In this document: positions 1-64,000 of the stretch, in pieces | How the letters are laid out: the number at the start of each line of letters is the position of its first letter | Numbering within the stretch: position 1 is the first letter of the stretch | Made by a program: the position numbers and the translations under genes | Origin: Ascidiella aspersa | Taxonomy: Eukaryota | Assembly (NCBI GenBank): GCA_963924565.1 | Contig: OZ004610.1 | Location: 9,052,001 to 9,116,000, forward strand | DNA length: 64,000 nucleotides | Direction of reading: 5' to 3' | The notes under the pieces: generated by a model | The model's database searches: none | Seen by the model: the letters and a program-made list of their open reading frames with translations, nothing else | Told to the model about the DNA's origin: nothing

Positions 1-746
1 ATTTTTCCAAACTAATTAAGTCAAGTGACCCAAATGACTTGCCTGACATGTTTTCAGTCTTCACACATGGGCATGAGATCGTAATTCTAAATAGTTTTAC
101 CTACATTAAAAGTTAACGTGATATATGTTTTTTATGTACATCGCAAGAATCTTTTAATGACTACCACCTTATCCTAAAAAAGAGAAGTGTTGCCTTGGGG
201 ACTTATCAACATACGTTGGTTGGTCGAACGGTCATCCGCAATTTTGCCTATAGCCTAGGCTAGGTAATAAACCAAAAACTTTGGGCAATGTTTACTGGTT
301 AGAAACGATTAGGCGGCGTACAATCGGAGATGTTTGGTGACATAATAACTGGTCCCCGAATCGATAGCGGTGCCAACTCGTCCGATCACCATGTTTGCAA
401 ACGCTCTTTTTAATGACTACTAAAGTGGTAATAAAACAGTTTTGCTGAACATTATGTTTGCGCTAATGATGGCTGTTTTGTCGAACTAAAACTATATTAG
501 ACTTGAATAAAAGCACAGCGATTGTACAGTTTTATTCAAGCTTTTGCTGTTGAAACGAACAAAACGTATTAGGTTGTAATCATTATAGGTTTACCAAAAA
601 TAGGTCCCATCTTCATCTGCCATTTTGCACATCTGCACCTATCTCGGTAACTTTTTAAACGAAGCGGGTTAAAATAACATGACAAATACCAGTAAAATTG
701 TTTAACCATCTATAGCCAAAAAACACACACGGAGGATTTTTAACTA

Positions 747-752
747 TTTATT
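747..752 (-). terminator. Probable MCM4 polyadenylation signal AATAAA
   Basis: TTTATT on plus, about 570 bp past the MCM4 stop; a second one lies near 531-536. Confidence 0.45.
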
Positions 753-943
753 AAACAACGTTATATACAAAACCAACAAAAAATAGCAGCGGGCGTGTAG
801 AAAAAAAGGCAGTGGCTTTTCAGCAGCACGATTCTGTAATCTGACAAGAACCAGCGTTCCATGACAATCGATTTACAGGCCTGGGTTGCAAAAATGGAAT
901 GAATTTTTTCAATGATTGAAACACTATACGAAATCAGAACAGA

Positions 944-1133
944 AATATTTTTTAGGCACAACAAGACTATTAGCGTCTCTTTTCATGGTTTGGCAACAGG
1001 CACAATGTAAGGAGGCATCTAAATTCACGTGCGAACTTAAAGTTGTAAATATTTTTTCGCCACAAGAAGAATATTAGCGACCCTTTTCATGGTTTGCCAA
1101 CAGGCACGCCGTTAAGCGGCATCTAAATTCACG
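944..1133. repeat. Tandem duplication (~104 bp period) in the MCM4 3' region
   Basis: attagcg...cttttcatggtttg.caacaggcac...ggcatctaaattcacg occurs at about 969-1030 and 1073-1133. Confidence 0.85.
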
Positions 1134-1319
1134 AGAGAATACATTGAATACATTAAATACATTAACTGAAATGACAAGCTCGTATCGAAACATCTTAATC
1201 AAGATGATGTCGATCTACTCGACCTTTTTGGCTTTGCAATCATTATCGAACTCCAAGCTGTTGTGTTACTTTAAAAGAAACGAGGAACTTTGCCAAAAAC
1301 ACAGCAACAGACGTTTGGC

Positions 1320-4300
1320 TCAGCACAGGCGGATGACGTCACCGGTTCGTACCAGGTACTCGTCGTCCTGAAGTGAGCGCAGTGTTTCGTCGAACATTGC
1401 CTGTGTGATGATCTGGTCGGTCTGGCCGCGCCACCGGTCCAGCAGAAGCCGACAGCGGATGGTCGGGCCGCCCTTGGCGCCGCCTTGCGACCCACGACCC
1501 TTGTCCTGCTCGATTAGCTGCTTGAGGGCGCCCTTAAGCTCGTCCTGGCGCTTGCGAGCTGTGGCGCTCATGCCTAGATAACAAAAAAAACGCGAAATAT
1601 TAATAATTTGAGAAAATTACACCATATGTTTCTTTTATAGCGGATTTTGGTAAGGTTAAATTTGTGGTTGATGTGTCTGAGAGCAACCGAGTGCATTAAC
1701 TTAATGGGAAACATTGGGGGCACACAATACTCATTCCTTTTTGGGAGACGTTTTGTTGCTGTGTTTGCGTGTGCGCTAATGATAGACGAGATATTTTTTG
1801 GTTCGCTGTCTTTTTAGTTTTCTCGTGTTTTTGTGAGTTTGTTCGGAGCGGTCATTGCTATTAAACGCACAAAGTTAAAGTTCTTTCTTATTCAGAATAA
1901 ATAGCCTTTTTGCATATGGTTTTCGAGAAAAGGACCGTTGCCTGACAATTCGTTGTATATAATTAAATGTAATTCTTGTTCAAATTTTAGTTTAATTGGT
2001 TTCCAAAGAATTTGGCCATTTTATTCGAACTTAAGAAAACTAAAATAATCTAATTCTAAAATAATTTAAAAAAAAACAACTCAAAAGCTCTTATTCTAAT
2101 CTAAATTCAAAAAGCCAAAATAAACGTAATTGTTTCAGCCTGCTTACCGGTGGTCAAAATCGAGATGTCGACGATGCCAGTGCGCGGGTCGGTCGCCGAC
2201 TGCTTCAAAGCCTCGCGGTAAAGTCTCAGTGCTTCGCGCACGTCGGCACGTTCCACCTTTAGCGAGAGACGCGTCTTGGCGTGCGCCTCGGCCAGACGAA
2301 TAAGGGATTCCAGCTGACGAGGGTAGGCGGTCACGCCCCCGCCGCGCCCACTGCCACCGCCCTTGCGCATCTCCACGTACGCCTGTGTGGTAAAGGTTTT
2401 ATTTTTTGGTCGGTTGGTTGGTAGGTTGAAATTTGTGTATAAGCCGAAAATATGTCTCAACGTTTCTAAGGACGGAATGATCAGTTAATTGCGTGATGGC
2501 TGTCCACACCAAAATTTAAGTTATCACTTTGATTATAAAAGTGTCTTTACGTGGTGCAAACAAAAAATAAACCAACATTTATGGTAATTAGTTTGGTGTA
2601 AACGAAGTATAACACCAGAAGCGCGATTTATATCTATTGATATGTTGCCTGGTTGAGCTAACTATATTCATGCCCAATGCCCATTGTCTAATAAACTAGA
2701 AACTAAATGTAACCTCGAAAAAGGACTATTTTGTAGTTGCGTTTATTAAAACTTGACAATACAAGATTTTGTTCAAAAAAAAAAAAGGTTTTGTTACTTA
2801 TTTTTCTCTTTTTAATTATGTGGCCCGAAAAAAAAACATTTTTTTTGGACACATGTTGCTTTTGTCCGAATTATTTTATTTTTTTTTTTTGCCCAGGTTC
2901 TAAGGGGTGGTTTTTAGGGGGGCAAAACTGTCATTTTTTGTTAATTTTGGTTTTGAGCACTTTTCAGAGATAAAAGAAAGTAATAAAAATCCGATATATT
3001 TTCATTTTTTTTCTTATCAGCCCACAGTGTGGCGGCTTAAAATTGCTCAACTTCTATTTTCCAGGAGAAATTAATTGTTAAACAGAAACCTATCAAGGTA
3101 AACAACCTGTCGTCCAAACAAACACAAAATTACCTGAACAAGTTCCTGACCAGCCTCTTCGGTCAGTCGCGGCTTGATGGTCACCCTGGCGTAGGCGAGG
3201 TAATCCTTGAGCAACTCAGAGTCGAGAACGTCCATCTCAACTTCCTGGGCCGACCGGTGGTACAGCGACACCAGGTGACTGGCCAGGCGCCGGTCGTAGG
3301 CCTCGTCCTGAAATGTGTGAAAAAGATGAAGCGTTGGCTTATTGGCGTATGCAGTTCAATGGCTATTAAAAGTGAATGATGTTGATATGCTTTTTTCTGT
3401 TGGCTTATTTGAATTTCTCATAGTTTGGGAAAAATAAGGGGGGGGGGGGTACTATTGTAGAATCCAATACCATTGGCAGCACATTTTTGCTGCCTGTCTT
3501 TAGCTGCTCTATTGACCTTGTTATTATCATGATCAGAAATACCATGCACTTTATTAACTTTTTGAAATAGGCAATTGACATCGTCGCTTAAATATTTTAA
3601 TTTGAAATCCCTTTGCGTAATTTTTCCACGTCAAGGCAACAGAACGCGAAACGAAACAGTTGAAGGAATCGAAAGAGGCCTGTAACTATTCCAGGCCACA
3701 AAAAGAAGTCCAACGCGGTATGTATGTTACAAAAAAAGTGAAAACCATGTCTGGGCCACAAAATATAAGCCAGAAGTAGATTCCGATTCACAAAAGTTGC
3801 CCAAACCACCTAAAGGGACCCGGAACCATTACAGACCACAAATATACGCCCAAATCGGTATAGGTTACAAAAGAAATGGGCAAAACATGTCTGGGTCACA
3901 AAAACAAGCCGAAACTAGAATCCGATTCCTAAAATTTCCCAAACCAGTCTCCCAACCCACAAAAAGTTGGTTCACAAACATTCCCACGACTCACTAAAAC
4001 GCACCTGCGGGTCGAGCATAAGAAAGATGAGGTCGAAGCGCGACATGAGCGTGTGCGGCAGCATGATGTTCTCGACGATGGTCTTGCGCGGGTTCCACTG
4101 CGACTCGCACGGGTTGGCGGCGGCCAGCACCGAAGTACGAGCGTTCAGCTGGCAGATGATGCCCGCCTTGGCGATCGAGAGCGTCTGCTGCTCCATGACC
4201 TCGTGCAAAATCGACCTTTAGGCGGAAAACGGGGATGGATAGAGTGTTTAACGAATAAACACCAAAATGACACCCTGGATATAGTTTTCGGTGGAAATTT

Positions 4301-7300
4301 TTTTGACACTTTAGGACTTTATGGCACGGAGAAGAGATTAACCGGTATTTCATTTACAGACAATAGATTTTTTTGCACAGAAGCCGATATTTTTTTCATC
4401 AGGTGTGGATTGAAATAAGAAGGCCTAGAAGGATTTTAGACCTCGGTAAAGAAGAGAAATTCTGGTGCTCAAGTGGATGTTCCTTAGTCGACTTTAACTT
4501 TATTTTTTAGGTATTTTAAGACCGATTGCTACATTATAAGCCCTTTATATTATGGATGTTATATATTATAAACAGTTCTGATGAATTATGAAACACATTT
4601 CGAATCGACAATCAAACAATAGAGCTTACAATGCACAAACTTAAGCCAAGGTTTAAATTGCTAAAATATACTAATTTAACATATCGACAGATAATGTTTT
4701 CAATATGTGAGTTTAAAAAACACAAAGGCTTAACTAACATAAAAATGTGACTGTGGTGCGGCATAAACAAAATTGCCAAATTGGTTCTTTCTTTGGATTG
4801 GAATGAAGGAAACAAAGGAAACTAACTCTTACCTGGTGCTGTCGCTCATTTTGTCGAACTCGTCGATGCAGCAAACTCCGTTATCGGAAAGCACAAGTGC
4901 GCCCGGCTGCATCATCAGTTGCTTCGTTTCCGCTTCTTTTGTGATGTAGGCTGTCAATCCGACCGCACTGGAACCCTAAATAGAACATATTTTTGAAAAA
5001 AAATTGTTTTGTGTTTTAAAAAGTTTAAAAATGTCAATTTCGGGCTATAGGTTTTTTTTGAAATGCTGGTTTAATAAAAATTAACCATTTCAGGTTTTAA
5101 ACTAAAGCAAAGGATTACAAAATCAACTCTGTGCGGAAGACGAAAAAGGTAAAACTTTAAAGAATACAAAAACGCTGTTTAAAAACACTCTGCCCCATCG
5201 AGGGGAGGGTCAGGGTATTTTGTCAAACAGATAAGGGTCTTTTGTCAAGCACCGATCATCGACGCTCACAGCTTTACCTTTCCGTTTGTGTACTGTCCCC
5301 TGGGCGCCAGCTTTTCGTGCACATATCGCAACAGCTGGGACTTGCTGGTACCAGGGTCTCCGCACAAAAGCACGTGCATCTCCGACCTGAGGCCACCCTT
5401 CACGCCGCCTTTCGGGCCGGTCTTCTTCAGAACTTTCCTCGATCCGCCGAACAACTGGTGGAAATTCAGAGTCAACTGTCTATTAAAATTTAGCGAGAAA
5501 TCTTCACAAAGTTTCAAATTAGCCTAGTAAAGCAGTCTTCGGGTGATTACAACGAGATTAACCCGAGACAAGGGAGTTCGGCTTCCGACCATAGGGTACT
5601 ATCCTGTTACACTGGTATTTTGTTCTTTCGAGTGCTTTGGGTCAATGTTTTTCAACCTATAAGGCACCAAAGGTTGTCTTGAGTTTACTTTCCATATACT
5701 ACTCGAGTCGGGTGAGTTGACTTAATGCATTTAAGTTGACTTAATGCACTTAAGTCACTATTCTAAAATCGTGTTACGTGATTTGGAATTTGGTATAAAC
5801 TGGCTCGACTTGATTGAAGGTCATTTTGAAATATGATTTAAATTAAAATTAGGCAATTTATTTAAATGACTTAGCCTTACCTAGACTTTAGTCATTTAAA
5901 ATAACCTGTTAAAAATATTGAACGTTTAATACTCGCTAGCCAAAAAACTACCTTAGTAAAACCAAGATACCCGTAGAAAACGCACAATCATTAAATCAAG
6001 TCCAATACCTTAATATTTGTTTTCATTTTGCTCGGCGGCAACAATTTACGGGAAAATCGTGTGTTACGGCTTTCACCTGCAGGAGAATCCCTTTTTTGAT
6101 GTCGTCGTGCTCGTAGACGCTGGGAGCCACGGCGCGAGCCAAGCGATCGTAAACATCAGGATGTTGCGACAACTCGCGAATCTCCTCAATCCTTTCCTTA
6201 GAAAACTGAACCTGAACACGTACAAAATTGTGTTGCGGTTATTTAGTTAAAAACGATACAGATTAAGTTTAAAATAAAATAAAGTTTTAAGCTTAAGATG
6301 CGCACGCAGCGAAATGTTTTCTTCCATTAGTTGCGAAGAAATTGCACAGCAAAATATGAAAATTATATATTGAGTCACGATACAGCATAAGAAAATAAAT
6401 TAAAAGTTTTAACATTAAGATGCACGCAGCGAGATATTGTCCTCAACTGCTGTAATCGCTTCTTATATTGCGGCGGGTAAAAAATTCATAATCCGAAATA
6501 AAAAAATAAGCCCGGCAAAGGGTTTTAAAAACAGCCACATCCCAATCTCGATCCTAACCCAGCCTATCATTTTCTACGAAATTAAAAATGATTTAAATCC
6601 TTCCTCAAACACGGCGCCCGATAAGAGGGTTGCCGAAATAAAGGAACAGCCACAGCTGATTTCTAACCTGGCAGTCGTCGTCGTCGGCGCTCTCGTACAG
6701 CTGCTGGCGCTTGCCTTCCTTCTTCTGGAAATGGAGGACGTCGACGTGCGTCCGATACACCGACTTGACGTTACGCATGCGTGGGTTGGCACGCAACGGC
6801 TGCGCCCGATAGACACCCGTGACCACGATGCGATCTCCCGGCTGCACTGCGTCCACCAGGTCGCCGTAGGCGTGAAGGGCCACCGAGTGCGGCGTCTGGC
6901 CGGCCGGCATGTCGTCTGGCGCTTCTTGGAGCTTGACCAGTTGCCTGCGCAGAAATGAGAAGGGTTATAAAATTGGAAAAATGGACAGAGCGCAGGTTTC
7001 TGTTTGGTATGAGGGTTTTGGTGGGTCGGTGAATGTTAAAGCGCTTTAAAGCAAAAATTTGGCCTATTTTTTGAAGATGTAGCAAGATTTTGACGTGGCT
7101 AAAACACATGAGATAGGTTAAGGTTTTAATTTTTGCTTAAATAAAATATATTGCGTCTTTAAAAATGGGATAAAACATGGTAAAAATTTAACAAGGTACT
7201 GATTATATTGAAATCATACTACCAGTATTTACCTAAACGCGCAAATCTAACTTAGACTTTATTTTCAGATATTTTAAGTTGAAATCTAAACTTTTAATTC

Positions 7301-9528
7301 AACAAAAGCGGTCATTATTAGTTACTTATAAAGTTTTAATCGAGTGATCCAATAGTGCACAACCTTACTCTTTAAACTCACCTGTCTGTAAACAGCGATC
7401 TGTTGTGAATCAAGGACATCGAGTAGCTGGTTTTGCACTGGGCGCAAACGGTTGGTTCGGCGATGCGACCGCGCTCAATCTCCACAGATACTTCGTGATT
7501 GCAAACGTTGCAACGGAAGAAGCCTTCACGCATCTCAGGTATAAGCGACGACAAGCGAATGACCATCCCGCTGATGGTGATCAGCTGGTCGATGTCTTCC
7601 GGATTAAGGGATCTCATATTTTTCGTGCGCTCAGCGTTGAATGGCTTCACCTAAACATTTTTTCGACCCAAACAAATCAGTTTCATTAGATTCCACAATT
7701 CTACCGATGTTAAACAGTTGTCATAAGAAAAAAAATGCTTAACCAACTGATTTGAATTCTACTATATGTTTGTTTCAGTTGTTACTTTTTTGAAATACAA
7801 AAGTCAGTGTGTGATTGCTGATTTATTTAAAGAGCGATTAAGTGCAAATAAGAGATAAAACAATATTTAAGAAAAACATTAAATGAAGGGAATTTTTGTA
7901 ACAATTTTTACCTGTATTTGGTGAGACAAGGCTATGTCAGGAAATTTAGCAAAAAACATCTCATTAATTGCCATGTCAAAAGTTGGAATGACTTCCTGAA
8001 ATAAAAAAGGTAACAATCAGTAATCTACTTTTAAAACGAGTCATAAAACTATTTAACGCGGTATTGGTTCTATATATACAGTAAAAACAGCATAATATAT
8101 AACTTTATTTACAATTTACAAACCTGTGGATAACATATTAGCTGTCGGTACAAATCATTGTCATAGGCTTTTAAATGAGCGCAGTCAACATCAAAATATG
8201 GTTCTTCTGTTACACTAATCTCCTCCATTTTTCTCAAGTACACAGGTTCATTGACGTCCATTCCATCGACACCATCTTCATTCTCACCTTCAGGAACAAA
8301 CCTAGAGATAAAATACAAATGTAAAACTCTGTATAGTTATAGCAATACATTTTCAATAATTTTAAAGCATTTAAGGATAAATCATTTCAAGTAAATGTCA
8401 ATGAGCCACAAATATGCCTATACAAATAAAATAAACCATCCAAGATGCTAAAGCAGGGTATCCCACAGCCGCCAGTAAAATGTGTTTATTGGTTGAAAAT
8501 GGCAAAACTTTTAAATTCAAACAAAATGGGCTTAGGCACATAAAAATATTTGTATATTACTAAAAATACTTAAATATATTTTCTAGTTTAACAGAAATTG
8601 GACTAAATTGTAGATTATGGTGGCCCATAACACAAAAACCCTGCCTAGGCTTAGACCTGTTTCAACATTTCAATTTGCGAACTAGGTGAGCACAACACGT
8701 ATCTTTTTAGCAACTTTACATACCACAAACAAGGAAATACAAAATCACAAAAAACATTAGACGGGTTATTACCTATTGATAAAGTTTGAGAATTTGGTTT
8801 TGCAGTGACTGACAACCACATCTGTCCCCCAGATAACAAGTTGGCCAGCGGTGTCTGCCGGCATGAGAACTTCCTCATTTTCTTCCGGAATAGGTTCTGG
8901 TATGTTAGGACCTGATTGGTCCGAGTTCAGGTTAACTGTTCGCACACGGCTACTGCTTCCCAAATCTGGTCGCTGGCGAACCTAGAAAAAAAACAAGTAA
9001 AGGATCTAAATTTACTCCTAAATTTTACGAAGCTATTTAAAAGATTAAAGGTCAATAAGCTACACACCCCTTTCAACAAATAACTTTGTATAGCATATTG
9101 TAGTTAAAATCTTTTTTTAAACAATCAAACATAATATTTGACATTTAATAGTTTGAATATTCAATATAACAGACCAATCCTTTTTACAGACAGCTGGTTT
9201 TAAAGCACTGTATCAAAAAGATTGACTGGTAAAAAAGCTTATCAAACCTAAAACTTACCGGTGTTTGTGCACCTCTTGGAGTTTTACTAGGAGTAAGGCC
9301 TGAGCCACCAGGAGTCCTGGCACTTCCAGGTGTGCCATAAAACAATGGGGAGCTTAGGTCGATTTCACTGACATTCGCCGGAGTTTGCGGGGCCAGGATG
9401 GAGTCTGATGTGGCATCAAGCAAGCCTGTTTGATTGGCAGGAGTCGGTGGCATCATGGCGAGGTCACTGCTCGTATCCATGTCGTTACTTTGACGGCTTC
9501 TGCCACGACGGCGTCCAGGTGAAGACAT
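1320..9528 (-). CDS. MCM4: DNA replication licensing factor MCM4, 13 coding exons, 871 aa
   Basis: Exons in transcription order: 9528-9259, 8981-8773, 8301-8124, 7995-7912, 7650-7382, 6944-6668, 6211-6077, 5454-5278, 4975-4833, 4215-4005, 3307-3134, 2382-2148, 1573-1320. All introns are GT-AG with compatible phases; CDS totals 2616 nt. Motifs: S/TP-rich N-terminus, [17 protein letters not shown]4 zinc finger (CNVC...CAQC), Walker [12 protein letters not shown], Walker B IDEFDKM, arginine finger [25 protein letters not shown]. Confidence 0.98.
3743..3946. repeat. Degenerate ~140 bp tandem duplication in MCM4 intron 10
   Basis: catgtctggg.cacaaaa...aagcc...tagattccgattc...cccaaacca occurs twice, at about 3743 and 3883. 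Confidence 0.75.
5643..5895. mobile_element. Decayed MITE fragments in MCM4 intron 7
   Basis: caatgtttttcaacctata at 5643 is nearly the reverse complement of the hAT end at 16750-16770. A run of degenerate gactt/gactcgagtc repeats follows. Confidence 0.4.
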
Positions 9529-9755
9529 AATTGGTTGTACTTAAACCTTACACCGCAAAAAACTAAAGCACAAATGAAAGTGATGTTTAAATGGGGAAAA
9601 ACAACTATATATAAATTTATACAAAAAATAAAGACAGCAACACACAGAGTTCCTATTTGTTGAAAAGGAATTCTGTTTGACAATAGTTGACAAGATTTGT
9701 TATAACCTTTGTCGGTTAGGCAGTAAAGTACAAAAATATAACACTTAAGTACAAA

Positions 9756-11102
9756 CTAAGAACAGTTCGCAACAACCTCTTCCATATAAAGAGAAAGCTG
9801 ATCGCTAATTTTGTCTACATCATGCAACAGCAGCTTTTCGGTTTCCCGAAGCTTCTCCATTTTTTCATTGTGGTTTGAAATAATTTTCTCCTTCAGTGCT
9901 TTAGCACTTTCAATCTCTTTGATGCGACTTTTAATTTGAGTATTTTTGCTCTCTACCTTCGCAGAGAGGCCTGTTAGTTCACCTTCTAGTTCCAAAAGAT
10001 GTTGCTTGGCTGACTTAATCTGTTTTTCTCCCCGCAGTTTTAATCGACGGATTTGGTCTTTATTGGTTGCTATCTGCTGTGACAAGTTTTCGTTTTCCTT
10101 TCGCAGCTTAGCCATTGACAAAGACCTTGTTTCTGTCTCAAATTTTATCTTCATTAAATTATCCTTTGTCAGTTGAATGTGTTCAATTGAAGAGCAGTAT
10201 TCCTTTCGTAGCTGAATGTCATGTTGCCCACGTTCAACGGTTTGTTTCAGACGATCGATTTTTCTTTCAATTTCTCTGTGAAGCTCTTTGTTTTTGACAA
10301 AATTTTCCTTGGCAGTTTCTTTCTTTTGCAAAAGGACTTTTCGCTTTTCCAGCTGCTTGCCAGGACTGCTAACCACTTGATCCTGTAGGTTCTGCTTCTC
10401 TGTTAAGTACTTACTTAAATCTTCGTTGGCTGCAGTGAGCTCTTCATTGCACTTTGAAAGTTCCATTTTTGCGGCAGCCTTGTCCTGTTCCTTAAGCTTT
10501 TGCTCGTCCAAGATCTTTTGGAACTTACCCTTGCAAACATTCAGTTCCACAAGCTGATCAGCAAAGAGCGTTTCGTGTCGTCGCAAATAGTCATTAACAT
10601 CTCTCAGTGAGTTTTCGAGTTTGCTGTTCTCGTCAAGCAGGTCCTGTCGCTTCTGGAGAATTTCCACAGACTTGCTATTACAGGTCTCCCACTCGGTCAT
10701 AAAAAAGTCCCAGGAGCGAATGTAGTTGATAATGATGTTGAGGAAGTGATGGATTCTCTTCCATTTGGGATAAATCAGGTCGCGTCTTTCCATCCTGAGT
10801 TGAGGCACAGACCTGTTGAGCAAGAAAGGGACATTGATTGTCATCATTGTGGTCGGACCATACAGCTCCGGATTTACAAGCTCCCCAATAAGCAATGCCT
10901 GGCCCAGATTTTCTGTCTCAATACCCAGTTTCTGTAATATGCTTGTGCACAATTGAAGGACCAGAGCACTGCTTGGAGCTTTTAGCTGCTCAACAGTCAC
11001 ATGACAAATCGAGTCACCAAGAAGCCCACTCTGTATGGCTTGATTTATGTCGGGTTCTTCCAGCAGGGGTGCCTCATAGGTTAACTCTTTATCGCTGTAC
11101 AT
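9756..11102 (-). CDS. NUF2: Kinetochore protein Nuf2 (NDC80 complex), intronless, 448 aa
   Basis: Single ORF. The N-terminal CH-like domain contains DLIYPKWKRIHHFLNIIINYI (human NUF2 has [21 protein letters not shown]). A long coiled coil follows, broken by the characteristic VVSSP motif. Length is typical of Nuf2. Confidence 0.88.
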   Translation of the reverse strand: MYSDKELTYEAPLLEEPDINQAIQSGLLGDSICHVTVEQLKAPSSALVLQLCTSILQKLGIETENLGQALLIGELVNPELYGPTTMMTINVPFLLNRSVPQLRMERRDLIYPKWKRIHHFLNIIINYIRSWDFFMTEWETCNSKSVEILQKRQDLLDENSKLENSLRDVNDYLRRHETLFADQLVELNVCKGKFQKILDEQKLKEQDKAAAKMELSKCNEELTAANEDLSKYLTEKQNLQDQVVSSPGKQLEKRKVLLQKKETAKENFVKNKELHREIERKIDRLKQTVERGQHDIQLRKEYCSSIEHIQLTKDNLMKIKFETETRSLSMAKLRKENENLSQQIATNKDQIRRLKLRGEKQIKSAKQHLLELEGELTGLSAKVESKNTQIKSRIKEIESAKALKEKIISNHNEKMEKLRETEKLLLHDVDKISDQLSLYMEEVVANCS

Positions 11103-11570
11103 TATTGCTATTTGACTGTAATTCCTTGAAAATAGGAATCAAGACAAATAAATAGGTTAATAGTTTTAAAGTTTTAACTGCACCCCCAAAGCACATTGTG
11201 AAAGTAACATTGCTTGAAAAAAGTTATACACAAATCCCCAAATGTAAAAAATACGAAAAAAGCTATGTATGCCACAATATAGAACTTTTCAGGGAGAACA
11301 TTTCATTTGCAGATGAACTTAATGTAAAACAAAACAAAAATGCATTTTAACAGCTCAACAAGTTTTAAACAGATTTTTTTTAGAAACAAATGTCAATTAC
11401 CCTTTACAACCATGCAAAAAACTCAAAATCATGGAGAGAAATGCAACCGACAAAAAACTACAAATTAGGGAAATATTCGTGCTACCAATAAATAAGACTT
11501 TTTTTGGGAGAAATTAAAGTAATTAAAAAAAATACGACCAAAAGTTTTCTGCATATATATAAATTGAAAG

Positions 11571-12665
11571 CTATTTTTTTGTCACAAGCAAAACATCTTC
11601 ATGGCACAGTTTATGACTCAGGCCAACATGCTGTCCATGATATTTTGCACTCTGTCCCCAAATTTGGCCGTATTTAAAGTTAGCCACTAATGTTCTGTGA
11701 ATGGAGTGGCATGCATGTTCCACAGTGCTGCCAGACCTCAAAATAAGCCCATCTTCAAAGTCGGGTTTCTTTCCTGGTTTTTTAGTGTAGACAGTGATCA
11801 GGGCAAGGTACTTCCACATTACATCTTTAAAGTAGTCAAGGTTGAGGAGCATGTTGCAGCTGATCACAACACAGTGTGGTTGTCGAGCGATCCTATCTAC
11901 TTCCTCAATGGAAATTTGATCGATCTTGTTGTAAACGTAGATGCAAGGCATGTACTTGCGGTTTCCAACAATGACATCAATGAGTTCCTCTACAGTGTAG
12001 TCATCTCGAAAAACAAGGTCTGCATTGAAGATCTTATACTCATGCAGGATGAGGTTTATCATCCGTTCAGAAATTTTAGTCAGGGGGCATGTGGCAGTTA
12101 TCGAGATGCCACCACCTTTCTTTTCCTTGTAGTAAATATTTGGCCGTTTCTTGTTCAAACGGATGCCCACAGCTTCCAATTCCTTTGTTAAGAGTTCTTT
12201 CTGCACATCGCCCTTCAGTGCATCAAGCATCATCACCACCATGTCAGCAGTTCGTCCGACAGCGATCACCTGCCTTCCTCTTCCTTTTCCAGCAGCGGCT
12301 CCCTCTATAATCCCGGGCAAATCTAGAAGCTGGATATTTGCGCCATTGTGTTGGATAACTCCAGGGATGCAGGTTAAGGTTGTAAATTCATAGGATGCTG
12401 TAACACTGGTGGTTGAGGTCAGGGTGGAGAGCAGAGTCGATTTGCCAACAGATGGAAAGCCGATAAGTGCCACCCGGGCATCTCCAGATTTCATGACATC
12501 AAATCCTTCCCCTTTCGCCGATGTTGTCTTTGAACCCTCCAAAAGCTGAGCTCTGTATCTTGCAAGTTTGGCCTTTAGCAAACCCAAATGATACTCGGTG
12601 GCTTTGTTTTTCTGGGTCCTTGCAATCTCCTTTTCCACCTCAGAAATTTTTTCAAGAATCCCCAT
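11571..12665 (-). CDS. DRG2: Developmentally regulated GTP-binding protein 2, intronless, 364 aa
   Basis: True start is MGILEKISEVEKEIARTQKNKATEYHLGLLKAKLA (ATG at 12665; the ORF track starts at an upstream TTG). Contains G1 GFPSVGKS, YEFTT, DLPG, NKID and a C-terminal TGS domain. MGILEKI, ATEYHLG and KSGDARVAL favour DRG2 over DRG1. Confidence 0.96.
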   Translation of the reverse strand: MGILEKISEVEKEIARTQKNKATEYHLGLLKAKLARYRAQLLEGSKTTSAKGEGFDVMKSGDARVALIGFPSVGKSTLLSTLTSTTSVTASYEFTTLTCIPGVIQHNGANIQLLDLPGIIEGAAAGKGRGRQVIAVGRTADMVVMMLDALKGDVQKELLTKELEAVGIRLNKKRPNIYYKEKKGGGISITATCPLTKISERMINLILHEYKIFNADLVFRDDYTVEELIDVIVGNRKYMPCIYVYNKIDQISIEEVDRIARQPHCVVISCNMLLNLDYFKDVMWKYLALITVYTKKPGKKPDFEDGLILRSGSTVEHACHSIHRTLVANFKYGQIWGQSAKYHGQHVGLSHKLCHEDVLLVTKK

Positions 12666-13778
12666 TTTAATTGTTCCCTTATTCAATATCAAAGAGCAGA
12701 CAACCTAATTGAAATATCTGTAATATAATGAACTTGTTTTTAAACTTATGTTGATGATTTAATCAAAAGCAAAGACACAAATGACAAATAGCATAAAAAT
12801 AAACAAATGACAATATCAGTAAAATAATTTTCATAGGAACTCCAAATCAATTACAATGCAACTTCATTCATCAAATTTAAATAAAACCATAATTATCTGA
12901 CAAATGATGTGCCTAGTGGAAGCTCATTCTACTTAAAACAATTTTAGTACAATGTCAAAAACAGACTGTGCATTCCATACCACAGTGTGGGAACAAATGT
13001 TGAAATGATATAATTTTAGCTTAACCAAGAAATTCTGTACGCCAAAAGCAAACATAATGAATTACATACTTGGGGATTGTATAGTGGTAAAAAAATCACA
13101 AGAGCGCAAAAACAGATGAAAATAGATCAAAATTGGTCAATGGAAGTGACAATAATCTTATATATTTTTCTTAAAAGGTGGAATCATCTCTTTAAAGCAA
13201 ACTTATATAACATTTGGGTATAGACTAAATAGAAAAAGTACCTGGTTGGTCAACCATTAAAAATAGCAAAAACAAGACTGCAATAAATGGTGCACAGCAT
13301 TTTTTAACTACATACAATAACACACTTTATAAGATATCTTTCAAATTAAAGAATCTTTCTTATGTAAATAGTGCAAAACAAATAATTCTGAATTGCACAT
13401 CAGGTAATTAGTTTTATTACTGTTTAAAGCATAGAGAGCTTAAAAATGCAATTTGCCATATTTGTAGATTGATGTATATTATATGTCTAAGAGTTTTACA
13501 AATAAAAAAAATCCAAAACAATTTTTGTTAAATGAAATGAACAAAGAATTTTGTTAAACATAGAAGATTAAACAAAAAAATATTTTAGTTGTGCATGGAC
13601 AAACCTATTTTTAAAAATTTAACTGCAATATTTTTTGTTTTAAAATTTTCTTATTACACAAAGAATGTTGACCATAAAAGTATAATTCCAATTAATTAGT
13701 TATTACTAAATCACAATTACTTTATAAAACACTTTTTGGTCTGATTTGATAAACAAAGCTATTTGTTTGTGATAATTT

Positions 13779-14345
13779 TTATAACTCTGATTTCTTCTTC
13801 TTCTGTTTTTTCTTGCCAGAAGTGGATTTTTTTGTGTTTTTCTTTTTACTTGGATGACCTTTGCCGTTGTAGTCTTTACCCTCTATCGTAACAGATTCGC
13901 ATCTTTCTTGTTGAATTAAAAAGTCTTTGATCTCGTATGCATAGGAACCGTCGTTTATTTTAATGAGGACGCGATTTGCACTGACGACAAACCTGGTCAA
14001 CTCAATGTTGGCGTTGAACAGCATAGATTGCCAGAGTGATGTGATTTCTTCAGTTTCCTTCTCCGTTGGATCTCCTGACACAGTAACAAACATCATGAGT
14101 GTTTTATGCCTCTTTGACATCTTTAGCATGCCTTCAGGATCGCTAGGGTCGATTTTTGACATGTCAATCGGCTCAGCCTTTCGTAAATGTTCCGGCAAGT
14201 CTTCGTCTTCCACTTCGCCTTCCTCCGTCCACTGTTCATCGAGTTTGTAAATGTCAACGTCGGAAAAGTCTTTTGGATCCTTTCGTTTCTTTGCAGCAAC
14301 CAGGACAGTAACAGTTAAAAGTAGGAATAATTTTGTGATTTGCAT
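13779..14345 (-). CDS. MESD: LRP/LDLR chaperone MESD (boca), intronless CDS, 188 aa
   Basis: ATG at 14345 gives a signal peptide (MQITKLFLLLTVTVLVAA). It is followed by KDPKDFSDVDIYKLDEQW, LPEHLR, KMSKRHKTLMMFVTVSGDPTEKETEEITSLWQ and DGSYAYEIKDFL, then a Lys-rich tail and the KDEL-like ER-retention signal KSEL. Confidence 0.95.
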   Translation of the reverse strand: MQITKLFLLLTVTVLVAAKKRKDPKDFSDVDIYKLDEQWTEEGEVEDEDLPEHLRKAEPIDMSKIDPSDPEGMLKMSKRHKTLMMFVTVSGDPTEKETEEITSLWQSMLFNANIELTRFVVSANRVLIKINDGSYAYEIKDFLIQQERCESVTIEGKDYNGKGHPSKKKNTKKSTSGKKKQKKKKSEL

Positions 14346-15359
14346 CCTTATCCTATCAACAGTTATATAGTGTACATAGGGTGTGTCTACAAACAATAAC
14401 CAATTGGTATTTTGGCTTAATTGTAAGAGAAATTACACAAGATAAGGGCGCTGGTCTAGAATCCTTCCACAACAACATTATTTGGGTTAGGGTGCGGGTT
14501 AGCGTTTAGGTAAGTTACGCAATATTATTAAATAATAATGCTTTGCTCACCCTCACCCTAATAGTGTGAGTTGCTTTGATAATTGTTTCAGCCCCATGGT
14601 AGGATTCTAGGCCAGTCATATAGGCCTTAGAAAGTTCACATGGCGATGGCATCACAGAGACATGTAACTACAATAATTTCACAAATTATACAGATTAACA
14701 TTTTGCATGTTTCACTCTTTGTCAAAATTGTTTGTAACAACCAATCCAGCATATTTGTTTTTTAATTATATGTAATACGAATTTAGGTTTAGGAAGACAG
14801 ATTAGATAAATACTTTCTCCATTTTTCACTAACCATACGGCTACGCTGATCTGTTGCTTATATAGCATTGCTGCTTTATAGTCTGAACAAGTGCGCCAGA
14901 TCGTTTTTACCTAACCATGCAGTGGAAAGTTAGGACGAGTTCGATACAGTTTTCTGGGTTATATATATACGCTAAATACCTGTTTGCAATATTTTACTTG
15001 TTAGCGTTAGCGAGATAACGTTTATTACAGGAACAGGGTACGTCAACTGAATTGGATAACTTAGTTCTCAACTTCATTGTTTTTACGACTTAGCTCAGCT
15101 AAACGCTGACGTTTTGATGCGATTCAGTATTTTACTACCACATGCTGGCATTCGTAATTTCACTAATAACGACACATAGTTACTGCAAAAATATTACAAA
15201 CTTTGCACTGAATAAAAATAACTAGGACTAAAATATTAGTAATTTGAGCTATACTAGGCAAATTATAATAATTGTGAATATTATTGTGGTATTCAGCAAA
15301 TCAATTTTATTATGTCGTATACTGTACGATTCGCTCATCTTGCTTAAGACAAAATTCAG

Positions 15360-15419
15360 TTTCGCGCCAATCGTCCGTGTTTGCCGCGAAACCCATACAC
15401 GTGACAATTTTTAACCAAT
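15360..15419 (-). promoter_or_regulatory. E2F/CCAAT cell-cycle promoter
   Basis: TTTCGCGC at 15360-15367 overlaps CCAAT at 15367-15371. A second, inverted E2F-type site (TTTCGCGGC on minus) is at 15383-15391, with another CCAAT near 15415. The patch is CpG-retaining and lies about 1 kb upstream of the MESD ATG. Confidence 0.7.
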
Positions 15420-15453
15420 ACTTGCAATGATAAAGACCTACATGTATTACAAT

Positions 15454-15998
15454 CAAGGAGTCGAACCGTTTGATTTTTCCGGTTCAGGTTCGGTTCGGGT
15501 TCAAGGATTTTTTCGGAATCCGGTTCAGAGGGATTTAAAAGTTCCGGTTCAGCTCCGGTTCAACCATCGTTATTTTAAAACCGGTTCATAAAGTTCCGGT
15601 TCAGATACAATATAATTTGCGTTAAATCTCAAAATGTGGGTCGATAAATGTAGAGAATAATCTTTGAATTGTAAGTCGTTTAATCTAAGTTACGTGACAA
15701 AAAACAGTATAAAAAATAAACGATTTTTTCATTCAATATTCATATTTTTTCATAAAATTTCGAACATGGCGTAACTTGACTCTGTAAAATAGAAGTTGTG
15801 ACGTCATACAGGAGCGAACCGCTTTTATTTACAGGTTCGGGTTCGGTTAAGCTTCAGGTACTTTCAAATTGTTCGGTTCAGTTCCGGTTCGGCTCCTTAC
15901 AATCTTATAAAATCCGGTTCAGGTTCGGTTACGGTTCGGAAAAAATTGACCCAAAACCGGGTCATAACGTTCCGGTTCGTCTCCGGTTCGACTCCCTG
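15454..15998. mobile_element. Non-autonomous hAT-type MITE, 545 bp
   Basis: 15-bp TIRs CAAGGAGTCGAACCG and CGGTTCGACTCCCTG (1 mismatch). Perfect 8-bp TSD ATTACAAT at 15446-15453 and 15999-16006. Many subterminal CGGTTC repeats at both ends. Confidence 0.93.
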
Positions 15999-16154
15999 AT
16001 TACAATCCCAGTATCACTAATAAACGGCTCACATAAGTCAAAAGAACCGTAACAGCAGTTTTGTTGCGATATATTAAAATTTATTTTGTTGTTTGATAGT
16101 AATACTGCATAGCGACGGCAATTTTTTATAATAGTATTTAACAAATATGCTTGG

Positions 16155-16770
16155 TTTAGACCTGCAACCCTTAAACTATGTGCCATTAAGTGGTTCTCGA
16201 GTGTGCCGTGAACCGTTCTATAGGCTAACTTTGGAAAACAATCCACTTTTATGTCAAAGGGATGTTTAAGTCAGTAAGGGGCGATTTGTCAAGTTATGAG
16301 TAACATTATATTGTTATGTAAATAGTCTTCCGCATTTTTGTTTCTTAGTGCAAGCAAGAAAGGCTTTACACTGGTCTTGACTTTTGCCTCCATAAATTTA
16401 AAATCGGTAAGCTTGCCCTTCAAAGTTCAAACTATACACTGAATTTCAATATATTTGATTTCGTAATTATGTTTTAATAAACTTGCCAGTGTTTATCAAG
16501 TTTTTTGCGGTAACCCGAGTGCTAAACGTAAATATAACAGTGATGCGATCTAGTTCTCGTAAAGCAAAAGAAAAATAGCGTACCGGTACAAATTTTGAAT
16601 TTAATTATGAACCATCTTTTCGTATTTTTTCAACAGCTTTCTGAAATTTAAAGAAATCCTGCTCTGGATCGATCTTGTAAATCTAACAATATGAACTACT
16701 GCAGTAGGCGACCCACCAAATTATATAGCAGGTCAATTTTGGGTCACGACCTATAGGTTGAAAAACACTG
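16155..16770. mobile_element. Degenerate hAT/Charlie-like MITE remnant(s)
   Basis: Right end gggtcacgacctataggttgaaaaacactg is a typical Charlie terminus; degenerate agtggttctc near 16189. Left boundary and TSD not resolved. Confidence 0.45.
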
Positions 16771-19700
16771 CTCATACCCACTGACTCAGTTAAAAATGGG
16801 ATTGATATTTGAGGTACAACTCTGGCAAAAGACTCCCAATAAGAGAAGGGAAGACTGCCAATAAGAGAAGTTGCAACTTAATTGGGCTTTTATATTCCGT
16901 TTGGTGGTGGCCTTTGCCTTTTACCAGAAGCAAAAAATAATAAAAAGTGCTCGATGCAGGCCACGAAAAGTTTTGCATTTAGAGGTCACACTTATAAGGC
17001 AAAGGCAGGCGGGGAAACAGGATTAAATTGGGGAAGGCATGACAACATAACATTTTTCAGAGGTGACGTCACAAATTGACATTTAAACAAAAAGTAGTTT
17101 TTGAATTATCAATTTACAGAAAAATGTAAAAATTGGCAATAGTTACGAAGCCATAATCAGCGTAATATAAAAACCATCGGTGAAAATGAGCCTTTTGATT
17201 TTACATAGATGTGCTTAATGTCGCCATAGCAATATAAACTCAACATGCCATTCGAGCGATCCACAATGATTTTAAATTTTCCATTTCGTCTTGCGTTGTT
17301 TGTAATAAAATATAGGCTAATTAGGCGCAACAGGTGGTTTAAAATATATAAAAACTGAACCTAAGCTCTGAGCGCTATTTATGGTGTATTTGGTTGTTTA
17401 TTCAATAGCAATGTATTTAAAAGATCGCTTTAACGAATTCGAAAAACCATTGCAGCGTTTTCTAATACAAAGGGGGTGAAATAAAAAAAGTTTACTTATT
17501 GAGCGGCAGTATCTGGGAATCAACTCGAATTGTATCTTTGACAAAAAAATTCTAGTTTGGTCACTTGTATAGAAGAGCGACCTTAAAACATCTTGTGCTG
17601 AAAAAAGAGTAAAATTGCACACCATTGGGCAATTTAATTAGCAAAAAAATTCGGCTTGTGGTTGGCAGCACACTGGATACAAGCACATAGACCAGTGGAC
17701 CGCGGAAAAAAAAGGGGGTCGTTTAGTTTTTGAAAAAGCAAAACAGTTTGTTTCCGATAGCGAGCGCGCCGTCGATCTTAATAGATGCCAACGGTCGACC
17801 GCGCCGCGCTGTTTTATCGCTCTCGCTGTCAATTAAATCTCGCCCCCCTCCCGAACTAAAGATCACTTGATACGATGGAACGCCAAACAAGCACCCACAG
17901 GCCCTTCGCAGTTCACACACACGCAAAGGTTCATTTCACTGCTGTACAGGTCGGAATGACGATTCGAGACGCTTTGTGAAAGGCTTCGCCTGACACTCGC
18001 CAACTGTTACTACTACTAGTTTGGCGTGCTGTAAACACGTTGTTGACGGCTTGTTTTTATCTCGTATATCTTGAGGGGCGCGCCTTAGTTCGTGTATCGA
18101 ATTGAACATAGAGACATCGTAATGTTCAGCCTTGCAATTCCTTTAATCCCAGGCGATACAAATCTTGTGTATACAGTGGCGTCGTCAACAGATTTTTAAG
18201 CGCTAGTAATTTTCACCAGCAATTTTGCAGCGGTATTCGTTAGGAAGAGTCGTAATTTACAAAAATGCACGGTCAGACTAAAAACAACGCCCATTTTATC
18301 AATTTGCATGCAATGCATTTTTATATTGCCAAAACATTTGCCGATTTCTTAGATAGGGTGTAAAAAAGTTCATTGATTTTATCGTGATTCAAATCTGATT
18401 ATATGAGGAAATGTCTGTGACTCCTCGAATTGTTGTTTCAGCGAATCTAAAGGAGATAACAAAACCAATGGTCAGTGAAAGTAGGCCTTCAGTGTTTTAT
18501 TTTTCTACTATATACAAATGACGTCGTTTTAGCCTTTTTAGAGACCCGTAACCAGAATGATTTTGTCGAATCGCAATGGTTATGGACCAATGGTAATAAC
18601 CGCCTGGGCATTCCTATGCGAGTATGCGTATCAGTTATGTTGTGAGGGTGTCACACTATTAACAGCCTTTATTCCCGCGTTATACCGTTTTTCGTTCAAT
18701 CCTGGGCGACTTTTTTGCCCCACTGTTCGTGGTTAATCTGTGTCCGCAATATTAATAATAACTCTGACACCGATAAACAAACTTGTCTTGATTTCAAAGA
18801 TTCGCCACAAATTCGCCCAATGACCGCTGCCCTTGTGATACATCACGTAAACCAGACGAGATGTGTTGTCTACGATTTAAACGTTGTTCGCGGCCCTCGT
18901 TTTTGCGGATGACGTCACACACAAAGGCGCGATGAGTTAATTGGCATTGTGGCGGCCCAACGGCGAAATGAAGTCATAGCACGAGTCGGTTCATTGCTGG
19001 CTGGCACTCGAACCTCGACAAATCCATGACGAAATTGCACGCGTAAACCCATGGCAATTGAAAGCGCTGAGGCATCTTGAATATCAATGGACTAATTGCA
19101 GTACATTTCACGTGGTAAGTAGTCTTTTTTTAGTTTGGAAATCGATCTGCATACGACAGCTTGTCAAACACACGCGATCCTGGCTGCCTGTCAGTTTCAG
19201 AGTTTAGGGCAAATACAAGAAAATGCAAAGTGAGTTTTGACCTAAGGCACATTTTTACTTGGAGAGCTTCATATATGAGGTTGTAACTTGATTTTAAATA
19301 ATTACGTTTTTGCTATAGTGTGCTGTCGAAATAGGTGGGGTAGGTGATCTCCTATATTTTGGAGGCGTTCGCGTACGTTTTATATTCCCCATCCTCCATA
19401 AAGGTTTCTTAATATTTTCAGTTAATTCAGTAGTGTGCACCAGCAACTAACCATTGTCCGGTATACGTCTGAATAAACTCAACTACACATTTTGACCAAA
19501 TGGTAATTGGTAGTTCTTAAAGAGCTTTTGATTTTGTATTTGCGAGGTCATCGGCCGGAAATCATGATGGTGTCACTTAATTCAGCTTTCTTTGCCGCGT
19601 TATGGTATATATTTGTCGTGTATAGTCAAAGCATACGTGACCAGTGATATTTCCGGCCATGCATTTAATAGCGGCCGAATTCGAGTGACGTTGGGGATAG

Positions 19701-21355
19701 CGGCCGCCGGAAAATTCTCTCTAAATTGTGTTTAAAGAGTTCGTTTATATGTTCGTAAAGTTAAGCTCATGCCACCTGTTCGATTTCTGCTTTTTTTGTG
19801 AAAAAGCTTACCGAATTAGTTACTCGTATATCAATACAACAATTGGTACTTAAAAAGAGATTATCTACTTAGTTCATACACAGATCCAGAGTGGAAATGG
19901 TAGATCATATTAGCGGATTATATCGGACGCAATAACCGGGCCGTTTTACATCGGCTTTGTAAGATTAGTTTTACTGCTTCTGACAAGACCGACACGTAGC
20001 CAACGGACCGTGACGGTGGTTTTGTTGCGTCACAGTGATTTATGCCGTTTTGCGGAGGAAAGTTTACTTGTCCACTAACGGCGGTGATGACCATTAACCG
20101 CCTCGTGCTGTTAAATCATTACCTGTCAGACAGTGAAGTATCCAGGTGGCTGGCACAAGTTAGGAGGGTTCAAATTGGCGAGTTTTCTTTTTCCGCCAAA
20201 GGTGCCTGGCAAGAGAAAGTGCAGGTTCACTGTAGTAAATGTTTGCAACAGAGCGATTGGTCACTTTCACCAGTAGCTTTCTTTCAGGTGTGGTGACTGA
20301 TTCGTTTGTACGGCATAACATGTTTCCTAATGTAGCTGCAGGATAAGGTTTACAAATGGCATTGAACTTGATATTCTTGACTTTGAAAGTGGGTTATTTG
20401 GGTGCGGCGTGTTATCCGCTATATATTATGCATGACAGAGCTATGCGCTTAAAAATACCCGATACTTCGGTGCAATGCGTTGTTTTATGTTCGTGTCTGT
20501 TCCGCGAGATAGGATCTACAGTACAGGTTGTGCGGCGCCAGTATGTTTTTTCAAAAGGAGGAGAAAATTCGTTGTGACGTAATAGAGTTGCGCGCGAAAC
20601 CCCGTGTTGGACAATATTGAATTTCACTTAGACCGCTGAACGTTAGAAGTTAGAACAGTGCATGATGGTAGCTTTTCAACGTCAAAAGGATGACAAGGGT
20701 TTAAAAGGAACCTAAAAATGTTAATAGAGTGCCTTAAATTGAACATTAAACAACCATAACACTTCAACTTTTACCAACAAACAGTCTTGTCCGGCGTGTT
20801 TGTAAATTAGTGAACGCGCACTTGTGCTTCACAAAGAATGCGATGGCGAACTGAAATAACAAACGCCAGGTGGTTGAACTGACTTGCTTACGTGTCTCGA
20901 TGTGTACTTCGGGCCTGTAGTTGGAATAAAGCGGCAAAGTGCAGTAAAACGATGCATGTTGTTGGTGTATTTAGGCGACTTTATGGAGCCCGGTACGCGG
21001 CTTACAACAATAGTGATGTTTATGTAACCCAAGAGTCGTAACGACATATAGCTGTGCAGATGTGCATGTGATAAGAGCACGCCCGGTTTCGCAAAGTCCA
21101 CTTTAAAGCAATGTGATCCCTTCGCCGCCAAGTTCATATTTTTATTTTAAGCGTGCTTGGCACCAAACCCAAGCAATCGCTTTTTTGACATGTCAATATC
21201 CGGCTTAAGTTAAATATTCTTCTGCATATTGTTTTAAATCAGTTGTAATTTCCTCGGCCACTTTGAGGTTAGAGTTCAGCGAAATTATTGTTTTCCTATA
21301 AAGTATTTTTTTTAAATCGAGTAATAGATGCAACCAAGTCAACCGGTGAGTTTAT

Positions 21356-21685
21356 CAGACGGAGGCCAACTACCGCCCGCGGGCCGGGTCTGGTCCGCCA
21401 AGCAATACAATTCGGCCCGTGGCCCACTTTAGTAAAAAATTTACATTTATTTTTAGTAAAAAAAAAATTGATTTTTGAATATTTATGAAATACATTACTA
21501 CTGTTTATACATCCTGACCTACTCCTTCTCTTACCAGCTTGTCAAAAAAAGGATATCTAAAGATTCATTTTAAAGAAATAACCCGTTGTATTATGTTCAT
21601 TCGGTTCCACTTTTTTGACACGGCCCGTCAAGACATTTTCTGTGTTCAAGCGTCCCGCTGTCAAAATTATAATTACCCACCCCTG
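21356..21685. mobile_element. hAT/Charlie-like MITE
   Basis: Left end cagacggaggccaactaccgcccgcgggcc, internal cggccc repeats, right end aattacccacccctg followed by gtttagat. The left flank gtttat may be a degenerate TSD. Confidence 0.7.
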
Positions 21686-22963
21686 GTTTAGATCGTATTT
21701 ACTGACCTCAGCGTCCCACTACCATAACCAAGTATACGGCTGCAACCCCATACACACACATACACACGGTTGAGATGTGAGGCAAACGGTGACGTCATCT
21801 TTCAACTGGTCGAGGTCTGCTTTGTTAAAGTCCCACGCAACCGTTTAATCCGTTCGCGTCGCCCGCCCACCCAAACCACGTCAGTCCTATCGGTGTCATA
21901 TTCTGTGAAAACGCAACAAAAAGCAGAATAAAGTCTTGGTTTGCAAAACGCTTGGGAAGTGGCGGGACTTCTTCTGTGCCAGTTGCAGCCGTTGAAGTGC
22001 AGTCAAGAGAGGATGTTTTAATGCAGGGCGTGATCAGCTAAGTTGACTACGTAAAATGCCTAAACGTTAAGAGTTGATATGGCAAAGTGAGTTATATCTG
22101 TTTTTTCTGGCCATCTATTGGGAATGTTGGTCTCAACACAAAATTTGGCATTTATTTTAAAATTTGGTATTTTCTGCGGTTTATTGGCTTTGCTGCTTTT
22201 GTTTTAAATAGAGGACAATGTTTATTATGCACTAACGATGTACCAAACAAGTAAATTATGTACTTAAACCAAGTAAATTCTTTTCGAAACCGTTGTAACT
22301 ATAGGCTGCGTAAGATTACTTAATGAAACACTGATATCAAATAGAAATAAATGACAGTAGGATTTTTCTTTTGTAGTCAACGGGTACCTTCAGCACAAAG
22401 TGTTCACACGCCGACTTAATCGGTGTGATCAATCACAATTTTAATTATGCGTATAATTTTAAAGGCAGCGATAATCCGACAACTTGTTATGTGATTGGGA
22501 TAGTTCTCGTGGTTAATTCAAAGCGATCAAATCTGTTCAATTAAAAAAGAGTGCTTGCGGGACGTGATTTCGTAATTTGTTACCTTTGTTTCAATTTAAC
22601 GGAGTCCAATTTGTTATTATTTACAATAATCACACATATCTATCTTTTTAAAGCAAAATCAATTTAGATGTTTTACGCAACCTATAAATAACGATTTATC
22701 GTTTAGACATTCGTGTAGCTAATGGCTTTTTATTGTAGTGCAGTGATATTGAAGACGATTAATTACAAAATGAAAAGCCTAATTGACTTATTCTTTATTT
22801 AACATTTATGCCCAACGGAAAAGCAATACTCCCAGTACGGAATAATACAGGAATATGCCACCATTTGAGGACCGTGCTGGTCTCCAGATTATGATCCACT
22901 GGTGAAAGCACCACGTTAAACTTACGTCGCTTGAAATATTTGCCGCGATCACATATTCTATCG

Positions 22964-23212
22964 CAGGGGTTCTAAAACTGGGGTCCATGGACCCCATGGT
23001 GATCCGTAAACTAGTTTTAGGGGGTCGATGAAGGCCTAAATGAAATATTAGTGGATATTTTAGAAGCAATCAATTTGTTTTGGGACCGAAATCAGCAGAT
23101 TTCTGACGTATATTTGTATTGTGACGTCAATTTATGACGTCATCTCTGACCGTTTTTTACCTACCTGTTTCAAAAAAACATTTGGGGTAAACAAAAGTTT
23201 AGGAACACCCTG
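22964..23212. mobile_element. hAT/Charlie-like MITE
   Basis: TIRs caggggttctaaaact and agtttaggaacaccctg; 8-bp TSD ttctatcg / atctatcg (7/8 match). Confidence 0.85.
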
Positions 23213-26200
23213 ATCTATCGTATTCTATTTATGCAAGCGTGTTATAGTCATACCGCGTTACAGATTACAGATGTCAGTATAAAAATTTGTTTTTATCCAA
23301 AAAAGCCAAAGTTGAGCTGTATTTTCCGGCGGGCGGTTTTATTCGTTTGCGCGATCGCGGGCGCAGATATTCGTAGAAACACATGTGAAAAAGCGCGGCG
23401 ACAGGTTTCTGGCGAAAGCAGCCGGAAGGCGGCGGAGTCCCACTTCTAAACGACGGTGAATTATTCATTGTTCTTGGGCGAATGATTCTTTAGAGCGGAG
23501 ACGCGACGCTGTTTAGTCTGCAAAATATTAAGCCTCCGGAAAGATCAAGGGACGGGGTCTGATTCGCGGTAATCGGCGGATCTTTAACCGGCCGCTTTAT
23601 TTCACCAAACACGGCCCGCCGATGGTATCAAGGCCGAATGATGGAGTAAGCACTGTTAATCATCCGATTTTAGAGAATCGAATCAAAGGTTGTTTGCTTT
23701 CACTGCATGCTAAATTACTCGCAAACTGGTTTCGCGGTCACTTGGTGGAAAATTTCTGCCCAGGCCCTGTGCTTCTTGAATGTGGAGCTCTTTCATCATT
23801 ATTTTTGAGGGAATCGACTGAAATATTGTGCTTTGGCCGCTTCTAGCTACCGTGTTTCGGCTTCTGCGTAGAAACGAAACGTTGCCTTATAAAGTCAAGC
23901 AAACAACGAGGCCAAACGAGGGCTTGCTTCACAGAACGGACGCGCCACCTGCGGGTTTTGGTGGAAGAAAGGTTTTAGAGCTGGCGTCTATACTGAGTCT
24001 GTCGCACAGCTCTCTAATCCCACCCTGATGGTCCCAATTGCGCATTCGTGAAATATTTGCGACAACTAGACAACGAAGTGTTGGCCAAGAATTTATTCAC
24101 TTTTTGCCTATAAACGTTGCGGGGGGTTGGACGACATTAAATCGAATAATCCAAAACCCGGGCGGCCGTCGTTTTTACCTTAACTTACAGCGGCCGAGAT
24201 CCAGTTTTGTCGTGGCCAGCCACCGGTCGCCGAATTTTAACGAGACATTTGAAGTGAAAAATTCGTGGGAGGTCGCAGACACTCTGACCAGGTGCCCGGG
24301 CGCCGACTGAAACCGTTTTTTTGCGGTCGGCTAAATTTAGCGCGGCGCGTAATGAGTAACTCTCCCGCAAGTTGTAATACGAAGCGGTCGGTTCCTTTGC
24401 CGTTTAACCGTCGCCGCGCACTTATCGCGGACCACTTTAAAGCCGAATCCGATGACGATGACGTAAGTTCGTATACGCTTACTACCGCTTTCGGTGAAAC
24501 ATAAATATTCTCCCTCGAGGTCGCCGCTTGTAAATTTTAAAGTTGCACCAAATGTCGCAGGTAAAGACCATCCTAACAATGGCCATTGTTTTAAGAAACA
24601 TTTTTAAATTTCGATTCAAGATAGCGCTTTCCCCTTCGGTGTGTTTCTGATTGGACAATTTTGTGAGAAGATATTTGAAAAGGTTGATAGTCAATATTTT
24701 GTATTGGGTTGTGATAGATCTGCACCTGTTAACATGATAGTGACGTGTCAAACATAATGTAATATTGATCTTTAACGTTTGTCGACCAAACTACACGTTC
24801 ACTCTGTAAACTTACGGTTATTATCTAAAATGAAGAATTTTTTTCTGGCAATATCAATCTTTACTGTTTGCCGAACAAGCTACACATTCACACTCTGTAA
24901 ACTTAGGATTATTAAATAAAATAAATAATTGTTGTTTTCTGGCGCCTGCGAATTTCGATTTGGTGCTTTTGTCTTACATTCTGTATTTTTTATAGGTTCT
25001 CATGCAACTGGGGCTTCAATTCGCGCTCTAACAGACGCACAAACGAGTTAGATAAAACAAGGAAATTGCGCCATAACCCAACCCTTTGTTGCATTGTTGA
25101 GGCTAGTCGTGTTTGTAATGTTCGTGGACAGCAACTGAGCCAGTCAGTAACTGCAACTCCATTTTGGATAACGATGGCGTGCGCGTGGCGCTGTATACCG
25201 GAAGCAGTCTGTCGCTTATTAGTGTACGGCCCAGCGTTAAACACTCAATGCTACAGTGGAAGATTTCCGACCTGCGCGCATATGTGTCTTATAGCTGATA
25301 ACCAGGGCAAGAGTTTGTCCAGCATTCGATAGCGGACTGTACAAACAAATGCGTCGCTAAATCTGTTTCGATTACGTAATGGCTAGATAGGAGTGTAATC
25401 AGCTGAAAACTATACTAAGTTTTATTCCGTATGTTGAACAAAACTATTAATTTTTGGTTGACTGGTAAAGACACCTTCATTCAAATTTTCCGTTGTAGTT
25501 TAGCCTATAGTTAAACAACCTTTAATAGCATAATTGTCAAAGAGCGAATATAATTATATTATAATCCGATTCGCTATTTAGGTTGTCATGTCAAGCAAGT
25601 TCTTAAGAATGAACGTTACGGAAAATTTTCTGCAGCAATACTTATTTACAAATAAAGGGATGAATGGACAATGTGGCGGGCAGTTTAGCAAGGCAATTTC
25701 GAAAATGGAAATTATGATTATATTCAGCCTGTAGTAACGCAATTGAGTTTAATCCGCCCACCCTGCACTAAAATATGTACTAAACAATACACCGAATGCT
25801 AAGTTAAGGACAAATCGATTACTGCATAATTATGTAGATTTTCAATCCGATGCTGGCATTGTAATTTATTGTAAACTTTACCAAATAGATATGTGTACAG
25901 CAAGACATGGTTGAAAGGATTTTTGTAATGGCGCCCGACAGTCTTAAATGGTTGGGTGTGTTACAAACGAATTTTTATTTGCGCGGACTTAAAAGAGCAG
26001 TTAAATTCGGGCTGTATTGATGAAAACCTTGGCTTTGAAGATGTCATGTTACAGATTTGCCTGACGTAGTATTTTGTCTGTATAAACCGGCGCCTTGTGG
26101 CAACGGCCAAGCGCCCGACAGTAAATCCTTCAGGTAGCCTGCCACCAACCGTGTACCTAAAGTCTCCGAGCATAGAAAGACATGCGACGTCGAATTCGCG

Positions 26201-27130
26201 CGCTTGCCCCGGCGTATTCCAAGCAAGCACATACGCCTAAGCAAACGCCCGAACGCGTGTTTAATTGCTTGTTACAACTGCACGCACATGTCAACTCGGC
26301 CTCTGTCAATAAAGCCCGGTCCGCGGCCTGTTTGTTTGTTTTCGTCTTTTCTCCCTAATTGCTCCCTGGGCAAACTTGGCTCCTCAGCCGGCTACCGAAG
26401 TGGGCACTCGTGGCCCGACTCGCCACTCCAGCGCCAATGTTTCGAATCTATAACTGTGTAGCGCGGGCTGGTGCACTGTGAAAGCAAAACCACCGAGCGC
26501 TTGCTATTTTCGGCTTTAGACTATGACTGTCGTACAATAAGGAGCAATAGTGTATATGCAAAACATCTTACCACAGTGCTGGACATTTATGGCGCCGTAT
26601 ATAACAGCGGACTCGGTCTATAGTGAGGTTTAGCATGCATTTCTGACACTTCAATAGTACAGCTATTCTGTTTTATATGGCAGGTATTAGGCAGTTTGTT
26701 AAAGTAGCTTGGAATCGGCATCACCGAAATGTTCTATTTAGTGCTCAGTGAAAATAAGTACTCTTCAATCGGATTGGAATATATACAACTTAAAAATGTG
26801 GTTAACCTGCCTATTGTTGATTACTCTGTGCGATATCTAACAACGCGTTTCTATTACTGTTTTGTTCGTAAGATAAGTTTAAAAAATGTCCTGCATGTAA
26901 AAATGCCATTTGTAGTTGATCGTTAGTATTCAGTGTCAGATGTTCGACTAAATGTAAGACAATCCAAACGACTTTGGGGTTCTTCAACACTGCACTATAC
27001 GGACTTTACTCAAAGAATACCTTTGGAATATTCAAGTCTACCTTCAGGCAGCAGTAAACCGAATACATACTCGTGGAATATTGTCATTGAGGATTAAATC
27101 GTCATAACCGTAAAATATCTCGGATTACAA

Positions 27131-30100
27131 ATGGAGCGAGCCAATCGTCCAGGGAAAATTTTGGTGACCAAACAGAATTCGCGAGAAAACTTTAACGAGT
27201 TGGTGCACTACTGGAAGTCAAAAAGTCCAACTCCGACCACGCCAGGTAAGAAAGCAAATACATAGGACAGAGATGGGTACAATTAATATTAAAACATCGC
27301 TTACCTTTGTAAAGTGACAACTGATGGATTACAATAAATCAAACATGATTGAGCAATCCTCGGTAACACATACTTTTAATTTTAGAATTGCGCCGAAACT
27401 CGTTAAATTTTGTATGTTTTTTATATTTTAACATGCCATTTCTTAAAGGTTCTATGGCTGTTGTTCTTTGCTGTGTTGTGTTATTTGTTATAAAGTCAGT
27501 TGCAAGAGGGTATAATTATAAAAAAATAGTTTATTAAATGAAAAACGTCTGCTTTGGCGACCTTGGTGGAGATTAAAAACGGACTGTGATAGATATCCGA
27601 CAAAGTTATATATCTGAAACGTTGCCTATTTTAATACTGTTTTTTATCTATTGCAGTGCTAGTTAATACTTATTTTCGCTGCAATTAAAACCGGTTACAC
27701 TTGCAATTTGAAACTTGTGTACAATCGCTGCCTTCGCTACGTAACGTTTTTGAATATATATTGCAAGGCTGTTAAATTAAAAATATATCGCTCTTTATTT
27801 GCTTGGATGAAGTTTTGAGTTTTCCCGTCTTCGCCTAAAAATATACTACGGGCGCCTCCCATAGCTCTTTGCGCCAGAACTAACTGCATTCATTGCTAGT
27901 AATATGCTACAGCTATTGTTTAACGGTAAACACTTCTTGTTTTTTGCTGAGCGAGCACATCGATTGTAGCTGAATCGTTCTTGTCCTCAAATCGAATCGC
28001 GTCATCGATATTTGTGACCGCAAGCGAGCGGGCCTGCTCAAGGCCGCCCACGTCCATCCCACACTCTATATATATATGTAGTGTAGCTGATGTATGGTGT
28101 ATGTGTGTCGTAACGTTTGGATGCATGGTAGGCATTTTTCGTTTCACATGTTAACCGGAAATTTGCTGTGCCCGGCACTGGACATGCAAAATGTTTTAGA
28201 TACCTCCGCGTTCATTATGGAACGTTAAACACCCTTGAGAAATGTCACGAGTGCAGGTAAGTGTTCAGTACCTAATACAATTCCATTAAGTTAACCACTT
28301 CGTTAAGAGTTTCACTGATTGATGAACTTTCCTTTTCACAAAAGTATAAACTAACAACCATTAAACACAAACTCAACCATAAACCGAATAAAATCAAATT
28401 ACATTAGGTTTAAAGAAGGTCAACTGTACTTCTCCAGACAAAATAAAATCTCGAGAAAAAAATCTTCTTAAACCGAAGCTGGTCTTTGTGGAACTATTTA
28501 CAGTTCACTCTTATACATTTATAATTAGCGTAAATTTCCTGACTCGCTAAACTCTATTCGACGCGCATTTTCGTGTTTGGATGTTCTCGCGCCTCTCTAT
28601 CGATTAGCCCGTATTAAAGCTGACAAATTGATTTGGATTGTAGTGATCGATATTGCGGCAATTCATTATTGGATTGCGTATGTAACCGCCACTATCATCT
28701 GTATTCAATTTTGATATGTTCTGTATTTGTGGGATGCCTAGAAACACATGTTTACTGGTGTTCACTAAAAATTCATTTACCAACTTCTATATTGTTAACA
28801 GGTAGCGCCACCAGCACTGGCAGTCCCATGCCGACCAAGTTATCGCCCTTTATATTTCCCATTCACATCGACGAACCGACGACGGACAAGCCTGCCGAAA
28901 AAATGCTCCACTCAGTGGCGCCAAAGTGCAAAATCCCGCCGCCAATCGCCGAGGACTTTACATTTAATGCAACAGGTATACTTTTTGTCCTCAGCGTTGT
29001 AGTATGTATGTGGTAAAGCACGGCTACGGTACATAATACTGTTAGGGTACGAATATCTCCGGTAATGCCATAAAAAGTTTAACAAATAAAGCTTACTTGG
29101 ACTTTTCATTTATGTCCAACGTTTTTTGCTAAAATTAAGGTTGATTTTAACTTTAAAGCTTTAGCGTGAAAGTTCATTGGAAATAATGATTCCTCTGAGT
29201 ATAGCTGTCTTATTCACGTGACTTGCTGAATATTACGTCCCGGCGCAGGGAGGTTTAGGCAAAACGTTAACTATATAATGTTCAATTTTTCTTTATAGTA
29301 TAAGTAAATGTGCGAAGTATAATTGTTTGACTAAGTTTTTATTTGATTGTGTTTTACTTACCAACAAGGCCAATTCGGCTAATCTTTTTTTAGAGGCAAA
29401 ATATTCCAATATAAACATCTGCACAATTTGTACATATTTGAGTAAGACGCTTGTCTTATAGATAAGTTATTAATCAATTTATAAACCTTCTTTTGCGCAT
29501 TTGATTCAATAAATCAAACCAAACCCGCCTAATGGATTTACAACAAAATTATTACAGCCTGTAAAATTACCTTAAAATCGAAATACCTTGTGTTATACAG
29601 GGTAATAATACATTCAATACATTTCCATTAAAAACTAATCTCAGGACTAATCGATGCGGTCAATCCTATAGTGCACGACGCAATTTAAAAACGCAAATTA
29701 GTCTTTTGGGGTAGCTTTTATTCTTAATCTTCTTCATTACAGAACCAAGCGCCTTTTGTCGAGAAACTGTCTTTCAAAATGCCGAGCGAGTGATGTGGAA
29801 AAAAGTTCAGTGTGACAGAGCTGGTTGCAGATGTCAATCATCTGTAAGTGTTAATGCTGTTGGAAATACGCCTTTACTATAAACATTGTTTTACCCTCGG
29901 ACACTTGTCGGAAGTCGTATTACCATCTCACCATATCACCATATCGAAATAATTTTGACAAATTAGGACCTTTCCATGTCAGCCTTATATTAATTGGGAA
30001 ATGGGAATTAAGGTGGGTTACAAACAAAGTAAGGGCCGGGATTCACGGAAATCCCTATTCTTCAACCACTACATTGGCCTCAGGACAAGCCGCTTTATCA

Positions 30101-33100
30101 GCCATTTGCCGCTTTATCACTTTTTTCTCGTGTTAATTGTATTGTAATGTGACAACAAGGGGTGGATTAGGATAGCACATCGGCAAACTGGTGGGATTTG
30201 ATTGTCGTTAATTCAATAATAATAAAAAAGTCTATAAGCCCGATCTTTCCCAGAACACTATTAAAAAATGTTTCAAGTTCTAAAATGCTCTTTAGGGGCC
30301 CGCCCCCCTAAGAGAACGTATAGCCACAGGACGAATAAATGAAAGTAAAGCAAGGGTTCTTTAAATTGGATAAGCTACAATACTTATAAGCAGGGGGGTG
30401 TCCGATAATATATCGGATCGAATTAATTTGGTATATTTTGGTGTAAATTGAAATTGGATAAATATCGCCAAAATCGGGTAGCGATTTTGGTATAAAAGGT
30501 CAAGTTCAAGTAAATAAAAGGTCAAGTTCACATCCCTACTGGAAATAATCATTGCGAAACGAGTCTTCCTTAAAACGTAAAAGTTTTTAGGTTTTCATGT
30601 TTGTTGTTTTTGAAGTAAATTGCAGATCACTGACAAGGTCGATTGTAGGTTATTTTCGATAATCCTTTTAAAACCTCACACCCAACAAGCCACCAACAGC
30701 AAAGTTGCAACGTAACCGCTCATTGACCGCGCTTCTCCTTTGACAGAGTCGCAAGGCCGCCAGGGTCACCCCGGCCTCCTTTTGGTCAAGCCTGACCAGC
30801 ACCCCGACCCAGACTCCGAGCCCTGCCCCGACGCCGACGCACAACCCCTTCCAGCGCAACACCAAGCAACGTTCGACGCTGCACGAGTTCCCTTCACGCG
30901 TTCGCTACACCAACAAGCCCACCGGCAAGAAGGGATCGGCCGGGTCGCCCGACGGCGCCGGCACCAAGAAGTCGTCGTCGCCGTTCGTGAGGAACAGCCG
31001 CCTGACCGCCAGCGCCGGCTTCAAGCGGGAACAGTCCAGCAAAGGAAGCCGCTTGTTCAGTAGCAGCAGCAGCAGTAGCAATTGTAGTGCAGGTTTGGCC
31101 GCTTTTGTTTTTCTAATTGTAAGCAGTGGCATAAAAAACTCTTTTGACGTCAAAAATAGGTAAGCTTGAGAAGCGTGCTGTTATTAAACCGCTTGTTCAG
31201 CAGTAGCAGCAGTAGCAGTTATAGCGCAAGTTGGGCGATTTTGTTTTTCTAATTGTAGACAGGGGCGCATTAGGGATTTTTGTTTTGGGTGGCCATAAAA
31301 ATAGGTAATCTTGAGAAGTGTGCTGTTATTGGACAAACTGGTGTGGAAATATGTAATCAGAGTTAAAAAGTTTGTTTGCGTTTATTTGGTTAAAGTCAGG
31401 AAATCTTTATACCTTGAAGATTTATCACATTCGGCACATACAAACTTTAGCACATTTCTCAAATACATATAAACGACTGCATTAAAATCACGTCACAAAG
31501 TTCACACGAAGCGCAAAAGAATACATTGCGTGAATCTTATGGACATATTGAAAAGACGTTATAGATCTGAGAAAACGCGAAGGATTGCATTTAACATATA
31601 GTATCCATAATATGGCAACAAATTGGAATGCAGCCGCCCCTTGGTTCGCTCCTAATGACATGCATATTGAATTGCATTGATCGGTTATAATCCGTGCAGA
31701 GACCTCGCTTCTTTATGGGGTTTATGCTTATTTTTTAAAAACAACCATTAAAAATATTACCCGTCGACTTGCAACGTTCCCTTTTTCGGTTTTGTGTTAA
31801 AATGCATTAAAACCCATCCTTCCTTGCTATATTATCCACGGTTAAGGAATTCTTTCTCGCCCGTTCGTAACGTTTCTTTTATTGAGCGAATGCGGGGACC
31901 AGGTCGAACGCTTGACGCGCGTGGCGAATTCTTCAGGGACCCTGGGCTTGGTTGAGCTTATTTTCTGCCTGTCGTCGCGAATTACTTGCTCGGTTTTAAC
32001 CCGCCAAGCGCGCTCACCGTTGTTTTGATCTGCAATAACTGTCAATGCCTCGCGTCGTCAGTCGCTGGTTAAGTATGAAACGCCGCACAGACAACCTTTG
32101 ATTTGCCAATAATTCTGGATTTTACTATTGGAAATGTTTGAATTATGAACGAATCCAGATGGCTTTTACAGTGTATGTATGATGTGTTTTTATTGCCGTG
32201 TCTGAAATTCGGTCAGCAGTAGGATTGAGAAAGGTTTGGAAGACAGTGGAGAATGTTGCAACTCGATAAAAAACGTGCTAACAACTCGATTTAAAACTGT
32301 GTTTCAATTGATTGGTAATAATCAGGTAAAACAGCTAAGTTTCGATTACATACTCTGCAAAGAACGTATGTGTTATATTCCTTGGAGCATAATGGTTAAA
32401 GGTTGCAGCAAGACGTGAAGATATCAACGCCCAAACAGAAAGATAATGAAGAAATATTTAAAACGCTCAAATTGCTACTTACTTCTCTATGGGCTTTGAT
32501 ATTCCCAATATGTTATTTTCATTTCCCAAAAGTGTCGAAACTTTGTAAACTAAACATCAACTTTTTTCTTCACGGTATAAAGCGAACCTTTTGTCATGGC
32601 TTCCTTTTATTTCAATGTCCGCTGACATTCACGTAAATTTTACAAGGGTTTTGTCAACAAACTGTTTTGAAAACATACAAAAGAGTAAACTTTCCAAAAC
32701 CGTCTTCGATTACAGAAAAAGCAATTTACGAGAGTTTAATGGATGTTTTTCAGGCTATATCTGTGATAATTCGGTATCATATTGCGAAATCTAAACTATA
32801 CATAAAAGTTATATGTGCGTACGTATAATCAGCCTGAAATATTGGCCATGTTATTAAAATGTTCAAAACATTTTACCTTCCAAGCCCGTTTTCAATTAAT
32901 CGAAACTCCGCATCATGATCAAATATCTGTGTAAATACCATTTTCCATCACAAAGGGTTTATCGTCTATTTATGTCGTCAGTTATTGATCCATATTATTA
33001 CAAAAGGGCAATCCGATTAATTTCGCTGTTGATTTTCTATGAGGGTGACACCCACATCCAAAATGTGGCTACTCTTCTAATTATTGCAAACTTTTGAAAG

Positions 33101-36100
33101 TCACATAATAAGGTCTATATATATACATTTATAGACCCTGCATTATTTGATGCCAACATATTAATCATAGCTAAGCAAATCGTTGTGTGACACCTTGAAT
33201 CTAATTGAGAGGTTCAGGCTTACCAGCAAAAAATACGTACATTTCTTGACGACAAATAATAATTGGCAGCACTTTTGAAAACCAGGCTACGCTAATTAAA
33301 CTTTTGCCACTTAAGCAAAAAAGTTAAGTGTGAGACACAAAATATACGATAAACAATCGAAAAAGAAAACAAAGGCGCGCCGATTAATGGAAACAGATTT
33401 GTTTAGAAAAACTTATACCAGTTTGCTTTTAAATTGAGGTAAAATAAATGTTGCTTTTTATTTTATTGCAACATTTTCTTATTCTTATAACAGCGTAAGG
33501 CAATAAATCGTTTAGCAGAAAGGTCAAGCCCGTGCGATGGAAGCACCAATAGTCACGATATTGTCATATGTACGCCAGCCCGTCAGCCTGCCGACTTGGT
33601 TCAAATGTAAACCTATTTGCCTCTACAAATCGCACAATGAACTGAGAACAGCAATATGCTGCAGGGAAACGCCGTTTGCGAAAAAAAACAAACACTAAAC
33701 GATAGAATAGCTCGATCGGAAGTCAAAAAGGCTGCAGAGTCCTCTCGCTTTTTGTCAGTAACTCGTCAGCTGTAGTTTTGTTGGCGGTAGAAGTGTTGTG
33801 CGTAAGTTGGCTGTGCGCTGCACTTGTGTTAAGCGCGACTTCAGTTTTAGGAATGTAACGCAATAAACGCAGAAACCTATTTTTGTTCACGGCTAACCGA
33901 ACGGCCCTTTTTTGTTCACGGTATTGGTAATTTGTTCACGGTATTCGTAAGGCGGCTCAAAATTTATTTGACAATGGCCCTTACGTAATCACTATATCGA
34001 CCGGTTATATTGATTCCATTTGGCAATAATACAGGATAATTTGTCCAAGTTTGCCTGTTTTGCTTCTAGACTTGACATCAGCATTAGCACCCGTTTTGTG
34101 TGCGGTTGTGTGAGAAACGTTAATAATATCATTTTAATGTAACTGATCTATACAGTAATAGGTATTAGGTACTGTTCCTAATGTAAACCACATTAGTCTA
34201 AATAGCTTTTGGTCAGATTTTATAGCCGTGGCGAGTGCGATTCACCTTGGTCAGTTATGCAACATACCGTATAGCCAAATTGCTGATTAAACCACTTTTT
34301 TCGCATTTGTCCCAGTTCCGTTAAATTCTTGTTGTCCAGAACAGTCAGCGCGAATCGACCCATGATTGGACGATTCACCAATAAGCACCCTTGATGCTCC
34401 GCTATTCCCTTTTCGGTAGCTTAATCTCCGGTTAGAAACATCATATTGGTCAAAGCTTCTAGAGGTCGCTTTGCCCTGTTTTCATCAGTCGACGTGAATA
34501 CGCTTACCCCCAGCAATCAAACGGACGAACTCCCGTAACGGGAGGGCAAATGAGAATCCGTTCTTTCCATTGGATGGCTTTATCACGTGTTCCTTTTGTA
34601 GATATATAAGGACGTGTAGAGTAATATTTATTTTGAACTAGAATAGGCCGAGTGGCGATAAACTAAAGTTTAACTTTTATATAAGCTTGGCTTGATCAAA
34701 ATTGTTGCCTATTCACCATGTATTTTAAACGAATTTGATATTTAAAATTGGCTTGTCTTTTTTCGAAAGTTGTATATTTACACACGAAAATATTACGATT
34801 TACAAAATTACAATGGAGAACAAACCAAAGTCGAGTAACATAAATGCCAAACGTAAAAACGCGATAATGCAAAGATAACCACGTCGTTCAGTCAAATTAA
34901 TAGGAAGCATTTAAATTGATTAAAAGCTGCAAATTGTTGGAAATTGACGGCACTTTTCAGGAGAGAAAATCTGCCTGATGTAAAATTCATCTTTGCGAGG
35001 AAAAACAATTTCCTGGGATTTACGACTCCACCTTGTTGTCTCAGCGTCGAGCAAGATTGCTCGTGAAGGCTTACGAGGAAAAAAAATTCCGCTGTCAAGG
35101 TCGCGAGGACTGCGAACCAATTCCGCAAGTTGCTTACAAAGGGCCTCGAGTTTCTTGGACGCATGTCACTCCCGTGTGGCTTTAGAAGATCAGTCACTTT
35201 TTTGCTTTCTCGACGCTCTTTGAAAAAGGTTAAAAACTATACACAGTGTGGCCGACCTAGAATGGACGACACGCGAATCGGCTACAGAAGCCCAGTATTC
35301 CAAAAGGAGTATTAAATAATATTTTTGTTGCATTTTAACGGTTATAGCGCGTGCACCGTGTTGTTCTGTCTATGGGAGAAGGATTGAAAAAGGAATACAG
35401 CTGAATCGCAACGTCGCCCACGCTTTTCTACTTTTTTTGTTCAAATAGCGAAATAGATGCCTACCAGTGGTGTGATTTCGGTACGTCGCTGTTAGCACAT
35501 TTAGGTTCAACATTTTCCAATAGGATTTTCCCTGGTTAAAAGGCGACACTGATTTATAGAAAGGTGGTTGTGCCATTTGACGTTGAGAATAATGAACATT
35601 TGCACTGCAATTTAGTTAAGGTAAACTTGCACAGGGGCACCTAAATGTTGCTTGCTGTGTTTTACGCCCTAGTTTACGCCCTATAGCGGGAAAAACGTAG
35701 TTAAGGACTACGTTTTCTTTTTTAGCAACGGCTTGGTTGTCGAATTTTGCTTGTAAAAGCTAAGTGCATTTCTTTGAAAACTATGCCTTAGATTAGAAGA
35801 ACCTTTGAAATATTTCTAGTAACTGCCTATTTCGGGAAACGTGCATTACTTTTTTTATAAATGTCAAAATCAGTTATGATGTTGTTTGGAGTTTTTTGTG
35901 GCATCCGCAATTGTAATTGAACCGCAATTGTAATTGAAAGTCCACTATATAGGCAACCTATCACTACTGGAAACCTCCATTTTCGGGGTGTGATTGTGTT
36001 TCGGCACATACACACATCCACATAACAGGGCACGCGTACAATAAGTCAGCGACGAAATATGCCCCGTTCGAGTTTACTGTGCTGCGGTCAGGCCGTGATT

Positions 36101-39100
36101 CGAAGTCCCTCGCTACCGCAACAGATTAACTCGCCTGTCGATTGAAGCGGTAGTTTCAATGAATTATGCATACGCCTGGCGGCACCTTACCTATTGACGT
36201 TTCCTATGCGACGATGACAGGCGTTCTGGACACACGTGGGTGTTGACCGCCGATCAATTAGCGCGTTTATAGACGGCGCCGCCGTGGCTTTGCAAGGGGA
36301 ACTTCAAGTTACTTTTAGATTTCACGCCAGGTCTGACCGGAGTCAGCGATGGAGAGAAAATGGTGCCTACGGTTGCATTGTGATATTGATTTGTGGCCAT
36401 TGGTTTTACTGTAAATAGACCAACTTGATTTTTAACCTTTTTTTTTATTTAGCCTATCGATTTCGGTTTTATTAGCTTGCCTTTATTTTGGCATGGCGAA
36501 AAATAGCACGAATGTAACTTCTTAGGCGAGTTTAAAGTGGCTATGTAAGCTGACCTAAATGCAGGCCAGAATTAGTTTCGGAACGTTTTACGTACTTACT
36601 GCTATAATGGCCCAACTGATAGCGAACCTATATTTAGACTTATTTAGATCACATTATTTGCGGCCAAGAAGTATGGCGCTACTTAATACTTGAGCTACTG
36701 CCGTTGTTCCCGTTTGGGATGCATGATGAATGACCGGGTGACATACTGTGCTTTTTTCGCCCTGTAACCTTTTGCTTAAGGACCCGCGTTGTAACTAATC
36801 GGCGTGCTAAAAGCCGTGTTGCTGTCCAACGATGTTCACGAACATCGGGCACGTAAATCGTTTAACGTGGACAGTTGGTTTTGCAAAAAAACAAATTGTG
36901 CAGATCGGTCTATACCTATTTATAGCGCTTTGCAAGGAAGTTGAACTATACCAGGCTATAGTTAGAACAGCACCTGAGTGAGTGGTCTAACTCTGCGACA
37001 GGCAACCAAATGACGTTTTTAGCGGAGTATCTTATTCTATTCTAGCAACAAAGGAAATACAGGTTAACTTGCAAAATAGCACTTGTAACGCCAGGTTGTT
37101 CTTTTTTTAATTAAATATGTATTCGAACATTAAATTACCAATGCTGCAATCGTCCGGCAAAAGTTGTATCATATAATGTTGCGTGTTTTCAGTAACTCGC
37201 AATAAAGTTGTGCGTGATGGTCAGCAGTTACAGGTAGGCAATATGAATGTGAAGAGCTCGCAAGGTAATCCAATGTTATTAGCAACCCGTAACAACTTGT
37301 TTGCTACATTCACCGGAATATAGGACTACTTTTTGTTTGTTTTGTTATTTTCTAGTTTATACAAGGCTTTGCCGACTGAAACTTGTCGAGTTTGTCCTCT
37401 CGGCCTGTATGGTTTTGAAAGTGTCACTGTTAATAATAGTGAAAGTGTTTTACGAATAGTCTACAGTAGCAGTAACTACAAACTAGCCAATGGATATTTC
37501 TAATTTGTTATCGAGGTTCGCGGTTATGGGTAGAAGACAGGATGCATAATATTTTCTAATTTTTGTTTTATTATTGGCTCCATATCCTATCTTACCCAGC
37601 CACCAAATCCATCGTGCTATGTGCTTGTACTCTAATTGACTGTTAATTCGCAGACACTAAGGCGAGTGAATCTGGCGACCTGTCGTCGCTGCGCAGTAAA
37701 AAGGCTTCCCTCAAATTGGTCAACCTCCGACGCAAGATGAGCAAGGACCAACTGAATCCGCAACAACCGCAACAACAGGCCGAGCCGAAAAAGCGGCAAA
37801 CTCCAACATTTACGATCGACGAAGGCTTTCTGGACGTCACCGTAAACAAGGACGACGGCGGTAAGAGGCCTTGGGCGACATCTTTTTTCAGGGTTTTTAA
37901 CTTTTTCAGTAGCTTTAGTGTCTTATTGCTGTATTGTCAGATAATGTAACTTCATTGCATACCTGTATGTTTTATGGCTTTCCGTAACTAGAAATCTGCT
38001 TGCAAATTATTAACTTTGCCATTTCGAGTTTTATGTTTTATGACTTTCGGTAACTAGAAATCTGCTTGCAAATTATTAACTTTGCTATTACAAACTTGAC
38101 AGAAATAGAACAAGAGCGTGTCATGACGTTATGGAAAGGTGTCTCGGCTGTAATTATGTTCCGCAATAATTCATTGCTAGTTTGTATTTTGAACGAAAAT
38201 TGAGAAAATGACACGGACAAAGATTTTGTTGTACTAATAACCTTTAACTTTGGAAGTTAACAGATTATCGGAAACTATCTTTTAAACAGCTATTCTAGTT
38301 AAATAAATTTTGCGATACACGTAATCCAAACCTAAATTGCGAAAACCGCTATATGTCGCCAGAGAACATGATTTATTGATTTTAAATATTTCTAGCCGGT
38401 ACCAAGCAAAATCATAGACGCAGACCGTTAAAAAATTAAAACTATGTACTAAATCATCAAAATGCAAAAGCAACAAATATTTTCCTACTTTGTGCAAGAT
38501 TCTTTTTAAATTCGTTAATTGTTACTTTACAGTAAATCAATCTTCCTAAATACTATGAAGGCTTTCGCAATCAATTTATATTTCCATGTAAGGTGCCGTA
38601 AGCCAAAAAGGCAAACTAACAATGCTCTTCACTCTTCCTAATCTGTGCCAAACACGGTTTCATAATTAACGTGGTGATTCGTGCACTTTTCAGGCCTGCT
38701 TTCTCCAGTCGACTATGGCTACCTGACGACCGACGAGACATCGCTCAAGCGTCGCTCGCACAGCTTTTCCAAGGCCGACCTTTACATCTACCAGAAGCGC
38801 CAGCAAGCCTCCGCCGAACTGACTCATTCCTCACAAGAAGATCCGACAGCGTGAGTGCATTTTCGATTCTTTGTTAGCTTTGAGGTGACAAAACATTGCG
38901 AGTGTCGATATATCGCATGTTTCTGTCGTTACATTACTGACGTTAAACTCGCAACCCAACCACACAAAATTAAAGTACCCGCCCTAAACTTAGTTGAAAG
39001 TACAGTTTCCAAACGTAAATGAGGGCAATCGTGTTCGCTTGACCGTGACGGCCTTTCTATTTCCCGGAAATCCACCTTAAGTTTCTCACGTATTAAGACG

Positions 39101-42100
39101 CATGGATTTCTCGGGTCAAAATAGGGGGTTTGATTGCCTTAGTTAAACTCAAAAAATGTAAAGTACAAATTAAAAACTTAAAATAATTATTTATAATATT
39201 GCAATAAATCTTTGCGGGTCGATTCGGTTAAATTTAAGCTACATCCGTTAAAAACCTCAGTCGTCGTGCCTTGTGTGATGCTGTAATGATAATTTATCCT
39301 GTTTACTCAAATGATAAAACGGCATTTCTGTCACTGACGAAGTGCTCACGCTTTTGTATTTAAAACACTAACCTGAAACCTCATCAAGTGTCTGAGTCGT
39401 GTCGTTTTGTTCGCTTGCAAAATAGTGTGATACGCGCTCGCCCAATGTGCAATAGTTTGTCGGTGTTTATGTGCAAACAAAATGCTACTCTTGGTCTTTT
39501 TATGTAATACCGTATATAGATCTTGAACGATAATGATGCGAGCATATAGACAGGACGTTTATCTTAATGTGAAATACATGATACTTGAAATGACTTGTCA
39601 TCGTATGTTGTAAAATATATTCGACTTAACTGTAGCTCTTCGAAAACGCCAAACTGCTGTTCTTTGAAAAGTTAGTATAAATTTTACCACTTATATAAAG
39701 GGGAGTTGAAACTTTAAGTTTTAGGCTGCTGCGGTTGCTTTTTTTTGCTTGGTGCGGTTGCTTTGAGTTTTTGCCGTGCATGGGTATGACGCAAATTCGT
39801 TAAAATTTGAGAGTTCTGCCAAAATGTAGTGCGAGAATGCATAAGCTTAGCATCGACAGACTTTTTGGCACCCGCCACGATTACGCATCATCGTAACCTT
39901 AGTCATAACTTGTTTTTTTTATAATTTATAGTTCATTGTTCGTTTTGAGCAGCAAGAGTTTCGTTTCTATTCATTTTCGCGGGAGTTGCCAACATTGCAC
40001 TCTTGGCTTTTTTGCATCTATCGCTCAAATATAGCGCATGACTATATGAGCAACAAAATTCAACGCCTTATTAAGAAATCGCAACCCCTGTACCGAAACT
40101 TAAACTTCAAAAGGATTGGTATCGGTGCGAAGGGACAAGTATATACGCTTCTACACTTGTCGTGTAATTAATGTGCGAAGCCACTTGTGTTCGATTACAA
40201 CTGAAAAAAATTTTACTTTTTGCGCGGGAACCTTTTCCCGAACCCTGTAGACCTGTCACTCTGCCAAGGCGTCAAGCCACGGGTTTTTGCGTTTTCAGGC
40301 AATTAATCGGCCGATGCGGGTGTTGCCGTGTTAGCTATTTTTAGACCCGGGTTATTGCGTGGACAAGGCACTTTTATGGCGTAGCGTTTATTCAAGTGTA
40401 TGATGTTTATTTTGCTTGTAGAGATGTGATGTCAAGGGGGTGTGGAAAAATCCGTAGAGGTAGATGACGTCAGTTTTGAGGATAAGATGGGAGTATCTTA
40501 AGTCAGTTGCGCCATTTGTTTGTTGTTTTCTCCTTGTGCGTTTTAACAACATCACCGTCGGCCGCTATTCAGAGTCATCTATTACGGGTGTGGGACGCGG
40601 GTAGATAAGTTCTACAAAGGTGTGTTGTAGGTAGCAATGCTCTGTCGTTTTTCTTAGTTAGGTTCGTTGAAATTGCTGCTTTTTTACAATTTGTTTGTTA
40701 AGGCGATCGAAAGTGCAGCCAGCAGCAAGGAATGATATTCATTTAAAGTCGTTCTGTGTCAAATACTAAGCACAATATTTGCAGAAATGGTGTATTTCGC
40801 TTGCAACAGAGCTCGAGATTTTAACCACTATTGCTTCCTCCGTACGGTGTTCAATTTGAATCTGACTGTTGCGCTTACTCCAGGAACAGAACTTACACTT
40901 TGCGCGACAGTTTACCCTTGGTGAATATATAGCCAGGTCAATTGTCCCTAGGTCGGGGTATTTTGGGCAGCCAGAGAGTTATCAAATATGGATGGAAAAC
41001 AAAACCTATTCTTCTCCTGACTCGGGGTAAAAAAGCCTTTTAATTCTATTCAAGGCAAAGTTACGTATTTTATTCCTATTAGCGTATAATTCAAAGTACT
41101 CTATTTTTATTTTTGCTCTGAAAATTTTTGATTTAATTGTATTATTTTTTTTTCTAATACCATTTTGTTGCACCCGTACTATACTATCGGAATCCCGGTC
41201 CCGACTTCCAGCCGTCGCAGCACGAACTTTTTGCACCTGGAAGATATCAAACGTCACATACCGCCTGTGACGTTGCAATTTCCATGCCAGGAAGCGAAGG
41301 CAAGTGTGCCGGCAAGAAGTCCGCGCATCCGTCGAATACAACCAGCAACCCACGTCATCAGTTCACCCCTTGATTTGTCAAAGGGCAGGTTTCGGGTGGT
41401 CAGTAATGATATTGGGGCGCAAACGCGGAAGGCGAAAACTTTGGTGTCGCATTTTAAGTTGGCAAAGTTTGTCTTAAGGCGAATGCTTTTAACGCATTTG
41501 ATTAATGTTTTTGTATGTAAAAGCAGCTTCTCAGAAAACTAGTTTTGCCTTTGATGTTGAAAGCTAAAGGATTTGTATTCGTTCGTATGGGCCTTTGTGC
41601 GTGAGGATGACTTTTGGTACTGCAATGTGGCTTGGTAGATTGGTTTAGCAGTATTCAACGATTTTCGCCTTGTTTCTAGCAAATGATTTGCCGACGCCCT
41701 TTCGGAGTCACGTAGCAATATCTGTCTGGCTGATGGTTTAATATTGATGAATGCTGTACGCTTTAAGTAGAGTAACGTTTAACAGGCACGTCGCCGTTTT
41801 TGCGTTACATTTTTTATAAATGTGTTAAAACAAAAAATAAAATGAGATAGTTTGCAATTGATTTAACACAAATAATAAAAATGGTAAACTATATAGTGCA
41901 AATGACTAAATCGCAAAGGGAGTTTTTGAATCAGACGCCATATGTTTCATTATGCAGTGAAACGCATTTCTACCAACAAAACGTTACTTCTACCCATAGA
42001 AGTAAATTTCTACCAACAAAACAGAGTATAGTTAGGTATAAGGAATTTTGTTTTAAGAGCGTGTGGCCGTGCATGGTAGCTGTTAATGGCAATAAGAAGT

Positions 42101-45100
42101 ACGCAGTTCGAATTGCTGCAAACATGCGGTGACACTGACCTGTTTTTACGTGTACATTAAATCCGTTTGTTTTGTTAAAAAGTTCAGTTTTGTTTTGTTT
42201 TTACCTGTGTCTAAATATATTTCAAAGTAAGACTTAACCTAATCTACGAATTTCCATAAAACGTTCATGTGTGTCGTCGATTTGGGCAAAGTTTTACTAA
42301 CGCCAGCCAACATTAATTGTTATTGTTTGTTTGTTTGCACAATTGCTCAGACCTCTGAAATACACTTTACCCGCTCTATTGTTAGAGGGGAAGAAAATCA
42401 AATTCAACCAAAGGCGGTGTTTGATTACAAAACAAAACGGGTTTGGGAGAAAAGCAGTTTACCAGCCCGCAAAAAACAAACATTTTATTTCGGAATCTTC
42501 GAAATGAGATAGCCGCCCACAAGGCTGTAAATGAATGGTAGGCCCTATAGTAGATATGCCTCTGCGGTTGTTTTTTGCCCTTGTGTTCTTCAAAACTTAG
42601 TTTTATATCTCAAGGGAGCTTGATTGAATTACGTTTTACTCGAAGCCTCGAACAAAACGCTTCAGCTATATAATAGAGTTGATTTGTGACCATATGAATA
42701 GTTTTAACTCATTTGACAATATGTTTTCAGTCAGTCCTATTATCACACGCAGTGCAAACACGTTTTCAGAAATCAGTTTTTACAAATAAACTTGCAACCC
42801 AGTATAGCAATTATATTTGAACATAATTATGTCACGTCATTTCTGTCTGTGTCGTGCAGTTTTTTTTAACGAAAAGGGACAATTAGATGCAAACAAAAGT
42901 AGCAGATCCATTAGTGCTATAATTTTAACTTTTGTTGATAAAAATATTAACTTGACGACGTGGTAGAATTTCAGTCCATAAAGTGTTGCTGTGTTTAGCT
43001 GTCAAGAGGTATTTTCGTATACAATTTTCAGTCAGTTTATAAAGTTAGCTTTTCGATAGTATTTTAGCCCAGCTTCGAACCGCGTAATTTTGTGCAGAAC
43101 TTTTACTGGTGACTGTGACTATTTCCATTTTCTTGTGGAGTGTATTCTATACCGATTGCGAATTGAATTTATTTAAAAGATTGTGCTGCGGCTAACATTT
43201 TCGCTTCAGTTCTGACATATTTGAGGGGGATTTTTAATATTTTTTTTGTGTTTTATTACCTTGGATAAGAGGCTTTTAATTACCATCTAAGAGACAAAAA
43301 ACATATCTCATTTAACTTCTAAAAGATAGCATAAGTGTCATACATGGCGTGTTTTGTGCCTTATTAATCGAAAACGGCGTCAGTTAAGTTTAGAATTACT
43401 TGAACGTAAAGCAGTTATAGTTGCGCCACTGTGTTTTCTACCAGCGTGGTACATCGAGTTCCAGCATGTCAATGGTTCCCCAAAGGCTTCCATGCAGTCC
43501 CGAAGCGCTGTAAGTTTTCCATGTAGATCAGCGTCGGTTTCTCCATGCCTCTGCCAAGTACAAACCGTAAAGCGTTTGAAAAGCGTGCTACAACCAAGCT
43601 TACCGTATAATCGTGTGCTTTTCGTCAACTAACCGGTCTCGATATTTTTTTGCAACGCTGAACTTGTGACTCTCCAAAAGGGTTGCGTCGAATACAGCGT
43701 TCGGCCAAGTTACGAAGCCATTTAGAAAAACAGTCTTTTTTGCCCACTTTTTGAGTCAGGTGAAGAGTGACGACATAATTCGCCCTTTAGGGTTTGTAAA
43801 AAATATACACAGTTAAAAATGATTATAAACCTCTCCTTTATTTAAAAAATCGCTTTCTCATTTCCGTAGCGTGTTATTTTTCCTGCTTGGCAAACACCTG
43901 TAGCGGCAAGAAAGCTACGCTTCGCGTTGTCGTCAATTGCGACAGGCAGTCGCGATCGGGTTTTCGTGAAAAAAAGGGGCGTGCTCGTCAATATGTAAAA
44001 CGGGTTTGCGACACGCCAATACGATGCTACGCGAAAATAACAAGCGTAAATCAATCGCTATGGCGCAAGGCGAAATAGCTTACGTAGTGAAAGGGAACCT
44101 GGACTGAGTATTTAGGTTTTTGTTAAGGTGAACAAATCGCGAGCACCACTAAACAATTCGTGTAGTATAAATTTGCTGCTTGTGCACTTGCAGAATCAGA
44201 ACTTTGTGTCAATATTTAGAAATGAAGTTGTAAACAGAATGTATAAACTTTGGTAAAGCGCTTAAACTAGAATAAGCTATGTGGATTAAATTGTATTCAT
44301 TTTGTTAGGTTTGGGTAACTTTGTTCGAAAATAATGTTGTATCGGTACTCGTCCTATACTAGAATTGAATCAGTGACGGTCTGAAGGTAAATTAATATGG
44401 GAATTACAGTCATGATTAAAGGAATTACAGCCACGATATTTCTATCTTGAAAATATTTTTTTAATACGGTAGGTTCATAACTGAAGTTAACAAAACTTTT
44501 GACGCGAAGCAAATCTAATTTCCTTGTCTGGGCATAGTAATGACATGATTTTGTATCAGATTGGAATTTTGTCCGAAACATCGGTTATCGATATCTGGAT
44601 AACATGACAAGTATCGGACATCTTTATCGTTCTGTGTATGTTAGGTTTCCAAGTCGGGTACCGGCTTGTGATTCCAGTGCGCAACCCATCTCCGGTTTGT
44701 TTTGATTTTGAACGCACACCTTCTGCCGTTGCCCTTGAATAGCCCCCTTTATGCTGGCCATATCTTGGCTGTACACTGGCTTTATGCTAGCTGTATACTG
44801 TGAAGGCGACGTCGTTGTGTTATTAGCGCATTGTCAACTGATTTATGTTTTTGCGTGTCGGACTTGGCTAGGCAAATTGTTAAAGACTGCAAACGAGATT
44901 TCAACTGCCATGAGCAAAAGCATTGTGCAGCATTGAGCAGCGTTAAGCAGCGTCAGGACAGACCAGCACGTTTGATTGATGCACGCCAGTCCCTAATGAC
45001 TTCAAATCCAATCTGAAGCTAATGCGTAAAGTTCGCGACATTCTAGCGTTTCCATTCAAGCGAGCGCAAGTTTAGATTCAAAATGCAAATTGGACAACCT

Positions 45101-48100
45101 ATTGTAAAGACATCAAACAAAATCAAGACGGGCATGTTTAATTGGAAAGCAGTTCAAAGTAGTTTATAATGTTTCTATATTATAATGCGGGACTTATTCT
45201 GTCGACTAGGTAATTTAAAATAGCCATTGCCAATTATTGAGATCTTGACAAGAAAGTGGTCTACTCAGGGATCTCGTTCTATCGACTGTCTGTTATTGAT
45301 TTTTCCCTTGATCGTTTGAAGTCTACCGCACGCTCAACGCGTCCGACATCCGTGTTAAACGATCGCATCTGCGGAAATATGGCCTTGTAATGCCGTCGGC
45401 TTATCGCGGATTTACGGGATTGCATCTTACGCCGACGTCACATCGTTACCGGGGATTCAAGGCGAAGAACAGTGACGCTAAGCGATAGCCTTGGTTATTT
45501 TTAAAGCCGTTTTTTATTTAGCTATATATAAGAGTAACGAAACAAAAGAAACTCAACAAAGTGCGCTAAACTAAAAACCCGCTTGATGCGATCATACGTT
45601 GGACGTAAAGCAGTTGTATATTTATGTAAAGCTATATAATGTGTTTGTCGCTGGGACAAAGTGTGACTGTTTGCAGCAGCCAGAGTTGAAGCTCCACGAG
45701 GGCCTTCTTTACTTGATGGTCTAAAATTCGCTTTAGCTTTTCTTTTTCACACTGTTTTGACTATGGTTTTGTGACTTTAAAAGTGTACTTGATTACCTCC
45801 ATTCGGGCGTCCGTTTTAGATCCCATTTTGCGACATGTTACCAACGTGATTCTCGAAACATGTTGACGGGTACGAAATCACCTAATTTCATTTATTTGTA
45901 TTCACATACATAAAGGGCTGACTGCTTGTCCTTACAACTCGTGCTTTTCTTGGCTCGCAGCGAATCAATAAGTTGACTTTCGCGCGTCCTATCGAGATTC
46001 CCGGAAGCCGAGTTCGAAACTCACCGCGCCCAGTTCTCGTTCGCAAGGCGGTGTCGGAGATTTACCGTGATATTCAGTTGACACCGCTTGCCGGACGTTG
46101 CTCGTTTAACTGGTAATCTGTTGTTTTTTCGCGCCGCAGCTTATCACGAATGCGAAGTCGCACCGGTATTTAGGCCCCGACCCGTGGTGAGAAGTTGCCG
46201 TCCTGTTTGCTGGCTGCTGGCCTTTCGGTCACGGAAGAGCTTGTTTGCGTGTTTTGTCTTGCTGTGCAAAGGTTGCGCACAACTTTTGGCGGTACAAAAG
46301 GACATTAGTGCGTGCAACCCAACAGCGTTGAAACTACAGCGTATTTTTAGTTTTTGCGCCTCGGCAGTTAATGTGGCATTTGTATTTTAAAGGGTAAATG
46401 CAACCTTGCTAAATAGAAAATGTTTGCGAAGAAAATTGTTATTCTGTATTCAGGATTGCAAACTCAACGAAAAATATGCAGATTGTTTGTTTGAAGTAAA
46501 ACCTAGTTACCATAGCCTGTGAAAATTATAGGTTCCTGTTTTGTCGCGATTAATATGGTTCTTACCAACGGATGAGCTATATAAGATTGAGTTATCACAG
46601 TGCAGAAGTGCAGGGTGAAGAGGTGGCTGTTGTGCGTCACTGCTCGATATTTTACCGCGCAGTTCTTAACAAAGTACTCAACTCGTTTTTATCTCTATGG
46701 GAAAATACCTACGCTTTTTATTGTGCAGCACTTTACATGGTGGAAAGAAGGTAACTATAGCTGCAATGATATTCAATAACAAACAGGGTGGTATATTTTG
46801 ATCAATTGGCTTAAATACACCGTTTCAAATTTTAATATAAAAACTCGATAAAGTTTTGCGAAGTTTATAGAAGCATTGGTTGGGAAGTAAGCCAGCTAAG
46901 ATTTCCATCCATGAAGTCATGTTAACTGCGTTTGGCAACTGATTTCAGTCGCTCTGAGTCCCCGTTAATGGCATTACAGCAGGACGGGTGGCATAAAATT
47001 ACTTTGACCGCTGTCGGGTCGTAAACTGGCTGGCTGGCTGCGAGGGCTTAACTGCCAGGTGCCCTTCTGTAGATCGGGCGCTTTTAGAGGTATTACAAAC
47101 GATAAGATGACGCGGGCAATTCAATTCCGTGAGCTCGCAAAAGTTTGCCGTCCGTGTCTGGCCTCTTTCGAGGTAAACCATTGCCGAGTGGTGCCTTATC
47201 TTTGCCCAGAGACGCCGCCGCCCAGCAATTCGGAAGCCAGTCCACGTTATACCAGGCGCTGCTGCTGTTTTATTTTGTAATGTGCTATACGCACAGCCTT
47301 TACCAGCAGTTTTACCGCCACGTTCCGCAATAATGGAACGCGGTGAAAACGTTTGATCTAACGCAGTAGGGACGCAGCGTTTAATATCTTTCAAAGTCGT
47401 GACAGTGACAGTGACCAGGAGGCCAGGCGGCGTTCCTTGATAGTTTTTTTTTGCCTGCTGAGGCAAAGCTACCGTTTTCTTCTATGCAATTGAAGGTCGT
47501 GAAAGACAATATACATTAACGTCGTTAGAAGATGGTTCCTATTATGCCTTCGTTGCCTAGCAGTTTCGTCAAGCAAGTTACGTCACAGGTGGTAAGCAAG
47601 AGATTTACAAGTATGTCTTAGACCGCGCAACCTTACCAAAGCGATTAGGGCAGGAAATGAACGTACCTAGCTATAGCTCTTTTTTGTTCAGAAGGGTTAA
47701 ATAAATATTTTTAGTCCCACAAGATGACGCGATGAAACCAGCCAGATATAGATTAACAGTGTTGTGATTCAGAGCTGGTAAACACCAAATAAGCATTAGC
47801 CGGTCTGACTTCCCAGTCATGTCACTTAAAAGTAAAAAAACGCCCTAAAACACAAAAGACAATTCTGGCGTCAACGGGTTTACTGCCCCAATGACCAAAT
47901 TTGCCAAACGGATCTTAGGCAAAAGTTTTCAGTTTACCCACCGTGTAGTAATAATATGATCGATTGCTTGCAAAAATATTTCGCGCCCAACATGTTTTAC
48001 GAGGCATGGTTAATGACGTCATTGCAATTTGCGTTTTTTGGCGTCGTGTTGACAATGCCTGCCAAAGAAAGACGGCGTTTTCGAAATTAGCACTTAGACG

Positions 48101-51100
48101 TGTTCAGTTTTCTCTGAAATTCTGAAAGCGACCCAACGATACAATTTAGGTTATGAGGCGCCATTCTACTCAAAAAGTAATTTTGGGGTCGATTTCTGCC
48201 CAAATAAAGGTCGCATACAGATTCGGAACATTGCACGGGTGTTTTTTTTGTTTTGAGATTCCAACAGTCTCGATTTTTTATACCAGTGCAGTAATTTTTC
48301 AACAGTTTTTTTCGTTACGCGGTGCCTTACAGGAGCCAGTCACTGATGATCCGATAAAGACAGGAAAAAATGTCCTGTCCTGAACCCAAGGCTTTCCGGT
48401 TCGCGGCCCATTACGCGCCGGTGCGTTCATTTATTAGCGTCGTGCCGACGCAACCCAATATTTTGATTCGCGCGCATTTTGCCTTGCGACGGCATCAGTT
48501 GGCCTCATGGTTGCTGGAATTTTAATTCGGTCTCTTTATTAATGGCGGACAATTTTGCCACCCTGGAAATGTGCATGACAACAGAGCGAGAACAGCTTGT
48601 AAGGATTGTCTCAACAAGTAGAAAAAGTCATGAGTTTTAAAAGAAAGACTGACGTTTTTTTCTCAGAAGTTGGCCTAGCGCCTTACCGAGTCCATGATTT
48701 AGCAAGTTAGTTGCTGAGCCGCTTTGGGGCTTTGCGGGTACGCTGAGGCAACTTTCCGGGCCAAATAGAATTTGGAATTTGTGGAGGCGTGTTTGCAGTT
48801 GGCGCGTTGCGAGAGATTCGCGTTTTTCAGTTAGTTGGTCTGTGGCTCTGCGCTTAACACTAAACTAATAGGCATTCCAAGCGCGACGCAAGCCAGGTGT
48901 ATAGGAGCGCAGCACGACACGTGCGGAATTTGCATCAAACTGTAAGCCCAAATGTCGAGTTATGTAATTTGAAACGTGCGATTGAGTAAAAGGGTGAAAG
49001 GAATTGGCCGGCTAGTCTGTTTGGCGAGGTTCAATGAGTGTTTCAGGCTCCGGTAAATAGGAAGTTTTGTATACAAGAGCTTCGGTAGCAATACGAATGC
49101 CATGTTTTGTTAGTGAACAGTCTTAGTGTTCGGGGTGCACGTTTTGCTTGGGTTGTAACCAATGCAGGTGTTATTAGAGTTGTATAGGTGTATTTCCTTG
49201 TAATATTTCACCAAAGTCGTGACAGTGACAGTGACAGTGGTCAGTCGGTTTTCCTTGATAGCTGTTTGCCTGTTGAGGCAAAGTTATCGCCTTTTTGGCA
49301 ATTGAAGGCCGTGAAAGACATTATATATTGCCGTTGCTAGAAGATGGTTCCTATTATGCCTTCATTGCCTAGCAGTTTCGTCCAGCAAGTTACAACACAG
49401 GTGGTAAACAGGAGATTTTACAAGTATAGCTAAAAGTAATGACTTAAACGGCTCAGGTAAATAAGAGGTTTTGTATACTAGCGCTTCTGTAGCAATACTA
49501 ACCCATGTTGTGTTATTGAACAGTTGTAGAGTTCGGTACACGTGTGGCTGGGGTTGTAACCAATTAAGGTGTTACTAGAGTTGTATACGTGTATTTCCTT
49601 ATTTCATTTTACCTATATATTGGTGTTTTTTAGTTTGTGAAATCAAAACATTTATTACTTTTTGCTTGGGTACTTTTAGTGGCAAATTTTGAAAGGGCAT
49701 AAACAAGAAGAGAATTGGTCATTTTAGTAGGAACTAAATTGAAATGGCTTACACACTTCGGTTTGTTGCCAATAACAATTTGAATCGTGCAATGTATTAA
49801 GACTCAGTTGGCGAGTTTCCACCGTGAATTGCCATGGAGAGATGGGAGTCGGGCATCTTTATATGTGTATCACTTTTTTGGTCCGCCGCTAAAATACGTT
49901 CTTAGCGAGTCATAATTACCATACAAGGCCTCGTGTTATGACTATATGTGTGTGGATGGTTGCATTAGTTTACTCATGTTGTTCTAGTTCGGGATTTTTC
50001 TTGGAAAATTCTAACACTTGTTTTGTTTCATTTTGCAGTGTTAGTCTGTTGATAAACTGCATAGGCAAATTTCGCTTCGTACTAAAACCGTAAAAGCATC
50101 GCGACAATTACGCAATAAAGGTAAGTATAGCTACAACCAACTGGTCATAAAATATCTGCTGTTACATCTCTAACTTTAACGCTGACGCAACCGCACAATA
50201 ACAATTTACCCTCGCACTTGTTGTTTTACGTCGCACTTAGGAGAAACTCCCCTAAAATTGTTGTGAAACTTTGTACGAGGCGAATCGCCCGTTCGGGTGT
50301 GCACAGCACCCAGATGACGCCATGACGTAAACGGGCTTTATTATGACGTCACGCACCGCTGAGCCGCTTACCTTTGTGACGCAGGAATCGACGGCAGTCG
50401 TACGACGTCAACGGATCGTCGCCGAACAACAAGAAGAAGTTCCTTCAGAAGGCCGCCGGATTTTTCGACAAGTAAGCGCTCGGTTGTATAGCGGGGTGAC
50501 CTCGAGTAACCCCCGGTTTCGTCTCAGCGGCGGCCGTTGACCCGATTCGGCCCCCTGTAGATATGGGGAAAGGAATGTTTGCGAAATGTGAGGTAATGTC
50601 GCCCGTGTTTCCAACTTGTTGTCGGTCGATTGCGAAGAGCGCGCTCAACCACACACACACAGACATAACTTGGGTTTGCCCCGGAGCGATTCGGGCACGT
50701 ACACCCTAAGTTCGCGGTATTCGTGACGCGTTGGAAATTATTCCAATGCCCGCTTTTTTTCATATTATTGGTTTATGTCATAAGCCAAATACTAATTACG
50801 CTTAGTGCTCCTATATTAGCTGATCGGTCGCGTATTTCTGCGCCACTTCCGGACAAAGTGTCTGCCTTGTTTTAAACATGCATATTCATAGGAACACATC
50901 GGCACGCGGCTCGCGACGGTCAGTGTTTTTAAAGCAAAGCCGGAAACGTCAGATATAGCATCACTCGGTTTTAAGTCCATCTGTCTCACACGTCAAACGA
51001 GGACTCCGCCATGACAGCCTTGCGCACTTTGGCATACATGATTCACAGTTGTCCTGAAAAATAAATCAAATACGCCCACTGTGGCTCGATCAGGTGCGAT

Positions 51101-54100
51101 TTTCCACCTTTAGTCCAATCCTGTCAAAATAAATCCAAGGTTCCCTTCAGACCTTTAACTGATGCTCGTGTCGTTTGGGTCGCTTTTTATCACGCTACGC
51201 AAGCTAACTAAACTTTGTTTCAGGCACAGTTGTGAACATCAAAATTGTTGTTACCCGGGAACAGTAATTTTTGACATATCCTTTAATGTGCTTTTTACCG
51301 AAATAAAGGGGGCAGTAGTTTCCTGATGACATCTATATAATATAGGGTATAACTTTCAACTTTTAGGGCCTCAAGTACATAAAATGTCACTGCTAGCTTT
51401 ATATAATACAAAAGAACGGACACGTCGATAAACGTCTTAGATAACATATTCACAGTATTGTTCTAATTGCTTGCAATCAAAATTCGATGTTTAGATTGTA
51501 AGATGGATATGGCAATATTAGAGAAGGCTTCTCGTGGCTATTACCCTTGAAGGTGAACGCTGGAAGTAAAAAAGGTTTTAGTCGGTGCTCGGACTTACAC
51601 ATGTACGTACGGGCGCCGAGTTCGCCCTGGAGATTCCTCGATTTGTCAATAAGAGCACACACTATTGATTCCCAGGCGACCGACAGTGCACTCTCGACGA
51701 GCATGTTTTTACACTTGGGCACCGAGGAAGCAGCTTGTCTGACCTGCCTCGATAATTATCGGCTGCTTTGCGTTTGACGAAATCTACCCTTTACAGTCGG
51801 ACGGCCCACAAGTTCGTTACAATATCACGAAGGCCTTGTAAAAGCCTTAGCTTGCGGGTGCTTGTACGTAAATGCCTTACCCTTTTAATAGTGTTAAAGA
51901 TGCGCTGATTGTACGTTGAAGAGTCGTAATATTGGACAAAAGATTGTGTTTTTAATAAACGGCTTTTTGCACATCAGCGACTGAAATCAGTCACTTTTGT
52001 ATTCACGCTGGTCAACGTCGACGCCCCTCGATCAAATGGAGCACTACACATCCTTTAAAATGACACATCTTTTGAAATTCAAGAAAATTGTCAAAAGGTC
52101 AAAATTTCACATTCTTAGTGATACTTAATGTGCGGCCGATGATTGTGGGAAGAACAAACGAACCGAAAACCCGCAGATCCCCCGACGTGCGTGGTTTAGG
52201 CATACAAAGCTCCAGCATATGTCCACGAGCAGAGAGCCTTAGTTCATTCACCAGGAAGGTCATACTCTGGCCACCAAAAGAGCTTCTCGAAAATTTCCGA
52301 ACTGTCGCTCAACTTTAGAATCACTTGCTGATCAAGACGTATTTTGACGCGCATATTGATTTCGCTCGGGTTCGCAGCAGGGCAATCTTCTCTGTTGCTG
52401 TCAATTAAAACCTAGAAGATAGAGCAGAGCGAGCTTGTAGCCACAATAGGAGGAACCATATTTCTGCCGACCTGCCTTTAACTCCCCAGCGGCCTGCGCC
52501 CTTTCCAAATATACCTTTTTGGCGGGTGTAAGTTTGCGCTTGGTTACTACATTTTTTGGCGGTGCTTTGACTTGCCAAGTTCGCCAGACGTCGTAAAAAC
52601 AGCAGCGATCCGTTCCCACCAGGGCGCGAACTCACCAGGGGTCGGGACTCTGTCGTCACCGACTAGTTGGTGGGAATTCTTGGAAAATTAAAATCAGGCC
52701 GAAAAAGTCGCGAACGACAGCGATTTACTACACTCTTTGTTTTTCTATAAGAAAATAGAATTTTTTCCAGAACGCAAAATTTTATGTTTAAAGTCTGTCG
52801 TCAACGACGAGTTGGTTAGAATTTTTGGAAAATAAAAATAAAGCAACAAATCAAAATCTGAATTGATTCACGCTGTTTAGTTTTTCATAAGAAAATATAA
52901 ATTTTTCAAAAACGCAAAATTTGGTAAATTTTATGTTTAAAGTCTGTGGTCACCGACTTGTTGGTTAGATTTCTTAAAAAATAAAAAATAAAGCAACAAA
53001 TCTAAAGCTAAATAGATCGACGCTGTATAGTCTCCCATAAGAAAATGGAATTGTTACAAAACTGCAGTATTTGTGGATTATACGCTATAGGTGCTTGGGG
53101 CCGCCTTTCTCAAGAAGTTCAAACGCGTTTGCTTTTTTCAATGGACTTCACTCGCGTTTCCGTAGGCGGCCACGCGTTTTACGTCACATCCCTCTGCAAC
53201 TGTATAAACTTGAGTGGCGGCTGATGCACTGCGACACACGTCGAGAATTTATTTTCACCGCATGAAAGTTTAACGGAGAAGGTTCCGATTTGGTCTACGG
53301 TTATTTTGTGTTGCCGTTTAAGCCCACAGTGTTGTGTGTGTATTGCGTCAGGTGACGTGGGCTAGGCGTGCGTTAAAAAGCTTGCAGGTGTGACTCACAA
53401 CGCCGTGCAACTGGGTGACAAAGAATCCTGGATCTTTCAATCTAGCAATTGCGCAGCAGTTATGCACTGTCGGTCACCGTTTTAGATTTATGCTTTCTTG
53501 AGCGAACCGCCTATGCACAGAACTGTAGGATCACAAGCTAAATACGAATGCTTTCAGAGTTGCAGAGGTTGTCGAAGGGGCCAGGTTATGTCGAATACAT
53601 GCAACGCGTGGGCTGAGGTTTTTTGCGAACACAAAATGTATTACCTTGTTTGACAGGAGACCTAAAATGAGAAAAGGTTAGCTGTAAGTTTCTTCGGCCG
53701 TATAGGTTGCTGGAAATATCTGGCTCTGGTGTGTGCTTTATCGTGTTATTTTTTACAGTTGAACGCTCTTACTGTACAGGTGACTTCGTTAAGCCGGATT
53801 TTAAAACTATAGGTTCTTGTCTATGTGAAGCGAATCGGCTAAAGTTTGTCCTTCCCTTTTTGCGTTGTTTCCGATTATTGGACTTTTTGAAAGGCAGTCA
53901 CTGTGAATAAGTCTTCGCCACCCGAAAATCAGTTGAAACATGGCGGCGAAGAAAGCGACGAGGCTGGTCGCGCGTTCCTTTGACGACGGCGATTCGCACG
54001 TCAATCAACTGGAGGCCGAGGTGCTGGGCCTTCGCAGCCGCTTCGACAAGCTGGAGCATCAGACCGAGATACGACTGGGCAACATCGAGACCGCCATTTC

Positions 54101-57100
54101 CCAGCTACAGAAATCCACCGACGACAGCAGCAGCATTGGCGGCGTTGAAAAAACGGCCAGTTCTGGACTAGGCTTGCGCAAACAGGCCAGCGTCGCCTCG
54201 TCAACCGGTTCCTTCCGGGTGAATCTGGAATCAGTGAGCGACGCGGGCGAATTGACCGAGACCGACAGTGTGTCGCTGACTTCCAACGACCTGGCGCCGC
54301 CGGACAGCGCCTTCCTGGTGGTGACCGGCATCGAAATGGACAAGTCAGGTTCCGAGGACCAGTATGAGACTGAAAAGGCGCTTAAACTCTTCCTGCGCGA
54401 ATCGCTTGGCATGAGCTGGGAAGAGATCCGTTCCATGGCGATCATCGACTGCTGGCGGCTGCACGCAAGTGGAGAAACGAAGCGCAAAGGCCACGGCAAG
54501 GGAAGCAGCAGTGTCCCGATCGTCGTGCGTTTCGAGACGCTGAGCGACGCAGAGCTGGTGAAGTCACGAGCTCCGGTCGCAAAGATCCAGGGCTTTAACA
54601 TCACCGAGTTGCCGCCGCCGTACCATCAGCAGCAGCGCGGGTCGCTGAACACCCTTCAATCGCAAGAAAGCCCAGAACGCAACAAGCGAATCAAGAAGCT
54701 GAAGTCTGAGGGAATGGGGTTAGTTCGGCTCTGCTCAGTCGGGCGCCAGGGCCGCATTAGTATAGCATTAGGTTTGTGTTAAGGGACACCTGGCTTTGAG
54801 GGCTTCGTTGGTTCCCATTTTTATTTAAATGTTGACGACAATTCAAAAGAACCTTATTGTAGGTTCTCTCAGCTAATTTTACCGCTGTTGTAACCACAAC
54901 ATACCGGGCTAATTTTGCTCTTATTAAGATTGGATAATGTCGCTTATTTAGTGGCCGTACAACCGGTCTGTGACACTAAAATAATTTAAAGAAATTGCTT
55001 CTTTCTGAGTCCACGCCGATTTGGGACACGGTTGCCGTTATGGTTTTATGGTCGGAATAGACAATATAAGGACGCGCTGGTTGTGTGTGTTTGCCTGAGT
55101 CATCTGTGTCGCAACTTCTCGATTTGCCACGCTAGGAACGGCCTAGGTCGCCATGCTATCTTCCTCTCAAAATAAAGCACACAACAGCCTTATGACGATG
55201 TACGTATGTTGTTTACATTTGGCCCGGTGCGCAACGCCAAACAAATTCCACCTGTGAGCCAACGCTCCCGGCCTGCATTTAGTTAAGTTACTAGAAAGCA
55301 GCGTCCAGTGACGTTTAATGAATTGTGCCGGCGTAAACAAGCATCTCGGTTCGCTTCCGTTATGCCCGGTGCGTCATTCTACGTGTTGTTAGACACCCGA
55401 AGATCTTAAAAACCCGCGCTTGCGTTGGTGCGATTTGTTTTACACTGTCAAACAAAACCGTTAATATATATAATATATCGTTGACAACCTGAAAAATGTG
55501 TCGCAATTCTGTATAGAAACTCATATTCCTATAGGGCGGTGGTTTTATACATTTTAAATTGTTAAGAAGACTGACCCTTGTAATTTTGTATTGTTAAACG
55601 ATATTTGCAAAAAACAACACAAAAGATCACTACAACAATATTTTAATTAACCGAAACCAAAATAAAACAACTTTTTGGAGGTTAATGAGATAGTGTAATG
55701 CCTTTGCTTAAGTTATTTTGTCAATTTTTAATTGATTTGTTAAAAAAAAGGAACTATTTCGGTTTCGTTTATTTAAATCTTAAGAATTCCTGAAAAAAAT
55801 ATGACGCGCTTTGTTTTATTATTTTGAGCTGAAACAGTCGAACGCATTATACCTCAAACGATGATTTATTTGTAAAATATTACATCATTGGGAGCATGAA
55901 GTATATGCTCTGGTCAACAGCTACATGTTTTCTGCTCGGCTGAGCGCCAAGCACGCTGGGGAAGGTTATGATGTCACATCACGTCGCCATGTCTATTACG
56001 TCATGGGCGAAAATTGCCGCTACGAAGCCACTATTATTGCGCAGCGTCGTCACCCCACAATAAAACAAAACATTTAAATGTCATTAGGCCTTTGATTAAA
56101 TATCATTCGCCTCAGTTGCGTCATATATGTAACAATTTTCGGTAACAAAAAAGGGGCAAAAAAAAAAACAGACTTGTATTGCCCTGGTACAGTGGTTCTC
56201 AACCGGGGTGCCGCACTCTGGGGTTCCATTTTTAACGCCCAAGGGTGCCCAGAGATATTTCAAATTCTCTAGGATTTCAATTTTTGCTCTATTTGTAAGC
56301 TTCTTTATACAATTTTTTGTTCCGATAAAAATGCCAAAAATTAAAACGTTTGTTTCAACCTTGTTGCACAGTTGATGTTTTAATCTCTTTATTGTAACGT
56401 TACAGTTAACCACTCATGTGAACAAGGTTGCCGTGAGCTATTTATAATTTCTGTAGGGTGCCGCAAGCCAAAAAAGGTTGCGAAACACTGCCCTAGTATT
56501 TCGTTTTGTCATGTTAATAATTACCCTTAATACGCTTTAAACCGAAGCACACATCCACAGTACTAATTTCAATTTCATATCAAAAGATGACTGTCTCATA
56601 ACGCTCTGCGGCCGATATCACTGTTTGCAAACACGACAAAAATTCGTTTTTTTTTTCGCACAGGAGCGACATCTTGCGAAGACTTTCACCTGACCGCAGG
56701 AGGTCGCCAAAGACCAGCACAGAGAATCTGAGTGAAACTGCCAGTAAGTCTCGTCTGCTGCAGATTTGCCAAGCAATATGATAATTGATAAGGATATTTC
56801 AATATATTCACCTATAATATACCAATAGTTTTGATTAGGGATGTTCGATAATATCGGCCTGCATCCGATGCCCGATACCAAGTGCTCCGATACTAAGAGT
56901 GGTATTATTGCGAAATAAAGTTGTGCTTTATCCTTGGTTTTCTATCTTAATGTTTTAATTGTAAATGAAAGGTAAGTAATCTTTATACCGTTAAAGGAAT
57001 TTTTACCTAATTACCACGGAGAAAACTGTCTTTTTAGATTCGATTTTAGAAATTTCGCCTTTTGGACCCAAGTGATACCCCGTACTTTTTGTTTCAAATG

Positions 57101-58457
57101 TCATGTATCAACATCGGAATCAACTCAAGTATCGCAAATCCTTAGCTTTTACCAAATCTCCGGAGTCCAATCCGAGTCGAGCATTTGGCTTGCTGCCTTT
57201 GCTTTTAATTACCGTGTTAACCAAACCAGTTGTGTGTTAACGAAACCTGTTGTGTGTTAACCAAACCTGTTGTGTGTTAACCAAACCAGTTGTGTGTTAA
57301 CCAAACCTGTTGTGTGTTAACCAAACCAGTTATGTTTAACCAACCAGTTATGTTTAACCAAACCAGTTATGTTTAACCAAACCAGTTATGTTTAACCAAA
57401 CCAGTTGTGTCAACCAAACCAGTTGTGTTGCAATAAGTTTACCATCCAACCACTACCAAGAGCACTTGGTGATATACTAACGGAACCGCCTTACGCTCTA
57501 TATGGCACGCAACTATATATATTCATTATACGGACAAATTTCAAATCTCGCTTTATATTTCAGCTTCGCCTTCCGAATCAACGATGTCGGTGGACGGTGT
57601 TACCACGTCAACACCGTCGTCCAACCAGTTTGTGCGCAACTTTCTGCGCAAGAGCTATCATTATGACGTCACGGACGAGAAAGCGAGCCAATCGGACGAA
57701 AAGTGCGTATCCGCTGTTTATAATATAAAACAAATTATCCTTTCCAAAAAAGGTTTCATTTGGTAGTATTTATTCGAATAACAAGTGGATGTCACATACT
57801 GAAGCATTGATCCCCCATTTACTGAGTTTCGAAAGTTTTAAAAGTTGAGATATTTCGGTTACTATAGATTTAAAAAAACGAATCGAAAAATTGCAATACC
57901 GATGAATATATTGTTAAAAATAAAAAGTAAAAATGTCAATTTTTTTGAAAGACGTAAAATACAACACTTCCTTTCATAATTAATTAACAATCTAAGACCT
58001 AGCAGTTAAGATTCACTGGTTCTTCTTGTGCTGTGTTTCTCAACCTTATACATGGTTCTGTAGTTTTGTGTCTCCTATTCACGTGTGATGATTGTTCCAC
58101 GGAACGCCACCAAAAAGTTGTATAAAGTCCCAATGAACACCACAAACACTTTTTTAAATGGCGAATAATTAAAACACTATATTTTCGTGGCCCAAAACAG
58201 CCACCAAGAATATGAACGGGGCCCCTGTTGAGAAACCCTCTGTTCAAGTATATTATAGAGTTTCTGTACTTCAATCTATCATATTAGGAAGTATAGCGTT
58301 GGGGTAACATTCTGACGAGATAATTGTGAATTTTCAGGGACAAGACCAAGTCTCTGAGCAAGTTCTCACCACGTCGGAGTTTGAAGAGGCTCAAGAAGAA
58401 GCAGTCGGGAGCGGCGCTTGGAGGAGACTTGAAGGAGTCGCAGCTAACTCACACGCG
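27131..58457 (+). CDS. 5' part of a large multi-exon gene of unknown identity; low-complexity basic Ser/Thr-rich N-terminus, continues beyond the window
   Basis: In-phase GT-AG exon chain: 27131-27245 (MERANRPGKILVTKQNSRENFNELVHYWKSKSPTPTTP, ends phase 1), 28802-28975 (1>1), 29743-29843 (1>0), 30747-31092 (0>1), 37654-37860 (1>1), 38694-38850 (1>2), 58338-58457 (2>2, DKTKSLSKFSPRRSLKRLKKK). About 406 codons with no stop; exons are more GC-rich than their introns. No recognisable folded domain in the window. Confidence 0.75.
31048..31330 (+). repeat. Tandem duplication of an exon 3' end plus its splice-donor region
   Basis: ccgcttgttcag(c/t)agcagc...ttgtttttctaattgta...aaaataggtaa.cttgagaag.gtgctgttatt occurs at about 31048-31185 and 31189-31330. 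Confidence 0.85.
41212..41388 (+). CDS. Candidate cassette or alternative exon of the plus-strand gene
   Basis: Acceptor ttccag at 41211; 177 nt open in phase 2>2 (RRSTNFLHLEDIKRHIPPVTLQFPCQ...SSPLDLSK) ending at CAG|GTTTCG. Phase fits between the exons ending 38850 and starting 58338. Confidence 0.35.
47392..49600 (+). repeat. Dispersed local duplications arranged B' ... A-B-A'
   Basis: A ~220 bp unit B (caaagtcgtgacagtgacagtgac...agatggttcctattatgccttc...tttacaagtat) occurs at 47392-47614 and 49212-49427. A ~150 bp unit A (ggctc.ggtaaata...gtgtatttcctt) occurs at 49046-49199 and 49450-49600. Confidence 0.9.
50039..50120 (+). other. Probable non-coding (5' UTR) exon
   Basis: Strong acceptor ttttgtttcattttgcag and donor AAG|GTAAGT flank 82 nt that contain no ATG; lies upstream of the 53759 acceptor. 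Confidence 0.5.
52648..53060 (+). repeat. Three tandem copies of a ~148 bp unit
   Basis: tctgt(c/g)gtca(c/a)cgac...gttggt...aaaat...ataagaaaat occurs at about 52648, 52793 and 52942. Confidence 0.85.
53940..54718 (+). CDS. LINE ORF1p-like protein (coiled coil plus RRM, Transposase_22/L1TD1-like); probable alternative first coding exon of the host gene. The unspliced ORF runs to 54782.
   Basis: Acceptor ttttttacag at 53758 and good ATG context (aaacATGG). Heptad coil VNQLEAEVLGLRSRFDKLEHQTEIRLGNIETAISQLQK is followed by LVVTGIE...ETEKALKLFLRESLGM...IIDCWRL...PIVVRF...DAELVKSRA...GFNITELPP...QQR, the motif order of the LINE ORF1 RRM. Donor GG|GTTAGT at 54718 is phase 2, matching the acceptor at 58338. 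Confidence 0.75.
56190..56490. mobile_element. hAT/Charlie-like MITE, 301 bp
   Basis: TIRs cagtggttctcaacc and ggttgcgaaacactg; 8-bp TSD ccctggta / ccctagta (7/8 match). Confidence 0.88.
56965..57702 (+). CDS. Alternative N-terminal exons of the plus-strand gene (56965-56971 and 57564-57702)
   Basis: ATGAAAG|GTAAGT (phase 1) joins tttcag|CTTCG... to give MKASPSESTMSVDGVTTSTPSSNQFVRNFLRKSYHYDVTDEKASQSDE, ending AA|GTGCGT in phase 2, compatible with 58338. The 57564 exon is well supported; its upstream partner is less certain. Confidence 0.6.
57214..57430 (+). repeat. Minisatellite, about 11 copies of a 19-20 bp unit
   Basis: gtgttaaccaaacc(a/t)gttgt repeats grade into gtttaaccaaaccagttat; units are head-to-tail with no spacers. 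Confidence 0.95.
58031..58242. mobile_element. Degenerate hAT/Charlie-like MITE
   Basis: Ends ctgtgtttctcaacc and gttgagaaaccct form an imperfect inverted repeat; no clear TSD. Confidence 0.5.
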
Positions 58458-61400
58458 GTAAGTTGCTGGGTATGTTTCGTCCCGAGTCCGACTCCAGTCA
58501 AATGGGCCGAATCCGGCCCTGACTCTACAGCATGTATATCACTAAGTTACAAAACTAAAATAACGGTTGGAAAATATTCCACTATATGGTATTTCACTTT
58601 TACAATTTTCAGTTGGAAGCCATATCAGTTTTGAAAACGTGGTCTTACTCGAGTCCTGAGACCGAATTCACCTCCGCAGGCCTAGTTCTTAGATGTTTTT
58701 TCACCGCTGACCCATAAAAATGATTTTTTTAGTTCTTATGGTCGGCATGCAATTTTCAGAGATGACGCCATAAATTAACGTCATAAAACCAGTGGACTTA
58801 GAAACCGCCTGTTTTCGGACCAAGAAATTAAAACTGAAATGAAGGCGCCAAAGCGTTTATCTGCTATATGGAACTGGCATATTAGCCGGGTATTTTAGTT
58901 GGGGCCGCAAACATCTTTTCGACATAAGACCATAGAGGAACGTGATAGCCATGGGACATTTCTTGCTCTGAGTCTAAAGGAAAGTTTATGTTGTTAAATG
59001 AATATTCAGGTCGTGTTTATTATATAACCTCCTTATTTACCAACTGCGGCAATAGAAGACAAAAGAAAGGATTTTACGCTTCTCGACCTTACTTCTAAAG
59101 ACGTGACTTGAAATCAGTCTCGCTTTCTAAGCCTTTATCAGTGTCTTGCACATCCATGAGCACTCTTTATACGCCACGCACTGTCTTATTTATGCTGTTT
59201 AACAAAACAAAAAACGTAGTTCTACACGTTTGCTCTACATGCGTGCAAACCTAAACTTGCATGCCTGGTTAGCATTTGCAAAGGTCAACAGCGTAAAAAG
59301 CACTTCCATTGGAAGTAAACTGACAGGCAGTGCTTTTGACTGACATAAGGTAACGGGGCCTCCCGGGCAGCGACGGACCCGCGGCCCATGTTGGTTCGCC
59401 ATCTGTCGCGCTCGCAAAGCGTCCCCGTTTTGACGTTCGCCATCACGTCAGTCATAATCATCTGCCCCTGAATAAAGCACGTGACTTTGTCTGCCACGTT
59501 CCGGCTACTGACGTTCAAAGCGACCAGGGTGCTCTCGCGGAAGGAGTCGGGGAATTTCTCTGTCTGCACGTAGAGCAACCTGTAATTTCCAGCTGACGAC
59601 GCTTTCCGGTCTGGATATTGGAGTTGTGATTGTCGTAGGAAGTGCTTGTTGACGCTGGAATGGACTGGTACGGTAGCTGCAAGTTGCTATTAAAAGCGTG
59701 GAGCAGCGCTGCGTCGGTTTCGGCCCGTATATAACTCGCCATACGCATCGAGAAAACTTAGATGTGTTTGCGTAGGAATGGAGTTTTGGTCAGCTGTGAA
59801 TTGCAGCTTTCTCTTTATGTAGATTGAGAGGCCGATCCACAAGGCTGAGACAGCTTAGGGTTCAAACATAGGTCGCTTAGGGTTCAAACAGGGAGTTGGT
59901 TTAAACGGTTCCAATTTTCACAATTTGTGTCGTTGTGTAAGCAGCTCTGTCCGGAATGCTACATTAGTTTTGAGCTTTCCACGGGATAGGAAGCCTATCT
60001 AAACACGCCTCGCCCTGAGAGGGATTGTATGCAAATTAGACTTCCATCTGTCTGGAATGAATTCAATCGACCGGTTAAAATTAGGGAATTGTAAGAACGG
60101 TTAAAATAAACTCAGTAATGATTCAATTAGTTTAGCGATATATTCTAAAATTCAGAAGAAAGCTTTGTCCGGCAAGCGAACGCTATGCACTTAGGTTTGT
60201 TTTTATCGCCGTCGACCCATTTGACGCTACTGTTGCTTGGCTTAACGTTTTATTCAAGATCTGCTGGTTCAGGTCGTTCCCGGCCCCGGGGACGCGTGTT
60301 TGTTTAAAGCCAACGTGTTGTGTTGATTTGGCAGTAAACGGCGCGTTTGATTGGCGCTTCCGTGGGAAAGGCGCCCTAATGGGAAATTTATGCCGTTTAC
60401 GCGGCTCGCCTGTGCAGCGGGCTTCGACAAAGCGCTAAAGATAACAAGCCAAAAGCGGGAATGCTCGTTTTGATGCCTGGGCCCGTTTCTGTGCCGAATT
60501 TATGCTTAAGGCGATTTGGTTTGTTGCTGTGATGCTGACGCAAGGGTGGTGACAGTGCAAAAGTACCAGTTTGGATATAAAAATTGGGGTTCCTTTGTGC
60601 GCCGACCAGAATACCCGAATTTATATTTCTCGAATTACAGAAATTTTGAAGCTTTAAAAAGTTGTGGGTTTATATTGCTCGCTGTATACCGAAACGAACT
60701 AAAGCGACATCAGTTCGCTTTGACTTCAATTCGGGGCAAGTTTTTCCCATTAGCCTTGCTTTCATTCGCCTGATAACATGAAAGCTGCCGAATTGACTCC
60801 CACCCATAAAAACAGTGGGAGATAGAGCAAAGCGTCCGTCCGCAATAAAACGCGCTTAACGCAGACGCGGGGAGATATGAAGATAATGGCTGCTGGCTGG
60901 TTGGTTGGTTGGTCGACAGAGCCGCAGAGACAGACTCGGTTTTCAATGGAATTCAGACAGCGCCCCTCGCATAATAGAGTCAGCTGTGGCTCTTATGTAG
61001 CTCCCCACCAGTTTCCGTTCCTAGACAATGGAAATTAGGAAAGCGGTGAAGAGAGGTGGGCTCGCGTCCATTCGCTTCGTAGGGCTTTTAAAATCGTTTT
61101 TATATTTCGTATGTGCGTATCTGCTGTGCATCAGGCGTCGCGACGTCGCTCTGAGCGAGTGATGTCATAGCTTTTTAGGCGCATAAATGGATTTTAGAGC
61201 GGTTAATGTGCGGCATTTCGGTGTTTGTCTGGTTCGGATCCTGTCGTGTACTTGCGCAACACAAAATCATCTGGTTAAGTAAGTCGCGGTGGCGCCCACC
61301 TTTAGTGGCCATTGTGCTCATGCAAATCATTTCCGCGATTATATATAAATGAACAAACGACCCGCATAAAATGATTAGCATATGGCTCATATTCTGTTTA

Positions 61401-64000
61401 GAGTTTAGACAGCGTACAATCTTACCCGGCATAGAGTTTAGTCTATTAGTTGTTCAAAAAGTGAGTTTTTGTGTATTGAAGTTCAAGTTTTACAGCCAGG
61501 CGTACCAGCGAGAGGCAATTCTACTTGTTTTATTTGACTGTTGTTAATCGTTAAGTCAAAGCTAGTAGCCTCCCTCAAGAGCACTTAGTAGAGAAACCTT
61601 GTTTTCCATTTGGACAACATGAGCTTTGAGTGCACGCTTTCGGAATAGCATAATAATCGGTTCCAGTTGAGCTGATCATCGCCATTTCCACAATTTCCCG
61701 AGTGGTTCGAGGTAAAAGCGATCGCTGCACCCGCTTTCGATTGCCTTTGCTGCTTATGTGCTGTCGAGTGCCATTGTCGAAACCGCGCCCCCATTCATAC
61801 AAGGCACCGCCCACTTTCGAAACTTCAGTCGGGCGGGCATATCCAGGCGATGAAGCGTTTGGCGTACACAGTTGAGAATGCTTCGAATGCATTGCTGTGT
61901 TATGCTGCAGTTCGTAGAACGAACTAATCGCCAATTTTGTTCTACTGTCGCGACTGCATTTCCTAAAAAGGAGTTTCAGGAACATTTTAATTAGGTCAAT
62001 TTTAGACTTAATTAAATCTTAACTAATTCGTTGGTGAATTAAAGCACCCAGTCCAATAAAATACCAAGAACTGGTAGAAGAAATACTGTAAAAACAAATG
62101 GAAAAAAAAAGAAAATGTACCTGTCGAAGCGGGATACTTGAACAATTAGCACTCGACATATGAACGTTTCTGGTTAAATAGAAAAAATTCCAACTTTATC
62201 TATGTGGAGTACATTTTAAATGAAATGCAAAGCAGGCAATTGCAAGTTCCGAATTAAAAAATTGTGATCAACAATTTGTACTTAGCGCATTACAACTGTT
62301 TGAAGAAGTAGCACAGAAAGAAGGCACATACGCAAATCGCCTTAGCGATTTAAACCACGCAAGGTCGTTGTCGGGGCAACGCTGGGAAAAAATACGCACG
62401 AGGTCAAGCAAAGGTGACTAACACTACCAGATCAGTCGCATTGTTGTTATTTTTATATCAAATCTAAGATTTAGCTGTGGTTTGTACTGAACAATCAGAT
62501 TGTGACGGGAGAATTTTTCCCGTTCAAAAGTGTATAGTCGTCTGACAACAAGACAGCAAATATGTATTGGTTATAAATTTATGTAAATGTACACAGTTTC
62601 CCTTTGAAAAAATACTTGCTAACTTGCTGATATTGATATTTGCCTTAGTTTGTTACTGATTAAATAAATACTAACGCAGACTGTCTTAATTGTTTATAAC
62701 TAAATTAGGTGAGTGGTCCTGATATTTGCCTAATTGTTTAACAACTCTCGGCTGTTGTCTGCTAAATAGATTGCGCTACAGTACTAAGTAGCGGTTGTGT
62801 CTTCGATCTACATCCAGGTCGTTTCAATGTAAAATCACGCCAAACATTTACTACACTTATTTATTTTGCGCCTTTTTCGTGTTTAGGGGCTAGGGCCATT
62901 AAAGGATTAAAAAAAAGCTTAACAGGCGGTTTTCATTAGCAGTTCGTTTTATTTAAAATTAAATTGTTAGAACCTAGCCGTCCTAGCGTCTCTAAATTCT
63001 TAGATCAATACCTTTTCGTCGTTGAGCTATAGTCAAGTTTGGGAAATGGCAGATTATCATGGAAACGTGGTATGTCTTGCTTTGCGAGATAATTATACGA
63101 GGTGTCTAAAACTCTTAAGTGACAACTCGGAATTTCCCGTCGAAAGGCCTTTCACAACAAACAAGGCACCGAGAGGTAGCGGATTGCGTAATTTGTGTTG
63201 ATTCTGCTAAACCGGAACCTGCACGATGTGCACTCCTTAGCCCTATACCACCTGTCCATCACTCAAACCACCCAGCGCTGTTATTTGTGTTGGCTTACGC
63301 GCAAGCGAACAGATCGCCAATAAAAGTCGTGATCGACCCGTTTAATTATGCTCCCCGCATATGTGTGCCTTTTTTTGTGCGTCGAAACGGCACTCCTAAA
63401 TCGGCCGGCGTGGTTTTGTCCAAAGGTATACAACACAGGCTAGCCCATGCTCACCGCGGGTGGCCTATCGTCTTGGCCTTTGACGTTCAACGCTAATGAG
63501 TGTCGGAAAAACGGAAGCCCTTGGTTTTCAAAACACTGACTTTTGTTTCGAGGTTGCCCATATAGCTGAACTTGTCCGATAGTGACGATAGTGTTTTTTT
63601 GTTTATTTATTTTAATCTCGATATCGGCGAGCAATTGTCAAAACAACGCTTTTCGCCAACCTTTCTAAAGTCAACTAAGTATGGTGAATTATGTGCGGCA
63701 AGGCATTACGTGATATTGGCCAATCTTTTACCGGGAAAGTTATTCGACTTCCCAGCAATTCTCCTTCGGTTTTCTTATCTCCATTGGCGTTTTTCCATGA
63801 CTTTTCATAATAGAGATAGGCATCCTTTTTAGCCAAGATTTTTATATTCTCCAATTTGTTTTTTGCAAAGGGTGATTCGATTTGGATTCAAGAAGTAGTG
63901 TAAACTGGTCTGTGTTGTAATCAAGTCAGCCTGAAATGACCTAAGACCCAGTCCAAGTCATTAATTGCAAAAAATAAAAAAACTATAGATCTTGTACGAC

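Follow-up and report, generated by a model that had tools for sequence, protein, structure and literature searches.

Operons in Ciona are resolved by a 16-nt spliced leader (SL), with the upstream message's 3' end on the acceptor G of the next cistron (Satou 2006, PMC1488885), and AATAAA is absent near the upstream 3' ends in 16 of 18 Ciona operons. Single-exon genes make up 38% of Ciona operon genes and 60% of the 5'-most ones, and four genes are found in 36 of 1,310 operons (Satou 2008, PMC2760879). An architecture with single-exon upstream genes is already published as common in Ciona. Two further systems are related. The orphan retrogenes of Ciona (Kim et al. 2014, as cited in PMC5408686) are, in that secondary account, intronless single-copy genes whose parent is gone, and the SL-tagged retrogenes of dinoflagellates are described in PMC12014239 as DNA copies that start with the spliced leader.

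The window analyzed here, 64,000 nucleotides of Ascidiella aspersa DNA, contains four minus-strand genes arranged head to tail in the order MESD > DRG2 > NUF2 > MCM4 (Table 1). Very probably they constitute one SL-resolved operon of the Ciona type, sharing with Ciona the 16-nt SL, abutting cistrons, lack of AATAAA, single-exon upstream genes and unrelated functions. The species and gene set differ, and the four-gene block is absent from Ciona. The locus is also unlike Ciona operons in its three stacked intronless cistrons, in a first gene that seems to be trans-spliced behind an outron of ~1 kb, and in a CpG-depleted domain that ends inside the last gene.

The gene structures bore out the original prediction, made from the sequence alone, of uninterrupted MESD, DRG2 and NUF2 coding sequences and 12 introns in MCM4. 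Minus-strand open reading frames confirmed the former, and at each of three anchors the spliced length of the MCM4 model agreed with that of an RNA-derived contig, the offset being a constant 72. The vertebrate orthologues of MESD, DRG2 and NUF2 are multi-exon. An exon-by-exon search of the genome, which very short divergent exons could escape, found no intron-bearing parent of any of the three; together with their single-copy state, this supports the earlier suggestion that the parents may have been replaced. The only other DRG in the genome was an intron-split paralogue on C1. For NUF2, a word-seeded search returned 0 homologues and an exhaustive search 12.

Table 1 Features of the MESD-DRG2-NUF2-MCM4 locus (positions in the window).
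Feature	Position	Strand	Description
MCM4	1320..9528	-	13 exons, 12 GT..AG introns, 871 aa, no internal stop
MCM4 exons 1-5	9528-9259, 8981-8773, 8301-8124, 7995-7912, 7650-7382	-	
MCM4 exons 6-9	6944-6668, 6211-6077, 5454-5278, 4975-4833	-	
MCM4 exons 10-13	4215-4005, 3307-3134, 2382-2148, 1573-1320	-	
Continuous CpG-depleted domain	7750..14700	.	MESD, DRG2, NUF2, all gaps, MCM4 exons 1-4
NUF2 3'UTR	9563..9755	-	Ends on G of likely MCM4 acceptor AG (9564-9563)
NUF2 CDS	9756-11102	-	Uninterrupted ORF, 448 aa, single copy, divergent; Pfam Nuf2 match
DRG2 3'UTR / NUF2 5'UTR	11103..11570	-	RNA depth continuous; one RNA contig extends from 11333 into NUF2
DRG2 CDS	11571-12665	-	Uninterrupted ORF, 364 aa, single copy; Pfam MMR_HSR1/TGS match
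SL-like 11-mer	12678..12688	-	12 nt before DRG2 ATG; p=0.046 (shuffles), 0.022 (AT-rich background)
MESD 3'UTR	12718..13778	-	Ends at AG, the likely DRG2 acceptor (12719-12718)
MESD CDS	13779-14345	-	Uninterrupted ORF, 188 aa, single copy; Pfam Mesd match
Likely MESD trans-splice acceptor AG	14387..14388	-	Start of an RNA contig (14388, 1 non-genomic letter); spanned by DNA contigs
Putative outron	14389..15350	-	~1 kb; small repeat near 14450-14615
E2F-like cluster, likely operon promoter	15360..15391	.	Three TTTSSCGS 8-mers in CpG-rich single-copy stretch; putative function
Non-autonomous DNA transposon (MITE)	15454..15998	.	Terminal inverted repeats, 8-bp target duplication

Every bin between 7032 and 14185 contained RNA reads, all of them from the minus strand, at a read depth of 4-14. 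The stop-to-ATG gaps measured 1113 bp (MESD/DRG2), 468 bp (DRG2/NUF2) and 227 bp (NUF2/MCM4), with a GC content of 26-29% in the stretches measured. The gaps were thus as AT-rich and as short (0.2-1.1 kb) as predicted, but the acceptors, which had been placed just before the ATGs, lie 34-52 nt upstream according to the RNA contigs (MESD 41, DRG2 52 and MCM4 34 nt); for NUF2 there are 9 candidate AGs in 260 nt. Among the ten RNA-contig ends listed over MESD, DRG2 and NUF2 (five contigs), three bear non-genomic letters, and all three coincide with acceptor AGs at places that DNA contigs span. At the MESD/DRG2 boundary one RNA contig, with 6 non-genomic letters at its end, reaches 12717 and the next starts at 12715; at the NUF2 3' end a contig with 5 such letters stops at 9563, and the MCM4 ATG lies 34 nt further downstream. 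Transcripts at both boundaries hence lie within the 100 bp by which Ciona operons are defined, and the gaps look like 3'UTR followed by 5'UTR without a spacer. No AATAAA occurs within 40 nt of either upstream 3' end (MESD, NUF2). An ATTAAA is present 45 nt before 12718, at the MESD 3' end.

These contig ends point indirectly to SL addition at 14387, 12718 and 9563. None of the loose RNA ends listed, which are dominated by repeats, bears an SL, and the RNA reads, at their depth of 4-14, yielded no start or end sites. A cis-spliced 5' intron of MESD from the donor-like sites 14556/14550 was also considered; it is disfavored because both donors would give ..GG before the exon and the RNA contig matches the A of AG. 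The genome itself holds 358 copies of an SL exon followed by GT, a Ciona-type 16-nt leader, compared with 0 in the control. Most of the copies listed belong to a 584-bp tandem array on C3, and an Rfam comparison of 10 SL loci matched no snoRNA or SL family. The SL genes, the continuous minus-strand RNA and the contig ends at acceptor AGs all support the predicted SL-resolved operon.

The same data bear on the reading, which we consider improbable, that there is no single operon and that short gene-specific promoters occupy at least some of the gaps between closely packed genes, each gene being merely trans-spliced. Outrons of Ciona size (average 438 bp, PMC4691747) would fit into the gaps of 468 and 1113 bp, and the DRG2/NUF2 boundary is not pinned down by RNA contigs. 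Against this, the upstream 3' ends fall on the downstream acceptors at the two other boundaries, and the gaps are CpG-depleted, with observed/expected (o/e) values of 0.11-0.43, while short promoters in Ciona are unmethylated (PMC3827831). Depletion is unbroken across the gaps, with a CpG o/e of 0.58 for 7700-15000 against 1.17 and 1.18 in the two flanks, and GC3 is 0.33-0.48 within the domain versus 0.62-0.92 from MCM4 exon 5 on. Base composition suggests that this domain is likely germline-methylated.

The only CpG-rich stretch with E2F-like sites was found near 15.36 kb. CpG o/e reaches 1.62 at 15100-15440, at a DNA read depth typical of single-copy sequence, and 3 of the 25 matches in the window to TTTSSCGS, which we take to be an E2F-like motif, fall within 32 bp. 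MCM genes are under E2F control. The predicted single start near 15.3 kb is thus consistent with a promoter at 15.3-15.4 kb, as far as the CpG proxy and the motif cluster indicate. RNA depth is zero at 14697-15207, in reads and RNA contigs, and DNA runs cover the same stretch. In the operon reading, a single RNA would be transcribed from this promoter, SL trans-splicing would cut it into separate mRNAs and, by analogy with Ciona, the upstream message would receive its poly(A) on the acceptor G.

Gene order across ascidians, which the original prediction had proposed as a guide to the order of insertion, proved nested. In a second ascidian, the order DRG2>NUF2>MCM4 is kept on contig L021. MESD is not in the 9.4 kb upstream of these genes, and since the gaps of L021 are about 10-fold longer (3.2 kb before MCM4), it could sit past the contig end. 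To judge by sequence lengths and gene IDs rather than DNA, MESD, DRG2 and NUF2 each sit on a sequence of their own in Ciona, and likewise in Clavelina and in Styela; in Ciona, gene IDs put MCM4 on Chr1, DRG2 on 12 and MESD on 14. By this measure all three genes occupy a new genomic position relative to the outgroups. Stepwise growth at the operon's 5' end is therefore likely, with a suggested arrival order of NUF2, then DRG2, then MESD. The NUF2-first step leans on a Ciona neighbor of MCM4, KY21.Chr1.1122, a candidate NUF2 that is labeled NINL or without homologue. An ancient four-gene cluster that lost introns in place would account for the three-gene order common to L021, yet it is highly improbable given that MESD, DRG2 and NUF2 are unlinked in the other three ascidians and that MCM4 still has all 12 introns.

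How the genes arrived is less clear-cut. That the three arrived as retrocopies in the MCM4 outron is not demonstrated, as no significant SL relic, poly(A) or target duplication survives: neither target duplications nor poly(A) remnants were found in 9000-16300, the gaps hold no A-run >8, and no SL relic before the four ATGs was significant. DRG2 alone was marginal (other p values 0.24-0.94), and its SL-like 11-mer was rejected as insertion evidence, not being significant after four tests. Successive landing thus fared better as addition in sequence at the 5' end than as arrival of retrocopies. Decay of such hallmarks is expected, since NUF2 is only 39% identical to its L021 counterpart. ENA contigs of 0.47-2.5 Mb, placed with Clavelina on the aplousobranch side, gave full-length ORF calls for DRG2 and NUF2, which suggests that both genes are intronless there. 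Because this branch is more distant, both genes probably lost their introns before moving; with intron loss seemingly older than arrival at the locus, they may have moved twice. These ORF calls bring the locus close to what the original prediction had set against itself, intronless orthologues at unrelated outgroup loci. The same age relation separates the locus from the Ciona orphan retrogenes as that account presents them.

These observations also leave room for relocation at the DNA level followed by read-through capture, which we regard as unlikely on balance. A methylated DRG2-NUF2 unit, intronless beforehand, would have been set upstream of MCM4 with its own promoter, after which the gap shrank, the MCM4 promoter was lost and MCM4 turned into a downstream cistron. 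The absence of retro-hallmarks at the locus fits this course, as do the 3.2-kb gap and the CpG-rich stretch before MCM4 in L021. There, CpG depletion spares the first MCM4 exons and the 1.5 kb preceding them (o/e 0.77-1.25), so that MCM4 may keep its own promoter. In Ascidiella, MCM4 exons 5-13 are unmethylated-like and exons 1-4 have the appearance of recent erosion (GC3 of exon 2 is 0.45 versus 0.65 in L021). However, the sole E2F-like cluster precedes the entire unit at its 5' end, where an inherited MCM4 promoter would be expected, no E2F-like 8-mer occurs before MCM4 in L021, and the recruited genes are all intronless.

An RNA route is, moreover, demonstrably active in this genome. Dispersed SL-tagged sites numbered 208, versus 2 in controls, and at one of them (L139) the SL is fused, where the parent has its acceptor, to exons 1-2 of pyruvate kinase in spliced form, a retrocopy truncated after about 340 nt. 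This is the one proven host-gene copy in 100 sites examined; most sites are repeat families or LINE-like starts, and 2 of 38 hits at SL-tagged repeat families had target duplications, both chance-like. The dinoflagellate retrogenes differ in that the Ascidiella operon genes lack a significant SL relic and most tagged sites here are repeats or LINE-like.

On balance we favor one Ciona-type operon with a promoter near 15.36 kb, cut by SL trans-splicing and assembled stepwise by compact genes inserted at its 5' end. That an RNA vehicle brought them into the MCM4 outron stands at slightly below even chances; the favored form would be re-retroposition of mRNAs from genes already mostly intron-free. 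With an acceptor already in place downstream, an insert can do without a promoter or poly(A) signal of its own, which would explain single-exon 5' cistrons. More tentatively, a retroposition ratchet may operate, in which leader-bearing SL mRNAs are reverse-transcribed, as known from dinoflagellates, and any that land in an outron would immediately use host promoter and acceptor. The locus would then record three rounds (NUF2, DRG2, MESD) in front of MCM4, with the 208 tagged inserts as raw supply.

Taken alone, the locus adds one operon to those of ascidians; what gives it value is the dated series. The nested order and the SL-tagged retrocopies make the excess of single-exon 5' cistrons testable genome-wide, and a ratchet would account for most 5'-most Ciona genes being single-exon, a point left open by Satou 2008. 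If it operates, genes that arrived last would be expected in the outermost position, bearing SL relics, and trans-splicing with retroposition would be a general route for animal operon origin and essential-gene relocation.

The MITE adjoins the promoter region on its upstream side. Its inverted arms lie at 15439-15468/15984-16013, its repeat depth in DNA runs is very high, and it is presumably hAT-like.

Scanning the window for open reading frames recovered MESD, DRG2 and NUF2 as unbroken minus-strand ORFs with Pfam matches to Mesd, MMR_HSR1/TGS and Nuf2, respectively, in agreement with the original prediction of three uninterrupted coding sequences. The 12 introns it had assigned to MCM4, the last gene, were likewise recovered: the model comprised 871 aa in 13 exons with 12 GT..AG introns, and a spliced contig from read run X3 agreed with it at 3/3 anchors spanning exons 5-13. 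X3 has no RNA label on its record and was treated as RNA-derived because it is spliced across MCM4 introns. The intergenic gaps along MESD-DRG2-NUF2-MCM4 were 1113, 468 and 227 bp. Ascidians supplied the closest named relatives of the window genes: Phallusia for DRG2, at 93%, and Ciona savignyi for MESD, at 72%. In the DRG2 tree, the window was sister to Phallusia (support 97/95). The NUF2 orthologues of Phallusia and Ciona (P0253, P0275) are publicly annotated as optineurin, yet have above-cut-off Pfam Nuf2 matches.

The spliced leader (SL) searched for was that of Ciona (PMC1488885, Table 1). Followed by a donor GT, it was present at 358 places in the genome, compared with 0 for a reversed-pattern control, and most of the 100 matches listed lay on C3, in a tandem array with a period of 584 bp. 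This SL RNA gene array (5.2-5.45 Mb, L017) contained inserts of 7.6-8.4 kb every few copies. In the RNA run X4 (about 6/100 of the run read, depth 4-14), first mates were on a single strand only in all bins of 7032-14185, with no bin uncovered, and depth was zero at 14697-15207. Among five listed X3 records over the three intronless genes, 3/10 ends carried non-genomic letters, an indirect sign of RNA ends rather than proof. All three were at acceptor AGs 34-52 nt ahead of an ATG, and contigs from the DNA-like runs X1 and X2 continued through these positions; X3 breaks at 12245, 12313 and 13419 were also present in X2. No SL-bearing loose ends were found among the rows listed.

X3 contig ends with non-genomic letters
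Position	Non-genomic letters	Site
9563	5	acceptor AG before ATG
12717	6	acceptor AG before ATG
14388	1	acceptor AG before ATG

AATAAA was not found within 40 nt of either of the two upstream 3' ends marked by these contigs. The X3 end positions fit the geometry of Ciona operons, in which the upstream message is described as polyadenylated at the acceptor G of the next gene (PMC1488885); 16/18 Ciona operons are reported without AATAAA near the 3' end. The four genes thus very probably form an operon of the ordinary ascidian type. Satou 2008 (PMC2760879) gives 1,310 Ciona operons, 36 of them four-gene, with 38% of operon genes and 60% of 5'-most genes single-exon; its accessible text calls the significance of this excess unclear and has no word starting 'retro'.

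CpG o/e was 0.58 at 7700-15000, between flanks of 1.17 and 1.18, and 0.11-0.43 in the gap stretches. Since short promoters remain unmethylated in Ciona, where methylated domains track transcription units (PMC3827831), the CpG-depleted gaps make internal promoters unlikely. CpG o/e reached 1.62 at 15100-15440. Three of the window's 25 E2F-like 8-mers were within 15360-15391. A high-copy MITE with an 8-bp target duplication (15454-15998) lies directly upstream of this putative promoter. This position implies a MESD outron of about 1 kb; Ciona outrons average 438 bp, although the range considered in that work extends to 2 kb (PMC4691747). MCM4 itself switches sharply at 7650-7750, from CpG-depleted exons 1-4 (GC3 0.33-0.45) to CpG-rich exons 5-13 (GC3 0.62-0.92); a half-methylated MCM4 would be unusual, as individual Ciona genes are reported to be either methylated or unmethylated along nearly their full length.

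A metagenome scan (80 of 441 loci kept) yielded L020 and L021, overlapping contigs of one other ascidian that was sister to Phallusia plus the window in the DRG2 tree (support 93/92). On L021, DRG2 and NUF2, both intronless, precede the first three exons of MCM4 with the order and strand of the window. The gaps between them measure 4.1 and 3.2 kb; MESD was absent from the 9.4 kb upstream of this block. The expanded DRG2-NUF2 gap contains a ~640-bp inverted repeat pair of 90% identity (L021:9292-12400). In Ciona, Clavelina and Styela, MESD, DRG2 and NUF2 were on three sequences of different length per species; Ciona gene IDs place MCM4 on Chr1, DRG2 on Chr12 and MESD on Chr14 (PMC10951915 supplement). 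NUF2 is named in none of these supplement tables, and the Ciona neighbour of MCM4, KY21.Chr1.1122, labelled there as NINL or without human homologue, could be a divergent NUF2. The gene-order comparison proposed for ordering the insertions gave a nested order, with the outermost gene least conserved. Stepwise growth of the operon is reasonably likely. A compact gene inserting upstream of an existing acceptor would be supplied at once with a promoter and a 3' end, and the unit would in this way grow at its 5' end.

The proposed genome search for intron-bearing paralogues returned one match each for MESD, NUF2 and the tested MCM4 exon; other strong DRG2 matches, at 42-86% per exon, belonged to a paralogue on C1 that is split by introns and is likely DRG1. 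On ENA contigs of 0.47-2.5 Mb, both DRG2 and NUF2 are called at full length, one product with an upstream read-through start and another a frameshifted copy, the pattern of an unspliced-ORF caller; these products group with Clavelina. The ORF calls suggest that introns were lost before the genes reached the locus. An RNA vehicle for their arrival is a tentative reading, to which we give slightly less than even credence. Its main rival, DNA relocation with read-through capture, agrees with a locus at which neither a significant leader relic nor a target duplication was found, and where A-runs in the gaps do not exceed 8. The CpG-depleted domain of L021 also ends about 1.5 kb ahead of MCM4, leaving room for a promoter of its own, although no E2F-like 8-mer was found in front of MCM4 there. 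Successive landing of processed retrocopies in the MCM4 outron, as first proposed, is plausible and now indirectly supported, short of demonstration at this locus.

With a base other than G after it, the leader was present at 208 dispersed places in the genome (controls, 2). Among the first 100 listed, 82 had the full 16-mer, and 83 fell into 7 repeat families and 17 were singletons; no clear target duplication was found for the families (L100-L197). One site, L139:2160-2516 (C2, minus strand), is an SL-tagged, spliced, 3'-truncated pyruvate-kinase processed pseudogene: the leader is joined exactly at the acceptor AG of the parent (L199/L200 on C8), followed by exons 1 and 2 (92%, 95%), between which an intron of about 370 nt has been removed. 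Trans-spliced host mRNAs are therefore copied into this genome. Retroduplication with parent loss is published for Ciona (Kim 2014, as cited in PMC5408686) and SL-tagged retrogenes are established in dinoflagellates (PMC12014239); among mostly open papers searched by title or abstract start, none was found that describes SL-tagged tunicate retrocopies or derives tunicate operons from insertions into outrons. Two singletons, L186 (C4) and L138 (C2), continue into ORF pieces with weak Pfam matches (PBD, COG6_N); they may be additional copies of host genes, or else inserts close to exons. Several SL-tagged sites begin reading frames that appear LINE-like, with a Baculo_FP_2nd match in 2/10 fragments. 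Mobile elements of a chordate that carry an SL cap may deserve their own study. In the window, an open frame of 281 aa at 53937-54782 (+) begins with a coiled coil and matches no Pfam family; judged by eye, it looks like a LINE ORF1-derived protein.

Follow-up and report, generated by a model that had tools for sequence, protein, structure and literature searches.

Within the window (the whole analysed stretch of 64,000 nucleotides from the ascidian Ascidiella aspersa), positions 53759-54718 of the forward strand are best explained as the conserved first coding exon of a single-copy, multi-exon ascidian gene, in which a domesticated, ORF1p-like exon of a coiled coil and an RRM probably forms the N-terminal portion of a host protein. 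For this explanation as a whole, descent from a retrotransposon ORF1 included, we assume a probability of about 0.65. In vertebrates, ORF1p-derived first coding exons without CTD or recognisable repeat remnants have been documented, and the fusion isoforms Lyosin (L1 ORF1p-MYL4) and L1-RFX5 were described (Kitao, Ichiyanagi & Nakagawa, 2025; PMC12129022). The ascidian exon is probably a new, non-vertebrate case in which a host protein has acquired its N-terminus from a transposon protein. Coordinates of all features are compiled in Table 1.

Table 1: Features of the ORF exon, its encoded domains and the surrounding exons (positions within the window).
Feature	Position	Strand	Characteristics
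Candidate upstream host exon U1	37654-37860	+	phase 1 in, phase 1 out; GC3 0.60
Candidate upstream host exon U2	38694-38850	+	phase-2 donor GC|GTGAGT, in frame with exon A
Candidate non-coding 5' exon	50039-50120	+	consensus AG acceptor, AAAG|GTAAGT donor, stops in all three frames
GC-rich stretch	50200-50700	+	TGACGTCA palindromes (CRE-like); CAA|GTAAGC donor at 50471/50472
ORF exon, 5' untranslated part	53759-53939	+	follows acceptor AG; contains the in-frame TGA
ORF exon, coding part	53940-54718	+	Met1 to first two bases of the Gly260 codon; phase-2 donor GG|GTTAGT
Long helix, residues 17-65	53988-54134	+	unbroken 3-4 heptad core V21, L24, V28, L31, F35, L38 ... L56
Disordered linker, residues 66-119	54135-54296	+	Ser-rich, poorly conserved (pN 0.55)
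ORF1p-type RRM, residues 120-227	54297-54620	+	beta-alpha-beta-beta-alpha-beta; basic beta2-beta3 loop
Disordered tail, residues 228-260	54621-54718	+	conserved basic KKxKK patch
Intron start and read-through tail	54719-54782	+	begins GTTAGT; not conserved, up to the stop codon
Exon A	56664-56743	+	phase 2 in, phase 1 out; 22/26 residues identical to L003
Exon B	57564-57702	+	phase 1 in, phase 2 out; FVRNFLRK motif
Exon C	58338-58457	+	phase 2 in, phase 2 out; SPRRSLKRLKKKQ motif

Structure of the ORF exon and downstream exons

Sequence inspection confirmed an intact ORF of 280 aa with its own ATG (53940-54782, +), the acceptor in front of it (...tttttacAG| at 53757-53758), the phase-2 donor at 54718 and all protein motifs (LVVTGIE, FLRESLGM etc.) that an earlier note on this DNA had quoted. 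The same note had stressed that the ORF is rich in GC at third codon positions, which is correct as to its GC3 of 0.73, but neighbouring exons reach comparable values (0.6-0.8), so that no foreign signature can be derived from it. The coding part forms one intron-less block of 779 nt, as opposed to 80-207 nt in the neighbouring exons. Because an in-frame TGA (53934-53936) lies 5' of the ATG, the exon must bring its own start codon, and as this ATG is kept in all homologues, translation starts within the exon.

A HMMER search of 1.84 billion representative proteins retrieved only seven homologue clusters (E 9e-30 to 1.5e-7), all of which display the same layout. Gly260 (54717-54719) is invariant and represents the last conserved position in every cluster; the tails beyond it are unrelated to each other and represent intron read-through, the sequences of P0001, P0002 and P0010 end at its equivalent, and in L003, the locus holding P0001, the intron GTAG yields a stop right after the glycine. 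Since similarity ends exactly here in 7/7 clusters, the donor is not just a motif arising by chance, and the stretch behind it is probably left untranslated. A separate gene without introns, coding for 280 aa, located inside an intron or within an operon and read unspliced to the stop codon at 54780-54782, would fit the 20 codons that stay open 3' of the donor, an AATAAA near 55165 and the use of operons and trans-splicing in this genome, but it is very improbable in view of the halt of conservation at Gly260, the homologues that end or meet a stop there, and the synteny of downstream exons with compatible phases in two species.

This synteny was found with tblastx and blastn of the window, in which the ORF exon and the three exons A, B and C downstream of it proved colinear with the metagenome loci L003 and L004 of a second species, splice sites and phases being identical in both. 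The earlier note had joined the donor directly to exon C. Exon C is indeed open in the matching frame and such a join would be in frame, but it would skip the conserved exons A and B, which lie in between, so that exon C is probably not the next exon; judged by sequence, the donor is most likely followed by exon A, then B and C.

Copy number, remnants and selection

Protein, DNA and profile searches of the whole 308-Mb genome detected the ORF only once, the copy number expected by the earlier note. Pfam searches of ORFs of at least 45 aa between 54760 and 57725 returned zero matches, hence neither a reverse transcriptase nor an endonuclease is detectable 3' of the exon, which agrees with the lack of ORF2 noticed before, and transposable element remnants flanking the exon were not detected in this range either. 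Besides the colinear exons, the comparison of the two species, which had been suggested for synteny and dN/dS, revealed saturated synonymous change (pS ~0.75, Nei-Gojobori) in contrast to a pN of 0.26 in the RRM, 0.46 in the coil, 0.55 in the linker and 0.11 in exon A. The RRM is constrained and the exon is under purifying selection.

Resemblance to the architecture of ORF1p would also be displayed by a common LINE copy, truncated at its 5' end or in decay, that came to lie in an intron by chance. However, the ORF is intact and single-copy, with orthologues in several lineages that diverged deeply, synonymous change is saturated while non-synonymous change is constrained, an ORF2 remnant is absent, and in L003 the next conserved exon follows ~600 bases downstream. 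Copy number and conservation already refute such an origin, and its probability is negligible.

Domain architecture and predicted structure

AlphaFold2 with MSA modelled helix 17-65 and domain 120-227, a non-canonical RRM, at a pLDDT of 84-94, and the beta2-beta3 loop (177-188) below 50. For residues 17-65 a parallel coiled coil of ~45 residues is predicted, which contains an R-h-x-x-h-E motif at R34-E39; this motif also occurs in human L1 ORF1p. Self-association of the coil was modelled with three copies of residues 12-70, which scored 0.77 compared with 0.01 for the best of three controls, the runs agreeing in at least 93% of contacts with a partner pLDDT of at least 80; among proteins of known structure, 21 of the 30 that are pairs of one chain and none of the 23 single-chain ones attained the mark of this test, but it was calibrated on dimers, does not distinguish dimer from trimer, and a pass may come from memorised structures. 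The CTD is absent from the exon product, which ends in the disordered tail; the earlier note had seen most of the CTD replaced by the splice donor.

Relationship to LINE ORF1 proteins

The top three Foldseek hits in the PDB were the RRM of human L1 ORF1p (E 7e-4 to 1.1e-3), in line with the comparison proposed in the earlier note. Human LINE-1 ORF1p (2w7a, 2ldy and 2yko/2ykp/2ykq) was the best structural match to residues 122-225, with a Z of 9.8-8.3; the alignments covered 84-95 residues (93/99 of 2w7a_B) at an identity of 16-18%. In a second look with VIA-align the top five were all L1 ORF1p (Z 9.8-8.9 over 84-95 residues, at an rmsd of 2.6-4.5 A), followed by the best other RRM at 7.5, and in an independent VIA-align search of 48,161 chains only 2w7a (9.8), 2ldy (9.4) and 2yko (8.3) reached a Z of at least 8, the next chain scoring 6.8. 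Both proteins share a long basic beta2-beta3 loop and an N-terminal parallel coiled coil, predicted in the exon product, which differs by the absence of a CTD and of any Pfam match and by the long disordered linker that splits coil from RRM. Canonical cellular RRM proteins (e.g., CELF, FOX, eIF3b) possess the same beta-alpha-beta-beta-alpha-beta fold, but match at Z <= 7.5 and have no preceding coiled coil, and the exon RRM lacks an RRM_1 Pfam match. Likeness of fold to one RRM subtype is by itself no proof of descent.

A second line of evidence comes from LINEs of the same genome, whose ORF1 encodes a coiled coil, an RRM and a PF25298 domain and is directly followed by an APE-type endonuclease ORF. 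Aligned by hhalign, the exon family (A2), represented by a shallow alignment (Neff 2.5), matched this PF03258/PF25298 ('Baculo_FP'-type) ORF1 family (A3; L014:1462-2271:-, L015, L017) across coil and RRM with a probability of 89.9% (E 1.7e-6, 204 colinear columns), placing the invariant Gly130 of the exon on the invariant Gly112 of the family and its VRF strand on the VKF strand. The RRM alone gave P 1.5e-5 to 4.2e-5 at a probability of just 70-80%; reversed sequences yielded P 0.14-0.82, and the RRM against coil or CTD pieces P 0.15-0.36. Unlike the exon, these ORF1 proteins carry the C-terminal PF25298 domain and a basic YSRRE before beta1, are without a Ser-rich linker and are multi-copy.

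Direct sequence similarity did not accompany these matches. Neither Pfam (including PF02994, PF03258 and PF25298) nor NCBIfam reported anything at E <= 10 for the ORF and its seven homologues, contrary to the Transposase_22 match that the earlier note had looked to, ORF1p was missing among PDB sequence and profile matches of the ORF, and pairwise BLASTP with the LINE ORF1 of this genome gave no match. Together with the missing flanking remnants and the commonness of the RRM fold, many canonical RRMs scoring Z 6-7.5, this would suit a host novelty specific to the lineage, or an RRM of old cellular descent, whose likeness to ORF1p arose by convergence or because LINEs captured a host domain. We consider this unlikely: ORF1p provided the sole chains at Z >= 8, ~3 Z above all cellular RRMs in the independent search, the hhalign match specifically picks out the RRM segment of ORF1 and vanishes in reversed and off-domain controls, the order of coil and RRM is that of ORF1p, the long intron-less exon stands amid short ones, and the exon family is limited to few lineages as against at least 217 relatives of the LINE ORF1 family across animals. 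The exapted ORF1p of the earlier note is partly supported, by coil, fold, profile match, missing CTD, single copy, purifying selection and the conserved phase-2 donor with its conserved downstream exons, and not by Pfam or PDB sequence matches.

Under descent from ORF1, a non-LTR retrotransposon most likely inserted in sense orientation and its ORF1 gave rise to the coiled coil-RRM block, which would have been exonised long ago, ORF2, CTD and all other copies having been lost since. The exon would start translation, be spliced at the phase-2 donor, most likely to exon A, and may provide the protein, or one isoform, with an N-terminal self-association module and with an RRM whose surface could bind RNA or proteins.

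Upstream region and isoforms

The likely UTR exon of the earlier note (50039-50120) holds as a candidate by its splice sites and stops. The GC-rich stretch behind it may be an internal promoter or first exon, and the acceptor at 53757-53758 could serve cis-splicing or, as a spliced-leader 16-mer is abundant in the genome, SL trans-splicing.

Whether the gene has a second, canonical N-terminus is a matter of about even odds, the only evidence for such an isoform being the phase fit between the donor of U2 (38850) and exon A. Only a little less probable is that the ORF exon is the sole first coding exon, i.e., a constitutive ORF1p-host fusion instead of an alternative N-terminus in a host intron, with a promoter at ~50.2-50.7 kb or SL trans-splicing at 53758 and the + strand exons at 30.7-38.9 kb belonging to another gene. 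The TGA and the conserved ATG, the CRE-like palindromes 3 kb upstream, the lack of a conserved exon within 5 kb upstream in L003/L004 and the fact that phase is the only tie between U1/U2 and exon A point in this direction. Against it stand the U2 donor itself, the interval 38851-53758, which holds no strongly coding + strand segment or A/B/C-like paralogous exon, SPFVRN in an ORF piece at 30744-31160, which recalls the motif of exon B, and the vertebrate precedents, which are alternative isoforms (PMC12129022).

Comparison with domesticated ORF1 proteins

L1TD1 is likewise a domesticated host protein derived from ORF1p, and carries duplicated RRM-CTD units. With Lyosin and L1-RFX5 the ascidian exon shares coil and RRM on one first coding exon spliced to host exons (here deduced from sequence alone), the lack of a recognisable repeat or ORF2 remnant, and purifying selection with preferential conservation of the RRM; with Lyosin it also shares the missing CTD. 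In contrast to these vertebrate isoforms, it shows no significant sequence similarity to L1 ORF1p/Transposase_22, being related by fold and profile-profile comparison, among LINE families it comes closest, by profile, to the PF03258/PF25298-type ORF1 and not to L1, and a Ser-rich linker of 54 residues separates coil and RRM.

Results

Coding capacity, homologues and copy number of the ORF exon

The stretch that the earlier note had singled out carries a single intact ORF of 280 aa with an ATG start (53940-54782, +), in which all motifs quoted there were found. While GC in the region is about 42%, the ORF has a GC3 of 0.73; since other likely exons nearby reach a GC3 of 0.6-0.8 as well, this composition is a mark of coding sequence here and not a foreign signature. 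A strong acceptor (pyrimidine run and AG at 53757-53758) is situated 181 nt 5' of the ATG, and because of an in-frame TGA just 5' of the ATG (53934-53936) translation of the ORF exon must start at its own ATG. In accordance with the single copy expected beforehand, the locus was the sole match in the 308-Mb assembly in protein, DNA and profile searches.

When 1.84 billion representative proteins were searched exhaustively with HMMER, seven of the matches were true relatives (36-44% identity, E 9e-30 to 1.5e-7) and none was an ORF1p; word-indexed homologue searches gave no further relatives. The seven, of 214-316 aa, are unnamed and stem from ENA, JGI or Logan assemblies. They share a layout of Met, conserved coil, variable Ser-rich stretch, conserved domain, KKxKK patch and Gly. 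This last residue, Gly260, is invariant and the last similar position in every homologue; after it the sequences either stop immediately or continue into unrelated tails, as expected if gene callers run through a phase-2 GG|GT donor into the intron. The donor GG|GTTAGT proposed in the earlier note, which closes the exon in phase 2 at 54718, is thus backed by comparison across lineages, beyond its motif.

Neither for the ORF nor for its seven homologues was any Pfam family reported by hmmscan up to E <= 10, so that the match to the Transposase_22 profile which the earlier note had suggested looking for did not materialize, and NCBIfam as well as PDB sequence and profile searches with the same queries were without matches. 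The statement that no ORF2, endonuclease or RT follows was borne out, as none of the ten ORFs of at least 45 aa within 54760-57725 has a Pfam match. On L003, a metagenome contig of a second species, only about 600 nt of intron follow the ORF exon, and an ORF2 would therefore not fit there.

Predicted fold and coiled coil

In an AlphaFold2 model based on an 11-sequence alignment (from a single sequence the helix alone was usable), residues 17-65 form one helix with a regular heptad pattern, followed by a disordered stretch (65-118) and a confident beta-alpha-beta-beta-alpha-beta domain (120-227) with a pLDDT of 84-94 outside the basic, disordered beta2-beta3 loop (177-188, pLDDT < 50). A Foldseek search of the PDB placed human L1 ORF1p (2ldy, 2w7a) at ranks 1-3 with E 7e-4 to 1.1e-3, ahead of generic ferredoxin-like folds (E >= 5e-3). 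Independently of Foldseek, VIA-align over 48,161 representative chains reached Z >= 8 only for 2w7a (9.8), 2ldy (9.4) and 2yko (8.3), the next best being Z 6.8; in a second look the top five were all L1 ORF1p (Z 9.8-8.9, rmsd 2.6-4.5 A, 84-95 residues aligned) and the best other RRM had Z 7.5. By these rankings the modelled domain is an RRM of the ORF1p subtype, placed behind a coil as in ORF1p. A fold search of BFVD gave nothing clear (25K FP at rank 48, E 0.03).

The absence of a C-terminal domain (CTD), most of which the earlier note had taken to be replaced by the splice donor, was corroborated: residues 228-260 are disordered in the model and then the exon ends, no match to PF25298 or PF17490 was found, and the ORF1 CTD segment gave P 0.15.

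Three copies of residues 12-70 were predicted as a parallel, in-register coiled coil with a score of 0.77 (best of three controls 0.01), a result that does not fix the stoichiometry, comes from a test calibrated on two copies and may reflect model memory. Among proteins solved as pairs of one chain 21 of 30 reached the score mark, against 0 of 23 solved as single chains; the runs agreed in at least 93% of contacts with a partner pLDDT of at least 80. Self-association of the coil is hence supported, not demonstrated, by the model. R34-F-D-K-L-E39 conforms to the trimerisation motif R-h-x-x-h-E.

Relationship to LINE ORF1 families

Sub-threshold leads from a protein atlas pointed to PF25298 (0.84-0.86) and PF02994 (0.82). 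For PF02994 no match was found anywhere in the genome, which is uninformative as control genomes were equally silent; PF25298 (Baculo_FP_2nd) had at least eight. At two such loci, L014:727-2271 (-, contig C6, 31.65 Mb) and L015:356-2175 (-, contig C7, 14.09 Mb), an ORF1 of 238-270 aa comprises a coiled coil, an RRM with 'YSRRECLEIRG...' and a C-terminal PF25298 domain, and is directly followed by an ORF opening with an APE-type endonuclease, which identifies both loci as LINE elements. The second domain of 'baculovirus FP' acts as the ORF1p CTD in these LINEs. For their ORF1 family 217 relatives (E <= 0.001) were retrieved, from cnidarians and insects among others.

BLASTP of the exon product against the LINE ORF1 of this genome showed no similarity (E 4.7). 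The full profile-profile comparison by hhalign of the exon family with this ORF1 family (PF03258/PF25298 'Baculo_FP' type), in which the exon alignment is shallow, gave a probability of 89.9% and E 1.7e-6 over 204 colinear columns spanning coil and RRM. With the RRM columns only, RRM lay on RRM in register (P 1.5e-5 to 4.2e-5, probability 70-80%); the coil alone gave P 0.005-0.025, the exon RRM against coil or CTD pieces of ORF1 P 0.15-0.36, and reversed-sequence controls P 0.14-0.82. The alignment pairs the invariant Gly130 of the exon family with the invariant Gly112 of the LINE family, and the VRF strand with a VKF strand. Structural similarity to human L1 and profile similarity to a different, resident LINE ORF1 family amount to two independent ties to LINE ORF1p.

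That the ORF is the ORF1p of an active element was also considered and was rejected on the lack of a profile match, of a CTD and of ORF2, and on the single copy.

Exon chain, synteny and selection

Two JGI metagenome contigs of the second species, L003 and L004, carry the homologue P0001, and four pieces of the window match them colinearly in tblastx and blastn. Three conserved exons downstream of the ORF exon, named A, B and C, are colinear with identical boundaries and phases in both species, in line with the synteny that the earlier note had proposed to check. The phase-2 donor at 54718 matches exon A, and it also matches exon C because A and B together measure 219 nt. The junction 54718>58338 suggested previously is therefore in frame and possible, but it passes over two conserved exons, A and B. 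The ORF1p-like block thus presents itself, from the predicted junctions, as a first coding exon spliced to host exons; as far as sequence can tell, the earlier observation is largely confirmed, with its exon chain corrected. Translated and searched individually, exons A, B and C, the candidate upstream exons U1 and U2 and the piece 30744-31160 matched no Pfam family.

Coordinates of the ORF exon, candidate host exons and pieces colinear with metagenome contig L003
Feature	Position in window	Strand	Phase in/out	Position in L003	Basis or remark
Open piece	30744-31160	+			GC3-rich
U1, open piece	37654-37860	+			GC3-rich; joins U2 in frame
U2, open piece	38694-38850	+	phase-2 end		GC3-rich; fits exon A 56664
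ORF exon	53759-54718	+	out 2	5576-5869	colinear match, tblastx/blastn
Matching piece	56650-56736			6545-6631	colinear match, tblastx/blastn
Exon A	56664-56743	+	in 2, out 1		splice sites read in two species
Matching piece	57545-57709			7784-7948	colinear match, tblastx/blastn
Exon B	57564-57702	+	in 1, out 2		splice sites read in two species
Matching piece	58336-58404			8441-8509	colinear match, tblastx/blastn
Exon C	58338-58457	+	in 2, out 2		splice sites read in two species

In a comparison of the window with L003, synonymous sites proved saturated (pS about 0.75). Non-synonymous divergence is pN 0.26 in the RRM-like domain (60/104 aa identical), 0.46 in the coil (13/37 aa), 0.55 in the linker (10/49 aa) and 0.11 in exon A (22/26 aa). 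Substitutions are distributed in this way in a protein that has been maintained for long and that consists of two structured parts plus a free linker. The purifying selection anticipated for a host gene is reflected in the low pN of the RRM at saturated pS and in the intact ORFs kept by all seven homologue clusters.

Spliced leader and the 5' end of the ORF exon

The ascidian spliced leader (SL), a 16-nt sequence, was counted in this genome and occurs 623 times, its reversed control 0-1 times; this abundance characterizes the genome as that of an SL trans-splicing tunicate. These occurrences include 584-bp tandem arrays, which are likely SL RNA genes. The acceptor at 53758 could equally well serve trans-splicing or, in cis, either of two upstream exons. 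One is the non-coding candidate at 50039-50120, which has consensus flanks; the other would end at 50471 in a GC-rich stretch. There, CRE-like palindromes (TGACGTCA) cluster at 50300-50420; behind them a frame of 43 codons opens with an ATG and runs to a CAA|GTAAGC donor at 50471/50472, and both together could represent an internal promoter with a first exon or uORF.

Leader sites were recorded at L017:711-726 and L013:850-865, both within LINE copies (G000:C1:21690699 and C1:20832861 in this genome), and at G000:C3:5242219-5294152. The leader is located about 50-80 nt 5' of the ORF1 ATG in two LINE copies at least, which suggests that SL trans-spliced transcripts are the templates from which these LINEs retrotranspose, and that they keep the leader at their 5' end.

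Possible alternative N-terminus and host gene

Between U2 and the ORF exon neither a strongly coding piece nor a paralogous exon resembling A, B or C was found on the + strand. Together with the phases of U1, U2 and exon A this is compatible with a host intron of 17.8 kb that harbors an internal promoter and the ORF1p-like exon, the phase agreement of U2 with exon A being a one-in-three event by chance. No conserved exon was detected in the 5 kb upstream in L003 and L004. From exon order and phase, the odds are about even that the ORF exon would be an alternative N-terminus and that a canonical isoform is also made. A short motif is shared by the piece 30744-31160 (+, SPFVRN) and exon B (QFVRNFLRK; NPFVRSFLRK in L003), and it may be an internal repeat tying the upstream exons to the same gene.

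An exon 12 kb downstream and just past the window end, at L005:2656-2782 (G000:C4:9118656-9118782 in this genome), encodes the first half of a PF00412 LIM zinc finger at E 0.0019, which is below the cut-off. Its acceptor is in phase 2, as the donor of exon C would require; its closest PDB matches are unspecific, and a search over 27 kb did not find the second LIM half. Exons A and C have motifs that may resemble the N-terminus of EPLIN/LIMA1.

Discussion

Very few LINE-derived protein-coding exons are known, namely L1TD1 and four vertebrate fusion isoforms of 2025, all of which derive from L1 and were found via sequence similarity. In the latter, Lyosin, L1-RFX5, NUP42-L1 and USP4-L1, first or last coding exons derived from ORF1p are fused to host genes (Kitao et al., 2025, PMC12129022). 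Lyosin is without a CTD, overlaps no annotated repeat and has a preferentially conserved RRM (PMC12129022), and the ascidian exon resembles it in all these aspects. However, it differs from the vertebrate fusions in lineage, in nearest LINE family, in its long linker and in the lack of BLAST-level similarity, the published vertebrate screen having relied on BLAST-type similarity to LINE ORF1p, which the ascidian exon does not show. For ascidians, a literature search turned up no exon of this sort. By analogy, the loss of the CTD suggests that RNA binding may be altered, as was argued for Lyosin.

The exon fits the kind of a domesticated ORF1p fusion exon. The earlier note had read it as a retrotransposon ORF1p turned into an alternative N-terminus; of this, the ORF1p-like fold, the relationship by profile-profile comparison and the conserved first coding exon are supported, the Transposase_22 match and the direct join to 58338 are not. 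A more far-reaching interpretation is less likely than not, with a probability of about 0.3: the exon would be the first ORF1p-host fusion outside vertebrates, very old and derived from a non-L1 LINE with a Baculo_FP-type ORF1. Its isoform would perhaps have no dedicated promoter and arise from a longer host pre-mRNA, with the SL trans-spliced onto the intronic acceptor at 53758; the function we infer for the module would be that of a head that oligomerises and is of RNA-binding type, on a scaffold protein that is disordered and basic and possibly has a LIM domain. Great age is indicated by the saturation of synonymous sites between lineages and by the identity of less than 50% shared by the seven clusters.

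With the ascidian case, the range of such exons would come to include tunicates and a further LINE ORF1 family. It would also show that they can survive to a point at which likeness in fold and profile is all that is left, so that similarity-based screens would undercount them. Ascidian embryos permit isoform-specific knock-outs, which makes the role of a CTD-less coiled-coil-RRM module in a host protein tractable.

Further open reading frames

The intron that follows exon C contains, on the opposite strand, an open frame of 133 aa (59288-59686, -; GC3 0.65) without a Pfam family, which could be an exon or gene nested in antisense. Another frame of 353 aa, ATG-initiated, Ser-rich and GC3-rich, was observed at L006:5485-6543 (G000:C4:9141485-9142543, +), about 25 kb beyond the downstream end of the window.
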